A stretch of DNA of 64,000 nt from Desulfobacterales bacterium (GTDB lineage Bacteria > Desulfobacterota > Desulfobacteria > Desulfobacterales > Desulfosalsimonadaceae). This document shows positions 1 through 64,000 of the stretch, piece by piece. Below the pieces are notes generated by a model. The model was not told the DNA's origin and did no database searches. It worked only from the letters and a program-made list of their open reading frames with translations. How positions within the stretch are numbered: the stretch's first letter is position 1; each line of letters starts with the position of its first letter. The stretch lies in contig JAGYOX010000001.1 in assembly GCA_018399235.1 (NCBI GenBank), positions 646-64,645 of the forward strand. The letters run 5' to 3'. A program made the translations under genes and the position numbers.

Positions 1-27
1 CCGGTTCGAATCCGGATGCCGCCTCCA
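1..27 (+). tRNA. 3' end of a tRNA cut by the window edge (T-arm, acceptor 3' strand, discriminator U, CCA); tRNA-Cys-like or tRNA-Gly-like
   Basis: GGTTCGAATCC T-loop motif, then CCGGA stem half, 7-nt acceptor strand TGCCGCC, discriminator T and CCA ending at nt 27. U73 is typical of bacterial tRNA-Cys/Gly. The anticodon is outside the window. Confidence 0.6.
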
Positions 28-49
28 ATTCAAATAGTCTGCAAGGGTC

Positions 50-1972
50 CTATCGTTTTTTAAATACGAAGTTTAAAGGAAGTCTCCCATTCTCTTTTTT
101 CAAAAGCTGTTTTGCCGCACGGACCCCTTCATCGTCTCCCTGTCTTTTAAATGCCCCTATCAGGTTAGAAAAAATTTGTTTGCGGGTTGGAAGCGGTAAC
201 GATTCAATATCCTCTTTCACTCTGTAAATCGAAATTTTAGGCCCTTTGCCCGTAAATGTTTTTATATGCTCCTGAGATTGAATCAGCTGATAGTAGTTTT
301 GAAGGTAGGTACATAGGCCGGGATGTTGCGTAACTACAACATCTTTAAAATATCTATCATAAATCATACTTGAAATTACAACATAAGTGTCTTTATAAAA
401 ACCATACCTGCCATTTTCCATAAGCGAAATGTTGCCCGGCCCTGTTGATCTTATATAAACTTTAAACCGTTTATTATCTTTATAATATTTATCAACAAAG
501 TAAAAATTAAAGCCTTTTAATAGAATATCATTTGTAAAATGGTTTGTTATTGTGCTGGAAAAATTGGCAAGCGTTACAGTTTTGTTCGATGAAAAGACCC
601 TGGGCAAATAATGCTGGATGTGCCCATCCAGAAGTATAGAAGCGTTTTTCGGAATATTTTCCTGTATCCATTTACTTGCGATTATTCTTGTGTCTTGTTC
701 TGCCGTTGTTCGTGTTTCAAATGACGTCAGAATATTATCTTTATGAAGGCCGATGTAATAGAATGTAAAAACAATAAGCATGGCTATCTGCAAGTAGGCA
801 TATTTATTGGCATTTATTTTTGGCCATTTTAGTTTCCGCTTGGAAAGAACAGGAAAAAACTCAGGTTGGAAAATATTCAGGATAAAAATTACAGTAAAAA
901 ACAGGATAAATGGATATACAGGTCTTAACCACCAACCGCTTATATGCATGCTGGTGATAAACACGGCACAATATGCACCGATATAAATAAAGGGAAAGAT
1001 AAGATTTTTGAGTTTAAAAATCGATAAAAATGCCAGAAAAAAACAAGCAAGAATGGCAACCACGCCTGACTGGCGTGTAATTAGGGACCATAAGGCTACA
1101 ATCCTGTCATTTATATTAAACAGATAAGCCTTGCCAACATGAAAGTATTCTCCGGAACCTATCTCGGAAAAATGAGAGGTTGCTGTTTGATAACCTTTTG
1201 GATCTAAAAACGTATAAGGCATAAGTATGAATACAAGCAGTGGACAAAGAACCAAAAAATAACCGGCATATCTTTTTGGATATTTTTTTGTAAATATATC
1301 ATGCAGGAGTTGGGCAAAGAAAACCGGGAGAAAAGCAATCGCTGTTACCTTAGATGCGAAAGCCGCGGAACAAAAAAGAACACCAAGAAAAAAATTAAAA
1401 AACGTTTTTTCCTTAAAGCAGCTGTAAAAAATAGTCAGGCATAGAAATAGGTATATGAAATTTTCGACTTTGATATAGTTATCCATGGCATCCGGAAGAA
1501 GCATGGCCATTACAAAAAAAAGCACTGCTCCGATTTTGGAATGAAACCGGCGGCTAATAATGTAGGCCAAAAATAGAGTTCCAGAGATATATGCCAGATT
1601 AAAGAGCAGGTAAGCCGGAATATAAAAGATTGCATCATTGGAAAACAAAAATGATACAAATTCAGCCTTTGAGGCAACTAAGCCGAATAAAGAATAGGCG
1701 AAGTACATACCAAAATACAGAAAGGATAGGATGTACATGGGAAGGGCATGGTAAACAAACCAACGGGGGTTGAAATCGTAATCCAGAAAACCAACAGCAG
1801 GGACGACTATTTTCTCTTCGTCAATATTCCAAGTTGAATAGTTGAAGGCCGGCCATGAAGCATATAAATATAGCCCCAATACCCCGAGAACAATGACTGA
1901 ATATAGAAGAAATTTTTTAGTCATTAAGTTTTTCAAATAGAGCTTTTTTTCATTTTTTATTGTATTGTTCAT
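50..1972 (-). CDS. Polytopic membrane glycosyltransferase, GT39/ArnT-PMT-like, with C-terminal soluble domain
   Basis: 640-aa ORF with more than 10 hydrophobic helices in the first ~400 aa, an acidic motif (IDEE) in the first loop and a soluble C-terminal ~200 aa. Markedly AT-rich compared with neighbouring genes. Confidence 0.55.
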   Translation of the reverse strand: MNNTIKNEKKLYLKNLMTKKFLLYSVIVLGVLGLYLYASWPAFNYSTWNIDEEKIVVPAVGFLDYDFNPRWFVYHALPMYILSFLYFGMYFAYSLFGLVASKAEFVSFLFSNDAIFYIPAYLLFNLAYISGTLFLAYIISRRFHSKIGAVLFFVMAMLLPDAMDNYIKVENFIYLFLCLTIFYSCFKEKTFFNFFLGVLFCSAAFASKVTAIAFLPVFFAQLLHDIFTKKYPKRYAGYFLVLCPLLVFILMPYTFLDPKGYQTATSHFSEIGSGEYFHVGKAYLFNINDRIVALWSLITRQSGVVAILACFFLAFLSIFKLKNLIFPFIYIGAYCAVFITSMHISGWWLRPVYPFILFFTVIFILNIFQPEFFPVLSKRKLKWPKINANKYAYLQIAMLIVFTFYYIGLHKDNILTSFETRTTAEQDTRIIASKWIQENIPKNASILLDGHIQHYLPRVFSSNKTVTLANFSSTITNHFTNDILLKGFNFYFVDKYYKDNKRFKVYIRSTGPGNISLMENGRYGFYKDTYVVISSMIYDRYFKDVVVTQHPGLCTYLQNYYQLIQSQEHIKTFTGKGPKISIYRVKEDIESLPLPTRKQIFSNLIGAFKRQGDDEGVRAAKQLLKKENGRLPLNFVFKKR

Positions 1973-2198
1973 TTCTATCAGTTCAAGCTTTCAGGCAATA
2001 CCAATAACTTCTTTTACCATTTGCTGCCAAATATTCTTAACAAATGCCGAGGCTTCTTGTCAGCAGTTTTTTCCCTAATTCTTTTCAATAGAGTAATTTT
2101 AATCATAATTGAATAATACCAATGGCCATAAAATTTGTTGATGGAAAGTTCACATTAAGATAAAGTTTTTTCCAAACCTTTTTGTCAAATCAGGAGGC

Positions 2199-3011
2199 AT
2201 GGCAATGAAAAGACGAATTGCCGAAGTTCTCACGTTGGCTTTGTCCATCATCTTTTTTTTCTCAAGCACCATTCTGGCCGAAGGTGATATCCATACCGCC
2301 TTAACAGAATCTCCTAAAATCCCTACAAACCCACCGGACCGAATGGCTGTTGCCGATGCGTTAATGGAGGAAAAAGGTCTGGAGGGCTATAAAAAAGCCT
2401 TTGAAATCTATCGGTCGTTGGCTGCAAGGCATCCGCAGTGTTTTGAAGTTCATTGGAAATGCGCCAAGGCGTGCCGGAAGTACGGGTATAAAGCCCAAAG
2501 ACTGGGAATTGATAACTGGAAAGATATTTGTGCGGAATATGGGAAAAAGGGCATGGGATATGCGGAAACCGCGATCCGCTTGAATCCTGAAAAGCCCCAT
2601 GGCTATTTATTCTATGCGGTCAATGTGGGCACTTACGCGGATGGCGTAAGTATAATTACCGCTTTAAGGGAGGGCCTCAAGGACAAAACCCTCAATAACC
2701 TGCAAAAAGCCTATGAAATTGATAAAACCCTGGAAAAAGGGGGACCTATACTTTGTCTCGGCCGATTCTGGCACAAGGTGCCCTGGCCATACAGGGACAG
2801 GGACAAGGCGCTTGCCTATTACAGGGAATATCAGCGAAGCCCGTTTTTCGGGAAACGGATCGAAGGCCATGTATTTCTGGCCGAACTGTTAATCGAAAAA
2901 AAGGATCGGAGGCATAAAAACGAAGCCAAGGAGCTTTTGGAAACCGCCCTTAACCAAGCTGAAGAGTCCTACTGGCGGAAGCAGGTGAGGGAGTTGTTGG
3001 ATGAAATCTAG
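2199..3011 (+). CDS. Secreted helical-repeat (TPR-like) protein, function unknown
   Basis: 270-aa ORF with an N-terminal signal-like hydrophobic segment (LTLALSIIFFFSSTILAEG) and a repeated helical A/Y/K-rich pattern. GGAGG-type RBS (caggaggc) just upstream. Confidence 0.6.
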   Translation: MAMKRRIAEVLTLALSIIFFFSSTILAEGDIHTALTESPKIPTNPPDRMAVADALMEEKGLEGYKKAFEIYRSLAARHPQCFEVHWKCAKACRKYGYKAQRLGIDNWKDICAEYGKKGMGYAETAIRLNPEKPHGYLFYAVNVGTYADGVSIITALREGLKDKTLNNLQKAYEIDKTLEKGGPILCLGRFWHKVPWPYRDRDKALAYYREYQRSPFFGKRIEGHVFLAELLIEKKDRRHKNEAKELLETALNQAEESYWRKQVRELLDEI

Positions 3012-4360
3012 CCCACTCTCCCAACCAGAATGACCCGCAGGTCCATCACATTGGTGCCGGTAGGCCCGGTCATCAGCAACTCACCGGTTTGTTTGAAAAA
3101 GTTGTAGCTGTCGTTGTTTTTGAGATGGGTGTAAGGAGAAATCCCGGCCTGTTCCGCTTTTTGCACCGTTTCTGAGTCCACCACAGCGCCGGCCGCATCC
3201 GTCGGTCCATCGGTGCCGTCGGTCCCCCCGCTTAATACAACCATGGCCTGTTCATCCTTGATATCTATGGCGGCTGCCAGGGCAAACTCCTGGTTCCTTC
3301 CGCCGAGCCCGTATCCTGAAATTTTTACTGTCGTCTCTCCGCCTGAAAGCAGGCATGCCGGCGGGGAGGTTGGATTTCCGGAATTCCGGATTTCTCTGGC
3401 AATGGCCGTGTGGACGTTTGCCGCGTCTTTTGTTTCCCCCTGTATCATGGAAGACAGGATCAGCGTATGATAACCCATAGCCTCAGCTGTCTTTCGGGCC
3501 TGTTCCAGTGCGGCAAGGTTGCTTCCAATGATAAAATTGAAAGTTTGGACAAAAACAGCCGTATCCGGCTTCGGGGTTTCCTCAATACCGCCGGATGCGC
3601 CTGCCGCCATGTGGTTTAAAACGGATTCGGGGATAAGGTTTTGAAGGCTGTAGGCTTCAATAATCCCCATGCCGTCCGAAAACGTGCCGGCGTCCGGAAC
3701 CGTCGGGCCGGAGGCGATAACATCAAGCCTGTCGCCAACAACATCGGATAGAATCAGGGTGATCACCGTGGCCGGAGAGGCGCGCCGGGCCAACCGTCCG
3801 CCTTTAATGGCGGACATGTGTTTGCGGATGGCGTTTATTTCATCAATCCCCGCGCCGCAGGCCAGCAATGTCTGGATGGTTTTTTGTTTGTCGGATAGCG
3901 TCAGCCCATCTGCCGGCAGCGGAAGCAGGGCGGACCCGCCGCCGGAGAGCAGGCAGATAACAAGGTCTTTTTCAGAGGCATGATCCGCAATTTTAAGGAT
4001 CTGTTCGGCGCCTCTCAACCCATTATGATCCGGTACAGGGTGGCCCGCCTCGATCAGGCGGATGTATTCAAGCGGACGGGTATGTCCGTATTTAACGGTA
4101 ACCGCCCCCTCCGTGATTCGGCCTTTAAGCAAGCATTCCAGGCCGGCGGCCATGTCTGCGGACGCTTTTCCCGCCCCGATGACGTACACATGATTGACGG
4201 CAGCCAGGTCGAAAGATTGGTCATGGATTTGAAGATGATTGCCGATGCGGCGGCAGGCATTTAAAACAGCGGCTTCTGCATTTACCGCATCGACGCCCGC
4301 TTTGAAGATGGATAGGGCATCCTGCCGAAGCCTTGAAAGGGATGCGTTGTCCTTCGACAT
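3008..4360 (-). CDS. Glycerate 2-kinase / hydroxypyruvate reductase family (DUF4147 + MOFRL domains)
   Basis: 450 aa. Motifs GAGKAS, LLSGGGSALL, LSGGETTV and LSGGTDGTDGPTDAAGA are characteristic of the TtuD/GckA-type glycerate kinase family. Confidence 0.8.
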   Translation of the reverse strand: MSKDNASLSRLRQDALSIFKAGVDAVNAEAAVLNACRRIGNHLQIHDQSFDLAAVNHVYVIGAGKASADMAAGLECLLKGRITEGAVTVKYGHTRPLEYIRLIEAGHPVPDHNGLRGAEQILKIADHASEKDLVICLLSGGGSALLPLPADGLTLSDKQKTIQTLLACGAGIDEINAIRKHMSAIKGGRLARRASPATVITLILSDVVGDRLDVIASGPTVPDAGTFSDGMGIIEAYSLQNLIPESVLNHMAAGASGGIEETPKPDTAVFVQTFNFIIGSNLAALEQARKTAEAMGYHTLILSSMIQGETKDAANVHTAIAREIRNSGNPTSPPACLLSGGETTVKISGYGLGGRNQEFALAAAIDIKDEQAMVVLSGGTDGTDGPTDAAGAVVDSETVQKAEQAGISPYTHLKNNDSYNFFKQTGELLMTGPTGTNVMDLRVILVGRVG

Positions 4361-4375
4361 GAAAGACCAAATGCA

Positions 4376-4606
4376 CTATTTGGATTCAGCAGCGGCTGTT
4401 TTATTCTCTTCAGCAGGCGCGGAATTCGATTCAGCAGCTGTTGTGGGCTGATTTTCGGGGGTTTCTGTTGATTTTTTCTTGTTTTTGGGCTTTTTTTTCT
4501 TCAAGCACTTCTTGTCTTTACGGACGAATGCGCAAAGCTTTGGATTGTAATACTCCTTGCAGTTTAAAGGATTATACAACGGGCATTCCGGATGTTTTTG
4601 TGACAT
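4376..4606 (-). CDS. Small Cys4 / Lys-rich protein, function unknown
   Basis: 76 aa. AAGGGGA RBS about 7 nt upstream of the ATG. Four Cys in the first 34 aa (C-x7-C-x8-C-x8-C), then a KKKKPKNKKK tract and a low-complexity acidic tail. Only 15 nt upstream of the glycerate kinase gene on the same strand. Confidence 0.55.
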   Translation of the reverse strand: MSQKHPECPLYNPLNCKEYYNPKLCAFVRKDKKCLKKKKPKNKKKSTETPENQPTTAAESNSAPAEENKTAAAESK

Positions 4607-4630
4607 ATGCCAACTTCCCCTTTATTCCTC

Positions 4631-4788
4631 ATTCCTAGTGCCCATCCATAAATGGCTAATTTGCCCAATTTCTGTGTCAGGCTCAAATTTTAATCCTCAA
4701 AATACTTCGAGTATTCCTGCGGTTAAAATTTTCGCCTTCCTTGAACTTGGACAAATTATCTTATTTATGGACGGACACTTCCTAATGG
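4631..4788 (-). repeat. About 158-nt imperfect inverted repeat (long hairpin) just upstream of the small Cys/Lys-rich gene
   Basis: Arms 4637-4653/4763-4779, 4657-4668/4747-4758, 4685-4693/4723-4731 and 4701-4705/4711-4715 pair. All three mismatches inside the stems are C-A or A-C on the plus strand, so they become G-U wobbles on the minus strand. Confidence 0.6.
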
Positions 4789-4969
4789 ATTTTTTATAAA
4801 ATTTTTTAATATATAACATAAACGGTAAAATTTCACAAGTAGCATCAGAAAATAGGCCATCATAAAATGAACAGGCCCTGGAAATCTTTTTGACAATTGA
4901 GCGTCTGAATGTAATAACATCCTAAATTTAGAAGAGTGGTTTCCAAAGAACGCCGGGAGTTGTGTCTGT

Positions 4970-7222
4970 ATGCAGGAATATGAGGAACTAAAATCTAATC
5001 TTCAGGGGGTTAACCAGACCCTTTGTGAATTAATGGGGCAGGCCAAAACGGTTCCGGCGGCGTCGGATCAAATTTTTGATGAATGGGAGACCGCCTGCCA
5101 TAAGATCGCCGGGCAGCTTGAAGACGACCTGGTGCGGGTGGCCGTGGTGGGTGCCATAAAATCCGGCAAGTCCACCATGATAAACGCGATGTTGAGCGGT
5201 GATTTTTTAAAGCGCGGGGCCGGTGTGGTCACCTCCATGGTCACCCGGTTAAGGCGTGGGCCGCAAAATAGGGCGCAGCTGTATTTCAAATCCTGGGACG
5301 AGGTCAATAGCGATATTCAAAGGGCGCTTGTGTTGTTTCCGTCTTCGGACTGGCGTAGCCTGAAGGATTCGTTTGATATCCGCCGGGAGACCGATCGGCA
5401 GGAACTGGAAGCCGCGCTTAAGAATCTTTCCACCCGGGACTTGATCACCAATGATACACGGAATTTAAACAGCCTTTTGCTTTTATCCTATCTGGAAGGC
5501 TATGAACGGGTTAAAGATATTATCGGTGAGGACAATGTTATAAAAGAGTTTACCGGCGGGCAATTTGCCGCCCACCAGGAGTTTTCAGGCAACGACACGC
5601 TGGCCTTTTATCTGAAGGATATCGCCCTTGAGGTGGATTCAGAAAACATTATACCCAATATTGAGATCGCCGACTGCCAGGGCAGCGACTCTCCCAATCC
5701 CTTACATCTCGCCATGATTCAGGACTATCTGCTCTCCGCCAACCTGCTAATATATGTAATCAGCAGCCGCACCGGCATTCGCCAGGCGGATATCAATTTT
5801 CTTTCCATGCTCCGCCGGATGGGATTTATTGAACAGATCGTTTTTGTTATTAATTTTGACTTTAATGAGCATGACTCCCCCGATGATTTGAACCGGCTAA
5901 TCGCCAGAATCAAAGAAGACCTCCGGATGGTCCGGAAAACTCCGCAGATCTATACGTTTTCCTCCTTGTTCAGCCTGTTTAAGTCTATCGCCGGGGAGCT
6001 TTCCGACAAGGACAGTCAGCGGTTTGACCTATGGAAAAAGGAACAGGAGCTGGTATCGTTTTCCGAATCCGAGGAAGAAAGATTCATGCGCGCCTTCCAT
6101 GAGATCGTCACGAGCCAGCGCTATTCGATCCTGTTTAAAGCCCCGGTGGAGCGGCTTCAAATGATTACCAACGGCATATTGAAATGGTGCCGGATGAATC
6201 GGGATGTGCTGGGTAAAGGTTCGGAAGAATCCGCCCAGCTGATAAAGAAAATAAAGGCCGAGCAGAAACGGCTCAACCGGGTGCAGTCCATGATCAAGAG
6301 TACGGTTGAGGGAACCCTCCAGCAGATCAAGCGGGATCTTAAAAAAGATGTGGATGGCTACCTGGACCCGAAGTATGGCGAATTGGTCGCCCCGATCATT
6401 GAGTTTGTTAAAAACTATTCCATCTCAGCGGAGCGATACTCAGAGCAGCTGGCCGGCGGCCGGTTCTCTGATGCATTATATGCGGTATTTCAGGAATTTA
6501 CTCATGAGCTGGACGCATACATGGCCGAAACGATCAACCCGAAAATATTTCATTTCATCAAAACCGAAGAGGACCGGATCAAAGAGTATTTTGAATCAAT
6601 TACCGGCCCCTATGAGGCAATGGTCAATGACGCCATGGCCCAATACAACGCCGTGTTAAACAATCTGGGGCTGGAAACGGTTGATGAAAACTCTCATGAA
6701 ATATCCTTGCCGGATTTTCAGGCCCTTAAAAGGCAGCATGGCCTTGAACTCCCGCCGGCCGCCACCACCATGAATTACAGCAAGGCGATAAAGACCGAGG
6801 CGGTCATGCGTTTTGGCATGTATAATCTGGCCAACCGGCTCAGGCGCCTTTTCCGCCGGCCTGCGGGCAATTCGGTAAAAGAGGGGCATGCGGCGCTCAA
6901 GACAGCGGTAAAGCGGCTGAAGCGGGAGACCGAGGAGGGCATCTCGTTTCAGTTTAAAAATTACAAGGAAAACATTAAATTTCAGTATCTATTCACATTG
7001 GTGGATGCGGTTTCAGCACAGCTGTATGAGGAGATCATGAACCGGTTTCATGATTTTACCAATGGGCTGGTGGAGTTAAGCGAGTTTGCGGGAAAGCATC
7101 AGCTGGATGGCACGCATCTGGTCAACCAGTTGAATGATATGGCTTCAGTGGCCGTAGAGCTTGAAGGCCGGCTCAAGGAGATTGCGTTGGAGGTTAAAGG
7201 CACTGAGGGAAAAAGGCACTAA
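4970..7222 (+). CDS. Bacterial dynamin-like GTPase (large, soluble-type)
   Basis: 750 aa. Dynamin-type G1 VAVVGAIKSGKSTMINAML near residue 60, a DxxG-type motif (IADCQG), and a long helical C-terminal stalk-like region. The last about 8 codons and the stop lie inside the GGCACTRA repeat. Confidence 0.75.
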   Translation: MQEYEELKSNLQGVNQTLCELMGQAKTVPAASDQIFDEWETACHKIAGQLEDDLVRVAVVGAIKSGKSTMINAMLSGDFLKRGAGVVTSMVTRLRRGPQNRAQLYFKSWDEVNSDIQRALVLFPSSDWRSLKDSFDIRRETDRQELEAALKNLSTRDLITNDTRNLNSLLLLSYLEGYERVKDIIGEDNVIKEFTGGQFAAHQEFSGNDTLAFYLKDIALEVDSENIIPNIEIADCQGSDSPNPLHLAMIQDYLLSANLLIYVISSRTGIRQADINFLSMLRRMGFIEQIVFVINFDFNEHDSPDDLNRLIARIKEDLRMVRKTPQIYTFSSLFSLFKSIAGELSDKDSQRFDLWKKEQELVSFSESEEERFMRAFHEIVTSQRYSILFKAPVERLQMITNGILKWCRMNRDVLGKGSEESAQLIKKIKAEQKRLNRVQSMIKSTVEGTLQQIKRDLKKDVDGYLDPKYGELVAPIIEFVKNYSISAERYSEQLAGGRFSDALYAVFQEFTHELDAYMAETINPKIFHFIKTEEDRIKEYFESITGPYEAMVNDAMAQYNAVLNNLGLETVDENSHEISLPDFQALKRQHGLELPPAATTMNYSKAIKTEAVMRFGMYNLANRLRRLFRRPAGNSVKEGHAALKTAVKRLKRETEEGISFQFKNYKENIKFQYLFTLVDAVSAQLYEEIMNRFHDFTNGLVELSEFAGKHQLDGTHLVNQLNDMASVAVELEGRLKEIALEVKGTEGKRH

Positions 7223-7252
7223 GGCACTGAGGCACTAAGGCACTGAGGCACT
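7199..7252. repeat. Tandem octamer array GGCACTRA (about 5 copies)
   Basis: ggcactgagg..ggcactaaggcactgaggcactaaggcactgaggcact. The same octamer array recurs at 8321-8345 and inverted at 25038-25056. Confidence 0.85.
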
Positions 7253-7257
7253 ATGCG

Positions 7258-7346
7258 ATGTAGCGGCGGGCTTTAGCCCGCCATTCGCAGAGGCGTTCGG
7301 GTGGTAAAAATCGCATCCGCTGGAAGGCTAAAGCCTTCCGCTACAT
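7258..7346. repeat. Hairpin-pair repeat element (module A), copy 1
   Basis: atgtagcgg-GCGGGCtttaGCCCGC...GGAAGGCtaaaGCCTTCC-gctacat, with terminal inverted ends atgtagcgg/ccgctacat. Near-identical copies at 22413-22500 and (inverted) 58460-58547; partial copies at 16215-16240 and 21229-21256. Confidence 0.85.
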
Positions 7347-7416
7347 AGGTTTCACAAATTTCGATAAACAGATTGGGAACTGGCGGATGCACTTTTCTTA
7401 TCCGCCCTACAGGGCT

Positions 7417-7451
7417 TAACCATAAACCTTATACCTTATACCTTGCACCTT
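7417..7451. repeat. Degenerate heptamer array (YYTWAAC/CCTTATA type)
   Basis: taaccataaaccttataccttataccttgcacctt. Same family as the arrays at 13627-13822, 16091-16186, 20849-20981, 21277-21378, 24791-24872 and 58332-58373. Confidence 0.8.
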
Positions 7452-7473
7452 GGGTTACCCGGAAGGAGGCAAA

Positions 7474-8259
7474 ATGGCGAAAAAATCAACCCGGATAGTT
7501 GCCGTGGCTAATGAGAAGGGCGGGGTCGGTAAAACAGCCATGGTGATCAATCTCGGGGCGGCTTTGGTAAAAGACGGCAAAACCGTTCTGATCGTGGACA
7601 TGGACCCCCAGCATAATGCAACGAGCGGGCTGGGTATAGATGTTACGGATGAAATGGCCAGTGTCTATGATTTAATCAGCGATGAGGGCGGGGGGGCGGT
7701 TGATGATGTTCTCTGGTCGACCAAATGGCCTGGACTGGATGTTATCGCCTCGCATCCGGATCTGGCCGGGGCTGAAGTCGAACTGGTTGATGCAGAAGAG
7801 CGGGAGGACAGATTAAAAAATGCGATTCAACCCCTAATCGATAAATACGATGTTGTCATCCTGGATACACCGCCAAGCCTCTCTCTTTTGACAATCAATG
7901 TATTTTCCTGCGCAAACGAAGTGCTGGTGCCGTGCCAAACCCATCCCTATTCGTTCAACGCCCTTGAAGACCTTTTCGATACCATTGGAGCAGTTCAGGA
8001 AGGAATCAACCCGGAGCTAAAGATCACCGGGCTGGTCCCCACGTTTTTTGATCAGCGTCTCCGGGTGTGCCGGGACATCATGGAGCGGCTAAAGACCGAT
8101 GAACGTTACCAGGGTTTGCTTTTTAATACGATTATCCGTTCCAACATCACCATCGCGGCCAGCGCGGAGACTGGAAAACCTGTCGTGTTCTATCGCACGG
8201 GGAGTTTCGGCGCCAAGGATTATACCAGCCTTGCCCGGGAATTCATGATGGCAAAGTAA
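7474..8259 (+). CDS. ParA/Soj-family ATPase (orphan, no parB adjacent)
   Basis: Deviant Walker A NEKGGVGKT. ATG at 7474 preceded by GGAAGGAGG. The ORF-track TTG start at 7450 lies inside the repeat array and is less likely. Confidence 0.85.
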   Translation: MAKKSTRIVAVANEKGGVGKTAMVINLGAALVKDGKTVLIVDMDPQHNATSGLGIDVTDEMASVYDLISDEGGGAVDDVLWSTKWPGLDVIASHPDLAGAEVELVDAEEREDRLKNAIQPLIDKYDVVILDTPPSLSLLTINVFSCANEVLVPCQTHPYSFNALEDLFDTIGAVQEGINPELKITGLVPTFFDQRLRVCRDIMERLKTDERYQGLLFNTIIRSNITIAASAETGKPVVFYRTGSFGAKDYTSLAREFMMAK

Positions 8260-8345
8260 AGAGCGATTTATTCCGCTGGCGCGGCATTTTTGCAGAAAGG
8301 AACTTTTGCGACAGGTTAAAGGCACTAAGGCACTGAGGCACTGAG
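8258..8345. repeat. Repeat module D plus octamer tail
   Basis: aaagagcgatttattccgctggcgcggcatttttgcagaaaggaacttttgcgacaggttaaaggcactaaggcactgag. Near-identical inverted copy at 25038-25122 and a diverged copy at about 38205-38262. Confidence 0.85.
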
Positions 8346-8358
8346 CTTTTGATTTTTT

Positions 8359-8385
8359 AACCCAATACCCAATACCTAATACCCG
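8359..8385. repeat. Heptamer-like array CCCAATA/CCTAATA
   Basis: aacccaatacccaatacctaatacccg. Similar array at 22588-22620. Confidence 0.7.
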
Positions 8386-8481
8386 AAGTTCCTTGGAAGT
8401 GTTCCCCCCGGGCCGCGGGGACCGAGCCTAAAAGTAACTTTTACTGTATGCTTGAAGGCACTGAGACGATTCATCCAATTT

Positions 8482-8553
8482 TGTCATTTCGAGCGGCAGC
8501 GAGAAATCTTTAACAAACAAGATTCCTCGTCGCTTTCGCTCCTCGGAATGACA
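8482..8553. repeat. Inverted-repeat element (module B), TGTCATTTCGAGCG...CTCGGAATGACA
   Basis: 72-nt element with complementary ends. Further copies at 13533-13603 (opposite orientation) and 21145-21215; half copies at 38264-38305 and 22724-22772. Confidence 0.85.
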
Positions 8554-8645
8554 GAGAGTTAAGCTTTTGGAATAATAATATATATTTCCAAGTTATTTAG
8601 AAGTCATTTTTTATATTGCATTGGGATTTTTCATGCAGTAATCTA

Positions 8646-8663
8646 TGACTGATATGTCAGTCA
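8646..8663. promoter_or_regulatory. Candidate TetR operator palindrome
   Basis: TGACTGA-tatg-TCAGTCA, perfect 7-nt inverted arms, 25 nt upstream of the tetR-family start codon at 8689. Confidence 0.4.
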
Positions 8664-8688
8664 GTTAACTTTCAAAGGGTGGTGGCCT

Positions 8689-9291
8689 ATGGAGGGTGAG
8701 CCAAGGACGCGCGAGGCTCTGGTTCAGGCGGCGGTTAACATATTTCAGCAAAAAGGGTTTCAGATGACCCGGGTTTCGGATATTGTTGCGGCCGCCGGAG
8801 TGTCTCAGGGCACGTTTTATAATTATTTCCGGTCCAAGGAAATCATTTTCCGCGAGATATGCAACGATTTCATGGAGCAGGTCCGGGAACGCTTTGTTGA
8901 ACGGACCGAGCACATGTTTGACGGCGAAACCTCTGATGAGGTCAGAACAAACCTGCATACCGTTATTCGGGATGTCTTTGCCATCTATCAGGAAAATCTG
9001 GCGGTGGCTGAACTGCTTTTCCGTGAGGGAATCGGAAACGGAGGGCTCTTTAAAGAGATCTATGAGGGTATTCTGAATCTGTTTTTGGAGCTGATTCGGG
9101 AGCAGGTTGAAAAAGGGATTGAAAAAGGATTTCTTGACATTGATGATCCGGAGATGGCTTCTGTATTTCTGTTCGGCCTGTTTGAACGGGCGTTATTCTA
9201 TTATTTGTTGGTCCGGAAGGAGATGGACTCGGATAAATTGGAAAACGGACTGGCGGATTTTATATTAAAGGGCCTTTCCTTTAAAGAATGA
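8689..9291 (+). CDS. TetR/AcrR-family transcriptional regulator
   Basis: 200 aa. N-terminal HTH FQMTRVSDIVAAAGVSQGTFYNYFRSKE typical of TetR_N, with an all-helical C-terminal ligand domain. Confidence 0.85.
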   Translation: MEGEPRTREALVQAAVNIFQQKGFQMTRVSDIVAAAGVSQGTFYNYFRSKEIIFREICNDFMEQVRERFVERTEHMFDGETSDEVRTNLHTVIRDVFAIYQENLAVAELLFREGIGNGGLFKEIYEGILNLFLELIREQVEKGIEKGFLDIDDPEMASVFLFGLFERALFYYLLVRKEMDSDKLENGLADFILKGLSFKE

Positions 9292-9296
9292 CGGCC

Positions 9297-9911
9297 TTAT
9301 CCCTTCATCGCCGCTTCGCATATATCCCGAACCGTTGGAATCGAAAACCCTCGTCGTTTCAGAAAGCTATAGATTTTCCGGCGGCATTCCATTTCCTGCA
9401 AATCTTGCCAGTTTTCCAGTTTTGGGGCAATTGCGGCCCATGCGGCGGCATGCTCATCATAGTTGGTTAATGCGTCTTCAATAATATCTTCGCTGATTCC
9501 TTTTTGTTTTAATTCATAGGTTAGGCCGAATATGCCGCGGGGACGATGCCTGAGGCGGTTTTCAACCCAGAGACGGGCGAATTCGGTGTCGTTTATATAT
9601 TCATAGGATTCAAGCCGTTGAATGGCATTTTCAACCGCTTCCGGTGAAAATCCTTTATTATTCAAGTATTGATCGATTTCCTGGCGGCTGCGCGGCCTGA
9701 TGGCAAGATAGGAAACCGCCCGTTGAAAGGCTTTGTCTTTCTCGTTCAGGTATTTTAGCTCATCTATTCGGGACTGGGAGATGGAATCGCCTTTTTTAAG
9801 GCTGCCAGCCTCCCAGAGGGGAAGGGAAAAGCTATATCCCCCATTGATATAAACATTGACCCGGTCTTTTCGGTTTTTCTGAAGCTCAATCGCGGTAATG
9901 ATATTATTCAT
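9297..9911 (-). CDS. recX: RecX-family regulatory protein
   Basis: 204 aa. Threefold helical repeat pattern with RPRSRQEIDQYL...GFSPEAVENAIQRLESYEYINDTEFARLWVE...GIFGLTYELKQKGISEDIIEDAL, typical of RecX. Starts 5 nt after the stop of the upstream dynamin-like gene. Confidence 0.75.
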   Translation of the reverse strand: MNNIITAIELQKNRKDRVNVYINGGYSFSLPLWEAGSLKKGDSISQSRIDELKYLNEKDKAFQRAVSYLAIRPRSRQEIDQYLNNKGFSPEAVENAIQRLESYEYINDTEFARLWVENRLRHRPRGIFGLTYELKQKGISEDIIEDALTNYDEHAAAWAAIAPKLENWQDLQEMECRRKIYSFLKRRGFSIPTVRDICEAAMKG

Positions 9912-9916
9912 AGTTA

Positions 9917-11428
9917 CTAGAACTTTGTCGATTCTGTGATTGCGTAAGGATCTTCAAACGTGTCCGGTTCAGGCGGCTCTTCTTCAGTATGGTAGTAATA
10001 GAGGGGTTTGGATGAATCCTCGATAACCGATTCCCGATCATACTCGATATTGGCCAGTTCGTTCAATGCTTTCCTTATTTCCCGGGTGCCTTCTTCATAG
10101 ACCCGGTTGACTTTTATGTATTCCTCTTTAACCTTATATAAGGGAAACCGGCCGTTGGACTTTTGAAGATACGCATAGACAAGGTCCCGCACAGCCTGCC
10201 AGCTGTCTCGCCGGGTCTGCGTATCAAGAGAAATCAACTGATCGATATTTTTCAAGTAGTTTCGGTGAAACGCCGAATGAATATAGCGCATGGGCATTAT
10301 CATCCAGAAAATCAGGAACAGGATCACAACACCGACACCGCCGGTTAATGCCACCGGATCGATTAACCCTCCGAATATTCCGGCACTCAATCCGCCAAAA
10401 ACCGCCGCCCCTCCTGCCAGGATACCGATGAGAAATCCTAACAGACCGAATTTGAGACGGAATCTGCGGAGCCGGGTTCGGTAGCTTAAAAGGGCTTCGA
10501 GAAAATGGTTCAGGCGTTCCGCATGGGTTTCAACAAATGTCGCCATATTGTCCAGCCGATGCCTGGGCGCCTGCAGGACAGCGGTTTTTAGCTGTTTGCG
10601 CTGGTTTTCCAATAGATATAAAAAGTTATAACTTTCATCGGTCTGATAACCACGATTCTGAGCGGCCCTTGAGGAATAGGTGAGATGGATCGGCGGAATA
10701 TCTTTTCGGCCGGTAATCTGTGAGAGGTTCCAGCAAAGGGTGCCATAGACCTGAAGCAGATCGTTCAAGGAGGCGCATTCGTCAATCCGGTTCAATATAT
10801 ACAGAACCCGGTCTTCATAGGTTCGTCTGGCAATGGTTTCCCTGAGGCTGGTATGCGCCTCCCTGACCGTTCCAGCTTTATGGGGGTCGAAAAGGACCAG
10901 AACCAGGTCAGCCAGATGGGCCAGGTCACCGATAATTTCCTGGTAGTTATACCCCCGGTCCCGTTCCGTGACACTGTCAAGCATGCCGGGCGTATCGATT
11001 AGGGCCAGGTTTTTTAAAAACGGGGAGTTGACTTTTTTCAGTCGGAAATGGGCCGCAAATCGCTGCCCATGTTTTTTAAGGATCTCAAAAGGATATTCCG
11101 GGTCATTGAGTAGAAATTTTCCGTCGCGCTGCTCCGTGGTCCGTATGTCTTCCGTATCAGGAACCGTCCCGTCGTATGTGATAATCGTAAACGAGTCATC
11201 CGTGGGGGCCTGGCCGATTGCCTGAATATCAGCCCCCAGAAATTCATTGATCAACGTGGATTTGCCGGATGAATAGTTGCCAAGTACCAGCACCATGGGC
11301 CGCCATTTGATCGTTGTTTCCAGAGGGACGTCACTGTATCCGTATTCCTGGGCGATCCTTGACAACTGGGTCTCCACCATGGAAACCATTTCAGCGCGCA
11401 GCGAATTGATATAGTTTTCCTGATACAT
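9917..11428 (-). CDS. Membrane-anchored dynamin/EHD-like GTPase
   Basis: 503 aa. G1 VLVLGNYSSGKSTLINEFLG, G3 LIDTPGM, G4-like LNRID. A Gly-rich hydrophobic hairpin (FGLLGFLIGILAGGAAVFGG...VVILFLIFWMIMPM) lies at about residue 325-380. GAGGAG RBS; starts 20 nt after the cheB stop. Confidence 0.75.
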   Translation of the reverse strand: MYQENYINSLRAEMVSMVETQLSRIAQEYGYSDVPLETTIKWRPMVLVLGNYSSGKSTLINEFLGADIQAIGQAPTDDSFTIITYDGTVPDTEDIRTTEQRDGKFLLNDPEYPFEILKKHGQRFAAHFRLKKVNSPFLKNLALIDTPGMLDSVTERDRGYNYQEIIGDLAHLADLVLVLFDPHKAGTVREAHTSLRETIARRTYEDRVLYILNRIDECASLNDLLQVYGTLCWNLSQITGRKDIPPIHLTYSSRAAQNRGYQTDESYNFLYLLENQRKQLKTAVLQAPRHRLDNMATFVETHAERLNHFLEALLSYRTRLRRFRLKFGLLGFLIGILAGGAAVFGGLSAGIFGGLIDPVALTGGVGVVILFLIFWMIMPMRYIHSAFHRNYLKNIDQLISLDTQTRRDSWQAVRDLVYAYLQKSNGRFPLYKVKEEYIKVNRVYEEGTREIRKALNELANIEYDRESVIEDSSKPLYYYHTEEEPPEPDTFEDPYAITESTKF

Positions 11429-11448
11429 CCGTTATCTCCTCTTTGTGT

Positions 11449-12519
11449 TCAAGCTTTTGGCCTCGCCTTTTTACGCATGCGGGATACCATGCCCATCAAC
11501 AGATCGGCGATTTCTGCCGGTGAAAGTATGTAATTGGCGGCATCAAGCTTGATCGCGGATTCCGGCATGCCAAAGACTATTGAGGTTTCCCGGTTCTGCA
11601 CCATGGTCTGCGCCCCGCATCGCTTCATCTCCTTTAAACCCGAGGCCCCGTCATTTCCCATGCCGGTGAGCAGTATGCCTGCGGCTCGGGTGCCATAACA
11701 CTTAGCCACAGACATAAACAAATGGGAGGCCGGCCGTTTCAGTTGCCCTTGGCTGCCGAATTTTGTGATAAGAACTTTTCCATCCTTAGAAATAGCCATA
11801 TTGCTTTCCTCAGGGGCAAAATATACATGGCCGGGAAGCAGTGCGTCTCCAGTTTTAGCAATCTTGAGATTAAGTCGGGTTTCACCGCTGAGCCATTTCA
11901 ACATGCCCGGCAGAAAGCCGGTGGTAATATGCTGAACCACAACAATTGGCACCGGGAAATCTGACGGCAGCTCCCTGAAAATCTCTTGAAGCACCGGCGG
12001 GCCTCCGGTTGAGGCCCCTATGGCGATGACATCAATGTTAGTCAGATTTTTTGTTTTAAGGATTTGAGACGAAGGTCCTGCGGGTTGTTTTCTCGGCTTT
12101 GGGGGAACCCGCCGCACCACCTTGACCTCTGCCATCAGTTTAATCATGCGAAGGAGTTTCTCCATAAACGGTTTGGTTTCAGGATTACCAAGTCCCGGCG
12201 GCTTTTGGGCCACGGCGACTGCTCCGGCCTGCATGGCTTTAAAAATATTTTGGGTCTGTTCAGGGGCAACCAGGGAGCTGTAAATGATGATAGGTAACGG
12301 TCGGGTTTCCATGATCATTCGAGTTGCTTTGTACCCATCCATACCGGGCATGTGGATATCCATAATTACTACATCCGGTATGGCGGATTCAACCAGCTTA
12401 ATCGCCTCGTTACCGTTTTGGGCGGCTCCGACCAGCCGCAGATCCGGATCCTGGTCGATGATATACTTAATGTATTCTCTTGCCGTTAAAGAGTCATCAA
12501 CAATAAGGACATTGATCAT
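11449..12519 (-). CDS. cheB: Chemotaxis response regulator protein-glutamate methylesterase CheB
   Basis: N-terminal receiver (VLIVDDS...DIHMPGMDG) plus a C-terminal methylesterase domain with AIGASTGGP and VVQHI motifs. Confidence 0.9.
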   Translation of the reverse strand: MINVLIVDDSLTAREYIKYIIDQDPDLRLVGAAQNGNEAIKLVESAIPDVVIMDIHMPGMDGYKATRMIMETRPLPIIIYSSLVAPEQTQNIFKAMQAGAVAVAQKPPGLGNPETKPFMEKLLRMIKLMAEVKVVRRVPPKPRKQPAGPSSQILKTKNLTNIDVIAIGASTGGPPVLQEIFRELPSDFPVPIVVVQHITTGFLPGMLKWLSGETRLNLKIAKTGDALLPGHVYFAPEESNMAISKDGKVLITKFGSQGQLKRPASHLFMSVAKCYGTRAAGILLTGMGNDGASGLKEMKRCGAQTMVQNRETSIVFGMPESAIKLDAANYILSPAEIADLLMGMVSRMRKKARPKA

Positions 12520-13451
12520 AAGGACGTTCCGATGGTCAGGTTGCGACCATTTTGCTTGGCCTGGTAGAGGCTTTGGTCGGCCGCATTGATCAAATCCTCG
12601 GCGGTTAAACCCTTTGAAGGAGTTTTATCACAAACGGCTGCAATGCCAAAGCTGGAGGTGATTTGGATCGTACCCTTGTCTGTTTTGGTCTCCAGTTTTT
12701 CGATCAGTCCTCGAAAACGCTCAGCCGCTGCCTTGGCGCCATCCAAACCCGTCTCCGGCAGGACAAGGATAAACTCCTCACCCCCGTAACGGGCAATCCA
12801 GTCCAAGTCCTTGCGTAACGCGCGGCTTAGGCAGTTCGCAAACGATTTTAAAACCATATCGCCGGTTTGATGCCCATACTGATCGTTGACGGTTTTGAAG
12901 TGATCGATATCGCTGATCACAATCGAGAGGGGGGAGGCGTAACGCTGGGCCCGTTTGAACGCCTTGGGCAGGTTTTCATTTAAATATCCCCGGTTAAAGA
13001 CCCGCGTCAAGGGGTCTGTGATGGATAAAAGGGCGATTTCCTTGTTTCGCTGCTTCAGGGAGGATTCCAGCGAAATGATGCGCTCCGCGGTTGTCAACCG
13101 GGCGATCAGTTCGGCATTATCCACCGGCTTGGTCAGGTAATCATCCGCGCCTGCCTCCAACCCCTCGATAATATCATTTTTGGAGTTTTTGGCTGTCAAC
13201 AGGATAATATATACATACCCGCCGAACTCATGCTTTCTGATGGCGTGGCATAATTCCGAGCCGTCCATTTCTGGCATCATCCAGTCGGTAATGACAATGG
13301 AAATCGGTCGATTCAATAACATCGTCATGGCTTCCAGCCCGTTTTTGGCCATGGCCACCTGATAACCGTGATTTTCCAGCATCAGCTTGAACTTCAGGGC
13401 CTGTGTCTGGCTGTCTTCAACCAGCAGGATTTCAAGCGGTTTTTTTAGCAT
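12516..13451 (-). CDS. Response regulator with GGDEF output (diguanylate cyclase, WspR-like architecture)
   Basis: 311 aa. REC (ILLVEDS...TDWMMPEMDG), a coiled linker and a GGDEF domain with RYGGEEF. 4-nt overlap with the cheB start. Confidence 0.85.
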   Translation of the reverse strand: MLKKPLEILLVEDSQTQALKFKLMLENHGYQVAMAKNGLEAMTMLLNRPISIVITDWMMPEMDGSELCHAIRKHEFGGYVYIILLTAKNSKNDIIEGLEAGADDYLTKPVDNAELIARLTTAERIISLESSLKQRNKEIALLSITDPLTRVFNRGYLNENLPKAFKRAQRYASPLSIVISDIDHFKTVNDQYGHQTGDMVLKSFANCLSRALRKDLDWIARYGGEEFILVLPETGLDGAKAAAERFRGLIEKLETKTDKGTIQITSSFGIAAVCDKTPSKGLTAEDLINAADQSLYQAKQNGRNLTIGTSL

Positions 13452-13532
13452 GAAGGAATACTTTCTAAAAAACTTAATAATATATATTTATTCCATAAGG
13501 TTAAAAAGCTAACTTTCCGAGGACCTTTTTTT

Positions 13533-13603
13533 TGTCATTCCGAGGAACGAAAGTGACGAGGAATCTTGTTTATAAAGATTTCTCGCTAACGCTCGAAATG
13601 ACA
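13533..13603. repeat. Module B inverted-repeat element (opposite orientation)
   Basis: tgtcattccgaggaacgaaagtgacgaggaatcttgtttataaagatttctcgctaacgctcgaaatgaca is the reverse complement of the 8482-8553 type with a few substitutions. Confidence 0.85.
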
Positions 13604-13626
13604 AGTGCCTGACACTAATGATTCAG

Positions 13627-13822
13627 TACCCTAAATAAACCTTAAACCTTACACCCAACACCCTAAACCCTAAACCCTAAACCCTAAACCCTAAACCCTA
13701 AACCCTACACCTTACACCCTAAACCTTACACCTTACACCCTAAACCTAAACCCTAAACCCTAAACCTTACACCTTACACCTTACACCCTAAACCTTACAC
13801 CCTAAACCCAATACCTAAAACC
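13627..13822. repeat. Heptamer tandem array, about 28 units, including six consecutive perfect CCCTAAA units
   Basis: ccctaaaccctaaaccctaaaccctaaaccctaaaccctaaa at about 13661-13703, flanked by CCTTACA/CCCTAAA variants. Lies between the cheA stop (13826) and the REC-GGDEF start (13451). Confidence 0.9.
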
Positions 13823-13825
13823 CAT

Positions 13826-16081
13826 TCATATAAGCCGGTCAAGGACTTCAAGAAGATTGCTTTGGTCGAAACTGCTTTTGACGATGTAGGCGTCAGCTCC
13901 GGCTTCTAATCCCCGTTCGCGATTTTTTGCCGAATCTAGGGTAGTTACCAGAATTATTGGCAGCGCGGCAAGAGATTTATCCGCCCGAATGCCGGCAGTG
14001 AGCTCGAACCCATCCATTCGAGGCATTTCAACATCAGATATCACCGCATCAAAACCCTCGGATTTAAGCCGGGATAAACCGTCTGTCCCGTCAATCGCTG
14101 TTTTTACTTGATATCCCGAGGCTTCGAGAATGTTTTTCAAAAGCGTTCGGGAGGTGAATGAATCTTCAACAATCAAAACGGATTTTGGCCTTTCGGCATG
14201 CTCGGAATCGTCCGTAGCCGGCTGGTCGATCGATAAGGATTGACCGGAGGCAGTTTCTATAACTTCCTTGACATTCAGTATCGGCACCACCTGCCCCGTA
14301 ACAAGGATCGTGGCGCCTGCAATATGCCGTACCTTTTTTAGCTGTTTACCCAAAGGCTTGACCAGAACTTCCTGCTCGTTGATGACCGCATCAACGCAGA
14401 AGGCGATCTGCGTTGCCCCGTTCTCCATAATGACTGCCGGTATTGCTTTTTTTTCAAAACGCTTGTTTCTGAGTTTTGATTTTGGCAGGCCCAGAACATC
14501 TGTCAGATAAACCAGGGGCAGGGGGCGGCCGTTAAATGAGATAATCGTCTGGTTTTCTGCGGTTTTGATGGTTTCCGGCCGGATTTTCAGGCTGTGGCGC
14601 ACTTGCGCGGTCGGCAGAATGAACAAAAGCCCGGAAATTTTAATCAATACACCCCGAAATGTGGCCAGGGTCACCGGCAGTTTGATGGTAAAAACCGTGC
14701 CCCGACCGGGTTCGGAGTATATGCGCATCCGGCCGCCAAGATGATCCAGCGAGTCCTTTATGATTGACATGCCCAAGCCCCGCCCGGAAATTTCAGTGAT
14801 CATGGCGCTGCTCGATATGCCTGAATTAAAAATCAGGTTTAATGCGTCTTCCCCTGATAGAGCCGCCGCATCGTCAGCAGAAATCATTCCTTTTTTGACT
14901 GCATCGGCTTTAATGGCTTCAATATTTATTCCTTCTCCATCGTCGGCAACCTCAAGGTTTACTTGGTTGCTTTCCGGCTGGGAAACCGTGACCCGGATGG
15001 TACCCATGGCCGGTTTTCCCTGAGACCTTCGAATTTCAGGGGATTCAATGCCGTGGTCGACGGCATTTCTCAACAGGTGCGTGAGGGGATCTTTCATGCC
15101 CTCAAGAATGCGTTTGTCGATTTCAACGGTTTCGCCGGCAGTTTTCAGATCAACGGATTTTCCCCGGTCTTTGGCGATTTCCCGTACCATACGGGGAAAA
15201 ACGGTGAAAAGGGTTGAAAACGGCATTAGCGAGGTTTTTTTGGTTTCATCCAGCAGATCATCAATCAACCCGCTGAAGTTTCGATTGCTTTTTTCAAGGG
15301 TCGCTGCGGTTTGCTTCATCTGCTGGTCGGCGTCATGGATAAAATCCTGGGTGTCCTCAATGAACTCGATCGTTCGATCAATTGCCAATTCAGGATCTTG
15401 TAGGTTTTGATGCCTGCGGAAGTCCTTCTGAAAGTGTTCCCATTTTTGTTTCCAGTCCTGAAAAGAATTATTCAGGTGCTGTATTCGGTTTAAGTGCTGA
15501 GAGGCCGATTGTTTAACCGGAATCAGCTCCTCTGTTTTTAAGAGCAGGGCGTCCAGCTTATCGGTCGGAATCCGGACGGATGAGGCAAATAGCGGCTTGG
15601 TGGTCTGTTTTTGCGTATCCAGATGTTTTTCCGGGACTTTATCGGATGCATCCTCAGTGGGCTTTTCTTCGGGGCGGGTGCGTGACGTAACATCCGTTAA
15701 AGATTGAACCATGTCTTTGATATCCCGCGAGATCTCTTCAGCGTCCGCCTCCGGTGCGACGGATTTTTCAATGAGCTGGGTGGCGGCATAGAGCGCATCA
15801 AAAAGATCGACGGAAAAGGCGAGGGTCTGATCTTTAATTGAGGCAAAGATGCTCTCCATTTCCTGGCAGAGCGATTCGATTACCGGAAGGTTGACCGAGC
15901 GGGCGGCGCCCTTTAAGCTATGGGCTTCCCTGAAGACGGACTCTAAAATCTCTTCCGGCAGTTCGCCTTCGTCCATATCTTTTTCAAGACTGGACAATCC
16001 GGAATAGAGTGCCTCGATGCGTTCCCGGGTCTCATCTTGAAATGCTGCGAGCAGCTGTTTCTGTATTTCGTTTTCGTCCAT
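13826..16081 (-). CDS. cheA: Hybrid chemotaxis histidine kinase CheA with C-terminal receiver (WspE/FrzE-like)
   Basis: 751 aa. Hpt with FREAHSLKGAAR, a dimerisation and HATPase_c core (GRGLGMS, G-x-G boxes), a CheW-like domain and a C-terminal REC (VLIVEDS...SDVEMPRMDG). Confidence 0.9.
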   Translation of the reverse strand: MDENEIQKQLLAAFQDETRERIEALYSGLSSLEKDMDEGELPEEILESVFREAHSLKGAARSVNLPVIESLCQEMESIFASIKDQTLAFSVDLFDALYAATQLIEKSVAPEADAEEISRDIKDMVQSLTDVTSRTRPEEKPTEDASDKVPEKHLDTQKQTTKPLFASSVRIPTDKLDALLLKTEELIPVKQSASQHLNRIQHLNNSFQDWKQKWEHFQKDFRRHQNLQDPELAIDRTIEFIEDTQDFIHDADQQMKQTAATLEKSNRNFSGLIDDLLDETKKTSLMPFSTLFTVFPRMVREIAKDRGKSVDLKTAGETVEIDKRILEGMKDPLTHLLRNAVDHGIESPEIRRSQGKPAMGTIRVTVSQPESNQVNLEVADDGEGINIEAIKADAVKKGMISADDAAALSGEDALNLIFNSGISSSAMITEISGRGLGMSIIKDSLDHLGGRMRIYSEPGRGTVFTIKLPVTLATFRGVLIKISGLLFILPTAQVRHSLKIRPETIKTAENQTIISFNGRPLPLVYLTDVLGLPKSKLRNKRFEKKAIPAVIMENGATQIAFCVDAVINEQEVLVKPLGKQLKKVRHIAGATILVTGQVVPILNVKEVIETASGQSLSIDQPATDDSEHAERPKSVLIVEDSFTSRTLLKNILEASGYQVKTAIDGTDGLSRLKSEGFDAVISDVEMPRMDGFELTAGIRADKSLAALPIILVTTLDSAKNRERGLEAGADAYIVKSSFDQSNLLEVLDRLI

Positions 16082-16090
16082 GTGGAAAAA

Positions 16091-16186
16091 GGTTTAGGGT
16101 ATAAGGTTTAAGGTAAAAGGTCCAAGGTAAAAGGTTTAAGGTATAAGGTTCAAGGTAAAAGGTTTAAGGTTTAGGGTATAAGGTTT
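16091..16186. repeat. Heptamer array, G-rich on plus strand (GGTTTAR/GGTAAAA/GGTATAA units)
   Basis: ggtttagggtataaggtttaaggtaaaaggtccaaggtaaaaggtttaaggtataaggttcaaggtaaaaggtttaaggtttagggtataagg. Lies between the MCP stop and the cheA start. Confidence 0.9.
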
Positions 16187-16263
16187 TTAGCTATTCAACG
16201 AAATTTGTATGGCCAATGTAGCGGAAGGCTTTAGCCTTCCAGAAGATCCCGGCTGCGGTCGCA

Positions 16264-18231
16264 TCATACTTTGTAAATTGACGTAATATCCCGCATGGTT
16301 TGGGCCAGATCCTCGAGCCCCTTGATCGCGTCTTCCAGTTGCTTAACCCCTTCCAAATTCTGCTGGGTCGCATCATTGATGCTCTCCATAGCCTCTGATA
16401 ACTGATCAATCCCTGACTGCTGCTGTTGGTTTGAAGCGGTTATCTGAGAGGCGGCATCCGAGGATTCATTAACCTGGAGTTCCAGACGATCGATGGCATT
16501 TCCAGCCTGTTCGGCCAGCTCAATGGCCTCCTCTACCGTTTTAGTCCCGCGTTCCGTGGCCATAACTGCGGCGCTGGTGGCCTTCTGAATATCATTCAAA
16601 ATCGCCCGAACCTGGTTTGTCGCCTCCTTGGACTGGTCGGCCAGGGATTTTACCTCCTGGGCGACCACGGCGAATCCTTTGCCTTGCTCCCCGGCCTTGG
16701 CCGCTTCGATTGAGGCATTAACCGATAGAATATTGGATTGATCGGCAATATCAGTAACCGTATTGATAATCTCTTCAATGCTTTTGCTCTGCTCACTGAG
16801 TTTGACCGTACTTTCAGCGATATAGGTCATTTCCTCCTTGATGCGGTTGATGCCGGCCATTGTATTTTCAGTGGCCTGCTTGCCGGCAATGGAAATTTTA
16901 GTCGTATTTTCAGCACTTTTAGATACATGTTCGGCTTTTTCGGTAGCCAACTGGGATGTCTGCTTGACCTCTTCAACGGTTGTGGTGACCTCGCTGATGG
17001 AGCTTGAGGTCTCTGAGGCGCTTGAGGAGAGTTGAGAAGCGGTTGTTGAGATCTGACTGATGGAAGAGAGCAGGTGGCGCGAGGACTGCCCCAGCTGCTT
17101 GATCTGCTGCCGGAATCTCTGGGTGCCGCTGGCAAAGGCCTTCATCAACATGCCGATCTCGTCTGAGCGCTTTTTTTGGTGTTCGGGTACGGCCAGGGTG
17201 AAATCGCCCTCATCCATCATCATGACCCGGTAGGAGAGGGAATTGATCGGACGGGCAATCATTTTGGACTGGAGATAGCCCATGCCGGCAATCAGGATCA
17301 GAAGAACCAGGCCGGTCCAGAGAATATTCCCCCCCAGCTTATGCAGCAGGCTGAAAGCCTCCGAGGAGTTGATTTCACTTATTATCGCCCAGTCAAAATC
17401 CGTTCCGAGCCGTTTTTTCAAGCCCAGGTTGTCATAAGCGGAAAGAACTTCGACATCTCGATAGTTCTTCAACTCCATGATACCGGCTTTACTGTTCAGC
17501 GCCTGTTCAACAGCCGGAGTCCGGATTTTTTTCTTTAAAAGAACCCCGTTTTCTAAGAAAAGGGCTTCCGAGCGCATAAGGTGGTCCTCGCCCACCAGAT
17601 AGGTCTCACCAGTTTTGCGCATACCGGTTCTGTTCTGGGTAATGGTATTGATCCGGCCGGCGTCGATCAGAAAAACCAGGATGGCCTTCAAACCTCCGCT
17701 ATCACCGTATACCGGCGCGGCCATGAACAGGCCGGGCTCCCGGCCGGGCAGGTAATTGATCATATCCGTTATTATTGGCTCTTCTGTTCTTCTGATTTGT
17801 TCGCTGATAACGGCTAGTTGGGAGATTTCGTTTTTTTTGAGAGGCTTATCCCCTTTTTGAATGGACATGTCAGCCTGATGGAGCAGTTCGCCTTTATCCG
17901 AGAGCATGAAGATGTTGCTGTAGCCGAAGACCTTCATATAGTATTCAAACAGCGGATTCATCCCCTGGTAGGTCTCATTGCTCAGCATGTTTCTGATATG
18001 TTGGGATCTGGAGAGCAGAATCAGGTTTTTCATTCGCGATTTTAAAAATTCAACCACCTGTTCCTTTTTGGTTTCGTTTACTGCGGAGAGTTGGTTGGAT
18101 GCTTCGGCTTCTATAGCGGATTGGGAGTAAAAATAGGTCATGCCGCCTAAAAGGATGAGCGGAATCAATCCGACAATAAGAAACTGGGTAATCAGTTTTG
18201 CCATGATCCGTTTGGAAAACCATCGCCACAT
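16264..18231 (-). CDS. Methyl-accepting chemotaxis protein with periplasmic Cache-type sensor and HAMP
   Basis: 655 aa. N-terminal TM, about 280-aa periplasmic domain, second TM, HAMP, and the MCP signalling hairpin SNILSVNASIEAAKAGEQGKGFAVVAQEVKSLA. Confidence 0.9.
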   Translation of the reverse strand: MWRWFSKRIMAKLITQFLIVGLIPLILLGGMTYFYSQSAIEAEASNQLSAVNETKKEQVVEFLKSRMKNLILLSRSQHIRNMLSNETYQGMNPLFEYYMKVFGYSNIFMLSDKGELLHQADMSIQKGDKPLKKNEISQLAVISEQIRRTEEPIITDMINYLPGREPGLFMAAPVYGDSGGLKAILVFLIDAGRINTITQNRTGMRKTGETYLVGEDHLMRSEALFLENGVLLKKKIRTPAVEQALNSKAGIMELKNYRDVEVLSAYDNLGLKKRLGTDFDWAIISEINSSEAFSLLHKLGGNILWTGLVLLILIAGMGYLQSKMIARPINSLSYRVMMMDEGDFTLAVPEHQKKRSDEIGMLMKAFASGTQRFRQQIKQLGQSSRHLLSSISQISTTASQLSSSASETSSSISEVTTTVEEVKQTSQLATEKAEHVSKSAENTTKISIAGKQATENTMAGINRIKEEMTYIAESTVKLSEQSKSIEEIINTVTDIADQSNILSVNASIEAAKAGEQGKGFAVVAQEVKSLADQSKEATNQVRAILNDIQKATSAAVMATERGTKTVEEAIELAEQAGNAIDRLELQVNESSDAASQITASNQQQQSGIDQLSEAMESINDATQQNLEGVKQLEDAIKGLEDLAQTMRDITSIYKV

Positions 18232-18243
18232 GTTCGACTCCTC

Positions 18244-18759
18244 TCAGTAATTATTTTGGTTGATCACCAGGTTTTCATCTTTCAGCAGCCTGTTACCGTC
18301 AAGGACGATGTTTCCGGCTTCGTCAATACCCTTGAGATAATCGGCGCGGCTACCGGTGAACGTAGGAAGCGACGGATGCAGGTCATCCGTCGAAATCTCC
18401 CGAACCCCAAGAATCTGATCGGCCAGGATGCCGAACGCCATTTTCGGGTCTGAAAGAATCAGCACATACGGGTTGTCCGGCTGCTCGTCCGCGCTAAGTT
18501 CAAACAGACGTTTCAAATCAATCACCGATATGATTTCCCCCCGCACGTTGATAACCCCGGGTATGTATTCCGGGATTCCCGGTATGAAAGTCAGCGGTCC
18601 GAGCGGGAGAACCTCACGAACAAACCGGAGTTCAATCGCGTATATTTCATCCGCCAGTAGAAAGCCGACCGTTTTAATGGCGTGTTTTTCGAAAGCCGCC
18701 TGATTTGGTTTTGCCAGCATATCCGCGCGGGCTTTAAGTATATCTTTTTCCGGCATCAA
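18244..18759 (-). CDS. cheW: CheW-like coupling protein
   Basis: 171 aa, single CheW-like domain (FLLADEIYAIELRFVREV...VINVRGEIISVIDLKRLF). Confidence 0.85.
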   Translation of the reverse strand: MMPEKDILKARADMLAKPNQAAFEKHAIKTVGFLLADEIYAIELRFVREVLPLGPLTFIPGIPEYIPGVINVRGEIISVIDLKRLFELSADEQPDNPYVLILSDPKMAFGILADQILGVREISTDDLHPSLPTFTGSRADYLKGIDEAGNIVLDGNRLLKDENLVINQNNY

Positions 18760-18764
18760 CAGTA

Positions 18765-20279
18765 TTATCCAGTCAATGATTGAACAGTTTCGAGCATCCG
18801 TGCCGCGGTCATTCCCTCAGACTGAGGGAGGACCTCTTCCGGATCTTTTGCCTTTAAAAGGGCGATGGTGTTTAAAAAGTATTTTCGGCTTTCTTCAAGC
18901 CGGTATCTTTGTCGTAATAGAACTCCCATTTGAAAGTGGGCCATGATAAAATCCGCATCCAAATAAAGGGCCCGCTTTAGGGCCCGGATCGCCGCGTCTA
19001 AATCATTTCCGGCCTGATAAATGGTTGAGAGGAGGAAATAGAGTTCAGGATTCAGCTTTTCAGATTCAATGGCCGCATGACACCAGTATTCCGCGTTTTT
19101 CAGCTCCCCGAGGTTGGCGTAGCAACGGGTTAAGAGGATCATGGATTGGGTCTGCATCAGAAACGAATTCTTCCGGAAATGACCATTTTCCAGTATTCGG
19201 CTGAGTTTTTTTGCAGCTTCGCTGTAACCGCCTCTTTCATAAGCTAAAACGGCGTTGTCATAAAGGCGATCAACTGCCGGCGGACGATTATCCCTGATAT
19301 CGGTTATCCGGCGGTTATTTAGACGGGGGGCCGGGTTCAGCGAAGCTCTTATTAATGATTCGGACTTGGCTGGTCGATCGCCGCGCCCGTGTTTTTTTCC
19401 ATGGGTTAACGGATATTTTTCCTCTTTCCTGGGAGGGCCTTTCCTAAAGAAGGTAGCATTGGCAAATCTGACCGGAGTAAGGGTTTTGGAATCAACAAAG
19501 CCGGCTTCCGCCGGTCCGGTAACCAGCCAGCCGTTATCCTCAAGCAGATCGACCAAGCAGTTGAGCACGTGCTGCCGGTTCATGGCATCGTGATACATGA
19601 GCACATTGCGGCAGAAAATGACATCCATGGGCTTTGGATATCCCAGGATTCTTTTATAATCCGGATCGGCAAAGTTTAACCGGGTAAATGCCGCCTGTCG
19701 GCGAATGCGGGGAAGCAGTTCAAACCGGTTATTCGAGTGCGGAATGAAATAATCCCTGATAATGGCATCAGGCGTTTCCCTTAGGGACCACCGGGTATAA
19801 ATGCCCTGTTCGGCAATTTTTAAAAACCGTCGATTGATGTCTGTACCGATAATGTGGATATCCCATTGTTTCAACACATCCCCCATGCGATCAATTAAAA
19901 TGGCTATGGAATAAGCCTCTTCACCGGTCGCACAGCCGGCGCTCCAGAAACGGATGGATTTTTCCCGCCGCCGGGGATATTCGATCAAGCCGCGTATAAT
20001 GTGATCCTGAAGGGTTTGAAAGATATTTTTGTCCCTCAGAAAATATGTCTCACCGATGGTCAGGCGGCCAACCAGCGGTTCCAATAGTTCGTCCGGTGAG
20101 GCGGATTCCAGAACCCTTCTGGCATATGCCTGGGGGGATTCAAACCCGGTTTCACGGGCGGCAGCCGCCACGCCTTTTACTAACAGGTTCCATTTTTTTG
20201 GGGGAAAGGAAAGACCGGTATGGGCAGCAATGAATCGGCTCAGGTCATGAAGCAATCTTTCCGGGATGGATGGGTCCAT
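18765..20279 (-). CDS. cheR: CheR-type MCP methyltransferase with C-terminal TPR repeats (WspC/FrzF-like)
   Basis: 504 aa. SAM-binding IRFWSAGCATGEEAYSIAIL, then a C-terminal ~170 aa with TPR-like A/Y/L periodicity. Confidence 0.9.
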   Translation of the reverse strand: MDPSIPERLLHDLSRFIAAHTGLSFPPKKWNLLVKGVAAAARETGFESPQAYARRVLESASPDELLEPLVGRLTIGETYFLRDKNIFQTLQDHIIRGLIEYPRRREKSIRFWSAGCATGEEAYSIAILIDRMGDVLKQWDIHIIGTDINRRFLKIAEQGIYTRWSLRETPDAIIRDYFIPHSNNRFELLPRIRRQAAFTRLNFADPDYKRILGYPKPMDVIFCRNVLMYHDAMNRQHVLNCLVDLLEDNGWLVTGPAEAGFVDSKTLTPVRFANATFFRKGPPRKEEKYPLTHGKKHGRGDRPAKSESLIRASLNPAPRLNNRRITDIRDNRPPAVDRLYDNAVLAYERGGYSEAAKKLSRILENGHFRKNSFLMQTQSMILLTRCYANLGELKNAEYWCHAAIESEKLNPELYFLLSTIYQAGNDLDAAIRALKRALYLDADFIMAHFQMGVLLRQRYRLEESRKYFLNTIALLKAKDPEEVLPQSEGMTAARMLETVQSLTG

Positions 20280-20737
20280 TATGCTGTTTCTGTCACCTGG
20301 CTGATTTGTTTAACGGTTTCCTGGGGGATCAGGTTGGCAAGCTCGTAGATAAGAACCGTTTGGCTTCCAAATGTGGCGATGCCGGATATATATTGCCGCA
20401 TCTCAGGGTAGACGGTTTCCGGATCAATCGCCGGTTCCGGCTGAAGCCGGTATACCCCCATCACTGCATCCACTGCAAACGCGGCACGATAACCGGCAGC
20501 CTCCGCTATGATAAACCGGTCTGAAATACGGATTTGTCTTCCGGTCAGACCGAACTGTTTCCGGAGGTCAACAAGCGGTACCATATCCCCGCCAATATTG
20601 ATAAGGCCTATTATCAAGTCCGGGACTTCAAGCGGATAAGTCGGTTGAACAGCCCGTACAACGCGTTCTATATCTGAACTCGCAACGGCAAAATACTGAT
20701 CATCAATTGTGAAAATAACGTAATGGGCTTCGGGCAT
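20279..20737 (-). CDS. cheW: CheW-like coupling protein (first gene of the operon)
   Basis: 152 aa CheW-like domain (FTIDDQYFAVASSDIERVV...LINIGGDMVPLVDLRKQF). 1-nt overlap with the cheR start. Confidence 0.85.
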   Translation of the reverse strand: MPEAHYVIFTIDDQYFAVASSDIERVVRAVQPTYPLEVPDLIIGLINIGGDMVPLVDLRKQFGLTGRQIRISDRFIIAEAAGYRAAFAVDAVMGVYRLQPEPAIDPETVYPEMRQYISGIATFGSQTVLIYELANLIPQETVKQISQVTETA

Positions 20738-20848
20738 TTCTAACCACTGCTGAGTGTTATCTAAGAAATTGAATTATTGTAATTATGTAACATACGCAAA
20801 ATTATGCTGTTTTTCAAGAAAAAGCTTGTACTTATGGTAAGTAACGGA

Positions 20849-20981
20849 AGGGTTTAGGGTTTAGGGTTTAAGGTTCAGGGTTCAGGGTTCAGGGTTCACG
20901 GTTCAGGGTTTAAGGTTTAAGGTTTAAGGTACAAGGTACAAGGTATATGGTATATGGTACAAGGTTTAGGGTTTAGGGTGT
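20849..20981. repeat. Heptamer array, G-rich on plus strand (GGGTTTA, GGGTTCA, GGTACAA, GGTATAT units)
   Basis: gggtttagggtttagggtttaaggttcagggttcagggttcagggttcacggttcagggtttaaggtttaaggtttaaggtacaaggtacaaggtatatggtatatggtacaaggtttagggtttaggg. Confidence 0.9.
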
Positions 20982-21144
20982 AACAAGCAAGGTTTCAGGC
21001 TTCAGCCTTCCATTGGACGCTTATTTATTTACAATTATTTCTGATTAGACTATTAAAGAAGGGCAAAAAAGGATGGCTTTGAATGAAGCGATATATAATA
21101 CAGCGATGTTTTTGCAGGAAGCAACTCAAAAAAGCCGCCCATAC

Positions 21145-21215
21145 TGTCATTTCGAGCGGTAGCGAGAAATCTTTTGCTTGAAGATTCCTCGTCGCTTGCG
21201 CTCCTCGGAATGACA
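21145..21215. repeat. Module B inverted-repeat element
   Basis: tgtcatttcgagcggtagcgagaaatcttttgcttgaagattcctcgtcgcttgcgctcctcggaatgaca. Confidence 0.85.
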
Positions 21216-21276
21216 AGGGAGAAAAGGAAAGGCCCAAAGCCTTCCGCTACATTGTCATACAAATTCCGTTAAATAG

Positions 21277-21378
21277 CCCTGAACTCTGAACCGTGAACCG
21301 TGAACCGTGAACCTTAAACCTTGTACCCTAAACCTTAAACCTTGCACCCTAAACCTTGCACCCTAAACCTTAAACCTT
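21277..21378. repeat. Heptamer array, C-rich on plus strand (inverted relative to 20849-20981)
   Basis: ccctgaactctgaaccgtgaaccgtgaaccgtgaaccttaaaccttgtaccctaaaccttaaaccttgcaccctaaaccttgcaccctaaaccttaaaccttgc. Confidence 0.9.
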
Positions 21379-21382
21379 GCAT

Positions 21383-22279
21383 ATGATAAAGCATTCAATC
21401 TGGACCAGTATCGGAATCATTTCTGCGCTTTTTTTCATAATCGCGCCTGTATCGTGGGGCGGCGAGAAATTCATTGTGGATCAGACGGGGCGGAAAATCC
21501 GTGTGCCGCTATGTCCACAGCGGGTTGTGGCGCTTGCGCCGAGTATCGCGGAGGTTATTTACGCTCTTGACTGCGAGGACCGGCTGAAAGGAGCGACAAG
21601 GTTCAGCGATTATCCCGAAGCGGCAAAGACCATTCCCAAGGTGGGCTCCTATGTATATCTGGATCTGGAGAAAATTGTGGCATTGGATCCGGATGTGTGT
21701 ATTGCGATAAAAGACGGTAATCCCAAAACAGTGGTAGATCGTTTGGAATCGCTTGGGATTCCTGTTTTTGCAGTCAACCCGAGGGACCTTTCCTCAGTTA
21801 TGAGAACTATCACGGATATCGGCCGCCTGATGGGGGTCGAAGAAAAGGCGGAAAGGATCGTTGCAAGTATGGAAACCCGGATTGAAAAAGTCGAATCAAA
21901 GGTGGCCCAAACTGATAAACGGCCCCGGGTATTTTTTCAAATCGGGATCTCACCAATTGTTTCTGCGGGCTCGGATACATTCATCCATGAATTGATTGTT
22001 AAGGCCGGCGGCCGTAATATCGCCGGCAAGTATAAATCCTATCCCAAATTTTCACGGGAAGAGGTGCTGGAGCTTGCACCGGATGTCCTGATCATCACAT
22101 CAATGGCCAGGGACGAGGTCTTTGAGCGGGTAAAAGCCGAATGGGAACAGTGGCCTCAGATTCCGGCCGTGGCGGGCGATCGGGTTCACCTGGTGGATTC
22201 CAACCTGTATGACCGGCCGACGCCCCGGCTGGTGGATGCCCTGGAGGAACTGCTCGGTTTGATACATCCGAAATTGTAG
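21383..22279 (+). CDS. Periplasmic substrate-binding protein, cobalamin/iron-siderophore (BtuF/FhuD, TroA-like) class
   Basis: About 298 aa with a signal-like N-terminus. RVVALAPSIAEVIYAL and DPDVCIA/PDVLII motifs are typical of BtuF-like binding proteins. ATG at 21383 is preferred over the TTG at 21377, which lies in the repeat. Confidence 0.75.
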   Translation: MIKHSIWTSIGIISALFFIIAPVSWGGEKFIVDQTGRKIRVPLCPQRVVALAPSIAEVIYALDCEDRLKGATRFSDYPEAAKTIPKVGSYVYLDLEKIVALDPDVCIAIKDGNPKTVVDRLESLGIPVFAVNPRDLSSVMRTITDIGRLMGVEEKAERIVASMETRIEKVESKVAQTDKRPRVFFQIGISPIVSAGSDTFIHELIVKAGGRNIAGKYKSYPKFSREEVLELAPDVLIITSMARDEVFERVKAEWEQWPQIPAVAGDRVHLVDSNLYDRPTPRLVDALEELLGLIHPKL

Positions 22280-22412
22280 TAAAGCATCCTGGCCCATTGA
22301 TGCTTGGAATTTATGATTTCAGACAAATATGAGGGGATTTGTTTTCTTGAAAGTAACCCCCCCGGGCCGAGGCCCGGGTCCGAGCCTAAAAGTAACTTTT
22401 ATGGTAAATTCG

Positions 22413-22500
22413 ATGTAGAGACGGGCTTTAGCCCGTCATTCGCAGAAGCGGCCGATGTGACAAAACGCGTCCAATGGAAGGCTAAAGCCTTCCACTACAT
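22413..22500. repeat. Module A hairpin-pair element, copy 2
   Basis: gatgtagagacGGGCtttaGCCCgtcattcgcagaagcgg...GGAAGGCtaaaGCCTTCCactacat, followed (22501-22575) by the same ..caaatctcgataaac...ttatccgccctat.. tail seen after copies 1 and 3. Confidence 0.85.
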
Positions 22501-22650
22501 TGATTGTACAAATCTCGATAAACTGATCAGGAATTGACGAATGCGCTTTGTTTATCCGCCCTATATGGCTAAGATTTAGATTTTTTTAACCTAATACCTA
22601 ATACCCAAAACCTAAGACCTGAAGTTACTTAGAAGTTTATCGACTTAATG

Positions 22651-22930
22651 AAATTCCAAACAACAAATTACAAATTACAAACAAGCACCAAATAACAATC
22701 ACCAAAATTCCAAACAAAATCCTCAGAGGAATCTTGTTTGTTAAAAATTTTTCGCTACCGCCCAGAATGGCAAAGGACTCTGGGAGAGGCGGACTTTAAA
22801 CTACTTTAGAACAACATGCGGAAGACATTTAGATTTGAAAAAGTTTATAATAAAAAGATTTGTTTCGAAAATTGGAAATTGGAATTTGTTTGAGATTTGG
22901 TGCTTGGAATTTGTGATTTTAGACAAACAT
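22651..22930. repeat. A/T-rich inverted repeat (module E), arms about 70 nt around a ~140-nt core
   Basis: Left arm aaattccaaacaacaaattacaaattacaaacaagcaccaaat... pairs with right arm ...atttggtgcttggaatttgtgatttt. A second compact copy is at 24872-25031. Confidence 0.75.
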
Positions 22931-23000
22931 GCAGAGGCAGAGCCATCTATCTCTGACCTGACCTGACCCAAAGGACCAGGCTTTTCAAGACCGAGTAAAT

Positions 23001-23996
23001 ATGTCTACTGTATCCAGAAAAATACTTGTCATCAGTTTTGCCATGCTGATGGTATTAATCGGCGTGATGATTCTCGGGCTGAGCATGGGGTCTGCTGAAA
23101 AAGGGGTTATCCCGTTTCTGCGGGCGATATTCCGTATCGGTGAGCTCGATCCCCTTCTTGTCACTATCATCTGGGAAATCCGGTTCCCCCGGGTTATCGT
23201 GGCCGCACTCGTGGGCGCTACACTGTCATTAGGCGGACTCGTATTTCAGGCCCTGCTGAGGAATCCTTTGGCGGAGCCTTATATCCTGGGGATATCCGGC
23301 GGCTCTGCGATTGGCGCCATCATCGGGATCCTGATGGGTTTGGCCCGTTTCCCCGGCGTTAGCATACTGGCGTTTATCGGCGGCATGGGCACGCTCATTC
23401 TGGTGCTTTTTATCGCCACCGGCAAGACCCTGCTTAAAAAAGAGGCCCTGTTGCTTTCCGGCGTCATGGTCAATGCGTTCTGTTCTGCAGTGATCATGTT
23501 TCTGATTTCTCTTACCCAGGATGCCCGTATCCACAATATTATGTTCTGGTTAATGGGGGATCTGTCAGCCGCCGGCAAAACCGAGGCTTTAATGATTGCC
23601 GCCATGGTACTGCCATGTTTTGTCGTCATATTCTGGCTGTCCAATTCCATGAACCTGTTGCTGATGGGAAAAGAAATGGCCCACTCCATGGGGGTTAATG
23701 TCAGGCTGGTGAGTGTGACGCTTTTGGTTCTGACCTCGTTTATGGTAAGCGCTACCGTTTCCAGCTGCGGGCTTGTGGCATTTGTGGGGCTGGTGATTCC
23801 GCACCTGTTTCGTCTGCTTATCGGTGCGGATCATCGGGTACTGGTGCCGGCCTGCCTGTTCGGTGGCGGCGGTTACTTGGTTTTATGCGATCTTCTGGCC
23901 CGGACGCTTCCCCAGCACGGGGAAATGCCGGCCGGGGTCATCACCGCCATGGTGGGCGCACCGGTTTTTATCATTCTCTTGAAACGGACGGGATAA
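23001..23996 (+). CDS. FecCD/BtuC-family ABC permease
   Basis: 331 aa, about 9-10 TM helices, with conserved RNPLAEPYILGISGG and GxxGLVIPH motifs. Confidence 0.85.
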   Translation: MSTVSRKILVISFAMLMVLIGVMILGLSMGSAEKGVIPFLRAIFRIGELDPLLVTIIWEIRFPRVIVAALVGATLSLGGLVFQALLRNPLAEPYILGISGGSAIGAIIGILMGLARFPGVSILAFIGGMGTLILVLFIATGKTLLKKEALLLSGVMVNAFCSAVIMFLISLTQDARIHNIMFWLMGDLSAAGKTEALMIAAMVLPCFVVIFWLSNSMNLLLMGKEMAHSMGVNVRLVSVTLLVLTSFMVSATVSSCGLVAFVGLVIPHLFRLLIGADHRVLVPACLFGGGGYLVLCDLLARTLPQHGEMPAGVITAMVGAPVFIILLKRTG

Positions 23997-24805
23997 TGGC
24001 GTTTTCAGTTGAGATAAAAAATTTGTCCTATGCCTATGAGGATCTCCAGGTGCTGGAGGATCTGTCGTTTTCCGTGAATAAGGGCGAATTTTTCGTGGTT
24101 ATCGGCCCGAATGGCTCTGGGAAAACCACTCTGGTGAAACTGATTGCCGGCCTCTTGCGGCCAAAACGGTCAGAAGTCCGTATCATGGGCGAAGATATCC
24201 GTTCCTATGGCCGGAAATCCCTTGCGAGGCAGATCGCTTTTGTGCCCCAGAACGTTCCCCTGGATTTTCCGTTTACCGTGTCAGACGTCGTTCTTTTTGG
24301 CAGAGCCCCGCATCTCGGCACATTCGGCCTTGAATCCGAAAACGATATCAAGCTGGCCGATCAGGCCATGGCATTTACCGAAGTCGACCATCTGGCCCGC
24401 CGGCGGATGGATCAGTTAAGCGGGGGGGAGCGGCAGCGGGTGTTTATTGCCCGGGCGATCTGCCAGGAGCCGGAAATCATTATTCTTGACGAGCCGACGG
24501 CGGCGCTTGATATCGCCCATCAGATGCGAATAATGGATTTGATGGAGAAGATGAAACAGGAAAAATCGATTACGGCCATCATGGTCTCCCATGATATCAA
24601 CCTGGCCGCCATGTATGCCGACACCCTGCTTTTGCTGAAAAACGGGAGGCTTTTTAAATGGGGTCCGCCGGATGAGATATTGAGCTATGAAACCCTTGAG
24701 CCCGTGTACGGATGCCCGCTTTTGGTTGACGAGAGCCCGCTGGGCCGGCTGCCGCGGGTCACGCCCGTCCCGGGGCGGTATATAAAAGAAGGGTATAGGG
24801 TGTAA
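23996..24805 (+). CDS. ABC transporter ATP-binding protein (BtuD/FecE class)
   Basis: Start at the ATG overlapping the permease stop (TAATG). Walker A GPNGSGKTT, signature LSGGERQR, Walker B IIILDEPT. The last codons (GYRV-stop) lie in the heptamer array. The ORF-track start at 23885 would overlap the permease by 112 nt and is rejected. Confidence 0.85.
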   Translation: MAFSVEIKNLSYAYEDLQVLEDLSFSVNKGEFFVVIGPNGSGKTTLVKLIAGLLRPKRSEVRIMGEDIRSYGRKSLARQIAFVPQNVPLDFPFTVSDVVLFGRAPHLGTFGLESENDIKLADQAMAFTEVDHLARRRMDQLSGGERQRVFIARAICQEPEIIILDEPTAALDIAHQMRIMDLMEKMKQEKSITAIMVSHDINLAAMYADTLLLLKNGRLFKWGPPDEILSYETLEPVYGCPLLVDESPLGRLPRVTPVPGRYIKEGYRV

Positions 24806-24872
24806 GGTTCAAGGTTTAAGGTTCAAGGTTTAAGGTTCAAGGTTTAGGGTTCACGGTTCATGGTTCATGGTT
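24791..24872. repeat. Heptamer array, G-rich on plus strand
   Basis: gggtatagggtgtaaggttcaaggtttaaggttcaaggtttaaggttcaaggtttagggttcacggttcatggttcatgg. Confidence 0.9.
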
Positions 24873-25031
24873 AAATTCCAAATTACAATACTCAAATGAC
24901 AAACAAATTCCAAAAATCAAATCCCAATTTTTAAAACAACCCCTCTTTTTTCGAATGCCCCGTTGTTTTGAATTTTGGTCATTGGAATTTGGGTATTGTT
25001 TGTTTTTTGAGATTTGAGATTTGAAATTTCG
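24872..25031. repeat. Module E A/T-rich inverted repeat, compact copy
   Basis: ttaaattccaaattacaatactcaaatgacaaacaaattccaaaaatcaaatccc... pairs with ...ggtcattggaatttgggtattgtttgttttttgagatttgagatttgaaatttcg. Confidence 0.75.
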
Positions 25032-25037
25032 ATTCTC

Positions 25038-25122
25038 CCTCAGTGCCTCAGTGCCTTTAATCTGTCGCAAAAGTTCCTTTCTGCAAAAATACCGCCGCGG
25101 CGGAATAAATCGCTTTTTACGA
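25038..25122. repeat. Octamer plus module D, inverted copy
   Basis: The reverse complement reads gtaaaaagcgatttattccgccgcggcggtatttttgcagaaaggaacttttgcgacagattaaaggcactgaggcactgagg, nearly identical to 8258-8345. Confidence 0.85.
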
Positions 25123-25131
25123 AGCCATCGG

Positions 25132-26523
25132 TCAGGGGAGCTGCATTTTGCCGGGGTTAAGTATCCCCGCCGGGTCAAATGCTTTCTTGATACGTTTCAT
25201 CAGATCCAACAAGTTGGGGGGAATTTCTTTGTCCATGTATTTAGCCTTTGAGATCCCGATGCCGTGCTCCCCCGAGAGGGTTCCCCCTAAGGCCAGCGTA
25301 TAATCAAAAATCTCTTCGACCGCCGAATTTGCTTTTTCCAGCGCTGCCGCGTCCTTTTTATCCAGCATAATATTGAAGTGGATATTGCCGTCCCCGGCAT
25401 GGCCGAAACTGACCATTGTCAGCCCGGTGCTTTGACTGAGCGCATTGATCTTTCTCACCATATCCGGGATTCGGCTACGGGGCACGACGATATCCTCGTT
25501 GATTTTATCCGGGGCCAATGAGTAGAGGGCCGGTGATATGGATTTTCTTGCCTGCCATAACTGCGCGGCGGCTTCCGGACTCTCGGCGCTGTCCACCCGT
25601 CGGGCTCCCAATTCCATGCAAAGCGACTGAATCGCCTCGGCCGCTTCCCGAACGGTTTCCGCCGATCCATCAACTTCGATGATCAACATTGCCGCCACAT
25701 CCTTTGGGAGGCCCGCATTTAAATAATTTTCCACGCAGCGAATCGAAGCGTTATCCATAAATTCAATAGTGCGGGGGATAATGCCACGTCGGATAATTTC
25801 AGACACCGTTTCAGCCGCCGTCCCCATCCGGTCATAGAGTGCGGTCAGGGTCTTTACCGCCTCCGGCAGCGGCAGCAGGCGGAGCGTCAATTTCGTAATA
25901 ATCCCCAGCGTCCCTTCTGAACCCGTCAGCAGACGCGTAAGATCATATCCCACCACGCCTTTTGCCGTCCTGACACCGGTTTGAATAATTTCGCCGGTGG
26001 GCAGCACCACCTCCATCCCCAACACATAGTCGCGGGTCACGCCATATTTAACCGCTTTGGGGCCGCCGGCACATTCGGCCACGTTGCCCCCTAACGTTGA
26101 ATACTCCGAGCTCGAGGGGTCCGGCGGATAAAACAGCCCCTTTTCGCTTACCGCCTTTTGAAGGACGCCGGTGACTACGCCGGGCTCAACATGGACAATA
26201 AGGTTGTCCGTATCGATCTCGACAATCCGGTTAAACCGGGTCATGACAACCACCAGCCCCCCGGCTACCGGTACGGCCCCTCCGGACATGCCGGAACCGG
26301 CTCCCCGGGGAATCACCGCAAAGTTATGCGCATTGGCCAGCATCAGAATTCGGGAAATCTGGTCGCTGTTTTCCGGAAAAGCCACCGCATCCGGCAAAGA
26401 CTCCTGCTTAGTCGCATCAAAAGCGTAGCACAGGCGATCCTCCTTTTCCCGGCTGCAGTTGTCTTTTCCGATAATTCGCTGAATCTGCTTAAACACTTGG
26501 GGCGTAATCGGTTTTAGCGTCAT
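25132..26523 (-). CDS. FAD-linked oxidase, GlcD / D-lactate dehydrogenase family
   Basis: 463 aa. FAD-binding PCMH-type motif VIPRGAGSGMSGGAVP, plus a C-terminal FAD-oxidase_C region with GTLSGEHGIG. Confidence 0.85.
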   Translation of the reverse strand: MTLKPITPQVFKQIQRIIGKDNCSREKEDRLCYAFDATKQESLPDAVAFPENSDQISRILMLANAHNFAVIPRGAGSGMSGGAVPVAGGLVVVMTRFNRIVEIDTDNLIVHVEPGVVTGVLQKAVSEKGLFYPPDPSSSEYSTLGGNVAECAGGPKAVKYGVTRDYVLGMEVVLPTGEIIQTGVRTAKGVVGYDLTRLLTGSEGTLGIITKLTLRLLPLPEAVKTLTALYDRMGTAAETVSEIIRRGIIPRTIEFMDNASIRCVENYLNAGLPKDVAAMLIIEVDGSAETVREAAEAIQSLCMELGARRVDSAESPEAAAQLWQARKSISPALYSLAPDKINEDIVVPRSRIPDMVRKINALSQSTGLTMVSFGHAGDGNIHFNIMLDKKDAAALEKANSAVEEIFDYTLALGGTLSGEHGIGISKAKYMDKEIPPNLLDLMKRIKKAFDPAGILNPGKMQLP

Positions 26524-26570
26524 ATGGATAAAAGGCCGGAGATCATGGAGATACGAAAAGGCGCAAAGGC

Positions 26571-27935
26571 TTAAAACTTCCCGTCCATGAGATGCTTGTC
26601 GATCCGATCTACTTGTTTCCAGACCTCGCCTTTGACCTTTATCTCCTTTTCGATGTTGTTGATTGAATGGATAACAGTGGCATGATAACGGTTAAAACTT
26701 CTCCCGATCGATTGAATGGATTGTCTGGTATGGCGACGGGCCAGAAACATGGCAATCTGCCGGGGCCGAACGACCTCTCTTTTCCTGGAATTGGATTCGA
26801 TTTCTTTTTCTGAAATGCCAAACTCCCTGCAGACCACTTTCTTTATCGACCCAACGGTTATTGTTTTTCTCGTTATTGCGATATTTTTGACAACGCTCTT
26901 AGCCAGCGGCAGATCCACCTCCATGTTCATGAGACGGGATTTAGTAGCCACCCCCATCAAACCGCTTTCAAGAAGCCGCACGCTTTCGGTGAGCTCACTG
27001 GCTATATATTCAATCACCTCGGTGGGAAACGCGCATTCATAATTATGAACCTTATTCTTTAGAATCTTTACTCGGGTGGAAAAGTCAGGAATCTGGATTT
27101 CTGAAATGACGCTCTGGGACAATCGGGACCGCAAATGCTCACCCAGCTTCGGAATATCCTTTAACGGCATGGTACTGGAAAAAATGATTTTCTTCCCTGA
27201 ATCGTATAAATAATCAAGAGACAAGGCCAGCTCATCCTGGGTCCGGGTGCGGCCGGCTAAAAAATGGATATCATCTAATAACAAGACATCACAATTATTC
27301 CGGTATTTCTGTTTAAATTCGGTAATCGAGTTGCTTCTCAAGGAATTGACCATGTCGGTGGTAAAATCCTCGGCCGTTATATACATCACCCGTTCATTCG
27401 GAAAGGCTGAAAGGATTTTATGACCAACCGCCTGGGACAAATGGCTTTTACCCATTCCCGGCTGCGACAACAGGAAAAGCGGCGGAAACTTGTTTTCCTG
27501 GCAGGCCAGGGCAAACGCCGCATTATAGGCAAACGTTGAATTCTCGCCCACAACAAAACGATCAAACGTAAAATCCTTTCGCAAGAGTCTGCCGTATCTT
27601 GGCTGACATTCGAACTTGGGCAGGCTTATTTGGGAATAACCCTTTTTAGGCTGTATAGGCTTAGGCTTCCCGCCATTACCATTGTTATTGGCATTGTCAT
27701 GAGAGACCTCAAGCAAAAGCCTTGTCTGCCGGCCAACCAGCCGGGTTAATTCGCTTTTAATCGTCCCCCCGAAATTGTCCCTCACCCGCTGCTTAAATAA
27801 AAAATTCGGGCACTCCAGCACAACCGCATCATCGATTGTTTTTAAAAATTCTACCGGCTCAATCCACATTTGATAGACATGCGTGGGGGTAGACTCCTTG
27901 ATCGACGCCTTCACCTTTTCCCAGATACTTTTCAT
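26571..27935 (-). CDS. dnaA: Chromosomal replication initiator protein DnaA
   Basis: 454 aa. AAA+ Walker A SQPGMGKSHL, Walker B LLLDDIHFL, and C-terminal DNA-binding domain RPRQIAMFLARRHT...IGRSFN.YHATVIHSINNIE. Confidence 0.95.
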   Translation of the reverse strand: MKSIWEKVKASIKESTPTHVYQMWIEPVEFLKTIDDAVVLECPNFLFKQRVRDNFGGTIKSELTRLVGRQTRLLLEVSHDNANNNGNGGKPKPIQPKKGYSQISLPKFECQPRYGRLLRKDFTFDRFVVGENSTFAYNAAFALACQENKFPPLFLLSQPGMGKSHLSQAVGHKILSAFPNERVMYITAEDFTTDMVNSLRSNSITEFKQKYRNNCDVLLLDDIHFLAGRTRTQDELALSLDYLYDSGKKIIFSSTMPLKDIPKLGEHLRSRLSQSVISEIQIPDFSTRVKILKNKVHNYECAFPTEVIEYIASELTESVRLLESGLMGVATKSRLMNMEVDLPLAKSVVKNIAITRKTITVGSIKKVVCREFGISEKEIESNSRKREVVRPRQIAMFLARRHTRQSIQSIGRSFNRYHATVIHSINNIEKEIKVKGEVWKQVDRIDKHLMDGKF

Positions 27936-28601
27936 AAGAACACGTCCTCGCCGAGCGATAAGAGATCAAAAAAAGCTTGTCGTTAAAAGGGCCTTAAGCT
28001 AAAAAAAAAAGACAATATAAGATGATCAACGCGCAAATTGTTTCCTGTGCGGCAGGTTCAATTTTAGATTAAAAAGGAATTTGGATTTTCTCTGTTTGAA
28101 TTGATCTGCAAAAACCCAAAAGATCAAAAACGATCAATTAGCCCCTTATATAATTCATCCCGGCAAGCGGGTCAAATGAGATCAGGTGCTAAATTGACGC
28201 TTTTGTGAAGTAACTTTCAACAATATATATCTATCTGATTATTTAACTTAAATTTTAACCCCCATAGTACAACTAGTTTAATGTGCAACGAAATTTCAAC
28301 TATGAGGGTATCCCAGCAAATGTGGGGGAAACTGCCTTTCAGTATAAAACCGGTGTAGATGCAGATTGACAAAAAACTTCCATTTTTTTAAAATTCCTTT
28401 GATTTTTACGATTATTTGATTTTCCGGTTACAATTGAGTGACGACATTGCCCCCGCAAAAGAAAAATTAGTGCAATTTTAAATAATTAACAGAAATGTCA
28501 AAAAAGATAGTAAAAACGGTGGACTCAGTCGAACTAACTGTTGTTAATAAAAATACATCAAATCAAAAAAATTAATTTTTTTTATTTGGGGAATCCGTAT
28601 C
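27936..28601. other. Candidate oriC / dnaA promoter region (AT-rich 666-bp intergenic)
   Basis: Longest non-repeat intergenic region in the window, immediately upstream of dnaA. Very AT-rich, with A/T tracts at 28540-28595 and five GATC-containing motifs (agatcaaaaa twice, tgatcaac, cgatcaatt, gagatcagg). No perfect TTATCCACA box found by eye. Confidence 0.4.
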
Positions 28602-29780
28602 ATGTCGCAGGTTAAACCAGGACTGGAACAAATGATCGCTAATCCGCCGTCCTGGCTTTTTGGACAACGACTCGGCCTTTTATGCAATCCGGCGTCAGTG
28701 GACGGGTTTTACCGGCATGCAAAAGAGTTAATCTGCCAGCGGTTTCCCGGCCGGCTCACCGCCCTTTTTTCCCCCCAGCATGGGTTTTATTCGGAAAAAC
28801 AGGATAACATGATTGAATCCGGGGATGGCGTTGATCCGGAGACGGGTATTCCGGTGTACAGCCTGTATGGCAGAACCCGCGTCCCTGAGCCCGACATGTT
28901 CGAGGGGATCGATGTCCTGCTCATCGATTTGCAGGACGTCGGCACCCGCGTATACACGTTTGCCACCACCGTTTCATATTGCCTTGAGGCCGCCCAAAAA
29001 ATGGACAAACGGGTTCTGGTGCTTGACCGTCCCAACCCGGTAAACGGAATCCAGGTGGAAGGTAACCGTCTGACAACAGATTTCGCCTCATTCGTTGGCC
29101 GATATCCGATCCCCATGCGTCACGGGTTAACCCTGGGGGAGTATGCCCGCTACATCAATGATTGCCATGACATCGGGTGTCAGCTTGAAGTCATCGCAAT
29201 GAACGGCTGGCGGCGACACATGTATTTTTCAGATACAGGGCTGCCATGGGTTCCGCCATCGCCAAATCTGCCGACGCCCCAGTCTGCCATGGTTTACCCG
29301 GGGCAGGTAATATTTGAAGGCACCAATATCTCGGAAGGCCGGGGCACCACAACCCCGTTTGAAGTTTTCGGCGCGCCGTTTATCGATCCCCAAAAAATTT
29401 TATCCTTTATGGGAGGAAGGGAGTTCAAGGGGGGGATACTCAGAACCGTGGCCTTTGAACCCATGTTTCACAAATGGCAAAATGAAACCTGCCATGGGCT
29501 TCACATCCATGTCACCCGCCCTAGCGCCTACAATGCCTATCAAACGGCATTAAAACTGATACAGGCGGTCATGTATTATTATCCGGAGAGTTTCAAGTGG
29601 CGCGAGCCGCCCTATGAGTATGAATGGGAAAAACTGCCGATCGACCTGATCACCGGGGATGACAAAATCAGGCGCCGGCTCGAAGGCTTTGAGCCGGTCG
29701 AGGCCATTGCCGCCGAATGGGTGGATGATTTAAACATTTTTCAGAAAGAAACAAACCCCTATCATCTCTATGAACAATAG
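28602..29780 (+). CDS. DUF1343 family protein (YbbC/NamZ-like exo-beta-N-acetylmuramidase)
   Basis: 392 aa. VLLIDLQDVGTRVYT, LDRPNP and GLTLGE motifs match my recollection of the DUF1343/YbbC family. Confidence 0.65.
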   Translation: MSQVKPGLEQMIANPPSWLFGQRLGLLCNPASVDGFYRHAKELICQRFPGRLTALFSPQHGFYSEKQDNMIESGDGVDPETGIPVYSLYGRTRVPEPDMFEGIDVLLIDLQDVGTRVYTFATTVSYCLEAAQKMDKRVLVLDRPNPVNGIQVEGNRLTTDFASFVGRYPIPMRHGLTLGEYARYINDCHDIGCQLEVIAMNGWRRHMYFSDTGLPWVPPSPNLPTPQSAMVYPGQVIFEGTNISEGRGTTTPFEVFGAPFIDPQKILSFMGGREFKGGILRTVAFEPMFHKWQNETCHGLHIHVTRPSAYNAYQTALKLIQAVMYYYPESFKWREPPYEYEWEKLPIDLITGDDKIRRRLEGFEPVEAIAAEWVDDLNIFQKETNPYHLYEQ

Positions 29781-30489
29781 CAAAAATAATCCGCAATCCC
29801 ATGTTGAGAATCAAATATCAGAATGGGTGCGCAAGCTATTCAAGGGCAACAAGGTGTGGATGGCCATAGACCGGCAGGGACGGCCGGTGACGGATAAAAA
29901 TAAGGTATTGATTAAATATCAGCTTGATCAAGCCTATAAATACTGGGTGCGCACAGATAAAATCAAAGACCTGGATGCTGAAAACCAAGGGAAAAAGCCC
30001 GCCAAACCGAATAAGGCTCAAAAAATAAAGCCAAAAAAAGCTAACCCGCCAACGCCACCGGCATCCCCCGATTCAAAACCGGATGAACAAGTAATCCACG
30101 TCTATACGGATGGGGCTTCTTCAGGCAATCCCGGGCCGGCCGGTATCGGGGTGTTGCTGAAATACGGTCCGCATGAACGCGAAATTTCAAGGTATATCGG
30201 ATCCGCAACAAATAATATTGCCGAGCTATTGGCCGTAAAGACGGCCCTTGAAGCGATTAAAAAAAAGAACATCCCAATCCGGCTTTATACAGATAGCAGC
30301 TATGTCTATGGGTTGCTTTCAGGCGGGTGGAAAGCCCATAAAAATAAAGCGCTGGTCGATAAAACCCGCAGGCTCTGCCGGCAGTTTTCAGATTTGGAGT
30401 TGATAAAAGTAAAGGGTCACGCCGGCATTGAAGGAAATGTAAAGGCCGATCACCTGGCAACAAGCGCTATTAAAAACAAAGCTCCCTGA
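29770..30489 (+). CDS. rnhA: Ribonuclease HI with about 100-aa N-terminal extension
   Basis: C-terminal ~135 aa carries the RNase H DEDD pattern (YTDGASSGNPGPAGIG, NNIAELLAVKTALE, LYTDSSYV, KGHAGIEGNVKADHLA). The N-terminus has a small domain plus a Lys/Pro-rich linker. 11-nt overlap with the upstream gene. Confidence 0.85.
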   Translation: MNNSKNNPQSHVENQISEWVRKLFKGNKVWMAIDRQGRPVTDKNKVLIKYQLDQAYKYWVRTDKIKDLDAENQGKKPAKPNKAQKIKPKKANPPTPPASPDSKPDEQVIHVYTDGASSGNPGPAGIGVLLKYGPHEREISRYIGSATNNIAELLAVKTALEAIKKKNIPIRLYTDSSYVYGLLSGGWKAHKNKALVDKTRRLCRQFSDLELIKVKGHAGIEGNVKADHLATSAIKNKAP

Positions 30490-30596
30490 TTCTTGTTTTA
30501 ATGAGACCCCGCTTTTCGACAGGGAACAAAAAAAACCCCGCTGATATGCATACCCCACGGAGTTTTTTTATTCTCTAACGAAATGCGTTTTGTTTA

Positions 30597-30878
30597 TTAC
30601 TTGGCTTTCAGGGATTCAATCTCTTTTTTTAGCTCTTCGTTTTCTTTTCTGTATTTTTCCAGTTCAGTTTCCGGTTCCGTATCCATAGGGGAAACCTCGC
30701 CCTCTTTTTGCCATGTGTCTTTTAGTTCATCAAAGCCAAGATACAGCGCCAGACAGCCACCCAGCAACAACATAACCGGAACAGCGCCGGCCAGAAGTTG
30801 CAAAAACGCATTAAACCAAATCGCCAATCCGATCACACCGATCACGGCTGCTATTGCGCCACCAATTAACGTTTTCAT
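30597..30878 (-). CDS. Small two-TM membrane protein with C-terminal coiled-coil, function unknown
   Basis: 93 aa. AGGAGG RBS 11 nt upstream. Two hydrophobic helices, then EKYRKENEELKKEIESLKAK. The overlapping plus-strand ORF 30583-30942 is low-complexity and rejected. Confidence 0.6.
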   Translation of the reverse strand: MKTLIGGAIAAVIGVIGLAIWFNAFLQLLAGAVPVMLLLGGCLALYLGFDELKDTWQKEGEVSPMDTEPETELEKYRKENEELKKEIESLKAK

Positions 30879-31044
30879 AAAGCCGCATCCTCCTTTAATA
30901 ATTTATGTTCCCGATCCTATAAAATCCAATCACGTATCTTAATAGTTAAAGTTAGTATCTACCATAAGCACTTGGGTAAAGCAAGGCAAAATTTAAGGAT
31001 CAGCATATACACGGCCCCCGTTCATTTTAGGATGGACGGGGATA

Positions 31045-33759
31045 ATGCGCTTGAAAACAACCCGACAAATTGTTAAAAACGATTATCTTTTTACTTCAGG
31101 TTATACAGAAATGGGCCTTAAAAAAATTCAAAAAAATATTCGGGCATGGTGGGACAGGCAGATTTCCGGCGCCTATCATCCTTTTACCTCTTATTTACCG
31201 CCGCAGACGGGTATTATTTCCCGATTGATATTGAAACTGCTGTTCACCGGTATTCAAGTGGACGCCCAACACACCGATCTGCCGCGCCAGGACGAAAATA
31301 AAGACCGCATCATTATCTACGTCAACAAGTACAAAAGCTATTTTGAATACTTTTTTTTTCATACCCGGTTTCGGCATGACGGCCTGATCCACCCCGGCAT
31401 CGGATTCGATTATCATATTATTCTCTGGCAGCCCTTGACGCGGTTTTTCAAAATTATTCTTTCCCATTTCAACTATTTTATCAAGCATCTGGCATTGCCC
31501 GATCCTTATAAAAGCGGCTATATCCGCGACAAACTGATGGCCGGAAATGCGGCTCTGCTTTCCCTGGTGGAAGAGAAGGGCTTTTACCGCCGATTTGTTA
31601 AATCCAAGCCCGACCCCTTCCACTATCTAATTGAAATTCAAAAGCGTATCGACCGGCCCATATACTTTTACCCCCAATTGATGTTATTTGGCAAAGTGCC
31701 GGAAAAAACCCGTCTGACATTTATCGATATGCTTTTCGGCACCAATGAGAATCCAGGCCGAATCAGACGGCTGCTCACCTTGATAAGAAATCCGAAAACC
31801 ATATTTATTGAAACCTCAGAGCCCCTGTGCCTGCAAAAATTCCTTTCACGTCCGGAAATCGCCAAACTGTCTTCAAAAAACCAAGCGGTTGCCCTGCGCA
31901 GACATTTACTGGACCAGATCAACCGCCATCGCCAGAGCATTACAGGTCCGACGTTGAAATCCCGCCTGGAAATCATTGAAGAACTGCTTACCCGGCAGGA
32001 TGTGCAAAAATTTATTGCGGAGTATGCCAAGGAATCCAATGTTTCCATTCACCAAGCGCATAAACAGGCAGCGGCGTATCTTGATGAAATCGCATCCAAC
32101 TATAACCTTAAAATGATCCGCATATTTGATGTGGCCCTGCGCTGGATGTTTCGCACCATTTTCGAGGGGATGGTTATCGATTACAGCGGCCTCGACCGGG
32201 TAAAACGAATTTCCAGAAATGCCCCGCTGATTTTGGTGCCATGTCATAAAAGCCATCTGGATTACCTGATTCTATCCTATGTTTTTTTCAACAACAATAT
32301 GCCCTGCCCCTTGATTGCCGCCGGCAAAAACCTTTCCTTCTGGCCGCTGGGACCAATATTCCGCGGCGGCGGCGCGTTTTTTCTCCGGCGCACGTTCAAA
32401 GGGGAAAGGCTCTATCCCAAAATATTTGCCGCCTATATCCAAAAAATTATTGATGAAGGCTTTTATGTGGAATTCTTTCCGGAAGGCGGACGAAGCCGCA
32501 CCGGTAAACTTTTGGCTCCTAAAATCGGGCTGCTGTCGCTGATCCTGGAGGCATACCAGGATATTCGCTGGAGCGACATGATGTTTGTGCCGATCTACAT
32601 CGGCTATGACCGGGTTCTGGAAGAAAAAGCCTATATCCATGAACTGGAAGGCGGGAAAAAAGCCCCGGAAAATTTAAAAAACATGCTTAAAGCCAGAAAA
32701 TTTTTAAAAAGAAAATACGGCAAAATCTATCTGAATTTTAATGAGCCCGTCTCTTTAAGACATTATCTGAAACACCATGATCCGGAACTGAATGAAGCGC
32801 TCTTTGATTCAAAAAAGACCTCCCTGCACTTGGGCCGGCGCCTGATCGGCGCCATCAACCAGGTAACCGTGGTCACGCCGCACGCCGTGCTGGCAGGCGC
32901 TGTTTTAAATTGCGGGCAGAAACGGTTTTACTTTAACCAGCTCTTCCATATTGTTGAAACCTATATGGCCTATTTATTAAATCAGAGGGCCAATCTTTCA
33001 GACACCCTGATTATCGACCGAAACAGCGCATTCATGCATACCCTTGAAACTTTTGTCCAGAATAAGATTCTGGAAAAGAGTACCACCGAACTTTCCACTG
33101 CCAGTGAGTCCAACCCTCTTTTCAAAATAAGCGACAACCGGCGGCCCGCGTTGGAATATTACAAAAACAACTGTGTCATATGTTTCATCCCCGGTGCATT
33201 TACGGCCATGGCCATACTCTATGCGGATGCCTTTCAGTTTTCATCGTCAGAGCTTTATGAGAGCTATGATTTTCTGAAAACGCTTTTTGCCAATGAATTC
33301 ATCTTTGAAAATGAGCTGCCGGTTGAGCATACCGTAAGAAAGACATTGAAATCATTTATTGACGACGCCATTTTGATGCCGCATCCGACGTTGCCGGAAA
33401 CCTATAACATAACATCTGCCGGTTACAGAAAACTCTATATGTTTGCCGCGTTCCTGGGCCCGTTTTTCGATTCCTACTGGGTTGTCCTCAACTATATGCG
33501 GCGTTATACCAAACAACCCATTTTTGAAGTCAAAGATTATATCAAAAAGATTCACGCCTTGGGCAACCGAATGTATAAGCGAAATGAGATCACCCGGAAG
33601 GAAGCATTGACCAAAATAAACTACCAGAATGCGATCGCCTGTTTTAACGACAAAGGTTTGACCAATCCCGAGACAGACCCGGAGCTATTCGAGTTCTATC
33701 TTGAAAAACTCCAAAACTACCGCAGATACCTGCAGGAAAAAACGCCCTTGCTGTCTTAG
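31045..33759 (+). CDS. plsB: Glycerol-3-phosphate acyltransferase PlsB
   Basis: 904 aa. H(X)4D acyltransferase motif VPCHKSHLDYLIL, FFLRR and EGGRSRTGK blocks as in E. coli PlsB. The start may be the internal Met at 31111. Confidence 0.85.
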   Translation: MRLKTTRQIVKNDYLFTSGYTEMGLKKIQKNIRAWWDRQISGAYHPFTSYLPPQTGIISRLILKLLFTGIQVDAQHTDLPRQDENKDRIIIYVNKYKSYFEYFFFHTRFRHDGLIHPGIGFDYHIILWQPLTRFFKIILSHFNYFIKHLALPDPYKSGYIRDKLMAGNAALLSLVEEKGFYRRFVKSKPDPFHYLIEIQKRIDRPIYFYPQLMLFGKVPEKTRLTFIDMLFGTNENPGRIRRLLTLIRNPKTIFIETSEPLCLQKFLSRPEIAKLSSKNQAVALRRHLLDQINRHRQSITGPTLKSRLEIIEELLTRQDVQKFIAEYAKESNVSIHQAHKQAAAYLDEIASNYNLKMIRIFDVALRWMFRTIFEGMVIDYSGLDRVKRISRNAPLILVPCHKSHLDYLILSYVFFNNNMPCPLIAAGKNLSFWPLGPIFRGGGAFFLRRTFKGERLYPKIFAAYIQKIIDEGFYVEFFPEGGRSRTGKLLAPKIGLLSLILEAYQDIRWSDMMFVPIYIGYDRVLEEKAYIHELEGGKKAPENLKNMLKARKFLKRKYGKIYLNFNEPVSLRHYLKHHDPELNEALFDSKKTSLHLGRRLIGAINQVTVVTPHAVLAGAVLNCGQKRFYFNQLFHIVETYMAYLLNQRANLSDTLIIDRNSAFMHTLETFVQNKILEKSTTELSTASESNPLFKISDNRRPALEYYKNNCVICFIPGAFTAMAILYADAFQFSSSELYESYDFLKTLFANEFIFENELPVEHTVRKTLKSFIDDAILMPHPTLPETYNITSAGYRKLYMFAAFLGPFFDSYWVVLNYMRRYTKQPIFEVKDYIKKIHALGNRMYKRNEITRKEALTKINYQNAIACFNDKGLTNPETDPELFEFYLEKLQNYRRYLQEKTPLLS

Positions 33760-33767
33760 CTTGTATA

Positions 33768-35480
33768 ATGAAAGCTTTGATCCTTGCTGCCGGTTACGGC
33801 ACCCGACTCCGTCCCTTTACTGAAAAGCTCCCCAAACCCCTGTTTCCAATAAACGGGGAGGCAATCCTCAACCGAATGATTACCCGGCTGATATCCGCCG
33901 GATGCACCGGGATTATTATCAATACCCACCACCTGCATGAACAGATGGCATCGTTTATTAAAGCACAGTCCTACCCGATCCCGGTACTGACCCGATATGA
34001 ACCCGCGATACTGGGAACCGGCGGGGCCATCCGGAATGTGGCCGACTTTTTGGATAACGCGCCTTTTTTTGTTATAAACAGCGATATCGTCACCGACCTT
34101 GATCTGAACGCGGTTTATGCCCATCACTGCGGACATGATCATCCGGCTACAATGGTCATGCATGATTATACGGATTTCAATTCCGTTGCCGTAGACGGGT
34201 CAGATTTTATCCGCTCATTTACGCCCGAACGAATTGAACAGGGACATACGCTTCTGGCGTTTACAGGCATTCAGGTACTGGACAAGCGGTTTCTGGCATT
34301 TATTCCAGAAAATCAGGCGGTGGGCAGCATTCAAGTCTATCAATCCATGCTGGAAAGCGGTGTCCATATTAAAGCCTACGTGCCAGATAAGATCTATTGG
34401 CAGGATATCGGTACGCCGGAGCGATATCGTTTGGCCGTGTTCGAGCATACGGCGCCGGAAGCTTTTTTGAATGCATTTGGTTCCCGGCTCGCTATATCCG
34501 ATATCCGACGGAAGCAGCTAAAGGGCGACGGCTCAGACCGAAAATGGTATCGAGTATCCGCAGGTAATCACACCCTGATAATGGCCGATCACGGCATACA
34601 AACCCAACCCCTTGCCGAGGTCGACTCATTTGTCGCCATCGGCCGGCATCTTTTCAAAAAAGGCCTGCCGGTACCGCAAATTTTTCTCCATGAACGATTT
34701 GCCGGGCAGGTCTATTTGGAAGATCTGGGCGACACCCTTTTATATGACTGGATGACGCCCGAACGGACGGAAGACGAAATCCTTATGATTTACCAAACCG
34801 TTATTAAAGAGTTGGTTCGAATGACGGTTTTGGGCGCGGATGGATTTGACCCGGCGGTTGCCTACCAGGGACCAGTCTATGACAAGGATTTGATTCTTGA
34901 AAAGGAATGCCGGTATTTTGTGGATGCGTTTTTAAACGGATATCTCAATCTCAACAAAACCTATCAAGATTTTTCTGATGAGTTTTCCCGGTTGGCCGAT
35001 CTTGCCCTTGAAAACGGCGTATTCGGCTTTATGCACCGGGATATGCAGTCAAGAAATATCATGATCAAAAACAGCATGGCCTATTTTATTGATTTCCAGG
35101 CAGGACGAATCGGACCGATCCAATATGACCTGGCCGCCCTGTTATCCGATCCGTATTCGGTCCTTCCCGATGCTGTCCAGGACCGGCTTCTCGATTTTGC
35201 CGTTAATGAATTAATGAATTGCCGAACCATGGATCGGAAAATTTTCTTAACCGGCTACGCCGCCTGCCGGCTGTGTCGGATCCTCCAGACCCTTGGCGCA
35301 TTCGGCTTTCTTACCCGGATTAAACAAAAGCCCTTTTTCAACCGGTTCATTCCGGTGGCCGTAAGGAACCTGAAAAAAGATCTGACCGGTACGCGTGACC
35401 AATTTCCTGCGCTAAACCGCACGGTGGAAGAAGCTGCTGAACGCGTCGGTCAGATTTTTTCGACCCGGCTTGACGTTTAG
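33768..35480 (+). CDS. Fusion protein: N-terminal sugar-1-phosphate nucleotidyltransferase (MurU-like) plus C-terminal APH-fold sugar kinase (AmgK-like)
   Basis: 570 aa. N-terminus KALILAAGYGTRLRPFT..PKPL (NTP_transferase). C-terminus has kinase catalytic loop HRDMQSRNIMI and IDFQAGRIGPIQYDLAALL, matching the AmgK-type phosphotransferase pattern. Confidence 0.65.
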   Translation: MKALILAAGYGTRLRPFTEKLPKPLFPINGEAILNRMITRLISAGCTGIIINTHHLHEQMASFIKAQSYPIPVLTRYEPAILGTGGAIRNVADFLDNAPFFVINSDIVTDLDLNAVYAHHCGHDHPATMVMHDYTDFNSVAVDGSDFIRSFTPERIEQGHTLLAFTGIQVLDKRFLAFIPENQAVGSIQVYQSMLESGVHIKAYVPDKIYWQDIGTPERYRLAVFEHTAPEAFLNAFGSRLAISDIRRKQLKGDGSDRKWYRVSAGNHTLIMADHGIQTQPLAEVDSFVAIGRHLFKKGLPVPQIFLHERFAGQVYLEDLGDTLLYDWMTPERTEDEILMIYQTVIKELVRMTVLGADGFDPAVAYQGPVYDKDLILEKECRYFVDAFLNGYLNLNKTYQDFSDEFSRLADLALENGVFGFMHRDMQSRNIMIKNSMAYFIDFQAGRIGPIQYDLAALLSDPYSVLPDAVQDRLLDFAVNELMNCRTMDRKIFLTGYAACRLCRILQTLGAFGFLTRIKQKPFFNRFIPVAVRNLKKDLTGTRDQFPALNRTVEEAAERVGQIFSTRLDV

Positions 35481-35527
35481 CCTTTTTTGTTTCAGTATGA
35501 CACAAACAACTGCCAAAAGGAGCCCCT

Positions 35528-36358
35528 ATGAACCGATTAAAATTAATGGTAAACGGCCTTCCCGGAAAAGTGGCCACCGTGATTGCCAAAAATGCCATTG
35601 CCGATGCAGCGGTTGATTTTATCCCGCAGTCCTTTACCGGGCCGGAAATCGAGGCCGAATCAATGACGCTCGATGGTGTCGCCATCCAACTGGTTAAACC
35701 GAAGGATCGGGATAAAGAAATTCAGGTCATCAAATCAAGAGAGGGGATGTTTATCAGCATTGACTTCACCCTGCCGGATGCGGTCAATGTAAATGCGGAA
35801 TTCTATTGCCGCCAGGCGCTTCCCTTTGTCATGGGAACCACCGGCGGGGACCGGGACCGGCTTCAAAAAACCATAGCGGAATCTACCGTTTCTGCTGTCA
35901 TCGCCCCAAACATGGCCAAACAGATTGTCGGCTTCCAGGCCATGATGGCCTATGCGGCAGAGAACTTTCCCGGCCTGTTTGACGGCTATCGTCTGGAGAT
36001 CAAGGAGTCCCATCAGCAAACCAAGGTTGATACCAGCGGAACGGCAAAAGCGATGGTGCGCTATTTTAACCAGTTGGGCACAAGCTTTTCCGAGTCCGAT
36101 ATCATTAAAATCCGTGACCCGGAAATCCAGCAAAAAGAATGGGGCGTGCCCGAACAATACCTGGACGGCCACGGCTGGCATACATACACCCTGACATCGC
36201 AGGATCAAACCGTTCAGTTCTCATTTTCCCATTTTGTCAATGGCCGGGAGATCTATGCCTGGGGCACCCTTGATGCGGCAAGGTTTTTACAAGCAAAAAT
36301 CGAGTCGGATATTAAGGGCCGGGTATTTTCAATGATCGATGTATTAAAAGGAGCCTGA
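35528..36358 (+). CDS. dapB: 4-hydroxy-tetrahydrodipicolinate reductase, DapB (plant/chlamydia-like subtype)
   Basis: 276 aa. N-terminal Rossmann LMVNGLPGKVA, MGTTGG, and the catalytic block ESHQQTKVDTSGTAKA corresponding to E-x-H-H-x-x-K-x-D-x-x-SGTA of DapB. Confidence 0.7.
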   Translation: MNRLKLMVNGLPGKVATVIAKNAIADAAVDFIPQSFTGPEIEAESMTLDGVAIQLVKPKDRDKEIQVIKSREGMFISIDFTLPDAVNVNAEFYCRQALPFVMGTTGGDRDRLQKTIAESTVSAVIAPNMAKQIVGFQAMMAYAAENFPGLFDGYRLEIKESHQQTKVDTSGTAKAMVRYFNQLGTSFSESDIIKIRDPEIQQKEWGVPEQYLDGHGWHTYTLTSQDQTVQFSFSHFVNGREIYAWGTLDAARFLQAKIESDIKGRVFSMIDVLKGA

Positions 36359-36360
36359 GT

Positions 36361-38151
36361 TTGATGCGAAACATAGCCGTTGCCGTCTCTATTATTTTTC
36401 TGGCAGCCGCCCTGACCGCTTCCGCCGGATTATGCGAAACCAGATACCCGGGCGAAGACTGGGCCGACCGGCCCGATCCGCTGGCCTCCCCGCATGCCAA
36501 AAAAGGCGATGAAGTTAAAACCTTCGGCGGCCAGTATCCCAAGAGCCTGAATTACTACCTGGACAACAACACGCTTTCCGCAGAAGTTTTCGGCTCAATG
36601 TTTGAAACCCTGCTCGATATGAACCCGATCACCTTGGATTACGAGCCCGGCCTTGCTGACTGGTGGACCATTTCAGACGATAAAAAAACCTTTACATTCC
36701 ACCTGGATCCGGATGCCAAATGGAGCGACGGGCAACCGGTAACTGCCGCAGATGTCCGCTGGACCTACGATGCGATAATGGATCCCAAAAATCTTACCGG
36801 CCCCCATAAAATAAGTATGGAACGCTTTAATCCGCCGAAAATTATTGATGAGCGAACCATCCAATTTACCGCCAAAAAAGTACATTGGAAGAACCTCCAG
36901 GCGGCCGGCGGGTTTAACATCATTTGCAAACATGCCTACAAGGAACAAGATTTCAACAAGATCAATTTCGAATTCCCCGTGGTGTCCGGCCCGTATAGGC
37001 TGGGGGAAATCGAGGAGGGTATGCTTATTAAGCTCAACCGACGGAAGCAATGGTGGGCAGCCGATGACAAGCGCAACCTGGGGAAATTCAATTTTGACAC
37101 GATTACCTATCGCTTCTACGCGGAGCGCACCAACGCCTTTGAGGCATTTAAAAAGGGTAAAATCGATATCTTTCCGGTCTATACCTCGCGTATATGGATT
37201 AATGAAACCAATGGAGAGGCGTTTTTCAAAAACCACATTATCAAGCAAAAGGTTTACAACCATAGACCCGTCGGCTTTCAGGGCTTTGCCATGAACATTC
37301 GAAAGCCGCCGTTTGATGATATCCGGGTACGAAAAGCCATGGCCCATCTATTGGACCGCCGGAAAATGAACCGCACCCTGATGTATAACCAGTATTTTCT
37401 GCACCGGTCCTATTTTGAAGACCTCTATTCCCCGAAGCATCCATGCCCCAACCCGTTGATCGAGCTGGACAAACAGAAGGCCAGAGACCTTTTAGAGGCG
37501 GCCGGGTGGCGGGTCAATCCCGATACCGGCTACCTGGAAAAAAACGGACGGAGATTCACCTTCAAGTTTCTGTCGAGGAATGCGTCTACAGATAAGTTTC
37601 TATCCATATATGCCGAAGGTTTAAAGGATGTGGGCATCGAGCTGGTAATCGACAAAAAAGACTGGGCCGCCTGGGCCCGGGACATGGATGAGTATAACTT
37701 TCAGATGACATGGGCGGCCTGGAGTTCCGGTGTATTTAAGGACCCGGAAAGCATGTGGCTGTCAAAGGAGGCTGAGCGCAAAGGCGGAAATAATATTACC
37801 GGTTTTAAAAACGAAACCGTGGATGCCCTCATTGAAAAGCAGAAAACCATTTTTGATATTCAAAAGCGAAACGACATCTGCCGGCAAATCGACCAGATCA
37901 TCTATCAGGCTTTTCCATATGTACTTCTATGGAATATCGACTATACCCGGCTTCTGTACTGGAATAAATTCGGGACCCCGACAACCGTGCTTTCCAAATA
38001 TGGGGACGAGTCAAGCGCCCTGGTCTACTGGTGGATGGACCCGGATGCCAAGGCGCTTTTAAGCGATGCGCTCGAGCATGATACGCCCATGCCGCCCAAT
38101 CCGGCACCGGTTAAATTTGACGAGGTGTTTGAGGGGAAAGGGGAAAGGTGA
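36361..38151 (+). CDS. ABC transporter substrate-binding protein, family 5 (peptide/opine/nickel class), orphan
   Basis: 596 aa, signal peptide (IAVAVSIIFLAAALTASAG), SBP_bac_5-like length and composition. Alternative ATG at 36364. The last codons (EGKGER-stop) lie in a GGGGAAA-type repeat. Confidence 0.75.
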   Translation: MMRNIAVAVSIIFLAAALTASAGLCETRYPGEDWADRPDPLASPHAKKGDEVKTFGGQYPKSLNYYLDNNTLSAEVFGSMFETLLDMNPITLDYEPGLADWWTISDDKKTFTFHLDPDAKWSDGQPVTAADVRWTYDAIMDPKNLTGPHKISMERFNPPKIIDERTIQFTAKKVHWKNLQAAGGFNIICKHAYKEQDFNKINFEFPVVSGPYRLGEIEEGMLIKLNRRKQWWAADDKRNLGKFNFDTITYRFYAERTNAFEAFKKGKIDIFPVYTSRIWINETNGEAFFKNHIIKQKVYNHRPVGFQGFAMNIRKPPFDDIRVRKAMAHLLDRRKMNRTLMYNQYFLHRSYFEDLYSPKHPCPNPLIELDKQKARDLLEAAGWRVNPDTGYLEKNGRRFTFKFLSRNASTDKFLSIYAEGLKDVGIELVIDKKDWAAWARDMDEYNFQMTWAAWSSGVFKDPESMWLSKEAERKGGNNITGFKNETVDALIEKQKTIFDIQKRNDICRQIDQIIYQAFPYVLLWNIDYTRLLYWNKFGTPTTVLSKYGDESSALVYWWMDPDAKALLSDALEHDTPMPPNPAPVKFDEVFEGKGER

Positions 38152-38185
38152 AAGGATAAAGGTGAAAGGGGAAAGGGGAAAGGTT
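38131..38185. repeat. Heptamer-like array GGGGAAA/GGTGAAA
   Basis: gaggggaaaggggaaaggtgaaaggataaaggtgaaaggggaaaggggaaagg. Confidence 0.8.
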
Positions 38186-38263
38186 CAAGAGAAAAGCGTT
38201 AAAGCTTTTCGTAAAGAGCGATTTATGCCAGTGTGGCCATCTTTGCAGAAAATAACTCAAAAC

Positions 38264-38305
38264 TGTCATTTCGAGCGACAGCGAGAAATCTTTAACAAAC
38301 AAGAG
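38264..38305. repeat. Half copy of module B
   Basis: tgtcatttcgagcgacagcgagaaatctttaacaaacaag matches the left half of 8482-8553. Confidence 0.8.
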
Positions 38306-38353
38306 GTCTCAAATTCCAGGAAACCGAAGCGCAACACAGATATATGGGGCGTT

Positions 38354-40993
38354 TTACGAAGCCATCGCCGACTGAACGATTTCATAAACCTTGGAGATGG
38401 CCGTATCCAAATTTTCCGGATTGGGCCCACCGGCTTGGGCCATATCCGGTCGTCCGCCGCCGCCGCCGCCGACTTCGGCGGCTACGGATTTGATAATATT
38501 CCCGGCATGAAACCGGCCCAACAGGTCTTTGGTTACGATGACGATCAACAGCGCCTTACCGTTATTGACCGCACCCAGCGCAACGATCCCGGATTGTATC
38601 CGGTCCCTGAATTTATCCGCCATATCGCGGAGTGATGCCGGAGTTTCCGCGTCCACCCGCTTTGCCAGGACCTTGACATCATTGACCGTTTGAATCTCAC
38701 TGTCCGCCTGATCAACCGAAAATGAGGCGATCTTGTTCTTTAAGCGCTCAACTTCCTTCTCTGTTGCGCGTTGCTGGGATAAAATGGCTTCAACGCGCTG
38801 ATACAGGGCTTCCGGCCGCTCCTTTAAAAGCCCCGCGGTTTCCTGGAGTATCCGCATTCGCGACTGGATATGCTCAAACGCGGTTTTACCCGTAAACGCC
38901 TCGATCCGTCGAACGCCGGCGGCCACGCTGGTTTCGCCGATGATTTTAAACAGTCCGATGTTGCCGGTTTTGGAGGTATGAGTTCCTCCGCATAGTTCTT
39001 TGCTGAATTGGCCCAATTCAATGACCCGGACCCGGTCCCCATATTTTTCCTCAAAAAGGGCCATGGCGCCGCTTTGAAAAGCCTCTTCCGCGTCCATTTC
39101 TTCAATATCGACATCGATATTATCCCGGATGCGGGCGTTGACCAGGGCCTCTACAGCCTCAAGCGATTCGGCCGATACCTGGGAAAAATGTGTAAAATCA
39201 AACCGCAGACGGTCAGGCCCGACATATGAACCGGATTGGCGAACATGCTCGCCCAGTACAGACCTCAAGGCGGCATGCAGCAAATGCGTGGCGGTATGAT
39301 TCAAGGCAGTGGCCGTGCGATGTTCCCGGTCAACCGCCAGGTTCGCCTCAACCCCTTTTTCAATCCGGCCGGAAGCCACCTTCCCTTTATGAATAATCAG
39401 GCCGGTCGGATCCTTTGCCGTGTCCGTGACCGATACCTCAAAGCCGTTGCCATAGATCCGTCCTGAATCACCGACCTGCCCGCCGGATTCCGCATAAAAC
39501 GGCGTCATCTCTGTAACAATTTCGACTTCTTCCCCGGCTTGGGCGGATTCAACCGGCTGGTCGGCCTTTACCAGAAACAACACCCTTGATTCATATGTCA
39601 GGCAGTTGTACCCCACAAATGAAGGGAGCCTGTCAAGTGAAGCGGTAAAGCTCTTATAGGCGTCGCTTACGCTTGAGAAAGAGGAAACCGAGCGGGATTT
39701 TTCCCGGCGCTCCGCCATGGCGGCATTGAATCCGTCCATATCGAGTCCGAAATTCTTGTCCCTTACCACATCCTCCACAATATCCACTGGAAACCCGAAT
39801 GTATCGTATAGCTTGAATATCACATCGCCCGGGACCACCGTTTCACCCTTTGCCTGCATTTGGGAAAGCGTTTCATTCAAAAGCTTAAGACCGTTATCCA
39901 GGGTTTCCAGAAAACGAACCTCTTCGTTCTTGATCACATTCGTGATAAACGCCCGCTTTTCCATGAGTTCGGGATAGCCCGCCTTCATTACTGCAAAAAC
40001 GGTTTCAACGGTCTCATGCAGGAAAGGATCGGTGAGCGAAATAAACCGGCCGTACCGTATGGCACGCCTCAGAATCCGGCGCAGTACATAACCCCGCCCT
40101 TCGTTTGACGGCAGCACCCCATCGCCCACTAAAAAAGCTGCAGCCCGGCTGTGGTCGGCAATGACTTTCATGGCCACATCCGTGGCTTGCCCTTCGCCAA
40201 GGGCCTTTCCGGAGAGGGTCTCAATTTTTCGCATGATCGGCATGAACAAATCCGTCTCATAGTTGGTGGGCACATCCTGCACAACAGAGGCGATCCGCTC
40301 AAGCCCCATTCCGGTATCAATGCTGGGGCTCGGAAGAGGCGTCATCTCCCCGGCCTCATCCCGGTTATACTGCATAAACACGAGATTCCATATTTCCAGG
40401 TACCGATCGCATTCACAGCCCGGCATGCAATCCGGCCTGCCGCAGGAAAATTCAGGGCCACGATCAATCAAGACCTCCGAACATGGCCCGCACGGCCCCG
40501 TATCGCCCATGGACCAGAAGTTGTCCTTTTCCCCCAAGCGCACAATCCGCTCAGGAGGCACGCCGATCTTATCCCGCCAGATATCGTAGGCTTCATTATC
40601 ATCCTTATAGACCGATATCCAGAGCTTTTCGGCCGGCAGCCCGTATTCCCCGACCAGCAGATCCCAGCAATACCCGATGGCTTTTTCCTTGAAATAGTCG
40701 CCAAACGAAAAATTGCCCAGCATCTCGAAAAAGGTATGGTGGCGGGCTGTATACCCGACATTCTCCAGATCGTTATGCTTCCCCCCGGCCCTCAAGCATT
40801 TCTGTGAAGTGGCCGCCCGGGTGTAGGCGCGCTTTTCTTCGCCTAAAAAAATCCGCTTAAACTGAACCATTCCGGCATTGGTAAACAACAGGGTGGGGTC
40901 ATCCTGCGGCACAAGCGACGAACTGCGGACAATCTGATGGTCCTGCCGGCGAAAATAATCAAAAAACCGTTTGCGTATTTCGTCTCCAGTCAT
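38354..40993 (-). CDS. alaS: Alanine--tRNA ligase
   Basis: 879 aa. N-terminal class II core FTNAGMVQFK, HHTFFEMLGNFSFGDYFK; editing-domain HxxxH/CGGTH motifs (HTATHLLH, CGGTHTS); C-terminal DHHA1-like GGGGGRPDMAQAGG. Confidence 0.95.
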   Translation of the reverse strand: MTGDEIRKRFFDYFRRQDHQIVRSSSLVPQDDPTLLFTNAGMVQFKRIFLGEEKRAYTRAATSQKCLRAGGKHNDLENVGYTARHHTFFEMLGNFSFGDYFKEKAIGYCWDLLVGEYGLPAEKLWISVYKDDNEAYDIWRDKIGVPPERIVRLGEKDNFWSMGDTGPCGPCSEVLIDRGPEFSCGRPDCMPGCECDRYLEIWNLVFMQYNRDEAGEMTPLPSPSIDTGMGLERIASVVQDVPTNYETDLFMPIMRKIETLSGKALGEGQATDVAMKVIADHSRAAAFLVGDGVLPSNEGRGYVLRRILRRAIRYGRFISLTDPFLHETVETVFAVMKAGYPELMEKRAFITNVIKNEEVRFLETLDNGLKLLNETLSQMQAKGETVVPGDVIFKLYDTFGFPVDIVEDVVRDKNFGLDMDGFNAAMAERREKSRSVSSFSSVSDAYKSFTASLDRLPSFVGYNCLTYESRVLFLVKADQPVESAQAGEEVEIVTEMTPFYAESGGQVGDSGRIYGNGFEVSVTDTAKDPTGLIIHKGKVASGRIEKGVEANLAVDREHRTATALNHTATHLLHAALRSVLGEHVRQSGSYVGPDRLRFDFTHFSQVSAESLEAVEALVNARIRDNIDVDIEEMDAEEAFQSGAMALFEEKYGDRVRVIELGQFSKELCGGTHTSKTGNIGLFKIIGETSVAAGVRRIEAFTGKTAFEHIQSRMRILQETAGLLKERPEALYQRVEAILSQQRATEKEVERLKNKIASFSVDQADSEIQTVNDVKVLAKRVDAETPASLRDMADKFRDRIQSGIVALGAVNNGKALLIVIVTKDLLGRFHAGNIIKSVAAEVGGGGGGRPDMAQAGGPNPENLDTAISKVYEIVQSAMAS

Positions 40994-41005
40994 GCAATCT
41001 CCAGG

Positions 41006-42055
41006 TTATCCCGATGATTCTTCGGCGTCTGGCTCAACGTCATTCGCCGGTTCTGAGACTCCGGCCAAACCGGACGCCTCCTTGACCTCTTGAAGGATTT
41101 TGTTGAAATAATCGGGGTTATCTTTAAAAAACTTTTTCACATTCTCCCGGCCCTGTCCGATCCGCTCCTCTTTATAGGAATACCATGAACCGCTTTTTTC
41201 TACTACCCCTGCCTTTACCCCCATATCCAGGAGATCCCCGGCAACGGATATGCCCTCGCCATAAGTTATATCAAACTCCGCCTCCTTAAAGGGCGGGGCC
41301 ATTTTGTTTTTTACCACCTTCGCCTTGGTCCGGTTGCCCACAACCTCCTGGCCCTCCTTGATCGATCCGGTCCGGCGCACCTCAATCCGCACTGATGAAT
41401 AAAATTTTAAGGCATTGCCGCCGGTGGTGGTCTCCGGGTTGCCAAAGACCACGCCGATTTTCATGCGAAGCTGGTTGATAAAAATCAGCGACGTTTTGGT
41501 TTTGCTGATTGTAGCGGTTAATTTACGCAGGGCCTGGGACATCAGCCGGGCTTGGAGACCCATATGGGCATCCCCCATCTCACCTTCAATCTCGGCCCGC
41601 GGAACAAGGGCGGCCACCGAATCGATGACCAGAATATCAATCGCCCCGCTGCGCACCAGCATATCGACAATTTCCAGGGCCTGCTCACCCGTATCCGGCT
41701 GGGAAACCAGAAGTTCATCGCAGTTGACGCCAAGTTTTCTGGCATATGCGGTGTCCAGGGCGTGTTCCGCATCCACAAAAGCGGCAATTCCCCCTTTTTT
41801 CTGGGCTTCCGCCACGGCATGAAGCGCTAACGTGGTCTTACCGGAGGCTTCCGGCCCATATATTTCGGTTACCCGGCCCCTCGGGATCCCCCCGATTCCC
41901 AGCGCCTTGTCCAGCGCCAGGGAACCTGTGGAAATGACCGGCACTTCAATAATAACGTTTCCGCCGAGCTTCATGATGGAGCCTTTTCCAAACTGCCTTT
42001 CAATCTGGCTGATGGCGGTCTCCACTGCCCGTTCTTTTTCAGTGTTCTGGGTCAT
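41006..42055 (-). CDS. recA: Recombinase RecA
   Basis: 349 aa. [15 protein letters not shown] Walker A, IDSVAAL, conserved L1/L2 loop regions. AGGAGG RBS upstream. Confidence 0.95.
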
Positions 42056-42067
42056 AGCGCCTCCTGT

Positions 42068-42108
42068 AAAAAAAACATTATATGGGTTTGGAAAAAGTCC
42101 AAACCCAT
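42068..42108 (-). terminator. Rho-independent terminator candidate after thpR, upstream of recA
   Basis: Perfect 11-bp stem ATGGGTTTGGA/TCCAAACCCAT with a 5-nt loop (42082-42108). On the minus strand it is followed after 6 nt by a run of eight T (42068-42075). Confidence 0.55.
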
Positions 42109-42152
42109 TATAACTCTGGTTTTAACAAATAGTCAAAGCCGGCCGGCCGGGT

Positions 42153-42767
42153 TCATTCGACCCCCATGGGAACGCAAAGCAAATCAGAATACACAGGCCC
42201 GCCCGGTTTTAATTCACTTTTAATCAGATAAAGCCTGTCAGCCACAAACCCCCGGGATGCCGTGTTGCCGCACCGGCTGAACGCATCAATAATACTATCC
42301 GGATTGACTTTGCCTTTTATGCGGCCGAGTGTCAAATGGCCTTTAAATTTTTTATTCTCTTTTTCAATGCCTAGTTCTGAAAGCTGCTCATCCAATCGGG
42401 AATGCTGACGGGCAAGGATTTCCACGTCCCCGCCAACGCCCGACCATAGAACGCGGGGCCGTTTTACGCTGGGAAATGCCCCCAGCCCCGTTGCCGAAAG
42501 CGTAAAAGGGGTAAACGGCGCCGCAGCCGATTGCATCGCCGAACCGATTGCGTCGATATCCGTATTTTTAATATTACCCAAAAATTTCAGGGTTAAATGA
42601 ATGTTCTCCGGGGCCACCCATTTGAGGCCTTTAATATCCAGACCTTCTTTTTTCAGAGCCAATTGGACCTGGCGCAGAAATCCGACGACGTCATCAGGCA
42701 GCTTGATGGCAATGAACGCTCGAATGCTTTGAGGTCCTGGTTTGCCCTGATCAGATGATAATGCCAT
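42153..42767 (-). CDS. thpR: RNA 2',3'-cyclic phosphodiesterase (2H family, ThpR/LigT)
   Basis: 204 aa with the two H-x-T-x motifs, HLTLKFLG and HLTLGR. Confidence 0.8.
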   Translation of the reverse strand: MALSSDQGKPGPQSIRAFIAIKLPDDVVGFLRQVQLALKKEGLDIKGLKWVAPENIHLTLKFLGNIKNTDIDAIGSAMQSAAAPFTPFTLSATGLGAFPSVKRPRVLWSGVGGDVEILARQHSRLDEQLSELGIEKENKKFKGHLTLGRIKGKVNPDSIIDAFSRCGNTASRGFVADRLYLIKSELKPGGPVYSDLLCVPMGVE

Positions 42768-42791
42768 AGATCTTCTCGATTCAAAACAGCT

Positions 42792-43265
42792 TCAACATAC
42801 TGACGGCACGAATACCAGCAGAATCCCATGTAACAATAGATTGGCCGCAATGCCGGCGATAACGTCATCAATAACGATCCCCAACCCCCCCGGGCACCGC
42901 TTTTCAAGATAACCGATCGGAAACGGTTTTAATATATCAAAAAACCGGAAAAGAAAAAATCCGGCAACCCAGACGAGGGGTAATACGGGCAGGGCCACAA
43001 GGGCCGTCATCATTCCGATAATCTCGTCAATCACGACCTGCCCGGGATCCTCAACCCCCAGGATGGTTTCCGCCTGATGCGCTACCCATATGGCGAATAC
43101 CGTAAAAATTGCCATTATAAGCAGGATGATCGGCAATTCAAGGAATGCAATCAGCCAAAAAACAATAATTCCGACAACCGAGCCGAATGTTCCCGGAGCA
43201 ACGGGGATATAGCCGACATAGCCGCCAGTGGCCAATCCCAATACCAGCTTGCGCGATAAATTCAT
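42792..43265 (-). CDS. pgpA: Phosphatidylglycerophosphatase A
   Basis: 157 aa, membrane-embedded. GYIPVAPGTFGS, VIDEIIGM and FDILKPFP motifs are typical of PgpA. Confidence 0.8.
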   Translation of the reverse strand: MNLSRKLVLGLATGGYVGYIPVAPGTFGSVVGIIVFWLIAFLELPIILLIMAIFTVFAIWVAHQAETILGVEDPGQVVIDEIIGMMTALVALPVLPLVWVAGFFLFRFFDILKPFPIGYLEKRCPGGLGIVIDDVIAGIAANLLLHGILLVFVPSVC

Positions 43266-43325
43266 GATCGTATTTATATACTGCCTTTGTTCCTGTCAAG
43301 GCATGATGGCCTCGTCGCCTGCTTT

Positions 43326-44486
43326 TTACTCCGTTTTACGGCAAACCAGATCATAGACATCGCCAATGGGAAGGTCGTTGGCCGCCGCTACCGTCTTGCA
43401 GGCTTCGTATTCCGGAACGATCCGGACGGAACCGTCTGGGCGTTTCACGCGTTTGGCGGCTATTGGACCGTAAACCGTTTCAACGACAACGGTTTCCCTT
43501 TCCAGCACCCGGCGATTGACATCGTAGTAACGAACTCCCAGGGTCGTGGTCTCTGTCAGTATCCGCCGAATAACGGTCTCCCGGCAGCCGGACGGACACA
43601 ATGCCTGAAGCAGGGTCCCCGGCCGATGCTTTTTCATAAATGCCGGAATCATATAAACATCCAGCGCCCCATCCGCCATGAGGCGATCAAAAAGAAACCC
43701 GTATACTTCCGGATTCATGTCATCAATGCAGGTCTCAACCATCACAATGCGCTCCACTTCCTCACCAGAGCGACCCAAAACAACCCGAAGGAGATTCGCC
43801 ATGCCCTCAATGTCCCGGCTGCCGCTGCCATAGCCCGTACCTGCAATGGTCATCTCCGGAACAACCCCGAATTCCTCCGCCAAAGTTTTAATAATCGTCG
43901 CCCCCGTTGGCGTCACCAATTCATAAGGGATCTCTGTGCCATATACCGGCACATCCTTCAGAATTTCGACCGTTGCAGGCACCGGAACAGGCAGCGTGCC
44001 ATGGGCACAGGCAACCGTTCCCCGGCCCAGGGGAATTTTCGAGGCGAAAACCCGGTCAATTTTTAGATAGTCAACACACAACGCCGTGCCCACGATATCT
44101 ACGATGGAATCCACGGCTCCGACCTCATGGAAGTGAACGGCTTCTTTCGGACAACTATGGATATGGGCCTCCGCTGCGGCAAGCCGGTCAAACATGTCAA
44201 GGCTTAACAGTTTAACCGCGTCAGACAATTTGCTGTTTTCGATCAATACCTTGATATCCGAATAATGGCGGACCTTTTGATCCATTGAGGAAACAGTCAC
44301 CCCACGGCCGGCAATACCCATCCGGGTAAGGGAATCGACTGACATATCAAATTCAAGACAAAGGCTGGATTTAAGGGTCTCGGCCAGCCACTCTGCCGGT
44401 ACGCCAAGGTCAAGGAAGGCCCCCAGGGTCATATCACCGCTGATCCCTGAAAAACAATCAAAGTAGGCAATCATATCGGAACTCAC
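43326..44486 (-). CDS. larC: LarC-family nickel insertion protein (DUF111)
   Basis: 386 aa. N-terminal YFDCFSGISGDMTLGAFLDLG and HFHEVGAVDSIVDIVG are characteristic of DUF111/LarC. Confidence 0.8.
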   Translation of the reverse strand: MSSDMIAYFDCFSGISGDMTLGAFLDLGVPAEWLAETLKSSLCLEFDMSVDSLTRMGIAGRGVTVSSMDQKVRHYSDIKVLIENSKLSDAVKLLSLDMFDRLAAAEAHIHSCPKEAVHFHEVGAVDSIVDIVGTALCVDYLKIDRVFASKIPLGRGTVACAHGTLPVPVPATVEILKDVPVYGTEIPYELVTPTGATIIKTLAEEFGVVPEMTIAGTGYGSGSRDIEGMANLLRVVLGRSGEEVERIVMVETCIDDMNPEVYGFLFDRLMADGALDVYMIPAFMKKHRPGTLLQALCPSGCRETVIRRILTETTTLGVRYYDVNRRVLERETVVVETVYGPIAAKRVKRPDGSVRIVPEYEACKTVAAANDLPIGDVYDLVCRKTE

Positions 44487-45628
44487 TCGGCATTCTTGCC
44501 ATGTTTTTGAATGATTTCCACCAAAAGTTCGGCGCTTTTCACCATATCATCGAGCCGAATCGACTCGCGCGTACTGTGAATATCTGTCATGCCGGTACCG
44601 ATAACACCGGTGACGATTCCGTTTTCAAAAAAAATATTGGCGTCCGAGCCGCCGCCGGTGCGCTTGGGGGCCATTTTTCGACCCAACTCGCCCGCTGCTT
44701 TTTGGGCGAGAGAAACAAGAGGGTGGTCATCAGGAATATGGGTGCAGGAAAACTCTTTATGAATGGAAGCATTAAATTTGGGCAAGTCATCCAATCGGTG
44801 CTGATTTTGATAATCCGTTACAACGGACTCAAAAGCCGACATAATGGTATCGGTGACCCGTTGAAGTTTGGCTTCATCATGGCTCCGGGCCTCGCCTTTT
44901 ACCCGCACATGCTTAGGTACGATATTGGTTGCCCCCTGGGCTTCAAGGACCCCTATATTGCACGTTGTCTCCTCATCGATCCGTCCTAATGAAAGCTTGG
45001 CAATCGCCCGGCTGGCCAAAAGGATCGCGTTTATCCCCTGTTCCGGTTCCGCCCCGGCGTGGGCGTCCTTGCCATAAAGGTTGATCTCGAATTGATTGGC
45101 TGCCGGGGCTTGGGTAATAATGGCATCGATGTCCGATGTATCCAAGGCATACCCATAAGGGGCGGCAATTAAATTAAAATCCAGATTTTTGGCGCCAAGC
45201 AGACCGATTTCCTCGCAAATAGTAAAGACCAGCTCGATGGGGCCATGGCTAAGCCTATTTTCATTGATTGCCGTCAGGGATTCAATAATAATCGCAATGG
45301 CACTTTTGTCATCCGCGCCTAGAATGGTATCCCCTTTGCTTGTAAACACGCCGTCGGCAAATTCCGGTTCCACCCCTTTACCCGGCGAAACCGTGTCCAT
45401 ATGGGCGTTTAACATTAGCGGGGAAATATTCTTGTCCCCGGGGATTTTCATGATGAGGTTTCCCGTATTACTCCCGGTTTTGCTGCCCGCCTTATCAATA
45501 AATATTTCCGGTTTCAAAAACGCAAGCATTCGGCAAATGGTATCCGAAACATTGGCTTCTTCCCTTGAAATACTGTCGATCATGACTAAAGTTTTAAATG
45601 TTTCGGCAAGACGTTCTCTATTTATCAT
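44483..45628 (-). CDS. M20-family metallopeptidase (peptidase T-like)
   Basis: 381 aa. NAHMDTV, GADDKSAIA and ICEEIGLLG metal-ligand blocks of the M20/PepT clan. 4-nt overlap with the larC start. Confidence 0.75.
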   Translation of the reverse strand: MINRERLAETFKTLVMIDSISREEANVSDTICRMLAFLKPEIFIDKAGSKTGSNTGNLIMKIPGDKNISPLMLNAHMDTVSPGKGVEPEFADGVFTSKGDTILGADDKSAIAIIIESLTAINENRLSHGPIELVFTICEEIGLLGAKNLDFNLIAAPYGYALDTSDIDAIITQAPAANQFEINLYGKDAHAGAEPEQGINAILLASRAIAKLSLGRIDEETTCNIGVLEAQGATNIVPKHVRVKGEARSHDEAKLQRVTDTIMSAFESVVTDYQNQHRLDDLPKFNASIHKEFSCTHIPDDHPLVSLAQKAAGELGRKMAPKRTGGGSDANIFFENGIVTGVIGTGMTDIHSTRESIRLDDMVKSAELLVEIIQKHGKNAE

Positions 45629-45660
45629 ATTTTACCTGCAGATCTCGTACTTAAAAAGTA

Positions 45661-45690
45661 TTGACAACAATCAACGGTTACTTTTACTTT
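45661..45690 (+). promoter_or_regulatory. Candidate sigma70-type promoter for tRNA-Sec
   Basis: Perfect TTGACA at 45661-45666, 18-nt spacer, TACTTT at 45685-45690, about 16 nt before the mature tRNA 5' end. Confidence 0.4.
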
Positions 45691-45706
45691 AAGGGCCAGC
45701 ATCTAA

Positions 45707-45804
45707 GGAAGTGCGAAGCTCACTGGTGGGGCTCCCGGACTTCAAATCCGGTGTAGGGCGTTAACACCGTCCTAGGTGGGTTCGATTCCCATGCACTTCC
45801 GCCA
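45707..45804 (+). tRNA. selC: Selenocysteine tRNA (tRNA-Sec, anticodon UCA)
   Basis: 98 nt. 8-bp acceptor stem GGAAGTGC/GCACTTCC, anticodon loop CTTCAAA within GGACTTCAAATCC (as in E. coli selC), long variable arm, GGTTCGATTCC T-arm, discriminator G plus encoded CCA. Confidence 0.9.
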
Positions 45805-45814
45805 AATTTATCGT

Positions 45815-46900
45815 TCAATTGCACAGAATATTATAACAGACAACCGGCTCTGTCTTGTTTTTGACATAAACCTCCCCCCGGCATTCAAAATTAAAATCAC
45901 AGGCACTTTTTCGGAAAGTATTTTCACCGATAATAATCTCTCCGCCTTTGGCCATTTCCTCCAGCCTGGCGGCGACATTGACGCAATCCCCGATAACGGT
46001 ATAGTCCATACGGTTTGACGATCCAATGTTACCGATAATGGCCACTCCAGTGTTGATTCCAATACCTATCTCAAAGTATTCCTGGTTTTCCTGGAGCCTG
46101 CGGGTCATAAGGGCCCGGGTCGCCTGCTGCATTTCAAGAGCCGTCCGGATGGCGTCTTCAGGGGGATTGGTATCTGATTCCACAAGACCAAAAACAGCTA
46201 TCAGCTGATCCCCTACAAACTTGTCCAGTAAACCGTTATTCTTAAAAATAGTATCAACCATGATACTGAAATATTCGTTTAGCATCAAGACGACGTCGTC
46301 CGCCTTCATCCGTTCGGCGATGGCTGTAAATGAACGGATATCGGCGAATAGAATCGTTACTTCACGCCGCTCGGTTTCCAACAGGACGCCATCTTTTAAA
46401 TTGATCAGCTTGTCAACCAGGTTGTTACCGACATACCGACTCAAGCGATTCCTCAGAGCTTCTTCCTGCTTGGTTTTTTTATATGACAGGGCAAGGTCCC
46501 GGGAATAAATCATCAGCTGTGTGGCCTGTTCCTGGTTTTTCCGCTTCATTTTTTCCAGGTTTTGCAACATCCCGTTGACATGGTCAGCAATTTCATTTAA
46601 TTCCCGGTCCGCCTGAATCTGTATCGGCCCTTTGTTTTCACCGCCTTCCAGTCGGGCGATTTCCTGACTGAGAAAAAACAACTGGTCAGCCGACCGACGA
46701 AGCAATGAAAAACCCGACAGGATGGATATCAAAATCAACGGAAGGAAAAAAATAAAGGTCTCAGTGAAGTTTATCTGATTGTTAATGAATAGATAGATCA
46801 GCAACAGATAGGGTATGACGGCCATCATGGCCAGTGCGACGACAATTTTACCTCCAAGGCTCTTATAGTCGCTATAATAGGCTGGTTTTCCCCTTTTCAT
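45815..46900 (-). CDS. Membrane-anchored class III adenylate/guanylate cyclase with HAMP-like linker
   Basis: 361 aa with two N-terminal TM helices. Cyclase homology domain motifs VTILFADIRSFTAIAE, GDQLIAVFG, IGINTGVAIIGNIGS, DYTVIGDCVNVAARLE. Confidence 0.85.
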   Translation of the reverse strand: MKRGKPAYYSDYKSLGGKIVVALAMMAVIPYLLLIYLFINNQINFTETFIFFLPLILISILSGFSLLRRSADQLFFLSQEIARLEGGENKGPIQIQADRELNEIADHVNGMLQNLEKMKRKNQEQATQLMIYSRDLALSYKKTKQEEALRNRLSRYVGNNLVDKLINLKDGVLLETERREVTILFADIRSFTAIAERMKADDVVLMLNEYFSIMVDTIFKNNGLLDKFVGDQLIAVFGLVESDTNPPEDAIRTALEMQQATRALMTRRLQENQEYFEIGIGINTGVAIIGNIGSSNRMDYTVIGDCVNVAARLEEMAKGGEIIIGENTFRKSACDFNFECRGEVYVKNKTEPVVCYNILCN

Positions 46901-47358
46901 TCCTTCATCTCGGGATCGCTGCTGTCAATTCGTTCAAAATCAAACGTCCGATCAAATCGAACAGCCACACGAACCGATCTATCCGCAGAATCTTCCTCCT
47001 TACCTTCAACACGGACAACCGTTGCCTCGGCTCGGATACAGGCTCTGACATCATGGGTTCCAGCCAAATAAATGATCGTTTCGATCTGCTGCCCCGCATA
47101 GTATTTTTCAGGCTGACACGGTAAAAACAAGGCGCCGCCTCCGGATACATCCTGTAATTCACCTTGATCCCAGCTTAAAGCTTTATCATCTCCAGGGAAT
47201 TTTACCGAAACGTCAAATTCAACAGAGTACCGTTTAAAGACCCGTTTGTTCTGTTTTTTGATCATGGTAGGGCCCGAAGATGTCCGAAAAGCATACGTCC
47301 GGCGAGAAAAAGGGCGTTTTAAAGGCAGTCTTAATAAATTTACCAGTCTGTTTCCCAT
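46897..47358 (-). CDS. PilZ-domain protein (canonical c-di-GMP binding motifs)
   Basis: RxxxR (RVFKR) and DxSxxG (DVSGGG) motifs are present. An alternative start at 47265 would give 122 aa. 4-nt overlap with the cyclase start. Confidence 0.8.
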   Translation of the reverse strand: MGNRLVNLLRLPLKRPFSRRTYAFRTSSGPTMIKKQNKRVFKRYSVEFDVSVKFPGDDKALSWDQGELQDVSGGGALFLPCQPEKYYAGQQIETIIYLAGTHDVRACIRAEATVVRVEGKEEDSADRSVRVAVRFDRTFDFERIDSSDPEMKE

Positions 47359-47374
47359 TGAAAAGGTATATATT

Positions 47375-49798
47375 CTATGTAATTACACAAACGCGACGGA
47401 CTTCATTAATATCGGTCAACCCTTTGAATACCTTTAAAATCCCATCCTGCATCAGAGTGGTCATGTCTTCCTGCTTGGCCTGGCGGAATAGTTCCTCGGC
47501 ACTGGCCTGTTTTTTGATCATCCGTTTGACCTCTTTACTCCCATCCATGAGCTCGTGTATGCCCATCCGCCCCTTATACCCGGTTCCGTTGCACTGCTCA
47601 CAACCGACCGGTGCATAAAGCTTTAAATCCGACGTGTACTTGATGCCGGTCTTTTGGAACTCCTCTGGCCCGTAATCGTTTACCATTTCATCAAATTCTT
47701 CTTTTGACGGCGTATACTCCTTGCGGCAGTTTTTACAAAGACGCCTAAGCAGCCGTTGGGCCAAAACCACCAGGAACGCATCGGAAAAGTTCAACGGATT
47801 TAATCCCATATCCAATAGCCGGGTTACGGTTTCAGGCGCGCTGTTGGTATGAAGCGTAGAGAAGACCAGATGGCCGGTAAGTGAGGCTTCAACACCGATG
47901 GAGGCCGTTTCGTAGTCCCGCATCTCACCAACCATAATAACATCCGGGTCGGCCCGCAGAAAAGAGCGCATGATTCTCGCGAAATCCAGGCCGATTTTGT
48001 TTTTAACCTCTACCTGACGCAAGCCGAGCTGGGAAATTTCCACCGGGTCTTCCGCCGTCCAGATTTTGCGATCCGGCGTATTGATATGATGCAGGGCGGA
48101 ATGAAGCGTGGTGGTTTTACCAGACCCGGTTGGGCCGACACACAGAATAATCCCATAGGGCTTATTGATGGCCTTTTTAAGCATCTCATAGTTCCGTTCC
48201 GTCAAACCGAGATCCTCAAGCTGCATAGCGCCGCTGGTAGCCAAAATCCGGAGAACGGCATCCTCATAACCGCCGGCAGTAGGAAGGGTTGCCACCCGGA
48301 GTTCAAACTCCGGAATTCCTCTGCGCTTAAATTTGATCTTGCCATCCTGGGGCATCCGCCGCTCGGCAATATCCAGATTAGACATGATCTTGACCCTTGA
48401 AAGCAGCGCGTGTGCGAATGAATTGGGTATTTCTAAAAAGTCCTGGCAGACCCCGTCAATGCGAAACCGGATCTTGGTTCGTTTGGTCACCGGCGAGGGC
48501 TCTATATGAATATCCGAGGCATCCTTGCGATAAGCGGAAATAAGCATCTGGTCAACCAGCCGAACGACTTTTCCGGAGCCTTCGTCAAGCTCTTCAACAT
48601 CATCTTCTTCCTCTTCATCTTCCTCAAAAGCGATATCCGGCATATCATCCATCGCATTCGAATTCGAATTACTTCCTTCTATCGTCCCTGACTGGTGCGA
48701 CTTTTTCTCTTTGAAAAAAAGATTGATAATTTGCTCAATGTCTTCTTTGATTCCAACGGAAAACATGAATTTATTGGTATTGAACAACGCCTTGGCATGA
48801 TCCAGTTTTCTTAGGTCCTTGGGATCATCCATTAAGATTTCGATATGCCCGACATCCCAATGCACCGGCACCCAGAGATCCTGCAGCAGAAAAGGTTTTT
48901 TCAGGTTGCTGAGCAGTTCATAGGGCACTTCCACCTTTGGATCAAACGTCCGGAACTGACAATTATAGTAAGCGGAGAGCGACTTGCCAATATTATCCTT
49001 GGAGACCTTGAACTGCTCCATAAGAATGAATTCAACGCTTTTTTTCATTTTTTTGGAAAGCGTCAGCGCCTTCTGAAGCTGGACGGTGGATACGATTTCA
49101 TTTTTCAACAGGTAATCGTAGCGGGATTCGTATCGCCGATCCGGCTGCACAGCCTCGAGGCGCTCCTTGATTTTGGGATACACAGGATCAATTTTCTGCA
49201 CCGACTCATAGCATTTTATGGACAGCTCCTTATAATCCCTTTTATCCAATTCCTGACCGAGGTAGAACTTAATTGACGCTTCAGTTTTTTTCGGCAGTTT
49301 ATCTTCTTTTACAATCCGATCAATTTCCTCAGATGCTTCTCCCGGCGGATAAACCGACAGCAGACAGTCCAAAAAATCCTGCAGAAAATCCTCGACCGGG
49401 AACTCGGTCTGAAAAAGCTTCTGGTATTCGGAAACCGCCTCCTTAAATAGCCCCAATTCCTTAAAGGCAGTCGCACTGTCATAGATTTCGGGACCGCTCT
49501 CCCCGATGGAGAGACCGGTTTTGATATGGGTTACATCTTCGGTGGAAAGATCGTACTCCGGTTCCTGGGCATCGTCTTCGATCTCCTGCCTGAGCTCGTC
49601 AATTTTACTCTGGAGTTCATTTCTTCTGGCTTCCTCATCATTGGGCAGTTCTGATAAAACCTGTTGATATATGGCCAACGCCTCATCATATAGCCCGTGG
49701 CCCTCATAGGTATCTGCAGTTTTAAGCCTTGATTCCACATCATTGGTTGTCGTTTGAGCATCTCCCATTTTGATGCCTCCTTTATCACCGGTAATCAT
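47375..49798 (-). CDS. PilB/GspE-family secretion ATPase with about 370-aa N-terminal extension
   Basis: 807 aa. Walker A GPTGSGKTT, Asp box, Walker B DPDVIMVGEMRD, His box GHLVFSTLHTN, tetracysteine CKNC...CEQC. T2SSE_N-like segment at about residue 220-330. TPR-like helices and the acidic run EEDEEEEDDVEE lie upstream. The start may be Met11 (49768). Confidence 0.85.
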   Translation of the reverse strand: MITGDKGGIKMGDAQTTTNDVESRLKTADTYEGHGLYDEALAIYQQVLSELPNDEEARRNELQSKIDELRQEIEDDAQEPEYDLSTEDVTHIKTGLSIGESGPEIYDSATAFKELGLFKEAVSEYQKLFQTEFPVEDFLQDFLDCLLSVYPPGEASEEIDRIVKEDKLPKKTEASIKFYLGQELDKRDYKELSIKCYESVQKIDPVYPKIKERLEAVQPDRRYESRYDYLLKNEIVSTVQLQKALTLSKKMKKSVEFILMEQFKVSKDNIGKSLSAYYNCQFRTFDPKVEVPYELLSNLKKPFLLQDLWVPVHWDVGHIEILMDDPKDLRKLDHAKALFNTNKFMFSVGIKEDIEQIINLFFKEKKSHQSGTIEGSNSNSNAMDDMPDIAFEEDEEEEDDVEELDEGSGKVVRLVDQMLISAYRKDASDIHIEPSPVTKRTKIRFRIDGVCQDFLEIPNSFAHALLSRVKIMSNLDIAERRMPQDGKIKFKRRGIPEFELRVATLPTAGGYEDAVLRILATSGAMQLEDLGLTERNYEMLKKAINKPYGIILCVGPTGSGKTTTLHSALHHINTPDRKIWTAEDPVEISQLGLRQVEVKNKIGLDFARIMRSFLRADPDVIMVGEMRDYETASIGVEASLTGHLVFSTLHTNSAPETVTRLLDMGLNPLNFSDAFLVVLAQRLLRRLCKNCRKEYTPSKEEFDEMVNDYGPEEFQKTGIKYTSDLKLYAPVGCEQCNGTGYKGRMGIHELMDGSKEVKRMIKKQASAEELFRQAKQEDMTTLMQDGILKVFKGLTDINEVRRVCVIT

Positions 49799-50028
49799 AA
49801 AATACGGTTTTCAGGCATTTCACCATCTTACTATATTTTAATAATATTTATAATTATAACAAATTCGGGTTGCTTTGCAAAGAGCAAAAGGACTTTTCAA
49901 CAAATCGGGAAGGCAAATTAGGCAAGGCTTGCGCGCTGTCAGTAAATCCCCGAATACACATACTCCATAATTCAACAACGCGCTCCATTTAATAAGAACT
50001 ACAAAGAACTACATTCATACTTCTTGTC

Positions 50029-50400
50029 TTAAAAAATCTTTTTCCGCAGCAGTTGGCTGATACCTTTGCCGGTTTTTTGTTTATCAAGTACCGGCAACAA
50101 AACCTCACAATTTAATCGGACCATCGACATCGGCGCATGATCATCAAGAATAACCATTAAATAACCGTTATTCGTTTTCCGGATATAAAAACGGCCCTCA
50201 TCAAACATTATTTCAGCTTCTGTGACACCGGTTAATTCTTTAACCATAGAGGACCAGTTTACATTCTTTGTTTTCTCCTCATCGGATTGATAATCTTTTG
50301 TAAATTGAGAAACTGACAGCTCGCCCTCCTCTGTCAGGAATAAAATACCATGAACCCCCTCAATGCCAAGTACGTCTTTAAACATATCCGCCATGATCAA
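50029..50400 (-). CDS. Roadblock/LC7-like protein (second copy in cluster, MglB/MglC-like fold)
   Basis: 123 aa. Pattern GIEGVHGILFLTEEGEL...EAEIMFDEGRFYIRKTNNGYLMVILDDHAPMSMV fits the roadblock alpha-beta-alpha sandwich profile. Confidence 0.6.
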   Translation of the reverse strand: MIMADMFKDVLGIEGVHGILFLTEEGELSVSQFTKDYQSDEEKTKNVNWSSMVKELTGVTEAEIMFDEGRFYIRKTNNGYLMVILDDHAPMSMVRLNCEVLLPVLDKQKTGKGISQLLRKKIF

Positions 50401-50430
50401 TCCCGTTTACCCGATTGCTAAAAGTATAGA

Positions 50431-51558
50431 TCAACTTAGAACCCCTATAATTCGGTCTCTCGGTGCATCCGGATCGATTGAAATAACAGTTGTTTCATCA
50501 TCTTCCGGCAGGACAAGATACTGCCCTTCGCTGCCCTTGCTTGCATAGAGAACATTTAACTGACCGAGATCAAAAATTTCACCGAGATTTGACGCTTGAA
50601 TTATTATCTGATCCCAGTCATCATCCGTATAGATATCGTTAATCCCGCTATGATTACCCAAAGCAGCTGCCAATTGCCTCCGAATCGATTCTACTGCCGA
50701 CAACTCTTCTTCGGGCTCGGTCTCTTCAACTACCGGTGGCGGGTTCTGTGCCCCCTCAACATCAGCCTGGGCTTCAATAGCCTCTGCCTTTACATCCCCC
50801 GGATTTACAGGTTCTTCACCGCTTACAGGTTCATCCAGAACGATTTCATTGCCATCAGCAAGGGCTTGACTGGCTTCCTCGTTTTCATCCTTTGAACGCA
50901 TGGCGTCCAGTAAAATAGCCTGCAAATCCCCTTCGATAAGTTTCTCTTCAAAGACACAATCGTTTTCAATCGAAACAGATACGCTGGACCAGGAAAGAAT
51001 CTCGTATGCGGCCGCCTTGCCTTGTCGACCGGCGATACGGGCATTAACAATGTCACCGTTTCGGAAAAATAGAACCCCACCCAGTTTATTGGTTTTATTG
51101 AGTACATGCAACGTGCAGGTTTGCTGCTCCATTTCCACAAGCTGGAGAAAGGTTTCCAGAGAAACGTTATGCAGATTTCCCCCGGCGACTTTTTTGCGCA
51201 GTATTTTATTGATTTCCCCGGCCAATATATCCGGAGAGAACGGTTTTGTCAGATACCCGGCGGCCCCGCTTCGAAACACCACGTCTTTTGTTTTGGGCCG
51301 GTCATAAGCGGTGACAATAATCACGGGTATATCCGGGTAATTTGCCAAAATCCGCGACAGAAGATCAAACCCGTCTATACCCGGCATGCGCAGGTCCGAT
51401 ACCACCACCACGATATGCTCCTGTTTAAGGATTGCCAGCGCACTGTCTCCGCTATCCGCAGTCCTTATCGCAAAATCCCTTGAATAGCTTCCCAGTTCCT
51501 TGTGCATCAAGCTCAGCCATGACTGGTCATCATCAACAATCAATACTTTGGGCACCAT
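50431..51558 (-). CDS. Response regulator: REC plus DUF4388-like domain, acidic/Pro-rich linker and C-terminal small domain
   Basis: 375 aa. REC (VLIVDDD...SDLRMPGIDG...K). GNLHNVSLETFLQLVEMEQQTCTLHV...GGVLFFRNGDIVNA matches the DUF4388 pattern. The linker is rich in E/P/V. Confidence 0.75.
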   Translation of the reverse strand: MVPKVLIVDDDQSWLSLMHKELGSYSRDFAIRTADSGDSALAILKQEHIVVVVSDLRMPGIDGFDLLSRILANYPDIPVIIVTAYDRPKTKDVVFRSGAAGYLTKPFSPDILAGEINKILRKKVAGGNLHNVSLETFLQLVEMEQQTCTLHVLNKTNKLGGVLFFRNGDIVNARIAGRQGKAAAYEILSWSSVSVSIENDCVFEEKLIEGDLQAILLDAMRSKDENEEASQALADGNEIVLDEPVSGEEPVNPGDVKAEAIEAQADVEGAQNPPPVVEETEPEEELSAVESIRRQLAAALGNHSGINDIYTDDDWDQIIIQASNLGEIFDLGQLNVLYASKGSEGQYLVLPEDDETTVISIDPDAPRDRIIGVLS

Positions 51559-51614
51559 CTATAATATTTTCCCTCCCGGCGGCCTTTTAACAATATACAG
51601 AATTGCTTCTTTGT

Positions 51615-52670
51615 TTAAATCTCTACATCAAACGTATAAATCTCATCAATATATTCTTTATGCCACGATGCCAAGTACTTGCGAAAACTGCCGGCAATAC
51701 CCAGTTCTGATACGATCTCCCTGACGCATTCGACCACCCCCCTAACCAGCTGGGGTTGGGATGCGTTTCCTTTAAACACCAACTGACCGTTTAAATACCT
51801 AAAATCTCCAGCGAATGGATCTAGAAACTCGTATTCATCCACTTTATCCATGAATTTACGATTGAGAAGGGTTTCGAAATCAGCCCGGATTTTTTTATTC
51901 GCCCGAACTACTTTTTCCAGTAAAGAAAGAAGGCTTTGAAGCATTAAAATCACACGTTGCTGATCAGCCTCTTCCGGGGTTTTCCGTTCAGCCGAGGCCT
52001 TTTCAGGTTTTTTAGGGGCTGCTTTTTCAGGTTTGCCTCTGGAGGCTGAAGCTGCTGTTTGTTTGGTTGATGTAATATTGCCCAGATCGGTTTTCCAAAC
52101 ATTGAACAGCCCGCTACGCTCCCCGCATCTTTTAATGAGATCGTCCCTGTATCCCCGGCTTCGATCCACATCGCTCTTTCCTTTTGCCGAAGATCCGCCG
52201 ATGATTTCCCCGTTGAAAAAAAATAACAGGCCCCCACCTGAACTGTCGTTTAACTGAACATCGATATACCCGGTGAGCTTTTCATCCTCCATCTTCTTTA
52301 CAAGCCCTTCCAGATCTGTAAACTCTGAACTCAAATCACTGTATAGGGCACTTGAGTTTGCCAAATTCGACCAGTAATAAAGCCGATCCGGCTGAATCCG
52401 ATACACGGAAACAGAAAAATTATTTCCCGAAGCCGCTTTGATGATACGGTCAACCGCCACTTGACCTGTCACTTCAGATTTTTTGTCCTTGTAGGAGCCG
52501 TTCAGTATATTTTCGTCGTCAAAAAATACAACCGCTTCTGCTGTTGGGGCCTTAAAGTAAATACCGCCGCTCTCCAGCGCCCCCTGATAATGTTCCAGCA
52601 GTTTGTCGATTTTCAGGTAATAGCTGTTTAGATCCTCTATAACCGGCTTCTCTTTGGGTATAATGATCAT
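51615..52670 (-). CDS. Hypothetical protein with two DUF4388-like beta-rich repeats, Lys/Pro linker and unknown C-terminal domain
   Basis: 351 aa. Segments GGIYFKAPTAEAVVFFDDENILNGSY and GYIDVQLNDSSGGGLLFFFNGEIIGGSS resemble the G-x-L-x-F-x-x-G-x-I core of DUF4388. Linker KPEKAAPKKPEKASAERK. Confidence 0.5.
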   Translation of the reverse strand: MIIIPKEKPVIEDLNSYYLKIDKLLEHYQGALESGGIYFKAPTAEAVVFFDDENILNGSYKDKKSEVTGQVAVDRIIKAASGNNFSVSVYRIQPDRLYYWSNLANSSALYSDLSSEFTDLEGLVKKMEDEKLTGYIDVQLNDSSGGGLLFFFNGEIIGGSSAKGKSDVDRSRGYRDDLIKRCGERSGLFNVWKTDLGNITSTKQTAASASRGKPEKAAPKKPEKASAERKTPEEADQQRVILMLQSLLSLLEKVVRANKKIRADFETLLNRKFMDKVDEYEFLDPFAGDFRYLNGQLVFKGNASQPQLVRGVVECVREIVSELGIAGSFRKYLASWHKEYIDEIYTFDVEI

Positions 52671-52783
52671 CTCATTTCAGCTCCTTAATAATATATTATT
52701 GAATGGGCGTAGACAAAACAAGCAATGCGGAACAAACCTCTCCGCATTGCTTGCAAAAATTGATCTTTCTGGTTCCAAGTTGC

Positions 52784-53977
52784 CTATCGACGGCGCCTCA
52801 GCCGTTCAATGGAAAACCTGAGGCTATCCTGCATTCGGGAAATCGCATCCGCCAAGCTACCAATCTCGTCTTTGGCTTTGACCTCAATTTCGGCCTCAAG
52901 ATCGCCAACGCTGATCCGGTCCGCGGCTTCCGTCAGATACTGGATGTTTCGGGTAATCCGATATCCATAGATGGTAATGCAAAGACCGATGATAATGATG
53001 GCGCCGATAAGAATCCCAAAGTTGATGTTTCGGGTATTGGTGGACATCTGAGCGGCCGACTGCTTCAGACTGTCGGTCTTTTTGGTAAACTCATCAATAT
53101 AGGCTGTGGTCATCAAAAGATAGGGCTTGCCCTCCAGCGCAATCGGTGCAACCGCCATGTATTTATCACGGATTTTACCGTCCGGGTCCTTCCAGGAATA
53201 AAATCCCTGTGTTTCTTTGCCGCCCTTGGCCCGGGTTAGGACGTTCCAAAACTGTTCAAAATGCGGGCCCAGCGCCTTTCGGATCATATCAATATCATCG
53301 ATGCCGATAATATTTGGATTGGGATGCGCCCAGATGGTCCAGTCCTGGCCTCTCTCCGGCTCAGGATACTGAATAAGGCAGGAATATCCGGTTTCCCCAA
53401 CGCTTTGTACGGCTATCCCTGAAAAGTCAGGGGCGTAATTGAAGTCCTCTCGTTCCAGATCCGGATGGTTCCGTAAAAAAATCTCGCACTGAATCGCTAC
53501 ATCCCGGGCTTTCTGCATCAGTTTTTCTTTCCCTTCCTCAAGCACGAGATCGGTACTTTTCTCGGTAATGCTGGTCGCCAATTTGTTGAGTTGTTGCTGG
53601 GAGAAAAAACCGGTAAGAGCAATCAAAATAATCGGGATCACCAGAAACAATAGCATCATTTTGCCCCGCAGCCCCAAAAAACCGGAGGGACGAGCTGCAG
53701 AAACCGCTTCAGCACGGGGCCTTTCCTCCCGCGGCGGCGCGCTTGGCACCTCTTCCACGGGCTCTCTTGAAGGCTCTTCGGCCGCTTCCATACCATAACC
53801 GGCCCCACCGCCAAAAGGTTTTGAGGCTTCCGCTTCCTGCTCTTCAATGAGTTTTGACAGATTGGTCACATGACCGCATTCACTGCATCTGACCCGGATA
53901 TTTTTGCCCTTGTACTTCTCAATTTTCTCAGGATCAAGATGGTAAACTTTACCGCACTCCTCACAAATAACCGTCAT
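52784..53977 (-). CDS. Membrane protein: N-terminal cytoplasmic zinc ribbon, periplasmic Cache-like domain, C-terminal HAMP, no output domain
   Basis: 397 aa. CEECG...CSECG (MJ0042-type CxxC-x20-CxxC), an acidic/Pro linker, TM, about 190-aa extracytoplasmic domain, TM, then a HAMP ending the protein (DEIGSLADAISRMQDSL). Confidence 0.7.
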   Translation of the reverse strand: MTVICEECGKVYHLDPEKIEKYKGKNIRVRCSECGHVTNLSKLIEEQEAEASKPFGGGAGYGMEAAEEPSREPVEEVPSAPPREERPRAEAVSAARPSGFLGLRGKMMLLFLVIPIILIALTGFFSQQQLNKLATSITEKSTDLVLEEGKEKLMQKARDVAIQCEIFLRNHPDLEREDFNYAPDFSGIAVQSVGETGYSCLIQYPEPERGQDWTIWAHPNPNIIGIDDIDMIRKALGPHFEQFWNVLTRAKGGKETQGFYSWKDPDGKIRDKYMAVAPIALEGKPYLLMTTAYIDEFTKKTDSLKQSAAQMSTNTRNINFGILIGAIIIIGLCITIYGYRITRNIQYLTEAADRISVGDLEAEIEVKAKDEIGSLADAISRMQDSLRFSIERLRRRR

Positions 53978-54081
53978 GACTCGTCCTCCTTATCAAAATT
54001 GGCAACCTTTTTATTATACTTAAGGACTTTATGCTTAAAACCCACGAAGCCATCTGAATATTAACTTCGCCCGTATGATTT

Positions 54082-54552
54082 TCAGGTTTCAATTTCCCTG
54101 AGCTTTTTAACCATGGATTGCTGAAAAGCCACTTTCCTCTCTTCACGAATTATCTGACGAGCCAGCTGGTCAACCAGTTCCGCCGCCCGATGGGCAGGAA
54201 ATCTTGACGGATCTTCACCCATATCGTTTATCTCATCTTCAATCACCACATCGGCAATCGGTCCCATTGCCCGGGAAAGTTCATTGGAAAGTGCATTAAA
54301 AAAATCCCGCCCCAGCGTTGGCATCGCATCTTTTGCCACCTCAATAAGGCGAAGTTTATGGAGCTTATTTAGGACACCCCGAAGGTGCTTCATATTTACA
54401 TTCAAGGAACGAGCCACTTGAGCAAGATTCTTGGTTCCATCCAGCTCCATTAAAACCTGCAGCATTTCACTATCCAATGAGACTTCACCCAAATCCGCAC
54501 GGACGGTCCGCTTAAGCACCAGCCTGGATATATCCCCTGAAAATTCTACCAT
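54082..54552 (-). CDS. Hypothetical protein with winged-helix-like N-terminal half
   Basis: 156 aa. LQVLMELDGTKNLAQVARSLNVNMKHLRGVLNKLHKLRLIE resembles a MarR/wHTH segment. No other recognisable motif. Confidence 0.5.
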   Translation of the reverse strand: MVEFSGDISRLVLKRTVRADLGEVSLDSEMLQVLMELDGTKNLAQVARSLNVNMKHLRGVLNKLHKLRLIEVAKDAMPTLGRDFFNALSNELSRAMGPIADVVIEDEINDMGEDPSRFPAHRAAELVDQLARQIIREERKVAFQQSMVKKLREIET

Positions 54553-54633
54553 ATATCAGCCTCCGAATGCTAATGACAGCAATCTTCTAGAATAATATTT
54601 TAAATATATCATATTTTAACACCAACAATCAAA

Positions 54634-55359
54634 TCAGGCACCGATATTTTTAATCAGCTGACGCAGAATACGGAACTCCTCCTGAAGCGTTTTTTTAACC
54701 TCAGATAGGATATAATCCGCCATCTCCCGGGACTCCGGAGACAAACTGGGCGGGGCCTGAGCGGGTCGTCTGGCTGACACCGGTTCGGCAGCCTCGGAAG
54801 CAACCTCGAGAGTCTCTGGTGCCTCTTGTTTGGCTAGTACCCGTTGTTTGAACCTTTTATATTTCTTAACCTCGCCGGCGATCATTTTTTTCTTTTCAGC
54901 TTCGCTCAATCCTTTAGAAAGAAGCGCTCTTTCAAATTTTTTAAATACTGATGTGACCAACTTGATGGCATCCGGATCGGCCTTGGCCTTTCTGGCCTTA
55001 ATGTATTTCCCCAGAGACTCATGCAACTTTAGAAACAGCAGGTAAACCCGGTCATCCTTGTACTGGGACTTTAAACGTTTTACCTCCTGAAGGAACTCCT
55101 TCATGGTTTTATCGCTAATCTCCCAATCAATGGAGAAAACCAGCGCTTTTAGATTGTCAATCGGCGTTGTTTCACCTGACTTGGCTTGCATTGACGGGGC
55201 TCCTTGCGTGCGGGGGGATTTTACATCAGAGGCTTTGCTGGTGGGTTTATCAGAAGCATCATTTATCGAACCGTCTTCAGGGGCTTCCCCTCCGAATAAT
55301 TCATCTAACCGGCTGGACACTTCCTCGTTGAGGTTTGTATCTTCATCTTTGGGACCCAA
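54634..55359 (-). CDS. Hypothetical Lys/Glu-rich helical protein with disordered N-terminus
   Basis: 241 aa, no motif I recognise. Starts 22 nt after the mglA stop on the same strand. Confidence 0.5.
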   Translation of the reverse strand: MGPKDEDTNLNEEVSSRLDELFGGEAPEDGSINDASDKPTSKASDVKSPRTQGAPSMQAKSGETTPIDNLKALVFSIDWEISDKTMKEFLQEVKRLKSQYKDDRVYLLFLKLHESLGKYIKARKAKADPDAIKLVTSVFKKFERALLSKGLSEAEKKKMIAGEVKKYKRFKQRVLAKQEAPETLEVASEAAEPVSARRPAQAPPSLSPESREMADYILSEVKKTLQEEFRILRQLIKNIGA

Positions 55360-55381
55360 TGGTTTACCCTCCTGTCGGTAA

Positions 55382-55987
55382 TTATTCGAGTTTTTTTCTT
55401 AAGGACGTAACGGTCAGGGCAATAATTTTTTTCATAGTGGCCGCCACGTTGTCGCCTTTCACCGCACTCGCCTCGAAATACGGGGCCTTCAATCGGCTAT
55501 TTAAATCCTTCTGAAGGGTGTCAACGGATAAAATTGGAATACCTTCTTCTTCCAGGTCCCGCTTATTGTACTGAACAACCAGCGGAATGTTGAAAATGTT
55601 CTTATTGAAGGTTTCCAGGTTCTCTTTTAGGTTTTGCAAAGAGCGAATGTTCATCTCTCGTCGTAAATCCATCGAATCCGCCACAAAGACAAGTCCGTCC
55701 ACGCCTCTTAACACCAGACGCCGCGTGGCGTTATATTTAACCTGACCCGGCACAGTGTATAATTGTACTTTAATGCTGTGGCCTTTTATCTCTCCGATAT
55801 CAAAGGGTAAAAAGTCGAAAAAAAGAGTCCGGTCACCGTAGGTTTTTACTGTGACCATTTCGTTTTGAATACGTTTCTTAAACTTTTGGTTAATATACTC
55901 AAGATTCGTTGTTTTCCCGCCTCGGCCTGGACCGTAATAGACGATTTTGACCTGAACCTCCTTCTTCTTCGGATTTATTAACGCCAA
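55382..55987 (-). CDS. mglA: MglA-type Ras-like small GTPase
   Basis: 201 aa. KIVYYGPGRGGKTTNLEYI, TLFFDFLP, LYTVPGQV (Thr replaces the Ras G3 Asp, as in Myxococcus MglA), GVDGLVFVADS, QYNKRDL. Collinear with M. xanthus MglA as I recall it. Confidence 0.9.
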   Translation of the reverse strand: MALINPKKKEVQVKIVYYGPGRGGKTTNLEYINQKFKKRIQNEMVTVKTYGDRTLFFDFLPFDIGEIKGHSIKVQLYTVPGQVKYNATRRLVLRGVDGLVFVADSMDLRREMNIRSLQNLKENLETFNKNIFNIPLVVQYNKRDLEEEGIPILSVDTLQKDLNSRLKAPYFEASAVKGDNVAATMKKIIALTVTSLRKKLE

Positions 55988-56116
55988 ATCGCTTTCCTCC
56001 AGAAATAATAAGTTAACAATTGCAACAAGCTTTCCCTGTATTTCGGCGGTATGCCAACAACAGCCATTTTATCTTCAAAGCGCTCGACTTGAGAGATCTC
56101 TGTTAAAAATTTCAAA

Positions 56117-56509
56117 CTAAAGCAGTTTTTGAATCCGCTTGATGGCTTCAGCCACTTTAAGCCGTAAAAATCCAAGAGAGACATTTTTATTAAAGATGGT
56201 CAATAACAATAAATCTTCAACCACCTTGCTAAAATGGATACTCTCTTCTTCCCCCTTATGAAAGAGCAATGAAAATTCCTGTTCTCCAATAATATTGGCC
56301 ATCGCACTGACTGCCCCATAGTTGCCGGCTGCCAGGGCAGCCAGCGAAAACACATCATGACCTTTATCGCCGCTGTCCAAGTTAGCGATGACATTACCGG
56401 CTAAATCCATCAAAATAACACTCTGAACGCCCATATCGATCAGTTCCTCCTGGAGGATGTTCTCAATCGATTCAATCTGTTGCTTATCAAATTCAATCGT
56501 AAAATCCAT
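56117..56509 (-). CDS. mglB: MglB-type roadblock/LC7 protein (GAP partner of MglA)
   Basis: 130 aa. MGVQSVILMDLAGNVIA...AALAAGNYGA...LLLTIFNKNVSLGFLRLK is a roadblock pattern. Lies immediately upstream of mglA, as in the Myxococcus mglBA operon. Confidence 0.8.
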   Translation of the reverse strand: MDFTIEFDKQQIESIENILQEELIDMGVQSVILMDLAGNVIANLDSGDKGHDVFSLAALAAGNYGAVSAMANIIGEQEFSLLFHKGEEESIHFSKVVEDLLLLTIFNKNVSLGFLRLKVAEAIKRIQKLL

Positions 56510-56910
56510 TAATATTCACCTCTTAAAATATCAGTTAACCCCAAATTAAAGGGCAGCCCCCCTTACTTGAGTTATAATTAACGTTCCGCAGTGTTAAACA
56601 CAATTTATAGTTAATTAGCTTAAAGCTACCACAGAATCAAATAAAAAAATATCAATTAAATCAGTTTTATCTGAAAAATCTATGCCTTCGCAGAGAAAAT
56701 CACGGCTGATATTTATCATCCTGAAATTTCTTATTCCAATTCGTTTGTTTATTACCATAAACGCCGCTCTGTATGCAAGCATGAATCTTGCTCTTCGAAA
56801 CAACTACATCGCTGTACCATAAACCTTAAAAAATAAACCTGCCCTTCTTTATTAACAGGCCGCCCCACAAACTGCAGTCAATACGTATTTTTACCTAAAC
56901 TTAGCGATTT

Positions 56911-58275
56911 CTAAGTATTAGAAAAATACCACTCTACCAGTTTTTCTGCAAGGCCAATATACTGATCGACCCTTAATTGATACAGCTGTTGCTTGGCCGC
57001 TGCGGGTACATTTTCCAGGGAATCGATAAACTGCTCTATATCCGCTTGAGTCACGGACCGTCCCCGCGTCAGTTTTTTCAATTTCTCATAAGGGTTGTCC
57101 TCTTTGTATACCCGCATAACGGTTTGCAGGGCTTCGGCAAGAATCTCCGGGTTAGCCTGAATATCCTTTCTCAACACTGCCGTATCGACGCTTATCCTGT
57201 CCAGACCTTTCAACACACTTCTAAACCCAATCAGCAGGTAACCAAAAACTGATCCCAGATTACGCAGTACGGTACTGTCGGTAAGGTCCCGCTGATACCG
57301 GGAGTTTAAAAACTTGACCGCCATGTGCTCCATTAGTGAAATGGCAACCCCCATATTGCCTTCACTGTTTTCAAAATCTATGGGGTTAACCTTGTGAGGC
57401 ATGGTCGAAGAGCCAATTTCGTCCTCCACGGATTTCTGCTTGAAGTAGCCGAGAGAAATGTAACCCCACATATCCCGATCAAGATCAATCACAATGGCAG
57501 CGATACGCGTAAGGATATGCAAAATCTCGGAAATATAACTGTTCGGATTGATCTGGGTAGTCAAAAGGATCGGCGTAGCCCCTATATATCGGGCAATAAA
57601 ATCCTGTGAGGCGGAAATCCAGTCGATTTCCGGAAAGGCAAATTGATGGGCACAAAAATTTCCGCTTGCCCCGTTCATTTTGGCCTGAATATATGCAATG
57701 CGAAGATTGCTATACTCAAGGCGCAGCCGCCAAGCGAAGTTGACCATCTCTTTTCCCACAGTCGTCGGTGTCGCCGGCTGGCCATGGGTTCTGGAAATCA
57801 TCGGCGTCGCCTTATATTTTTCCCCCAGCGCTTCAAGTTTCTGAAGGATCTTCACCAGCTCATCCAGCAAGAATTGGCGGCCGGCTTTAATCATCAGAGC
57901 ATAGGCGCAATTGTTGATATCATCGGAAGTGCAAGCGAAATGAACCCATTCCTTCAAATCGGCAAGCCCAATTTCGCAGAGGCGATCCTTTATATAGTAT
58001 TCAACCGCCTTGACATCATGATTGGTTATTTTTTCCGTTTCCTTGATGGTTTTTGCTGCCGCTACATCAAAATCTTCAGCAATGGCGCTAATCTTTTTTA
58101 GCGCGGCCTTATCTGCCGTATCCAGATTCAAATCTGTAAGCAGAAACTTCAGCCATTGGATTTCAACATATATGCGGTGCCGGATCAGGCCGTATTCGGA
58201 AAAAATATCTGATAATTCTTTTGTATATTTTAAATATCGGCCGTCAAGGACCGAGATTGCCTGAATGCTTTCCAT
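56911..58275 (-). CDS. purB: Adenylosuccinate lyase
   Basis: 454 aa. N-terminal SVLDGRYLKYTKELSDIFSEYGLIRHRIYVEIQWLKFL parallels E. coli PurB; fumarate-lyase signature SSTMPHKVNP. Confidence 0.9.
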   Translation of the reverse strand: MESIQAISVLDGRYLKYTKELSDIFSEYGLIRHRIYVEIQWLKFLLTDLNLDTADKAALKKISAIAEDFDVAAAKTIKETEKITNHDVKAVEYYIKDRLCEIGLADLKEWVHFACTSDDINNCAYALMIKAGRQFLLDELVKILQKLEALGEKYKATPMISRTHGQPATPTTVGKEMVNFAWRLRLEYSNLRIAYIQAKMNGASGNFCAHQFAFPEIDWISASQDFIARYIGATPILLTTQINPNSYISEILHILTRIAAIVIDLDRDMWGYISLGYFKQKSVEDEIGSSTMPHKVNPIDFENSEGNMGVAISLMEHMAVKFLNSRYQRDLTDSTVLRNLGSVFGYLLIGFRSVLKGLDRISVDTAVLRKDIQANPEILAEALQTVMRVYKEDNPYEKLKKLTRGRSVTQADIEQFIDSLENVPAAAKQQLYQLRVDQYIGLAEKLVEWYFSNT

Positions 58276-58331
58276 ATGATTCCCTTTCCAAAAATAAAGA
58301 CCCTGATGAGATCGGGTTCTAAGTGACTTTA

Positions 58332-58373
58332 CGGTTTAAGGTATAAGGTTTAGGGTATAAGGTTAAAGGTTTA
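58332..58373. repeat. Heptamer array, G-rich on plus strand
   Basis: cggtttaaggtataaggtttagggtataaggttaaaggttta. Confidence 0.8.
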
Positions 58374-58459
58374 AAAAAATCAAAATTTTAGCCATATAGG
58401 TCGGATAAACAAGGCGCTTTCGTCAATTCCTGATCGGTTTATCGAGATTTGTACAATCA

Positions 58460-58547
58460 ATGTAGTGGAAGGCTTCAGCCTTCCAGCGGACGCGGCTTGC
58501 TGCATCGGTCGCTTCTGCGAATGGCGGGCTAAAGCCCGCCTCTACAT
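58460..58547. repeat. Module A hairpin-pair element, copy 3 (inverted)
   Basis: atgtagtGGAAGGCttcaGCCTTCC...GGCGGGCtaaaGCCCGCCtctacat. Preceded (58385-58459) by the inverted ..gataaacaaggcg...ttatcgagatttgtac.. tail and followed (58560-58620) by the aaaagtcacttttaggctcgg module also seen at 8425-8450 and 22381-22405. Confidence 0.85.
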
Positions 58548-58664
58548 CGCATCTACCATAAAAGTCACTTTTAGGCTCGGTCCCGGACTGCGGCCCGCGG
58601 GGAAAGCTTCCAAATTACCACGGTTCAGGGGGCAGAGATCTCCGGGTCGTGACTTGGTGAACCT

Positions 58665-60374
58665 TCAGCTTCCAGCGCTGTCGCCTTGTTGAGCCCCGTA
58701 ATTCGCTTTTGGCTGCATTGCATCAATATAGCTTGAAATCCCCTTGATAATGCCTTCACACACATTCGACTGATAATCGGAATCCGTCAGCCGCTGGCAT
58801 TCCCGCTGATTGCTGATAAATGAGGTTTCAATCAAAATAGACGGCATTTGCGCCCCTAAAAGCACATAAAACGGCGCCTGCTTAACGCCCTTGTCATTGA
58901 TTCTTGAATATTTACCGGATAAATGGCTGCACAACGACTCCTGCACGTAGGTCGCCAGCCGGCTGGATTCATTAATTTTGGCATTATTTAAAAGATCCTG
59001 GAGAATCGAATCCAGTTCACTGATATTTTTTCTGGATGTGGCATTTTCTCTGGCGGCTACGGCAATGGCCTCTTCATCACTGGTGAGGTTCAAAAAATAG
59101 GTTTCAATGCCAAATGCGCGATGGCTTCTGGCTGCATTGGCATGAACCGAAATAAACAGATCCGCCTTCTTGGTATTGGCAAACGCCGTCCGCTCCTCCA
59201 ATGTCAAATATTTATCCGTCCTTCGCGTCATCAGGACGTCACAGTCAAATTTTTGCCTTATTCTTTCTGCCAGCTTTTTTGATATTGAAAGCACAACATC
59301 TTTTTCATACACGCCCCGAAGATAGCCCGGAGCGCCGCAGTCTTTGCCGCCATGGCCCGGATCAATGACGATCCGCTCAACCTTCAAACAGAAAGGGGTT
59401 ATCACCGGATCGGACGCCGGTGCAGGCAGCTTTTGTTTCTGCTCCCCCCTTACATCAATGACAATTCGGAAGGGATTTTTCAGCGAGAATATATTGTAAT
59501 CCTCAAAGGATTTTATATCCACCACGACCCGCACCACATCTTTGGTATGTTGCCCGGCCCGCGCCGTTCTGAGCAGACTGTCATTGATGGGTATCTTTTT
59601 CTCGACATCCCCCAGACGGGTATTGTTAAGATCTACGTAAAGCCGCTGGTATGGCTTGCTGATGGACGGATCTTTGTTCAGCAGATTGTTCTGAAAACTG
59701 GTTTCCTTGGTTGCGTCAATGACCACCCGGGTATATTCAGGACTCGACCAGTACCGGATACCGGTTACCGTGGCCATTTGTGAATTTCTGGATTGCTCCC
59801 TTTCATCCGCTGCATGGTTGCTTTCAGCTGAAGCTGATGCCGCAATGGATTGGCTGATAGCATTTTCAATGGCGTCAGGCATCCGGTCAAGGCGCTCCAA
59901 GGCTTTATTCCTGTAGTCGCTGTCCGGATAGGTATCTATCAGTCGATTGTAGATGGCGGCGGCCTTCTCCCGGTCATTATTATTATATGAATGCTCGTAG
60001 AGGTTTTCATACAAACGCCCGCTCATAAACATTGCCGCCGGCGCCCAGGGATTTTCCGGGTATTGGCGATAAACATCGGCAAAGCGTTCAATGCATGATT
60101 CCCAATAGCTCCTGTATTTCTGCCGTGAGCGATGCTCGCAAAGCTCTTTGTAGCAGGCTTCCCCATCAAAATAGAGCTGTTTTGCCGATTTGCCGCCGGC
60201 CGGATATGGTTGGCTCAAGTGCAGTAATAAAATGAGGATAGTGATATTTATAATGACCGGCAGCCGACTGTATCTGAAGCGGCCCTTTATGCGCCTATCA
60301 GCCCCTGTTTCTGAGTCATCTGTATTAATGCGCCAATTATGGCCGGGTACCGCTTTTTTTGTATTTTTTTTCAT
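58665..60374 (-). CDS. N-acetylmuramoyl-L-alanine amidase (AmiC-like) with N-terminal TPR/YbgF-like region and AMIN domain
   Basis: Amidase_3 motifs IVIDPGHGGKDCGA, ISVHANA, ILIETSFISN. AMIN-like VTGIRYWSSPEYTRVVID...LYVDLNNTRL. Start taken at MKKNTKK (60374); the ORF-track start at 60428 is also possible. Overlaps the mutS 3' end. Confidence 0.85.
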   Translation of the reverse strand: MKKNTKKAVPGHNWRINTDDSETGADRRIKGRFRYSRLPVIINITILILLLHLSQPYPAGGKSAKQLYFDGEACYKELCEHRSRQKYRSYWESCIERFADVYRQYPENPWAPAAMFMSGRLYENLYEHSYNNNDREKAAAIYNRLIDTYPDSDYRNKALERLDRMPDAIENAISQSIAASASAESNHAADEREQSRNSQMATVTGIRYWSSPEYTRVVIDATKETSFQNNLLNKDPSISKPYQRLYVDLNNTRLGDVEKKIPINDSLLRTARAGQHTKDVVRVVVDIKSFEDYNIFSLKNPFRIVIDVRGEQKQKLPAPASDPVITPFCLKVERIVIDPGHGGKDCGAPGYLRGVYEKDVVLSISKKLAERIRQKFDCDVLMTRRTDKYLTLEERTAFANTKKADLFISVHANAARSHRAFGIETYFLNLTSDEEAIAVAARENATSRKNISELDSILQDLLNNAKINESSRLATYVQESLCSHLSGKYSRINDKGVKQAPFYVLLGAQMPSILIETSFISNQRECQRLTDSDYQSNVCEGIIKGISSYIDAMQPKANYGAQQGDSAGS

Positions 60375-63012
60375 CAGCTGAATGGTTTGCCGTTTCTTTA
60401 AGCATATGGAGATAATTAATGGCGTCAAGCGGTGTCATTGAGGATATATCAACTTCTCTTAATTTATCAAGTATAACCTGTTCCGGTGTCCTGAAAAGAC
60501 TAAGCTGGACATAGCCTTCACCTGAAGAGGGCTCATCTATTCCTGCCTGTGAGGATTTTCCAAGCGGATAACCCGTATTTTCAACATTCGAAAGAATTTT
60601 CTTTGAACGCCGGACAACCTGCTCGGAAATACCGGCAAGCCTGGCTACCTGAATCCCATAGCTGCGATTAGTGGCCCCCTCAACAATTTTATGCAAAAAA
60701 ATGATTTCGTCATTCCATTCCTTGACGGAAATGTTGAAATTTTTAATTCGCGGCTTGATATGCGCAAGCTCAGTCAGCTCATGGTAATGGGTGGCAAATA
60801 ACGTTTTAACGCCTTCGCCGTATAAATCGTGCAAATGCTCGGCCACCGCCCAGGCAATGCTCAGTCCGTCATAGGTGCTGGTGCCCCGGCCGATCTCATC
60901 CATCACCACCAGACTTTTGGGCGTTGCATTATTGATAATATTGGCCGTCTCCTCCATCTCAACGAGAAACGTGCTCTGCCCCTGGGCCAGATTATCCAGT
61001 GCGCCCACCCGCGTAAAAATCCGGTCCGTAACCGATATGCTGGCTGAGGCAGCCGGTACAAAGGAGCCCATGTGCGCCATTAAGACAATGAGTGCCACCT
61101 GCCTCAAGACGGTCGATTTCCCCGCCATATTCGGGCCGGTGATAATCATTATCTGATTCTGTTCATTGTCCATGGTAATGGTATTGGGCACGAATCTTTC
61201 CGCGGCGACCAGTTTTTCAACTACCGGGTGGCGCCCCTCTGCGATGTTGATCACCCCGTCCTGATTTATCGACGGCCGGGCGTAATGATTCATATCCGCT
61301 ATTTCAGCGAGATTTATCAGGCAGTCCAGTCTGGCAATAAACCGGGCGGCTGATGCGAGTTCAGCATAATGTTCGGCCACCTTATGCCTGATATCCTTAA
61401 ACAATTCGTATTCAAGCGCCGCGCGCTTCTCCTGAGCGCCCAATACTTTGGATTCAAAGGTTTTCAGCTCTTCAGTGATATAGCGCTCGGCATTGACCAG
61501 CGTCTGCTTTCGGATATAATGGGATGGCACGGCTTCCGCCCGGCCTTTGGAAACCTCTATATAATAACCGAACACCTTATTATAGCTGACTTTCAAAGAT
61601 TGTATCCCTGTACGTTCCCGTTCTTTGGCCGCCAGTTCGGCCAGATAGGACTTCCCCTCGGTAGAAATGCGGATTAACTCATCCAGATCACTATTATAGC
61701 CGCGCTTGATGATCCCCCCTTCGTTAAGGGTCGGCGGCGGATCAGTTTCGATGGCGCCTTCAATCAGCTCCGCAATTTTTGAAAGCGGGCTCAATACGGC
61801 ATCATCCCATTGGTATAACTCCGCAGTCAAAGGTTTCAAATCCTCAATAATTGCCGGCAGCGTCATGATGGACCGTTTTAACGCCAACAGATCCCTGGCA
61901 TTGGCCTGTTCCATGGCGATTTTACTGCCCAGCCGTTCCAGGTCGGCGACGGATTTTAAACTCTCGCGAATCGATTTACGCACGGAAAGCTGATTCTTAA
62001 CCTCCTCCACCGCATCCAGGCGGATTTGAATGCTTGATGCGTCCTGTAGCGGATAGCGAAGCCATTGCCTGAGCAGACGCCCGCCCATGGCCGTCACCGT
62101 TGCATCAATCACGCCAAGCAGGGTTCCCTGCTTGGCGCCGGTACGCAGATTTTGTAAAAGTTCCAGGTTTCGACAGCTAATATCGTCGATAAACAGATAT
62201 CCATCCAGATTATAGGTCTTAATGCCTGATAAATGAGTAATATCCTGTTTCTGAGTATCTCGAAGATAGTAGATCAGGGCGCCGGCTGCCGCTACCCCCG
62301 CCGATGCCGACTCGCAACCGAAACCTTCCAGACTCTTCGTATGAAACTGACCGACCAGTCGATGGCGGGCGTTCTTGGGATCAAACACCGAATCTTCCAA
62401 AAACGTATTGGCCGTATTTTCAAAAAATTTGAAAACCATTGAATATGAGGGACTCGTCCGGGCCGCCTCCGGAAGAACGATTTCACTCGGTGCAATTCGG
62501 AGCGCCTCTTCTAAAACTATGCGTTGGTTGGCGGATTCCGCCAGATAAAAAGTTCCCGTGGAGATATCCAGACTGGCGATACCGTTTACTTTTTCACCAA
62601 AGCAAAGGGCAACAACAAAGTTATTGGTTTTTTCATCCAGAAGGGCGTCATTGATTATCATGCCGGGTGTCACCACCCTGACCACATCCCGCTTGACCAG
62701 CCCCTTTGCCGCCGCAGGGTCCTCTGTCTGATCACAAATGGCCACCTTGTAACCTTTTTCGATCAACCGACCCAGATAGCCTTCAACCGACTTGACCGGA
62801 ACGCCGCACATGGGAACGGCAACTTCCTCATGCTTGTTCCTGGTTGTCAGCGTGATCTCAAGCTCCCGGGATGCGATTTTGGCATCATCAAAAAACATCT
62901 CATAAAAATCACCCATCCGGTAAAACAAAATATATTCAGCATACCGGTCCTTTATCTCTAAATACTGTTTAATCATGGGGGTGATTTTGGTTTGCGCCAT
63001 GTGTGTATCCAA
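60337..63012 (-). CDS. mutS: DNA mismatch repair protein MutS
   Basis: 891 aa. TPMIKQYLEIK N-terminus, Walker A ITGPNMAGKST, DEIGRGTSTYDG, FATHYHEL. The start may be Met5 (63000). Confidence 0.95.
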   Translation of the reverse strand: MDTHMAQTKITPMIKQYLEIKDRYAEYILFYRMGDFYEMFFDDAKIASRELEITLTTRNKHEEVAVPMCGVPVKSVEGYLGRLIEKGYKVAICDQTEDPAAAKGLVKRDVVRVVTPGMIINDALLDEKTNNFVVALCFGEKVNGIASLDISTGTFYLAESANQRIVLEEALRIAPSEIVLPEAARTSPSYSMVFKFFENTANTFLEDSVFDPKNARHRLVGQFHTKSLEGFGCESASAGVAAAGALIYYLRDTQKQDITHLSGIKTYNLDGYLFIDDISCRNLELLQNLRTGAKQGTLLGVIDATVTAMGGRLLRQWLRYPLQDASSIQIRLDAVEEVKNQLSVRKSIRESLKSVADLERLGSKIAMEQANARDLLALKRSIMTLPAIIEDLKPLTAELYQWDDAVLSPLSKIAELIEGAIETDPPPTLNEGGIIKRGYNSDLDELIRISTEGKSYLAELAAKERERTGIQSLKVSYNKVFGYYIEVSKGRAEAVPSHYIRKQTLVNAERYITEELKTFESKVLGAQEKRAALEYELFKDIRHKVAEHYAELASAARFIARLDCLINLAEIADMNHYARPSINQDGVINIAEGRHPVVEKLVAAERFVPNTITMDNEQNQIMIITGPNMAGKSTVLRQVALIVLMAHMGSFVPAASASISVTDRIFTRVGALDNLAQGQSTFLVEMEETANIINNATPKSLVVMDEIGRGTSTYDGLSIAWAVAEHLHDLYGEGVKTLFATHYHELTELAHIKPRIKNFNISVKEWNDEIIFLHKIVEGATNRSYGIQVARLAGISEQVVRRSKKILSNVENTGYPLGKSSQAGIDEPSSGEGYVQLSLFRTPEQVILDKLREVDISSMTPLDAINYLHMLKETANHSADEKKYKKSGTRP

Positions 63013-63015
63013 AAA

Positions 63016-63405
63016 TCAAGTTTGTTGACTTTGCCCGGACGAGGCGGCTTCTTCGGTTTCTGCCTGGGATGCGGCCGATGCAGGGGTTGACGGTTGGGGC
63101 TCTTTTCCCAGCTGGGATTCAAGCTCAGCCGCCCTCTTTCGTTCAGCGTTTAGCTCCTCATTCAATTTTCGGATCGTCTTGCGGGTCTTAAACCGCTGGG
63201 CAAGGCTCAAAAAATAGGAAATCAAAAGCCCGGCAACAAACAGCCCCAGCAGAATAACCCCCATATTTAACTCGGCGCTGTATTTTTGAATCCAAAGATC
63301 CACCTCTACTTTTTGCGAGCCCATTAAGAATACCCTGTTCTGATAAACCACCAAAGCGATAAAGCCCAAAACGATCAGCCATAAGACCAGCTTTATTTTT
63401 TTCAT
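63016..63405 (-). CDS. LapA-domain (DUF1049) inner-membrane protein with C-terminal coiled coil
   Basis: 129 aa, two TM helices (LVLWLIVLGFIALVVY, GVILLGLFVAGLLISYFL), then a basic and coiled segment. Ends 3 nt upstream of mutS. Confidence 0.55.
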   Translation of the reverse strand: MKKIKLVLWLIVLGFIALVVYQNRVFLMGSQKVEVDLWIQKYSAELNMGVILLGLFVAGLLISYFLSLAQRFKTRKTIRKLNEELNAERKRAAELESQLGKEPQPSTPASAASQAETEEAASSGQSQQT

Positions 63406-63603
63406 TTGCCTCCCCCTTAATTGGTAAAATACTCACAATATCTGATAACGGGCTTATAATAAATTGAATCCAACTTGTTGATCGATGTACCGCCGACGGA
63501 GCTTGCAACCCCATAAAATTTTAAACTGTCTTTTTTTAAGAAAAAACTCAACCGTTTTTCCAGTTGGGCGAAACCGCTGGAGAAACAAAGGGATTATCTA
63601 TTT

Positions 63604-64000
63604 TCATATATTCAACGGGACCACCGATGTGTCCCCCCATACGCCAATCCGTTCACCAACGATCACCGTAATAGATGAAACACCCTTGATCCGCTTGCCA
63701 TAATCAATGGCGTTGTCGATATTCTCAGCCGATGCGACCTGATTGGCAATGGCTGTAGCTGCTGCATCCGCAAGCGGACATGAATCAGAAACCACGCAAA
63801 CGGCGTCTGCATGTCCGTAGCTGATTGAATGGCCGATGGTCGCCGATGAAGTGCATACGCCCAATGGATGCGCTACGGCATCCAGCCGCAGCCCGATTTT
63901 ATAGCTAAAAGGTGACTGGCCTGCATCAATTGCCAATGTAAATGGTTGGTTCAACTTGACAAAAATATCCCCTCCATTTTCGATCATTACCTCTGCTGAA
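63604..64000 (-). CDS. UPF0280/ApbE-superfamily-like protein, C-terminal part (N-terminus probably beyond the window)
   Basis: The open frame runs to the window edge. GDIF, GVCTSSATIGHSISYGHADAVCVVS and ADAAATAIAN are reminiscent of the UPF0280 family. Confidence 0.45.
   Translation of the reverse strand, partial: SAEVMIENGGDIFVKLNQPFTLAIDAGQSPFSYKIGLRLDAVAHPLGVCTSSATIGHSISYGHADAVCVVSDSCPLADAAATAIANQVASAENIDNAIDYGKRIKGVSSITVIVGERIGVWGDTSVVPLNI

What the first reader, a model, noticed from the sequence alone, without database searches (positions are those of the whole stretch)
7199..8553. Mosaic intergenic repeat system built from at least five reusable modules
Seen: nearly every intergenic region longer than 180 nt is assembled from the same parts. 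Affected regions are 7223-7473, 8260-8688, 13452-13825, 16082-16263, 20738-21382, 22280-23000, 24806-25131, 38152-38353 and 58276-58664. The parts are: (A) a hairpin-pair element with ends atgtagcgg/ccgctacat (three full copies plus partials), always joined to a ..tcgataaac..ttatccgccc.. tail; (B) the 72-nt TGTCATTTCGAGCG...CTCGGAATGACA inverted-repeat element (three full copies, two halves); (C) aaaagtaacttttaggctcgg next to a CCCGGG-rich hairpin (three copies); (D) an about 65-nt unit ending in GGTTAAAGGCAC fused to GGCACTRA octamers (three copies); (E) A/T-rich aattccaaa inverted repeats (two copies); plus 7-nt arrays in both orientations. Order and orientation differ between sites. No transposase, integrase or Cas gene is present. 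Inference: this is a non-autonomous, modular REP/MITE-like system, or the product of recombination among such elements, at a density unusual for bacteria.
Basis: seen in the sequence. Interest (0 to 1): 0.6.

Follow-up and report, generated by a model that had tools for sequence, protein, structure and literature searches.

The report
Mosaic of mobile intergenic repeat families
The gaps between genes of this uncultured sulfate-reducer relative hold at least five separate families of small mobile or self-expanding DNA repeats that land in and beside each other, which resembles the mosaic repeat clusters of E. coli and Neisseria and is not one new system.

Summary
About 100 kb (2.9% of the genome, 19% of non-coding DNA) is repeated five or more times. 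The modules are not one system.

- **A:** an inverted doublet of GTAG-tagged REP hairpins (166 REPs), REPIN/BIME-like.
- **B:** a head-to-head dimer of TGTC-tagged hairpins of the CGTC/NTS-SRM class. The genome's only small GIY-YIG (Ssn-like) nuclease gene lies exactly between two B arms. Gene and repeat co-occur across the genus.
- **D:** a chimera carrying the terminal repeat of a classical 151-165-nt MITE. That MITE has at least 65 copies, 6-bp target duplications and empty sites in a sister species.
- **C plus heptamers:** these form a unit of their own. In this species it captured A, and the resulting ~290-nt composite amplified to at least 33 copies.
- **Arrays:** there are 462 tandem arrays of 7- or 8-nt units. 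Their "word" is species-specific.

Three orthologous gene junctions are 10-100 nt long and repeat-free in most sister species.

D sits just after stop codons. The composite sits upstream of start codons. B has no orientation bias.

"Nearly every long spacer" is overstated: the figure is 31% genome-wide. These are new members and variants of known kinds.

The parts
7191..7253 (+). Linker GGTTAAAGGCACT plus a GGCACTRA octamer array (about 7 units). It overlaps and supplies the last codons and stop of ORF 4970-7222.
   Evidence: TRF. In sister species the upstream gene ends differently and lies 10-45 nt from parA.
7258..7346 (+). Module A: an inverted doublet of GTAG-tagged REP hairpins (ATGTAGCGG-CGGGCTTTAGCCCG... 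/ ...GGAAGGCTAAAGCCTTCC-GCTACAT).
   Evidence: Folds with z = -5.0 and -5.6 on the two strands. The genome holds 166 REPs and 53 doublets with fixed 83-nt spacing.
7347..7465 (+). 'Tail' (third GTAG-type hairpin, GATAAAC...GTTTATC), a short heptamer array (7415-7444) and a degenerate terminus GTTACCCGGAAG that abuts the parA ribosome-binding site.
   Evidence: Alignment of 33 composite copies. The orthologous site is empty in G006, G008, G002, G005 and G003.
8260..8345 (+). Module D (starts at the base after the parA stop codon), the linker AACTTTTGCGACAGGTTAAAGGCACT, and octamers.
   Evidence: 54 copies at >=80% coverage. 37 of 53 lie co-oriented behind a gene's 3' end, and 20 of those lie within 30 nt of the stop. 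The site is empty in sister species.
8346..8467 (+). C-unit: T-run CTTTTGATTTTTTA, heptamers (ACCCAAT)n, palindrome GAAGTTCCTTGGAAGT, the GC hairpin CCCCCCGGGCCGCGGGG, AAAAGTAACTTTTA, then a linker ending in GGCACTGAG.
   Evidence: Depth profile. Consensus of copies. The C part alone is present in most genomes of the genus.
8467..8553 (+). Leader ACGATTCATCCAATTT plus module B: a 72-nt head-to-head dimer of TGTC-tagged hairpin arms (CGTC/NTS-SRM class).
   Evidence: 90 copies at >=95% coverage. The leader precedes B in 19 of 19 non-coding occurrences. Folds with z = -3.8. The GIY-YIG gene is nested in a B element at G000 C286:8835-9224.
8554..8606 (+). Module Y (GAGAGTTAAGCTTTTGGAATAATAATATATATTT...), a recurrent right neighbour of B. 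Together with the end of B it gives a promoter-like match.
   Evidence: Recurs after B in at least 8 copies. Promoter-like site at 8548-8576, which is a consensus match only.
13470..13603 (-). A Y-like module and module B (13533-13603) in reverse orientation.
13636..13823 (+). Heptamer array of about 27 units (TAAACCC / TTACACC). It ends at the stop codon of the upstream gene, which is on the minus strand.
   Evidence: TRF score 201-229. It is one of 462 arrays of 7- or 8-nt units in the genome.
16087..16240 (+). Heptamer array (AAGGTTT type, 16087-16186) and a single GTAG REP (16216-16240).
20849..21381 (+). G-rich heptamer array (20849-20983), partial REP hairpin (~20995-21017), module B (21145-21215), single REP in reverse (21226-21251), and C-rich heptamer array (21287-21381).
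   Evidence: (inverted repeats I5-I14).
22347..22636 (+). Full composite: left terminus TTGAAAGTAAC, GC hairpin, REP doublet (22413-22500), third GTAG hairpin, T-run, heptamers (22589-22620), right terminus GAAGTTACTTAGAAGT.
   Evidence: At least 33 full-length copies at 89-95% identity, and only in this genome. The downstream gene is co-oriented in 26 of 33 cases.
22651..22931 (+). A/T-rich word arrays (module E: AAATTAC / AATTCCAAA type), a degenerate half of B (22726-22772, reverse), and an E2 repeat (22860-22931, also at 22297-22331).
   Evidence: (D10, D20).
24799..25129 (.). Heptamer array (24799-24872), E-type fold-back built of 7-8-nt words (24873-25037), octamers (25038-25056) and module D in reverse, which abuts the stop of gene 25132-26523.
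   Evidence: (I3: 8247-8338 against 25038-25129, 89% complementary).
38132..38304 (+). AGGGGAA heptamer array, partial D (~38219-38262) and the left half of B (38264-38304).
   Evidence: (D8).
58316..58613 (-). Second full composite, in reverse orientation, inserted between an amidase-like gene and the next gene of the operon.
   Evidence: Inverted repeat I1: 243 nt at 88% against 22347-22589. The same junction is 29-31 nt and repeat-free in G001, G002 and G008, and holds a different mosaic in G006.
4650..4770 (+).
   Evidence: 91 nt of >=5-copy repeat in this gap. I compared the sequence by eye with the MITE consensus.

Best explanation
The spacers are pile-ups of at least five independent families of small non-coding repeats. 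The families insert, or expand, preferentially into each other and into a few kinds of site at gene ends.

**1. Module A: GTAG-tagged REP doublet.** A is an inverted doublet of GTAG-tagged REP hairpins (REPIN/BIME-like), and the 'tail' is a third such hairpin. I infer that Y1 (RAYT-type) transposases move or maintain such elements.

**2. Module B: TGTC-tagged hairpin dimer.** B is a head-to-head dimer of TGTC-tagged hairpins. This class was described as CGTC REPs and as NTS/SRM repeats. Its partner is a 96-aa single-domain GIY-YIG (Ssn-like) nuclease whose gene sits between two B arms. The 72-nt B is that cassette without the gene. I infer that the nuclease recognises the arm as single-stranded DNA.

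**3. A classical MITE and module D.** A 151-165-nt MITE with terminal inverted repeats and 6-bp target duplications is mobile in this lineage. Module D is a chimera that carries the MITE's left terminal repeat and sits right behind stop codons.

**4. The C-unit.** It consists of a GC hairpin, AAGTAAC motifs, a T-run, a heptamer array and a GTTACTTAGAAG terminus. It lands next to TTAGAARG-like sequences just upstream of ribosome-binding sites. In this species it captured the REP triplet, and the ~290-nt composite then amplified.

**5. Tandem arrays.** Arrays of 7- and 8-nt units grow and shrink by slippage, and each species has its own word.

Mosaics arise by nested insertion, by reuse of the same hot spots, and by joins at short shared sequences.
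For: **Dispersal and insertion (shown)**
- The repeats are dispersed genome-wide.
- Three junctions are filled here but short in sister species. The gap upstream of parA is 10-45 nt in five congeners. The gap downstream of parA is 14-100 nt. The amidase-like junction is 29-31 nt in three congeners and independently filled by another mosaic in G006.
- The families have independent distributions in the genus.

**Module A**
- There are 166 GTAG+hairpin units with compensatory stem variants: GACGGGC/GCCCGTC, GGCGGGC/GCCCGCC and GGAAGGC/GCCTTCC.
- 53 of them form doublets at a fixed spacing.
- The doublet is strongly structured.
- In genome G010, from another genus of the same family, a RAYT gene is flanked by GTAGCGG-type REPs. 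One of these is identical to the REP here.

**Module B**
- The GIY-YIG ORF lies exactly between the left and right B arms in G000, G006, G001 and G002.
- The gene is present in 4 of 5 B-bearing genomes of the genus and in 0 of 4 B-free genomes.
- The B-bearing genome without the gene (G008) has the most decayed copies.
- I picked 118 loci from many phyla only because they hold the B arm sequence. Six of them hold a homolog of the gene next to arms.
- The published Ssn/NTS work reports the same gene-between-repeats architecture (PMC11893778).

**MITE**
- At least 65 copies carry terminal inverted repeats and NNNNTG duplications.
- Presence/absence differences run in both directions against the sister MAG GSL_CB2_4.

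**Relation to genes**
- D lies behind gene 3' ends in 37 cases against 16 (p = 0.005).
- The gene downstream of the composite is co-oriented in 26 cases against 7 (p = 0.001).
- B shows no bias, 42 against 42.

**Chimeras**
- In at least 8 MITE copies the terminal repeat is replaced by the heptamer+GTTACTTAGAAG terminus, joined at A(A/G)AAGT.
Against: - No enzyme activity or transposition intermediate is shown, and all enzyme-to-repeat assignments are inferred.
- The three Y1 genes of this genome are not flanked by module A. They are flanked by another inverted motif. The genome has no close homolog of the G010 RAYT.
- The published SRM search pattern does not match the B arms. I could not test whether the nuclease belongs to CDD family cd10448.
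- I found no autonomous parent of the MITE.
- I found no target duplication for the composite. Its shared TTRRAAGT ends do not co-vary between the two sides.
- Gene calls were crude longest-ORF calls, so distances to starts and stops are approximate.
- The co-occurrence test rests on only nine genomes.
Confidence: 0.8

Rival explanations
1. One integrated modular system: a single machinery assembles and moves all the modules, as the first reader's 'system' wording implies.
For: Modules recur in a limited set of orders. Examples are octamers, leader and B (19 of 19), and C, then A, tail, T-run, heptamers and terminus.
Against: - The modules have different distributions among congeners.
- They have different end structures: TIR+TSD, GTAG hairpins and TGTC hairpins.
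- They show different orientation behaviour.
- Single modules occur alone at many sites.
Confidence: 0.05
2. The modules are host-selected cis-acting elements, such as 3'-end or terminator modules, 5'-UTR or ribosome standby sites, or protein-binding arrays. Their mobility is secondary.
For: - D is biased to the position right after stop codons.
- The composite and the C-unit are biased to lie upstream of co-oriented starts.
- G-rich arrays lie a median 11 nt after stops, whereas C-rich arrays lie nearer to starts.
- The end of B together with module Y gives a promoter-like match.
Against: - Orthologous sites lack the elements in sister species, and the operon structure is unchanged there.
- Terminator-like and promoter-like sites are not enriched.
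- D, the tail and the arrays show no significant fold.
- There is no Rfam match.
- B and the arrays show no orientation bias.
- Target preference for stop-proximal and RBS-proximal sequences explains the biases equally well.
- No transcript data could be obtained.
Confidence: 0.2
3. Assembly or binning artefact: the repeats are chimeric joins in a fragmented metagenome-assembled genome.
For: Many copies lie at contig ends, and 150 arrays have no ORF on one side.
Against: - The window's copies lie inside a 64.8-kb contig between conserved genes.
- The same families occur in independent assemblies, including an 8-contig genome (G002).
- The MITE copies carry target duplications.
Confidence: 0.02

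Closest known systems
BIMEs of E. coli (clusters of REP hairpins with linker motifs) and REPIN-RAYT systems of Pseudomonas (Bertels & Rainey 2011, PMC3116915; GTAG-tagged REPs, Di Nocera et al. 2013, PMC3733652)
   Same: - Module A is a 23-25-nt hairpin with an unpaired 5' GTAG tag.
- It is extragenic, in high copy, and mostly in inverted doublets that fold as one long hairpin.
- It clusters with other motifs into mosaics.
- RAYT-class genes exist in the genome.
   Different: - No RAYT gene flanked by module A is present in this assembly.
- The doublet is fused to a third hairpin and to an unrelated hairpin+heptamer unit, and it spreads as a ~290-nt composite.
- Desulfobacterota were not among the phyla covered by the 2013 survey.
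NTS/SRM repeats with Ssn single-stranded-DNA nucleases, including Neisseria dRS3/NIME mosaics (Chenal et al. 2025, PMC11893778), and the CGTC-tagged REPs of Di Nocera 2013
   Same: - Hairpin arms begin with (C/T)GTCATTCC and end with GGAATGAC(A/G).
- They are organised head to head.
- They are present in about 100-180 copies.
- A small single-domain GIY-YIG gene is flanked on both sides by the arms.
- The repeats cluster with other families in mosaic spacers.
   Different: - The arms (TGTCATTTCGAGCG..AGCGAGAAATC) are not found by the published degenerate SRM pattern: 22 hits against about 20 in shuffles.
- The two arms pair with each other into one 72-nt hairpin with a fixed T·G position.
- Nuclease activity and CDD family are untested here.
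Classical bacterial MITEs (TIR plus target-site duplication), reviewed by Delihas 2011 (PMC3184786)
   Same: The 151-165-nt family has terminal inverted repeats of about 13-18 nt, 6-bp duplications, dozens of copies, and insertion polymorphism between sister species.
   Different: - No autonomous parent was found.
- The sequence is about 83-96% conserved across genera of the family.
- One derivative (D) keeps only one terminal repeat and sits on stop codons.
STRR heptamer repeats of heterocystous cyanobacteria (Mazel et al. 1990, from memory), TAACTGA repeats of Beggiatoaceae (MacGregor 2015, PMC4679880), and G-rich heptamers of Xanthomonas and Nostoc (PMC4692102)
   Same: Tandem 7-nt units occur in intergenic DNA at hundreds of loci. 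The words are species-specific, and the arrays are often close to start or stop codons.
   Different: About half of the arrays here are built into a larger repeat unit, lying between a T-run and the GTTACTTAGAAG terminus. 8-nt GGCACTRA arrays accompany them. No function is known in any of these cases.

Membership tests
REP / REPIN (GTAG-tagged) with RAYT | Short (20-40 nt) imperfect palindrome with an unpaired 5' GTAG tag, extragenic and in high copy | tested here: met
   166 matches to GTAG-N1-3-stem-loop-stem on 75 contigs. The stem variants are compensatory.
REP / REPIN (GTAG-tagged) with RAYT | Units mostly arranged as inverted doublets that can fold into one hairpin | tested here: met
   53 convergent doublets, nearly all with 83-nt spacing. 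The doublet folds at -26 kcal/mol with z = -5.
REP / REPIN (GTAG-tagged) with RAYT | A cognate RAYT gene flanked by the same REPs (REPtron) | tested here: not met
   - Three Y1 genes were found. One reaches NCBIfam NF047646 at 81.2 bits against a cut-off of 80.
- There is no module-A REP on their contigs.
- They are flanked by the motif GGGTCGGGCCAAGNTAAC instead.
- In related genome G010 a RAYT gene is flanked by GTAGCGG-type REPs, one identical to module A's.
- G000 has no close homolog of that RAYT.
- The assembly is 93% complete, so absence is not proven.
NTS/SRM-Ssn (CGTC-type hairpins with GIY-YIG ssDNA nuclease) | A small single-domain GIY-YIG gene flanked 5' and 3' by its own hairpin repeats | tested here: met
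   At C286:8835-9224 the order is B left arm, 96-aa ORF, B right arm, plus extra partial arms. The same holds in G006, G001 and G002. The protein matches PF01541 at E = 1e-16 as a single domain.
NTS/SRM-Ssn (CGTC-type hairpins with GIY-YIG ssDNA nuclease) | Repeat matches the published SRM pattern HGTCWYN(0-2)YYVSBRHN(0-5)WNVSBRGN(0-2)RNCYNB | tested here: not met
   Neither strand of B nor the flanks of the gene match. The genome gives 22 hits against 17-22 in shuffles. The tag TGTC, the AT that follows it and the GGAATGACA end do fit the CGTC-family description.
NTS/SRM-Ssn (CGTC-type hairpins with GIY-YIG ssDNA nuclease) | Gene and repeat co-occur across genomes | tested here: met
   The gene is in 4 of 5 B-bearing and 0 of 4 B-free genomes of the genus. 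Six of 118 arm-bearing loci from other phyla hold a homolog beside arms.
NTS/SRM-Ssn (CGTC-type hairpins with GIY-YIG ssDNA nuclease) | Protein belongs to CDD cd10448 and cuts single-stranded DNA next to the repeat | not testable with these tools
   No CDD search and no assay were available. The only PDB relative by sequence is UPF0213 protein BH0048, at E = 5e-4.
MITE | Terminal inverted repeats, target-site duplication, no coding capacity, many copies | tested here: met
   At least 65 copies of 151-165 nt. The terminal repeat is TGAYRGYYTCGTAAAAAGTC and the duplication is a 6-bp NNNNTG. Empty and filled sites are seen against the sister MAG.
MITE | An autonomous parent element with the same terminal repeats | tested here: inconclusive
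   A crude scan for paired terminal repeats 0.2-3 kb apart found none. The one pair at 3 kb is two separate MITEs.
STRR-type heptamer arrays | Tandem 7-nt units, intergenic, at many loci in one genome | tested here: met
   326 loci with period 7 and 68 with period 8. In all there are 462 loci covering 26 kb, 90% of them outside ORFs. The reversed control pattern gives 0 hits.
Known structured RNA families (Rfam) | Match to a curated covariance model | tested here: not met
   The only hit in the window is tRNA-Sec. There is nothing at E <= 1 in 20700-25200.

The most novel reading that the evidence does not exclude
The 7-8-nt 'word' arrays are by-products of how mobile-element ends are processed, not independent microsatellites. 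On this reading they arise by repeated short re-copying ('stutter') next to a terminus that a single-strand-specific enzyme recognises.

**Hints:**
- 145 of the 310 period-7 non-coding arrays adjoin the C-unit's T-run, its GTTACTTAGAAG terminus, or both.
- Array length and word vary between copies of the composite that are otherwise 89-95% identical.
- 12 of the 13 copies of GGGTCGGGCCAAGNTAAC, the motif that flanks the Y1-transposase genes, are preceded by 2-3 tandem words that re-copy the first bases of the motif.
- The word is species-specific: 327 hits here against 0 in the closest congener.

If true, this would give a testable origin for STRR-type heptamer repeats, which to my knowledge have had no accepted explanation since they were first described (1990, from memory).
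Probability: 0.15. Interest if true: 0.75.

Novelty: new variant of a known kind. Interest (0 to 1): 0.45.

Why it matters
- **Two repeat classes in one genome.** One 3.5-Mb Desulfobacterales genome holds both great classes of bacterial hairpin repeats, GTAG/RAYT-type and CGTC/Ssn-type. It also holds a classical MITE and STRR-like arrays, and these are physically fused into recurrent composites. That makes it a compact natural test bed for how such families interact.
- **Ssn-associated repeats may be under-counted.** The Ssn-associated repeat class extends to arms that the published search pattern misses, so surveys using that pattern may under-count it.
- **Repeats rewrite gene ends.** Repeats replace the C-terminus and stop codon of one gene. 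They also insert 260-390 nt into operon junctions without disturbing the ribosome-binding site.
- **Practical cost.** These repeats break metagenome assemblies and create spurious ORFs.

Tried and rejected
- **Rfam.** The gathering-threshold search of the whole window and the E <= 1 search of 20700-25200 found only tRNA-Sec.
- **Promoters and terminators.** The promoter/terminator scan showed no enrichment, and D is not called a terminator.
- **RAYT as the partner of module A in this genome.** The Y1 genes lie on contigs without module A.
- **Published SRM pattern.** It does not match B.
- **Autonomous parent of the MITE.** None was found.
- **Target duplication for the composite.** The shared TTRRAAGT ends do not co-vary, so this stays unresolved.
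- **Sigma-54 and sigma-70 promoters in the tail.** Checked by eye only. The match is poor, with GA in place of the -12 GC.
- **Global orientation bias of heptamer arrays relative to transcription.** There is none, 72 against 60.
- **Literature search for the B arm sequence.** It returned only unrelated primer hits.
- **Local-duplication hypothesis.** Rejected.

Full report

Yes. Reading the nine listed spacers shows the same blocks again and again. Repeat finding in the window recovers them:
- The 72-nt palindromic element appears three times in full and twice in part (D8, D19).
- A 243-nt block at 22347-22589 is 88% complementary to 58371-58613 (I1).
- A 92-nt block at 8247-8338 is 89% complementary to 25038-25129 (I3).
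- There are many arrays of 7-nt and 8-nt units.

The window lies on the largest contig of a 3.47-Mb, 299-contig genome with 48.7% G+C. Earlier notes place it in Desulfobacterales. The nearest named relatives are 'Desulfobacterales bacterium GSL_CB2_4' and a Desulfosalsimonadaceae MAG.

**2. Local duplication or dispersed families?**

The families are dispersed.
- Each module gives 54-204 blastn hits on 32-118 contigs of the genome, many of them at contig ends.
- A self-comparison shows that 100 kb (2.9% of the genome) is present five or more times.
- 93% of that lies outside crude ORFs, which is 19% of all non-coding DNA.
- 31% of spacers longer than 180 nt carry such repeats, against 7% of shorter ones.

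In the window, seven gaps longer than 150 nt have none, so 'nearly every' is too strong.

**3. Module A is a doublet of GTAG-tagged REP hairpins.**

A generic search for GTAG followed by a GC-rich hairpin finds almost only one family. Its form is GTAG-N2-G(G/A)(A/C)(G/A)GGC-TTYA-GCC(C/T)(G/T)(C/T)C, with compensatory stem variants.
- There are 166 copies on 75 contigs.
- 53 pairs are convergent with a fixed 83-nt spacing.
- The doublet folds as one long hairpin, with z about -5 on both strands.
- The 'tail' ends in a third inverted CTACAT tag next to a GATAAAC/GTTTATC hairpin.

This is the anatomy of GTAG REPs, REPINs and BIMEs (PMC3733652; PMC3116915).

The genome has three Y1-transposase genes. 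One passes NCBI's REP-associated tyrosine transposase model, at 81.2 bits against a cut-off of 80. The other two are damaged: one has an in-frame stop and one a frameshifted C-terminus. None lies near module A. They are flanked by another inverted motif, GGGTCGGGCCAAGNTAAC. This resembles the 'TIRtrons' of Di Nocera et al..

In G010, a genome of another genus in the same family, a 161-aa RAYT is flanked by GTAGCGG-type REPs, one identical to module A's. G000 has no close homolog of that protein. The class assignment of A is therefore solid, but its enzyme in this genome is not identified.

**4. Module B belongs to the CGTC / NTS-SRM class and has a GIY-YIG partner.**

Ninety copies share sharp ends, TGTCATTTCGAG...CTCGGAATGACA.

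The 25 specified bases of the left arm occur exactly in more than 118 stretches of genomes from many phyla. There it is usually the 5' arm of a hairpin with a variable loop.

The own genome has only two GIY-YIG matches, UvrC and one small ORF. The small ORF lies exactly between a B left arm and a B right arm, with extra partial arms outside. The same arrangement holds in three congeners.

Within the genus:
- B is present in G000, G001, G002, G006 and G008.
- B is absent from G003, G004, G005 and G007.
- The gene is present in the first four of the B-bearing genomes and in none of the B-free ones.
- G008 has B but no gene, and it has the most diverged copies.

Six of the 118 loci from other phyla hold a homolog next to arms, one at 72% identity in an Anaerolineales genome. 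The protein has more than 3,900 relatives, at 70-79% identity in very different phyla.

This pairing was published in 2025. Ssn nucleases are small GIY-YIG enzymes that cut single-stranded DNA next to NTS/SRM hairpins, and their genes are typically flanked by those hairpins (PMC11893778). The hairpins include Neisseria dRS3, which is the CGTC-1 REP family of Di Nocera et al..

The B arms fit the CGTC-family description (TGTC tag followed by AT). They are not matched by the published SRM pattern, which gives only background counts here. B shows no orientation bias towards genes. A T·G position in its stem is fixed in 50 of 52 copies.

**5. A classical MITE, and module D as its derivative.**

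I aligned loci of the sister MAG with G000. This exposed a 151-nt insertion in G000 flanked by a duplicated GTTTTTG, and the reverse case at another site.

The family has at least 65 near-full copies with terminal inverted repeats and 6-bp NNNNTG duplications. It occurs in all nine genomes of the genus and in 27 of 41 relatives.

Module D begins with the same left terminal repeat, (G)ATGGCTTCGTAAAAAG. D lies co-oriented behind a gene's 3' end in 37 of 53 cases, and 20 of those are within 30 nt of the stop. At parA it starts at the base after the stop codon, where sister species have unrelated short spacers.

**6. The C-unit, the composite and the arrays.**

Alignment of 33 copies defines a ~290-nt composite with these parts in order:
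- TTRGAAGTAAC
- GC hairpin
- AAAAGTAACTTTTA
- REP doublet
- third hairpin
- CTTTTGATTTTTTTA
- 4-7 heptamers
- GTTAAGTTACTTAGAAGT

Full-length copies at 89-95% identity exist only in G000. Congeners have the C part alone, or a few pieces of A.

The gene downstream of the composite is co-oriented in 26 of 33 cases, whereas the upstream gene shows no bias, 17 against 14. The bias therefore does not look replication-driven.

At two junctions where the site is empty in a sister species, the ancestral sequence next to the ribosome-binding site reads TTAGAAGGAGG or GTTAGAAAGGAA. Both resemble the element's terminus. I infer a target preference from this; it is not shown.

TRF finds 462 arrays of 7- or 8-nt units covering 26 kb, 90% of them non-coding.
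- They show no overall strand bias relative to transcription, 72 against 60.
- G-rich-sense arrays sit a median 11 nt after stops.
- The RGGTWYA word gives 327 hits here, 0-14 in congeners and 62 in one other genus.
- 145 of 310 period-7 non-coding arrays adjoin the C-unit's T-run, its terminus, or both.

**7. How the mosaics form.**

Three observations point to nested and repeated insertion plus joins at short shared sequences:
- The same junction is filled by different mosaics in two species.
- The MITE is often found in the centre of E-type fold-backs.
- In at least 8 MITE copies the terminal repeat is replaced by the heptamer+terminus block, joined at A(A/G)AAGT.

The parts have different ages and ranges. 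That argues against one machinery.

**8. Limits.**

- Gene calls were crude.
- Enzyme roles are inferred.
- The co-occurrence test has only nine genomes.

**9. Verdict.**

This is a real, dense, BIME/NIME-like mosaic. It is made of new members and variants of known repeat classes in a lineage where they had not been described. It is not a categorically new system.

Noticed in passing
G000 contigs C236 (1786, 1812, 19314, 19340, 21040) and C275 (6384, 10603, 14359), plus C21, C125 and C213: The 13-copy motif GGGTCGGGCCA(A/T)NNTAAC flanks the Y1-transposase (RAYT-like) genes. In 12 of 13 copies it is preceded by 2-3 tandem 'words' of 7-26 nt that re-copy the first bases of the motif. Eight of the 13 copies lie on the two contigs that carry the Y1 genes.
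   Followed up: partly
window 7191-7222: The last ~11 codons and the stop of ORF 4970-7222 are encoded by repeat sequence (GGTTAAAGGCACT plus octamers). Sister species have different, unrelated C-termini.
   Followed up: partly
window 8548-8576 and 13477-13504: The end of B together with module Y gives a sigma-70-like match (ATGACA-17-AATAAT with TG). It points at the downstream TetR-like gene. A Y-like copy in reverse points at gene 12516-13451. This could be a portable promoter, which I did not test.
   Followed up: no
G000 C236:~23016-23060: One Y1 gene starts with MARMARMARMARMAR, encoded by five tandem ATGGCAAGA units. It also carries an in-frame TAG.
   Followed up: no
Relatives G013 (9 copies), G010, G040 and G020: Other Desulfobacterales genomes hold multi-copy homologs of the small GIY-YIG gene. 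These are flanked by canonical CGTC-type hairpins (CGTCATTCCGGCG..CGCCGGAATCCAG) or by GTCATGCCTGCG-type hairpins.
   Followed up: partly
151-nt MITE, e.g. G000 C69:3240-3390: The MITE is 83-96% identical across genera whose ParA proteins differ by 13-26% even within the genus. This suggests horizontal spread or strong constraint on the whole element.
   Followed up: no
window 45707-45804: A tRNA-Sec gene.
   Followed up: no
window 13661-13703: Six exact CCCTAAA units, the plant-type telomere repeat, lie inside the long heptamer array. This is simply one word variant among the genome's RGGTWYA-type arrays.
   Followed up: partly

Follow-up and report, generated by a model that had tools for sequence, protein, structure and literature searches.

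The nine minus-strand genes at positions 9297-20737 of the window (the whole 64,000-nucleotide stretch of Desulfobacterales DNA that was analysed) appear to be two independent modules standing side by side, namely a chemosensory cluster (20737-11449) and a putative translationally coupled pair of genes for a membrane-anchored EHD-like NTPase and RecX (11428-9297). In the lineage of the window, a small deletion would have taken the spacer that carries the promoter-like box of the second module and left a 20-nt junction, so that the GTPase gene and recX are most likely transcribed from cheB. We put the probability of this reading at about 70%.

The open reading frames are as described in the original prediction: ORF coordinates and Pfam assignments gave the same order (CheW, CheR-TPR, CheW, Cache-MCP, CheA-REC, REC-GGDEF, CheB, GTPase, RecX), the same domains, and exactly the same eight junction lengths (-1, 5, 12, 182, 374, -4, 20 and 5 nt, the 182- and 374-nt gaps being filled with repeats). 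All of the defining domains of the nine ORFs exceeded the Pfam gathering cut-offs, with HAMP alone being marginal. The dN/dS values of the nine genes against the closest relative (locus L081) are 0.06-0.23, which indicates purifying selection on each of them. On the upstream side, a divergent intergenic region (20738-21376) separates cheW1 from a plus-strand gene for a periplasmic binding protein (21377-22279) and presumably contains the promoter of the che operon. This region has two heptamer arrays (20849-20983 and 21287-21381) and, at about 21146, a single MITE-like palindrome. A sigma70-like match is found at 20817-20789; the numbers of such matches, and of terminator-like sites, in our scan were those of shuffled sequence. 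On the downstream side, three plus-strand genes (4970-9291), whose synteny is kept in relatives, are convergent to the run and encode a second, BDLP-like Dynamin_N protein (750 aa, 4970-7222), a ParA/MinD-like ATPase (7450-8259), and a TetR regulator (8689-9291).

The separation of the two modules is apparent from a comparison of 80 species-level loci or genomes, which were divided into clade A and clade B. In every one of the 40 clade-A members, recX comes after the GTPase gene, at a distance of about -25 to +45 nt. The che cluster precedes the pair in 21 loci and is lacking in 17, and no clade-B member has RecX following or a che cluster upstream. In one che-less relative (L004), fragments of the MCP and GGDEF genes remain as the scar of a che deletion. 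Since the pair is kept without che in 17 species and most relatives have their own promoter-like element for it, GTPase-recX is, on these comparative grounds, an autonomous conserved unit across Desulfobacterales families. The adjacency of the two modules would date back to the ancestor of the clade, with the che cluster deleted repeatedly and the pair kept.

The promoter-like element is a box, TTGA[CT]N-N14-TG[AG]TA, which was found upstream of the GTPase gene in 26 of the 38 clade-A relatives, with or without che, at a distance of 35-167 nt in all but one of them (L008, at -364), and the background frequency of the box is 0.05 per kb. All of the five closest relatives have it between cheB and the GTPase gene; in L081, where the order of the nine genes is identical, this gap is 144 nt. 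The box is absent from the corresponding 20-nt junction of the window (11429-11448), which holds a strong ribosome-binding site, AGAGGAGA. A strict sigma70 scan did not call the box, because its position -7 is not T, and it is its resemblance to a promoter, its conservation and its spacing that suggest such a role. It could instead be a regulator-binding site; inspection by eye gave no convincing match to a LexA/SOS site in it. Because the window lacks the box and the gap is only 20 nt, transcripts in this genome probably run on from cheB into the pair, and the co-transcription proposed in the original prediction is thus plausible here; a promoter may also be located within cheB. The resulting fusion is specific to the lineage of the window, and a few other lineages carry similar ones.

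The original prediction also spoke of the pair as cargo of a chemosensory operon; on the corresponding model, the nine genes would form one functional operon, with the GTPase and RecX as dedicated downstream cargo or effectors of the chemosensory c-di-GMP pathway. The 20-nt and 5-nt junctions are consistent with this idea, as are the adjacency of che to GTPase-recX in 21 related species, in which the identities of the Che and GTPase proteins co-diverge (r = 0.92-0.96), and the tight upstream junctions that have arisen independently in L021 (16 nt) and in L011 and L012 (17 nt, after an extra hybrid kinase). Furthermore, GGDEF genes are located upstream of the distant clade-B GTPase genes of L070, L074 and L079. 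However, the persistence of the pair in the 17 che-less species, one of them with the deletion scar, and the separate box in most relatives, including the five closest, argue against a role as chemosensory cargo, and Pfam recognised no c-di-GMP-binding or receiver domain in either the GTPase or RecX. We therefore consider a single functional operon unlikely. The ancient co-inherited adjacency and the tight junctions in several lineages could still mean that the modules are functionally linked and not neutral neighbours.

The GTPase (503 aa, 9917-11428; Pfam Dynamin_N) has a G domain at about residues 38-250, a helical stalk, and, from hydropathy, a predicted transmembrane hairpin at about 325-386. 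The G1 (GNYSSGKST), G3 (DTPG) and G4 (NRID) motifs are invariant in 39 sequences, which, with the stalk, places the protein in the dynamin superfamily. Its previous description as dynamin/EHD-like is borne out by phmmer against the PDB, in which EHD4 and EHD2 matched residues 16/38-249 with E-values of about 3e-26, and EHD4 was also the best Foldseek match. The Foldseek TM-scores (0.28-0.34) are weak because the AF2 model, made from a 39-sequence alignment, is poor (mean pLDDT 66, with a helical C-terminal half and a poorly resolved G domain); thus, the EHD reading is based on the sequence-level match. The similarity to the eukaryotic EHD2 and EHD4 ATPases is specific to the G domain and includes the VYGxLxWxL helix after G4. 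In contrast to these proteins, the bacterial GTPase has NRID instead of NKAD at G4, has a transmembrane hairpin in place of the lipid-binding helical tip, and lacks an EH domain: no EH or EHD-specific Pfam domain was found in it, and the EHD alignment stops at residue 249. We found nothing relevant on a prokaryotic EHD homologue in the published literature.

With BDLP, IniA, DynA and LeoA, the GTPase has in common that it is a large NTPase with a helical stalk and with a hydrophobic segment for membrane insertion, and the second, 750-aa dynamin-like gene nearby is as often seen for BDLP pairs. However, sequence similarity to bacterial dynamin-like proteins is marginal (phmmer E-values about 4e-3 or worse; 4e-3 to 9e-3 for the BDLP type), and the two genes here, unlike BDLP pairs, belong to separate convergent units. 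A search with PADLOC gave only weak LeoA/LeoBC matches for the two proteins (5e-9 for LeoA), and assignment of the region to Eleos or another defence system was rejected for that reason.

The RecX protein (204 aa, 9297-9911) starts 5 nt past the stop codon of the GTPase gene. Its identity was corroborated by the three tandem three-helix repeats characteristic of the family (RecX_HTH1, 2 and 3 with 70.5, 64.6 and 30.3 bits, respectively, against a cut-off of 26) and by solved RecX structures, which matched at E-values from 3.5e-16 (3d5l) to 1.8e-5. The fold family is thus that of the RecX in the recA-recX(-alaS) arrangement, but recX is coupled here to the GTPase gene and not to recA, which is located 31 kb away (41006-42055). 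No second recX was found beside recA, since alaS comes straight after it. A literature search for a dynamin-recX linkage gave nothing relevant. One possible explanation is that the NTPase and RecX form a functional two-gene module, connecting membrane remodelling or repair to the control of RecA, which stands beside che for co-regulation and whose transcription has been captured in the window, and that, among prokaryotes, the G domain of eukaryotic EHD ATPases may have its nearest relative in this family. We regard this combined proposal as improbable, to about the same degree as the single operon.

The chemosensory module itself is interrupted by the two repeat-filled spacers. A heptamer tandem array (16087-16186) occupies the 182-nt gap between the MCP and CheA genes (16082-16263), and the 374-nt gap between the CheA and GGDEF genes (13452-13825) has a (TTTAGGG)-like heptamer array of about 25 copies (13636-13823) and a palindromic MITE-like element at about 13534-13602. 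In L081, the corresponding junctions are tight, with a 4-nt overlap and 24 nt, respectively, and by this comparison both gaps are insertions specific to the genome of the window; they may split the module into separate transcripts. It could be argued that the insertions broke the che operon, that the cluster is heading for loss as in L003 and L004, and that the arrangement has no present function. The tight junctions in the closest relative and the repeated losses of the che cluster in the clade are in line with such decay. However, the seven che ORFs are all full length with intact catalytic motifs, their dN/dS values against L081 are 0.09-0.23, and the sigma70/terminator scan found no intrinsic-terminator-like site on the coding strand of either spacer. 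Decay is thus a rather remote alternative.

By its architecture, rather than by MiST class-specific models, the cluster of the first seven genes is a complete ACF ("alternative cellular function") chemosensory pathway. It consists of CheW-1 (152 aa, 20279-20737; Pfam CheW, E = 2e-23), CheR methyltransferase with C-terminal TPR (504 aa, 18765-20279; CheR, E = 1.3e-42, TPR matches at residues 340-454), CheW-2 (171 aa, 18244-18759; E = 1.7e-29), a transmembrane chemoreceptor with the Pfam architecture dCache_1-HAMP-MCPsignal (655 aa, 16264-18231), the hybrid kinase CheA-REC with Hpt-HATPase_c-CheW-REC (751 aa, 13826-16081), the REC-GGDEF regulator (311 aa, 12516-13451; GGDEF 2e-46, REC 3e-28), and the methylesterase CheB with REC-CheB_methylest (356 aa, 11449-12519; Pfam 4.8e-56, NCBIfam CheB 326 bits). 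The receptor has transmembrane segments at 8-36 and about 296-326 and a 40-heptad (40H) signalling domain with the hairpin-tip Glu at 515, which leaves exactly 140 aa for the C-terminal arm. In the translated CheA, both HSLKG, the phospho-His motif, and the Asp motif of the receiver can be recognised. The CheR-TPR fusion is a marker of ACF-type clusters, which are common with it in Deltaproteobacteria and typically also have a multidomain response regulator (PMC3447774). Compared by architecture, the cluster shows no essential difference from ACF-class pathways in the scheme of Wuichet and Zhulin, with which it shares CheR-TPR, the CheA-REC hybrid and a multidomain regulator with GGDEF output. 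An assignment to flagellar or type IV pilus chemotaxis, with the GGDEF protein as an accessory, would fit the CheA/W/R/B/MCP core, which is common to every class. It is very unlikely, since Pfam found no CheY, CheZ, CheC, CheD, CheV or Pil gene among the ORFs of the cluster and the ACF-typical CheR-TPR and multidomain response regulator (PMC3447774) are present.

The original prediction had called the cluster Wsp-like with a c-di-GMP output, which stands as a functional analogy and not as membership of the family. According to Pfam, the parts list is that of Pseudomonas Wsp (one MCP, two CheW, CheR with TPR, CheA-REC, CheB and REC-GGDEF), and both systems presumably use a receptor to control c-di-GMP synthesis. 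However, Wsp clusters are defined by the synteny of wspA-F and have been found only in beta- and gammaproteobacteria (PMC8552884). Here, the order is W-R-W-MCP-A-GGDEF-B instead of A-B-C-D-E-F-R with the terminal wspR, the host belongs to Desulfobacterales (the genomes nearest to it are Desulfosalsimonadaceae and Desulfobacterales MAGs), and the receptor has a dCache sensor domain. By E-value, the output regulator is nearer to PleD (1e-60) and to 6zxm (2e-51) than to WspR (3bre, 6e-38), the direct comparison with Pseudomonas Wsp proteins being confined to the WspR PDB chains. With these differences in gene order, taxon, sensor domain and output regulator, the cluster, although it would work like Wsp, is outside the Wsp family. 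Following the Che/Wsp paradigm, the membrane dCache-HAMP 40H receptor would control the CheA-REC kinase via the two CheW proteins, CheA would phosphorylate the REC-GGDEF regulator for the production of c-di-GMP, and CheR-TPR and CheB would adapt the receptor by methylation.

The predicted output is thus a diguanylate cyclase. As previously noted, its active site is intact (RYGGEEF), and the metal- and guanine-binding residues (D181/D183, N189 and D198) do not vary among 14 orthologues. The proposal that the I-site reads KDLD is true in strict register, but an invariant Arg (R213) is located one residue further upstream, and HMMER aligned it to R359 of PleD with a one-residue insertion. The site, R213-K-D-L-D217, is therefore a non-canonical RxxxD, which is kept as LR[K/T/Q]DLDW in the 14 orthologues, and not the RxxD of Wsp.

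The che part of the locus adds one more ACF-type c-di-GMP chemosensory pathway from an uncultured lineage of sulfate reducers, which is useful but expected. The strictly conserved linkage between an EHD-like membrane NTPase and a RecX displaced from recA is an arrangement of which we found no description, and the NTPase belongs to a large bacterial family whose G domain is much more similar to that of eukaryotic EHDs than to that of any bacterial dynamin-like protein yet characterised. Furthermore, the locus would clearly illustrate that a small deletion is enough to attach an autonomous gene pair to a signalling operon, and the apparent operon extension produced in this way can mislead the prediction of function from gene neighbourhood.

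The original prediction, a nine-gene Wsp-like operon with a dynamin-like GTPase and RecX as unusual cargo, was supported in part: an ACF-type ("alternative cellular function") chemosensory pathway with c-di-GMP output is present, but the GTPase and recX genes are an autonomous neighbouring pair rather than a part of it. ORF mapping confirmed the nine minus-strand genes and their eight junctions (-1, 5, 12, 182, 374, -4, 20 and 5 nt). By Pfam and NCBIfam, they encode, in order, a CheW, a CheR with a C-terminal TPR domain, a second CheW, a dCache_1-HAMP-MCPsignal receptor, a CheA of the form Hpt-HATPase_c-CheW-REC, a REC-GGDEF protein, a REC-CheB (these seven, at 11449-20737, being the che cluster), a Dynamin_N protein of 503 aa (9917-11428) and a RecX with all three of its three-helix repeats (9297-9911). 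The HSLKG motif of the CheA Hpt domain, the receiver aspartates of the che-cluster proteins, the CheB catalytic motifs (GASTGG, QH and GMGNDG) and the RYGGEEF motif of the cyclase, with its metal- and guanine-binding residues, are intact. The nearest matches to the window are uncultured MAGs of Desulfobacterales and Desulfosalsimonadaceae; since dN/dS against the closest relative is 0.06-0.23 for every one of the nine genes, these are real genes under selection.

Heptamer tandem arrays of the TTTAGGG/TAAACCC kind occupy the 182-nt and 374-nt gaps, and the latter also contains a palindromic MITE-like element. In the closest relative (L081), which has an identical set of nine genes and a GTPase 91% identical to that of the window, the MCP and CheA genes overlap by 4 nt, the CheA-GGDEF gap is 24 nt, and the 21 kb covered contain a single short heptamer array. 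Thus, the repeat-filled gaps are recent insertions in the window genome, outside the design of the operon. The intergenic arrays, with variants and up to about 25 copies of the unit, lie at 13636-13823, 16087-16186, 20849-20983, 21287-21381, 24799-24872 and 58328-58374, and four of the six are within or flank the che cluster. They are nearly absent from the corresponding sites in the closest relative, and different heptamers occur in other relatives (GATTAAG in L001 and L002). TTTAGGG is also the plant telomere repeat unit. The MITE-like palindrome (about 70 nt, GTCATTTCGAGCG...CGGAATGAC) has core matches at 8483-8501, 13584-13602, 21146-21164 and 38265-38283, that is, four copies in the window where chance would give 0.3; L005 and L081 also carry it, between cheB and the GTPase gene.

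The che cluster holds a CheR-TPR, a CheA-REC hybrid and a multidomain REC-GGDEF regulator, with no CheY, CheZ, CheC, CheD or CheV, and by this gene architecture it is an ordinary ACF-type pathway with a predicted c-di-GMP output. The receptor has two transmembrane segments and a hairpin-tip Glu at residue 515; because its C-terminal arm is exactly 140 residues and its N-terminal arm starts at the end of HAMP, it is assigned by sequence to the 40-heptad class. By analogy with the Che/Wsp paradigm, the dCache domain would bind a periplasmic ligand and the receptor would modulate CheA-REC, which would phosphorylate REC-GGDEF and so lead to c-di-GMP synthesis, with adaptation through CheR-TPR and CheB. 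The description as Wsp-like holds for the presumed manner of working, but not for membership of the Wsp family, from which the cluster departs in gene order, taxon, sensor and regulator. Wsp clusters have been identified through wspA-F synteny, in beta- and gammaproteobacteria only (PMC8552884), and the window cluster differs in both respects. Its receptor, unlike that of Wsp, senses through a dCache domain, and its REC-GGDEF protein is more similar to PleD (E 1e-60) and to a Leptospira-type REC-GGDEF structure (E 2e-51) than to WspR (E 6e-38). The reading of KDLD in place of the expected RxxD at the I-site was correct in strict register. Among 14 orthologues, position 214 is K, T or Q, and R213, D215 and D217 are invariant; as HMMER, with one residue inserted, also pairs R213 with PleD R359, the family has a conserved RxxxD variant, which is a candidate I-site.

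To place the GTPase and recX genes, we fetched 80 species-level loci with relatives of the GTPase and mapped all window proteins onto them. A neighbour-joining tree divided the family into two clades, A and B. RecX is directly downstream of the GTPase in 40 of 40 clade-A members with sufficient sequence (the window counted), at gaps of about -25 to +45 nt and commonly with a 4-nt overlap. Near the 35 clade-B loci, both RecX and the che cluster are absent, and the GTPase is followed instead by other genes, a flavin reductase among them. The che cluster is immediately upstream of the GTPase in nine clade-A loci, upstream with intervening genes, mostly an extra hybrid histidine kinase, in 12, and absent from 17; in L007 and L033, other genes part it from the GTPase. 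Where present, the Che proteins have identities that follow that of the GTPase (r = 0.92-0.96), which points to an old neighbourhood passed down by vertical descent. In che-less loci, divergent ABC-transporter genes precede the GTPase (at 335-620 nt in seven loci), and in most of the remainder a divergent kinase/receiver pair lies between them. One che-less locus, L004, has in the 618-nt spacer between the ABC-transporter and GTPase genes short, out-of-frame fragments (L004:9621-9844) of the receptor (residues 218-258) and of the GGDEF gene. The latter reads TDIDHFKAVNNQYGRQAGDQVLEFF and covers residues 171-205 at 54% identity (E 2e-8). The fragments are a deletion scar, left by loss of the che cluster with retention of the pair. 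The GTPase-recX pair is a separate, autonomous module.

Several further arrangements were observed around the pair. A divergent PAS histidine kinase and a single-domain receiver stand in the place of the che cluster at L018:1182-3318, with equivalents in L023, L026, L028, L029, L031, L034, L047 and L051. In one subclade (L012:7800-9983; also L006, L010, L011, L013, L014, L016, L022, L027 and L032), cheB and the GTPase are separated by the extra hybrid kinase, REC-HisKA-HATPase-REC(-REC) of 585-735 aa, which resembles the WspH-type outputs of Burkholderia Wsp. About 24 clade-A loci keep a convergent, syntenic block beside the pair. In the window it lies on the plus strand at 4970-9291 and encodes a soluble BDLP-like Dynamin_N protein of 750 aa, which may be a partner of the 503-aa dynamin-like GTPase, together with a ParA/MinD-like ATPase and a TetR regulator.

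A conserved box precedes the GTPase ATG in 26 of 38 clade-A relatives (about 31 with near variants), in che-bearing and che-less loci alike, against a background rate of 0.05 per kb. Its form, TTGA[CT]N-N14-TG[AG]TA, corresponds to a -35-like TTGACC or TTGATA and an extended -10-like TGnTA (for example, L018:3368-3392 and L005:6613-6637); in L081 and L005 it reads TTGATA-N14-TGATA. It lies 35-167 nt from the ATG in 25 loci, L008 being the sole exception (-364). A strict sigma70 scan did not call the box, as its -7 position is other than T, so that a promoter role is inferred from its conservation, spacing and position; binding of a regulator is an alternative role. Inspection of the box by eye gave no convincing LexA match. 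The box or a near variant is present in all five closest relatives, and no trace of it was detected in the 600 nt upstream of the window GTPase. The cheB-GTPase gap, 20 nt in the window, measures 144-169 nt in L005, L081 and L002 and about 150 nt in L001. Other loci without the box also have tiny gaps (16 nt in L021; 17 nt in L011 and L012, following the hybrid kinase). Thus, of the two findings that would speak against the predicted extension, a promoter or terminator between cheB and the GTPase gene and no linkage in relatives, only half was obtained: the linkage exists in relatives, most of which have a promoter-like element between the genes, an element that the window lacks. The simplest reading is that the pair would normally be under its own regulatory region, and that in the window lineage this region was deleted, so that the pair would be expressed by read-through from cheB. 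The pair is indeed joined to the operon in the window, but as an autonomous neighbour brought up against it by spacer loss in this lineage.

The proposed identities of both proteins were upheld. The window RecX matches solved RecX structures. The usual place of recX is between recA and alaS; here recA is 31 kb from recX, alaS directly follows recA at a 12-nt gap (38354-42055, minus strand), and no recX lies between them. The copy beside the GTPase is probably the housekeeping recX moved from recA. The GTPase belongs to a 503-aa bacterial NTPase family of more than 1900 homologues, the G domain of which resembles the eukaryotic EHD ATPases (EHD4 and EHD2, E ~3e-26) far more closely than it does any bacterial dynamin-like protein of solved structure (~4e-3 or worse). 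Its motifs G1 (GNYSSGKST), G3 (DTPG) and G4 (NRID) are invariant, and a strongly hydrophobic hairpin spans residues 325-386. For an AF2 model of modest quality (pLDDT 66), EHD4 and EHD2 were again the top matches, ahead of BDLP, IniA and mitofusins. A true EHD was rejected, as the protein has no EH domain, and on its sequence we class it as an EHD-like dynamin-superfamily NTPase. A recent EHD review makes no mention of prokaryotic relatives, and we found no description in the literature of the GTPase-recX pairing or of any prokaryotic EHD homologue. The pairing of an EHD-like NTPase with RecX is the most unusual feature here; a joint function with the chemosensory pathway is conjectural, and the pairing merits attention of its own.

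What the first reader, a model, noticed from the sequence alone, without database searches (positions are those of the whole stretch)
45815..49798. Orphan PilB/GspE-type ATPase with long N-terminal extension, coupled to a canonical PilZ protein and a HAMP-cyclase
Seen: the 807-aa ATPase has every catalytic box (Walker A/B, Asp and His boxes, tetracysteine). It also has about 370 extra N-terminal residues with TPR-like helices and an EEDEEEEDDVEE run. It is followed after 16 nt by a PilZ protein with intact RxxxR and DxSxxG motifs. A membrane class III cyclase starts with a 4-nt overlap after that. No platform protein (PilC/GspF), pilin, secretin or alignment-complex gene is present within the window. 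Established: PilB/GspE ATPases normally act with a polytopic platform protein, and PilZ domains bind c-di-GMP. Inference: this is a second-messenger-gated motor ATPase module (c-di-GMP through PilZ, cAMP/cGMP through the cyclase). It lies 230 nt downstream of the MglA cluster on the same strand and may be its effector.
Basis: partly seen in the sequence, partly recalled or inferred. Interest (0 to 1): 0.6.

Follow-up and report, generated by a model that had tools for sequence, protein, structure and literature searches.

The report
MglA-linked pilus-type ATPase plus PilZ-cyclase cassette
A sulfate-reducer relative encodes an intact pilus-motor-type ATPase with a fused TPR domain as the last gene of a cell-polarity (MglA) gene cluster, and behind it sits a separately conserved gene pair (a c-di-GMP-binding PilZ protein and a membrane adenylate cyclase) that probably turns one bacterial messenger into another.

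Summary
The three genes exist as described, on the minus strand. Catalytic boxes, PilZ motifs and the 16-nt gap and 4-nt overlap all check out.

- **N-terminal extension.** Only about 215-225 N-terminal residues are extra, not about 370. Residues 228-805 align end to end with full-length PilB. The extra part is a TPR module. The N1/MshEN fold is present but lacks the c-di-GMP motif in 72 of 72 relatives.
- **Clade.** The ATPase belongs to a Desulfobacterales-only clade. It is sister to a GAF-fused clade and lies outside the PilB and GspE reference groups.
- **Link to MglA.** Its conserved partner is the upstream mglB-mglA...REC/PATAN cluster, found together across several families. In minimal forms the order is mglA, sometimes a PATAN gene, then the ATPase.
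- **PilZ and cyclase.** These two are a separate cassette. They follow the ATPase in only one family. Elsewhere the same pair sits behind a histidine kinase, a REC protein and an HD-GYP phosphodiesterase, with no ATPase.
- **Cyclase chemistry.** The specificity residues (Lys/Thr) indicate an adenylate cyclase, not a guanylate cyclase.
- **Pilus genes.** Platform (pilC) and pilMNOPQ genes exist but are unlinked.

Best reading: an MglA-controlled PilB-like motor, with a c-di-GMP-to-cAMP cassette co-located behind it. This is a new variant of a known kind.

The parts
47375..49798 (-). PilB/GspE-superfamily ATPase, 807 aa from the first ATG and probably 797 aa from M11 at 49768
   Evidence: Pfam T2SSE 407 bits and MshEN 33.6 bits. 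The NCBIfam PilB and GspE equivalog scores are below their cut-offs. All catalytic boxes are invariant. A Shine-Dalgarno sequence precedes M11.
49124..49768 (-). N-terminal TPR module (aa 11-225), the true extension
   Evidence: The AlphaFold2 model has helices 14-217 with pLDDT about 90. Foldseek finds CTPR, OGT and SPY TPR superhelices. Pfam gives TPR_14. phmmer hits the C-terminal TPR part of 1,000-1,200-aa Myxococcota TPR proteins.
48683..49123 (-). N1 (ND0/ND1, MshEN/GSPII fold) domain without the c-di-GMP motif
   Evidence: It aligns with PilB residues 8-170. Foldseek finds PilF-GSPIIB, MshE-N 5htl, XpsE-N and the X. citri PilB-N:PilZ complex 7lko. Neither the strict nor the relaxed MshEN motif matches in 0 of 72 relatives, while a control PilB matches.
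48578..48682 (-). Acidic flexible linker (EEDEEEEDDVEE), aa 373-407
   Evidence: pLDDT is below 50. Acidic composition is conserved in orthologues. It corresponds to the N1-N2 linker of PilB.
47378..48577 (-). N2 plus C-terminal ATPase core with Walker A/B, Asp and His boxes and a Zn tetracysteine
   Evidence: phmmer scores to PDB: 345 bits to T. thermophilus PilF and M. xanthus PilB, 330 bits to GspE. The motifs are invariant.
46897..47358 (-). Single-domain canonical PilZ protein (153 aa) with an N-terminal tail of about 35 aa
   Evidence: Pfam PilZ 28.4 bits against a cut-off of 22.5. RxxxR and [D/N]xSxxG are present in 43 of 43 orthologues. The AlphaFold2 beta-barrel best matches c-di-GMP-bound PilZ domains 4xrn, YcgR, MotI and MapZ.
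45815..46900 (-). Membrane class IIIb adenylate cyclase: 2 TM, HAMP-like segment, cyclase homology domain
   Evidence: Pfam Guanylate_cyc 103.6 bits. HAMP is weak here but found in 21 of 25 orthologues. D187, D231, K227, T301, N308 and R312 are invariant. The best PDB matches are CyaB-type adenylate cyclases.
49853..49881 (-). Promoter-like site (TTTGCA-17-TATAAT, extended -10) in the 230-nt gap upstream of the ATPase
   Evidence: Consensus scan, 10 of 12 matches. This is pattern-level evidence only. The gap is 20-400 nt in orthologous loci.
50029..56509 (-). Upstream co-directional cluster to which the ATPase belongs. Gene order: Roadblock/MglB, MglA, x241, x156, Zn-ribbon/HAMP protein, x351, REC-PATAN, roadblock-like x123.
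   Evidence: Pfam hits. Synteny with the ATPase in 20 plus 80 loci.

Best explanation
Two units lie side by side.

**Unit 1: the ATPase.**
- It is a catalytically intact hexameric motor of the PilB/GspE superfamily.
- It belongs to a Desulfobacterales-specific clade.
- It is the output gene of the mglB-mglA-...-REC/PATAN polarity cluster.
- Its fused TPR module and the PATAN response regulator are inferred to be the docking sites through which MglA-GTP recruits or activates it. M. xanthus does this in trans (MglA-GTP, then the TPR protein SgmX, then PilB). Cyanobacteria do it with PATAN-REC proteins that bind PilB1.
- It then most likely drives pilus extension on the unlinked PilC/PilMNOPQ machine.
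- Its N1 domain keeps the MshEN fold but has lost the c-di-GMP motif.

**Unit 2: PilZ plus the 2TM-HAMP adenylate cyclase.**
- This is an independent, translationally coupled cassette.
- PilZ binds c-di-GMP and is inferred to regulate the cyclase, so c-di-GMP level is converted into cAMP synthesis.
- In one family this cassette moved from behind an HK-REC-HD-GYP operon to behind the ATPase. That gives co-expression with the motor.
- PilZ may also dock onto the motif-less N1 domain, as Xanthomonas PilZ does on PilB.

**Shown:** domain content, motifs, clade placement, synteny and phyletic patterns.
**Inferred:** every protein-protein contact, the pilus output, and the direction of regulation.
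For: **ATPase is intact and PilB-like.**
- Residues 228-805 are colinear with full-length PilB.
- All catalytic boxes are invariant.

**Distinct clade.**
- TPR and GAF clades are sisters with 100/100 support, apart from the PilB, PilF and GspE references.
- It scores below the PilB and GspE equivalog cut-offs.

**Link to MglA.**
- The full cluster sits next to the ATPase in all same-family loci and in four other families.
- Compact forms are mglA-PATAN-ATPase or mglA-ATPase.
- Phyletic co-occurrence among 16 other-family genomes is 6 both, 9 neither, 1 ATPase only. One-sided Fisher p is about 9e-4 by hand calculation.

**TPR module.**
- The model and fold search agree on a TPR superhelix.
- It matches colinearly, at 25-27% identity, the C-terminal TPR part of SgmX-sized Myxococcota proteins. 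One of these is encoded just after pilNOPQ.
- MglA-GTP binds SgmX C-terminal TPR12-14 (PMC7668184), and SgmX localises PilB (PMC7519303).
- PATAN response regulators bind PilB1 (bioRxiv 10.1101/2021.06.11.447907).

**MshEN motif.** It is absent in 72 of 72 relatives (motif from PMC5013675).

**PilZ-cyclase as a unit.**
- The 4-nt overlap occurs in 30 of 46 loci.
- The pair is found as HK-REC-HD-GYP-PilZ-cyclase without any ATPase in G040 and four metagenome contigs.
- Both genes are absent together next to the distant ATPases.

**Cyclase residues.** They are complete and of the adenylate type.

**Messengers and pilus genes.**
- The genome has 9 GGDEF genes and at least 9 cNMP-binding genes.
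- An unlinked pilC (pilS/pilR assigned by gene order and size only) and pilMNOPQ exist in the genus.
Against: - No interaction or activity has been measured.
- Identity of the Myxococcota TPR proteins with SgmX was not tested, and TPR-TPR similarity can be generic.
- The same genus also has an orphan 607-aa MshEN-PilB that could be the real partner of the orphan PilC. The TPR-ATPase might therefore serve another machine or none.
- The triad is conserved across a whole family (46 loci), which would also fit a direct PilZ-ATPase function.
- A promoter-like site in the 230-nt gap means the ATPase need not be co-transcribed with mglBA here.
Confidence: 0.55

Rival explanations
1. ATPase, PilZ and cyclase form one functional module. 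c-di-GMP-loaded PilZ docks on the ATPase N1 domain and gates the motor, and the cyclase adds a cAMP input or output.
For: - The triad is conserved in every same-family locus with enough flank.
- The ATPase-to-PilZ spacing is short, median about 27 nt.
- N1 lacks its own c-di-GMP motif.
- N1 structurally matches the X. citri PilB N-domain that binds PilZ, 7lko (PMC8389850).
Against: - The PilZ-cyclase pair occurs without the ATPase in five independent loci, next to an HD-GYP phosphodiesterase.
- The ATPase occurs without PilZ or cyclase in all more distant clades. There a REC-PAS gene or rsmG follows instead.
- The tightest coupling (ATGA overlap) is between PilZ and the cyclase, not between PilZ and the ATPase.
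[quoted passage not shown] It is not among the top 50 fold matches.
Confidence: 0.2
2. The ATPase works without any pilus platform. It would be a nucleotide-driven signalling or scaffold component of the MglA polarity module, as M. xanthus PilB also signals to exopolysaccharide production.
For: - No platform, pilin or alignment gene lies near it in any of 100 loci.
- Its sister GAF clade is a lone gene among metabolic genes.
- A canonical-size orphan PilB exists in the same genus for the orphan PilC.
- There is precedent for PilB as a signalling protein (PMC5544727).
Against: - The Zn tetracysteine, N2 domain and all catalytic residues are under strong conservation, as in working motors.
- Pilus genes are scattered in this lineage anyway. 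pilC, pilMNOPQ and pilT/U are each unlinked, so lack of linkage says little.
- In this assembly no other PilB-size orthologue was found.
Confidence: 0.15
3. The adjacency of the PilZ-cyclase cassette to the ATPase has no functional meaning. It would be one ancestral rearrangement inherited by one family.
For: - The cassette is found next to the ATPase in a single family only, and elsewhere in a different operon.
- Housekeeping genes (M20 peptidase, LarC, PgpA) follow directly.
Against: - Order, orientation and short spacing are kept across at least 13 genera at only 35-75% PilZ identity.
- In other clades the same position holds another signalling gene, REC-PAS, sometimes followed by MCP-CheW-CheA. 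This suggests selection for a signalling partner at this site.
Confidence: 0.2

Closest known systems
Myxococcus xanthus MglA-GTP / SgmX (TPR) / PilB pathway, and Bdellovibrio MglA / Bd2492 (TPR) / RomR / CdgA hub
   Same: - A Ras-like MglA with a Roadblock GAP, a TPR element, a response regulator and a PilB-type ATPase act together.
- In Bdellovibrio a c-di-GMP receptor joins the hub (PMC7519303, PMC7668184, PMC3983030).
- The TPR module here resembles the C-terminal TPR part of SgmX-sized Myxococcota proteins.
   Different: - Here the TPR module is fused to the ATPase, and the ATPase is encoded in the mglBA cluster itself.
- The partners are PATAN-REC, a Zn-ribbon/HAMP protein and unnamed proteins, not RomR/RomX/FrzS.
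- The ATPase is not an orthologue of PilB.
Xanthomonas/Pseudomonas PilB-PilZ-FimX complex
   Same: A PilB whose MshEN-like N-domain lacks the c-di-GMP motif, with a small PilZ protein nearby in function (PMC8389850). The N1 fold matches 7lko.
   Different: [quoted passage not shown]
- The PilZ here has intact RxxxR and DxSxxG motifs.
- It is translationally coupled to a cyclase, and the pair also exists without any PilB-like gene.
Vibrio cholerae MshE / T. thermophilus PilF (MshEN c-di-GMP receptor ATPases)
   Same: The same N-domain fold and the same ATPase superfamily.
   Different: Both 24-residue binding motifs are missing. The sequence reads SRYDYLL... and KSVEFIL... instead of RLGxxLL..., and these variants are invariant in the clade.
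Cyanobacterial PATAN-REC regulators (PixG/PixE/TaxP type) acting on PilB1
   Same: A PATAN plus receiver protein is functionally tied to a PilB-type ATPase (bioRxiv 10.1101/2021.06.11.447907). The MglA-PATAN gene neighbourhood has been noted before (PMC4316618).
   Different: - The domain order here is REC then PATAN.
- It is linked to MglA/MglB.
- Binding has not been tested.
Pseudomonas aeruginosa CyaB (class IIIb adenylate cyclase of the Pil-Chp surface-sensing pathway)
   Same: It is among the closest solved catalytic domains (3r5g, 113 bits; only the CyaB1-derived chimera 6fht scores higher) and has the same Lys/Thr adenylate signature. It is a cyclase functionally tied to type IV pili (PMC11656802).
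   Different: - The N-terminus here is 2 TM plus a HAMP-like segment.
- The cyclase is paired with a PilZ gene.
- No Chp system is adjacent in this family.

Membership tests
PilB/GspE/PilT secretion-ATPase superfamily (Pfam T2SSE PF00437) | Profile match above the gathering score, with Walker A/B, Asp box and His box | tested here: met
   407.3 bits against a cut-off of 24.9. The motifs are invariant in 20 orthologues.
Type IVa pilus assembly ATPase PilB (NCBIfam TIGR02538 equivalog) | Score at or above the equivalog cut-off, and placement with reference PilB | tested here: not met
   514 bits against a cut-off of 675.65. In the tree it sits in its own clade with the GAF paralogues (100/100), apart from M. 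xanthus and Geobacter PilB.
Type IVa pilus assembly ATPase PilB | Works with the PilC platform and PilM-Q, usually with gene linkage to pilT/pilC | tested here: not met
   No T2SSF, secretin or PilM gene lies on the contig or in 100 related loci. Physical partnership cannot be tested with these tools.
Type II secretion ATPase GspE (NCBIfam TIGR02533 equivalog) | Score at or above the equivalog cut-off, in a gsp operon context | tested here: not met
   484.7 bits against a cut-off of 630.25. The genome's real GspE is on contig C251, inside a cluster with a secretin and an N-terminal GspL/PilM-like match; the pseudopilin, GspL and GspM calls rest on gene order, size and N-terminal motifs. It scores 468 bits to V. 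cholerae EpsE.
MshE-type c-di-GMP receptor (MshEN domain) | MshEN/GSPII fold | tested here: met
   Pfam MshEN 33.6 bits. Foldseek matches PilF-GSPIIB and MshE 5htl with target-normalised TM-score about 0.6.
MshE-type c-di-GMP receptor (MshEN domain) | [quoted passage not shown] | tested here: not met
   0 of 72 clade members match either the strict or the relaxed pattern. A canonical PilB from a relative matches as a positive control. The alignment shows the R/G/Q positions replaced.
Canonical c-di-GMP-binding PilZ domain | PilZ profile match plus RxxxR and [D/N]xSxxG motifs | tested here: met
   28.4 bits against a cut-off of 22.5. The motifs are present in 43 of 43 orthologues. The top fold matches are c-di-GMP-bound PilZ domains.
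Canonical c-di-GMP-binding PilZ domain | Actual c-di-GMP binding | not testable with these tools
   This needs ITC or DRaCALA with purified protein.
Class III adenylate cyclase (subclass IIIb) | Cyclase homology domain with two metal Asp, a transition-state Asn/Arg, and a Lys + Thr substrate pair | tested here: met
   PF00211 103.6 bits. D187, D231, K227, T301, N308 and R312 are invariant in 25-39 orthologues. The alignment to CyaB 3r5g shows the same DKFVGD and DYT(V/I)IG blocks.
HAMP-linked cyclase | HAMP domain between the membrane anchor and the catalytic domain | tested here: inconclusive
   The window protein gives E 0.011 and 16.5 bits, below the 25-bit cut-off. 21 of 25 orthologues hit HAMP, best E 4.3e-6.
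SgmX/Bd2492-type MglA-binding TPR effector | Homology of the TPR module to the MglA-binding C-terminal TPRs of SgmX | tested here: inconclusive
   There are significant colinear matches to the C-terminal 130-175 aa of SgmX-sized Myxococcota TPR proteins: library E-values 8e-12 to 1e-9, 25-27% identity. One of these proteins is encoded after pilNOPQ. M. xanthus SgmX itself was not available for comparison.
MglA/MglB polarity cluster of Desulfobacterales | Conserved gene order with mglB, mglA, Zn-ribbon/HAMP and REC-PATAN, plus phyletic co-occurrence | tested here: met

The most novel reading that the evidence does not exclude
Two linked novelties remain open.

1. The PilZ/2TM-HAMP-cyclase pair may be a direct c-di-GMP-gated adenylate cyclase. 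It would be a two-protein device that converts c-di-GMP level into cAMP. I found no report of such a device in the searched literature.

2. The TPR-ATPase fusion may be a 'Rosetta stone'. It would show that MglA-GTP acts on PilB-type motors through an SgmX-type TPR module, with the motor built into the polarity operon.

Together, in one family, they would form a polarity-switch motor whose activity is reported or tuned by two second messengers.
Probability: 0.3. Interest if true: 0.75.

Novelty: new variant of a known kind. Interest (0 to 1): 0.6.

Why it matters
- **MglA to PilB link.** In Myxococcus it is still not settled whether the MglA/SgmX complex touches PilB directly. A natural fusion of an SgmX-like TPR module to a PilB-family motor, encoded inside an mglBA operon and conserved across an order, gives a simple system to test that link. 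The tests would be binding, structure and localisation.
- **c-di-GMP to cAMP cross-talk.** The separately conserved PilZ-cyclase pair, found next to an HD-GYP phosphodiesterase elsewhere, offers a testable molecular route for this cross-talk. The effect has been observed physiologically in other bacteria, to my knowledge without a defined direct mechanism.
- **Annotation.** These proteins are currently labelled generically, some even as 'TadA'. They form a defined clade with a defined genomic partner.

Tried and rejected
- **c-di-GMP site in N1:** rejected by alignment and by a pattern test with a positive control.
- **Guanylate cyclase reading:** rejected by the Lys/Thr specificity residues.
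- **'About 370 extra residues':** rejected by the end-to-end alignment with PilB.
- **Platform genes just outside the window:** rejected. The window covers nearly the whole contig, and T2SSF genes lie on other contigs. In a complete relative pilC is 466 kb away.
- **PDB sequence search with the N1 segment alone:** no meaningful hit.
- **PDB sequence search with PilZ:** only chance hits to adenovirus hexon.
- **REC gene after the ATPase in distant clades:** tested as a possible hidden PilZ. It is REC-PAS.
- **Naming the SgmX-like proteins through cluster names:** only 'TPR repeat protein' or 'FimV' labels were returned.
- **'Donor site' of the cassette in same-family genomes:** HK and REC-HD-GYP genes are present with no PilZ after them. 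This is suggestive only.

Full report
**What is there.** All three genes lie on the minus strand: the ATPase at 47375-49798, PilZ at 46897-47358 and the cyclase at 45815-46900.
- The ATPase matches Pfam T2SSE (407 bits) and MshEN, with one TPR hit. PilZ and the cyclase match their Pfam families.
- An alignment of 20 orthologues shows Walker A, the Asp box, Walker B, the His box and the four Zn cysteines as invariant.
- The likely start is M11 at 49768. AGGAGG lies 7 nt upstream, and public gene calls for relatives are 794-798 aa.
- The genome is a 3.47-Mb, 299-contig MAG. Named relatives are Desulfobacterales: Desulfosalsimonadaceae, Desulfococcus, Desulfonema, Desulfosarcina and the Olavius symbiont Delta 1.

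**Anatomy of the ATPase.**
- Residues 228-805 align end to end with full-length M. xanthus and Geobacter PilB. Only about 215-225 residues are therefore additional.
- An AlphaFold2 model of residues 1-410 has mean pLDDT 81.6. It shows an all-helical module (helices 14-217) followed by the N1 domain.
- Foldseek returns TPR superhelices for the first part. For the second it returns PilF-GSPIIB, MshE-N, XpsE-N and the X. citri PilB-N:PilZ complex.
- The two 24-residue c-di-GMP motifs defined for MshEN (PMC5013675) are replaced by SRYDYLL... and KSVEFIL..., which are invariant in the clade.
- None of 72 clade members matches even the relaxed pattern. A canonical PilB from a relative does match.

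**Which ATPase family.**
- The NCBIfam PilB and GspE equivalog scores are below their cut-offs.
- PDB scores to PilF, PilB and GspE cores are nearly equal, at 345, 345 and 330 bits. The genome's real GspE, in a gsp cluster on C251, scores 468 bits to EpsE.
- In a maximum-likelihood tree the TPR-type proteins form one clade (99/98). It is sister (100/100) to a GAF-fused clade and separate from the PilB, PilF and GspE references. Deeper branching is unresolved.
- Public names for these proteins are generic.

**Genomic partner of the ATPase.**
- The block Roadblock-MglA-x241-x156-Zn-ribbon/HAMP-x351-REC/PATAN-x123-ATPase is intact in every same-family genome examined. It is also intact in four other families at about 55% ATPase identity.
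- Among 80 named loci the same holds. Compact versions are mglA-PATAN-ATPase or mglA-ATPase.
- In 16 genomes of other families, the ATPase and the cluster marker x156 are both present in 6 and both absent in 9. The ATPase is alone in 1.
- The MglA-PATAN neighbourhood is known (PMC4316618). I found no report of a PilB-type gene in it.
I re-derived it independently.

**The TPR module.**
- A full-library phmmer search with residues 11-228 gives only 449 hits.
- Besides orthologues, it repeatedly hits the C-terminal 130-175 residues of 1,000-1,200-aa all-TPR proteins, with E-values from 8e-12 to 1e-9.
- These matches are colinear at 25-27% identity. The proteins come from Myxococcota, and one is encoded shortly after pilNOPQ.
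- SgmX of M. xanthus is about 1,060 aa and all-TPR. It binds MglA-GTP through its C-terminal TPR12-14 and is needed for polar PilB (PMC7668184, PMC7519303).
- That these proteins are SgmX orthologues is a lead, not a result.

**PilZ and the cyclase.**
- PilZ keeps RxxxR and [D/N]xSxxG in 43 of 43 orthologues. Its model resembles c-di-GMP-bound PilZ domains.
- The cyclase has two TM helices with a very short loop. It has a HAMP-like segment that is weak here but found in 21 of 25 orthologues.
- It has all six catalytic residues, with the Lys/Thr adenylate signature.
- PilZ and the cyclase overlap by 4 nt in 30 of 46 loci.
- Outside one family the pair is not next to the ATPase. There the ATPase is followed by a REC-PAS gene, sometimes with MCP-CheW-CheA, or by rsmG (rsmG assigned from its sequence motif only, not tested).
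- The pair itself is found as HK-REC-HD-GYP-PilZ-cyclase in another family's genome and in four metagenome contigs, with no ATPase.
- PilZ-cyclase is therefore its own unit, most simply a c-di-GMP-regulated adenylate cyclase.
- The genome has 9 GGDEF genes and at least 9 cNMP-binding genes.

**Is the ATPase really orphan?**
- In this assembly, T2SSF genes are on C113 and C209 only.
- In a same-genus genome of 8 contigs, one pilC is followed by two genes provisionally read as pilS and pilR (gene order and size only, no family search) and has no ATPase beside it. It lies 466 kb from the TPR-ATPase. pilMNOPQ and pilT/U are elsewhere, and a 607-aa MshEN-PilB and the GAF paralogue are also unlinked.
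- Lack of linkage is the rule in this lineage and does not argue against a pilus role.
- The 607-aa PilB has no orthologue in this assembly. The assembly is 93% complete.

**Operon structure.**
- A promoter-like site lies in the 230-nt gap, and no convincing terminator was seen.
- The corresponding gap is 20-400 nt in relatives.
- RNA evidence could not be obtained.

**Verdict.**
The ATPase is the MglA cluster's motor, and this is well supported.
- The 'triad' is a family-specific juxtaposition of that motor with an independent PilZ-adenylate-cyclase cassette.
- All contacts and activities remain to be measured.

Noticed in passing
own genome contig C2:16987-19341 (outside the window); L114:7850-10180: There is a GAF-fused paralogue (784 aa) with the same motif-less N1 domain. 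It is the sister clade of the TPR-ATPase and is present in nearly all genomes of the order. It is a lone gene among TetR and methylmalonyl-CoA mutase genes.
   Followed up: partly
own genome contig C78:795-3326 (outside the window): There is an 843-aa ATPase with receiver domains at both ends. It lies upstream of a Zn-ribbon protein and a type IV pilin-like gene (FTLLEVMIVLAI...). It sits on a very long branch in the tree.
   Followed up: no
own genome contig C31:3243-4973 (outside the window): There is a 576-aa T2SSE-like protein with a degenerate Walker A (GGPDTAAQTA), likely a catalytically dead paralogue. It is flanked by response-regulator genes.
   Followed up: no
window 45707-45804 (+): A tRNA-Sec (anticodon TCA) lies convergent to the cyclase gene, 10 nt from its stop.
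   Followed up: yes
L075-L078 (about 9.2-13.3 kb in L075): In a more distant clade the ATPase is followed by a REC-PAS gene and an MCP; the two genes after that are read as CheW and CheA from their size and sequence only. This is a different signalling add-on at the same position as the PilZ-cyclase pair.
   Followed up: partly
L014:10108-12673; L026:5032-8784; L028:5825-8953: There are tandem duplications inside the MglA cluster in some relatives: two Zn-ribbon/HAMP genes, or two REC-PATAN + x123 pairs.
   Followed up: no
G002:C6:790700-796230 (relative genome): A REC-HD-GYP gene, orthologous to the one that precedes PilZ-cyclase elsewhere, lies about 3 kb from a pair of PilT-like ATPase genes.
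   Followed up: no
window 52784-53977 (-) and 45815-46900 (-): The cluster's Zn-ribbon/2TM/HAMP protein ends right after HAMP and has no output domain. The cyclase has a HAMP-like segment and no sensor domain. A heteromeric pairing is conceivable, but the two do not always co-occur.
   Followed up: no
   Followed up: partly
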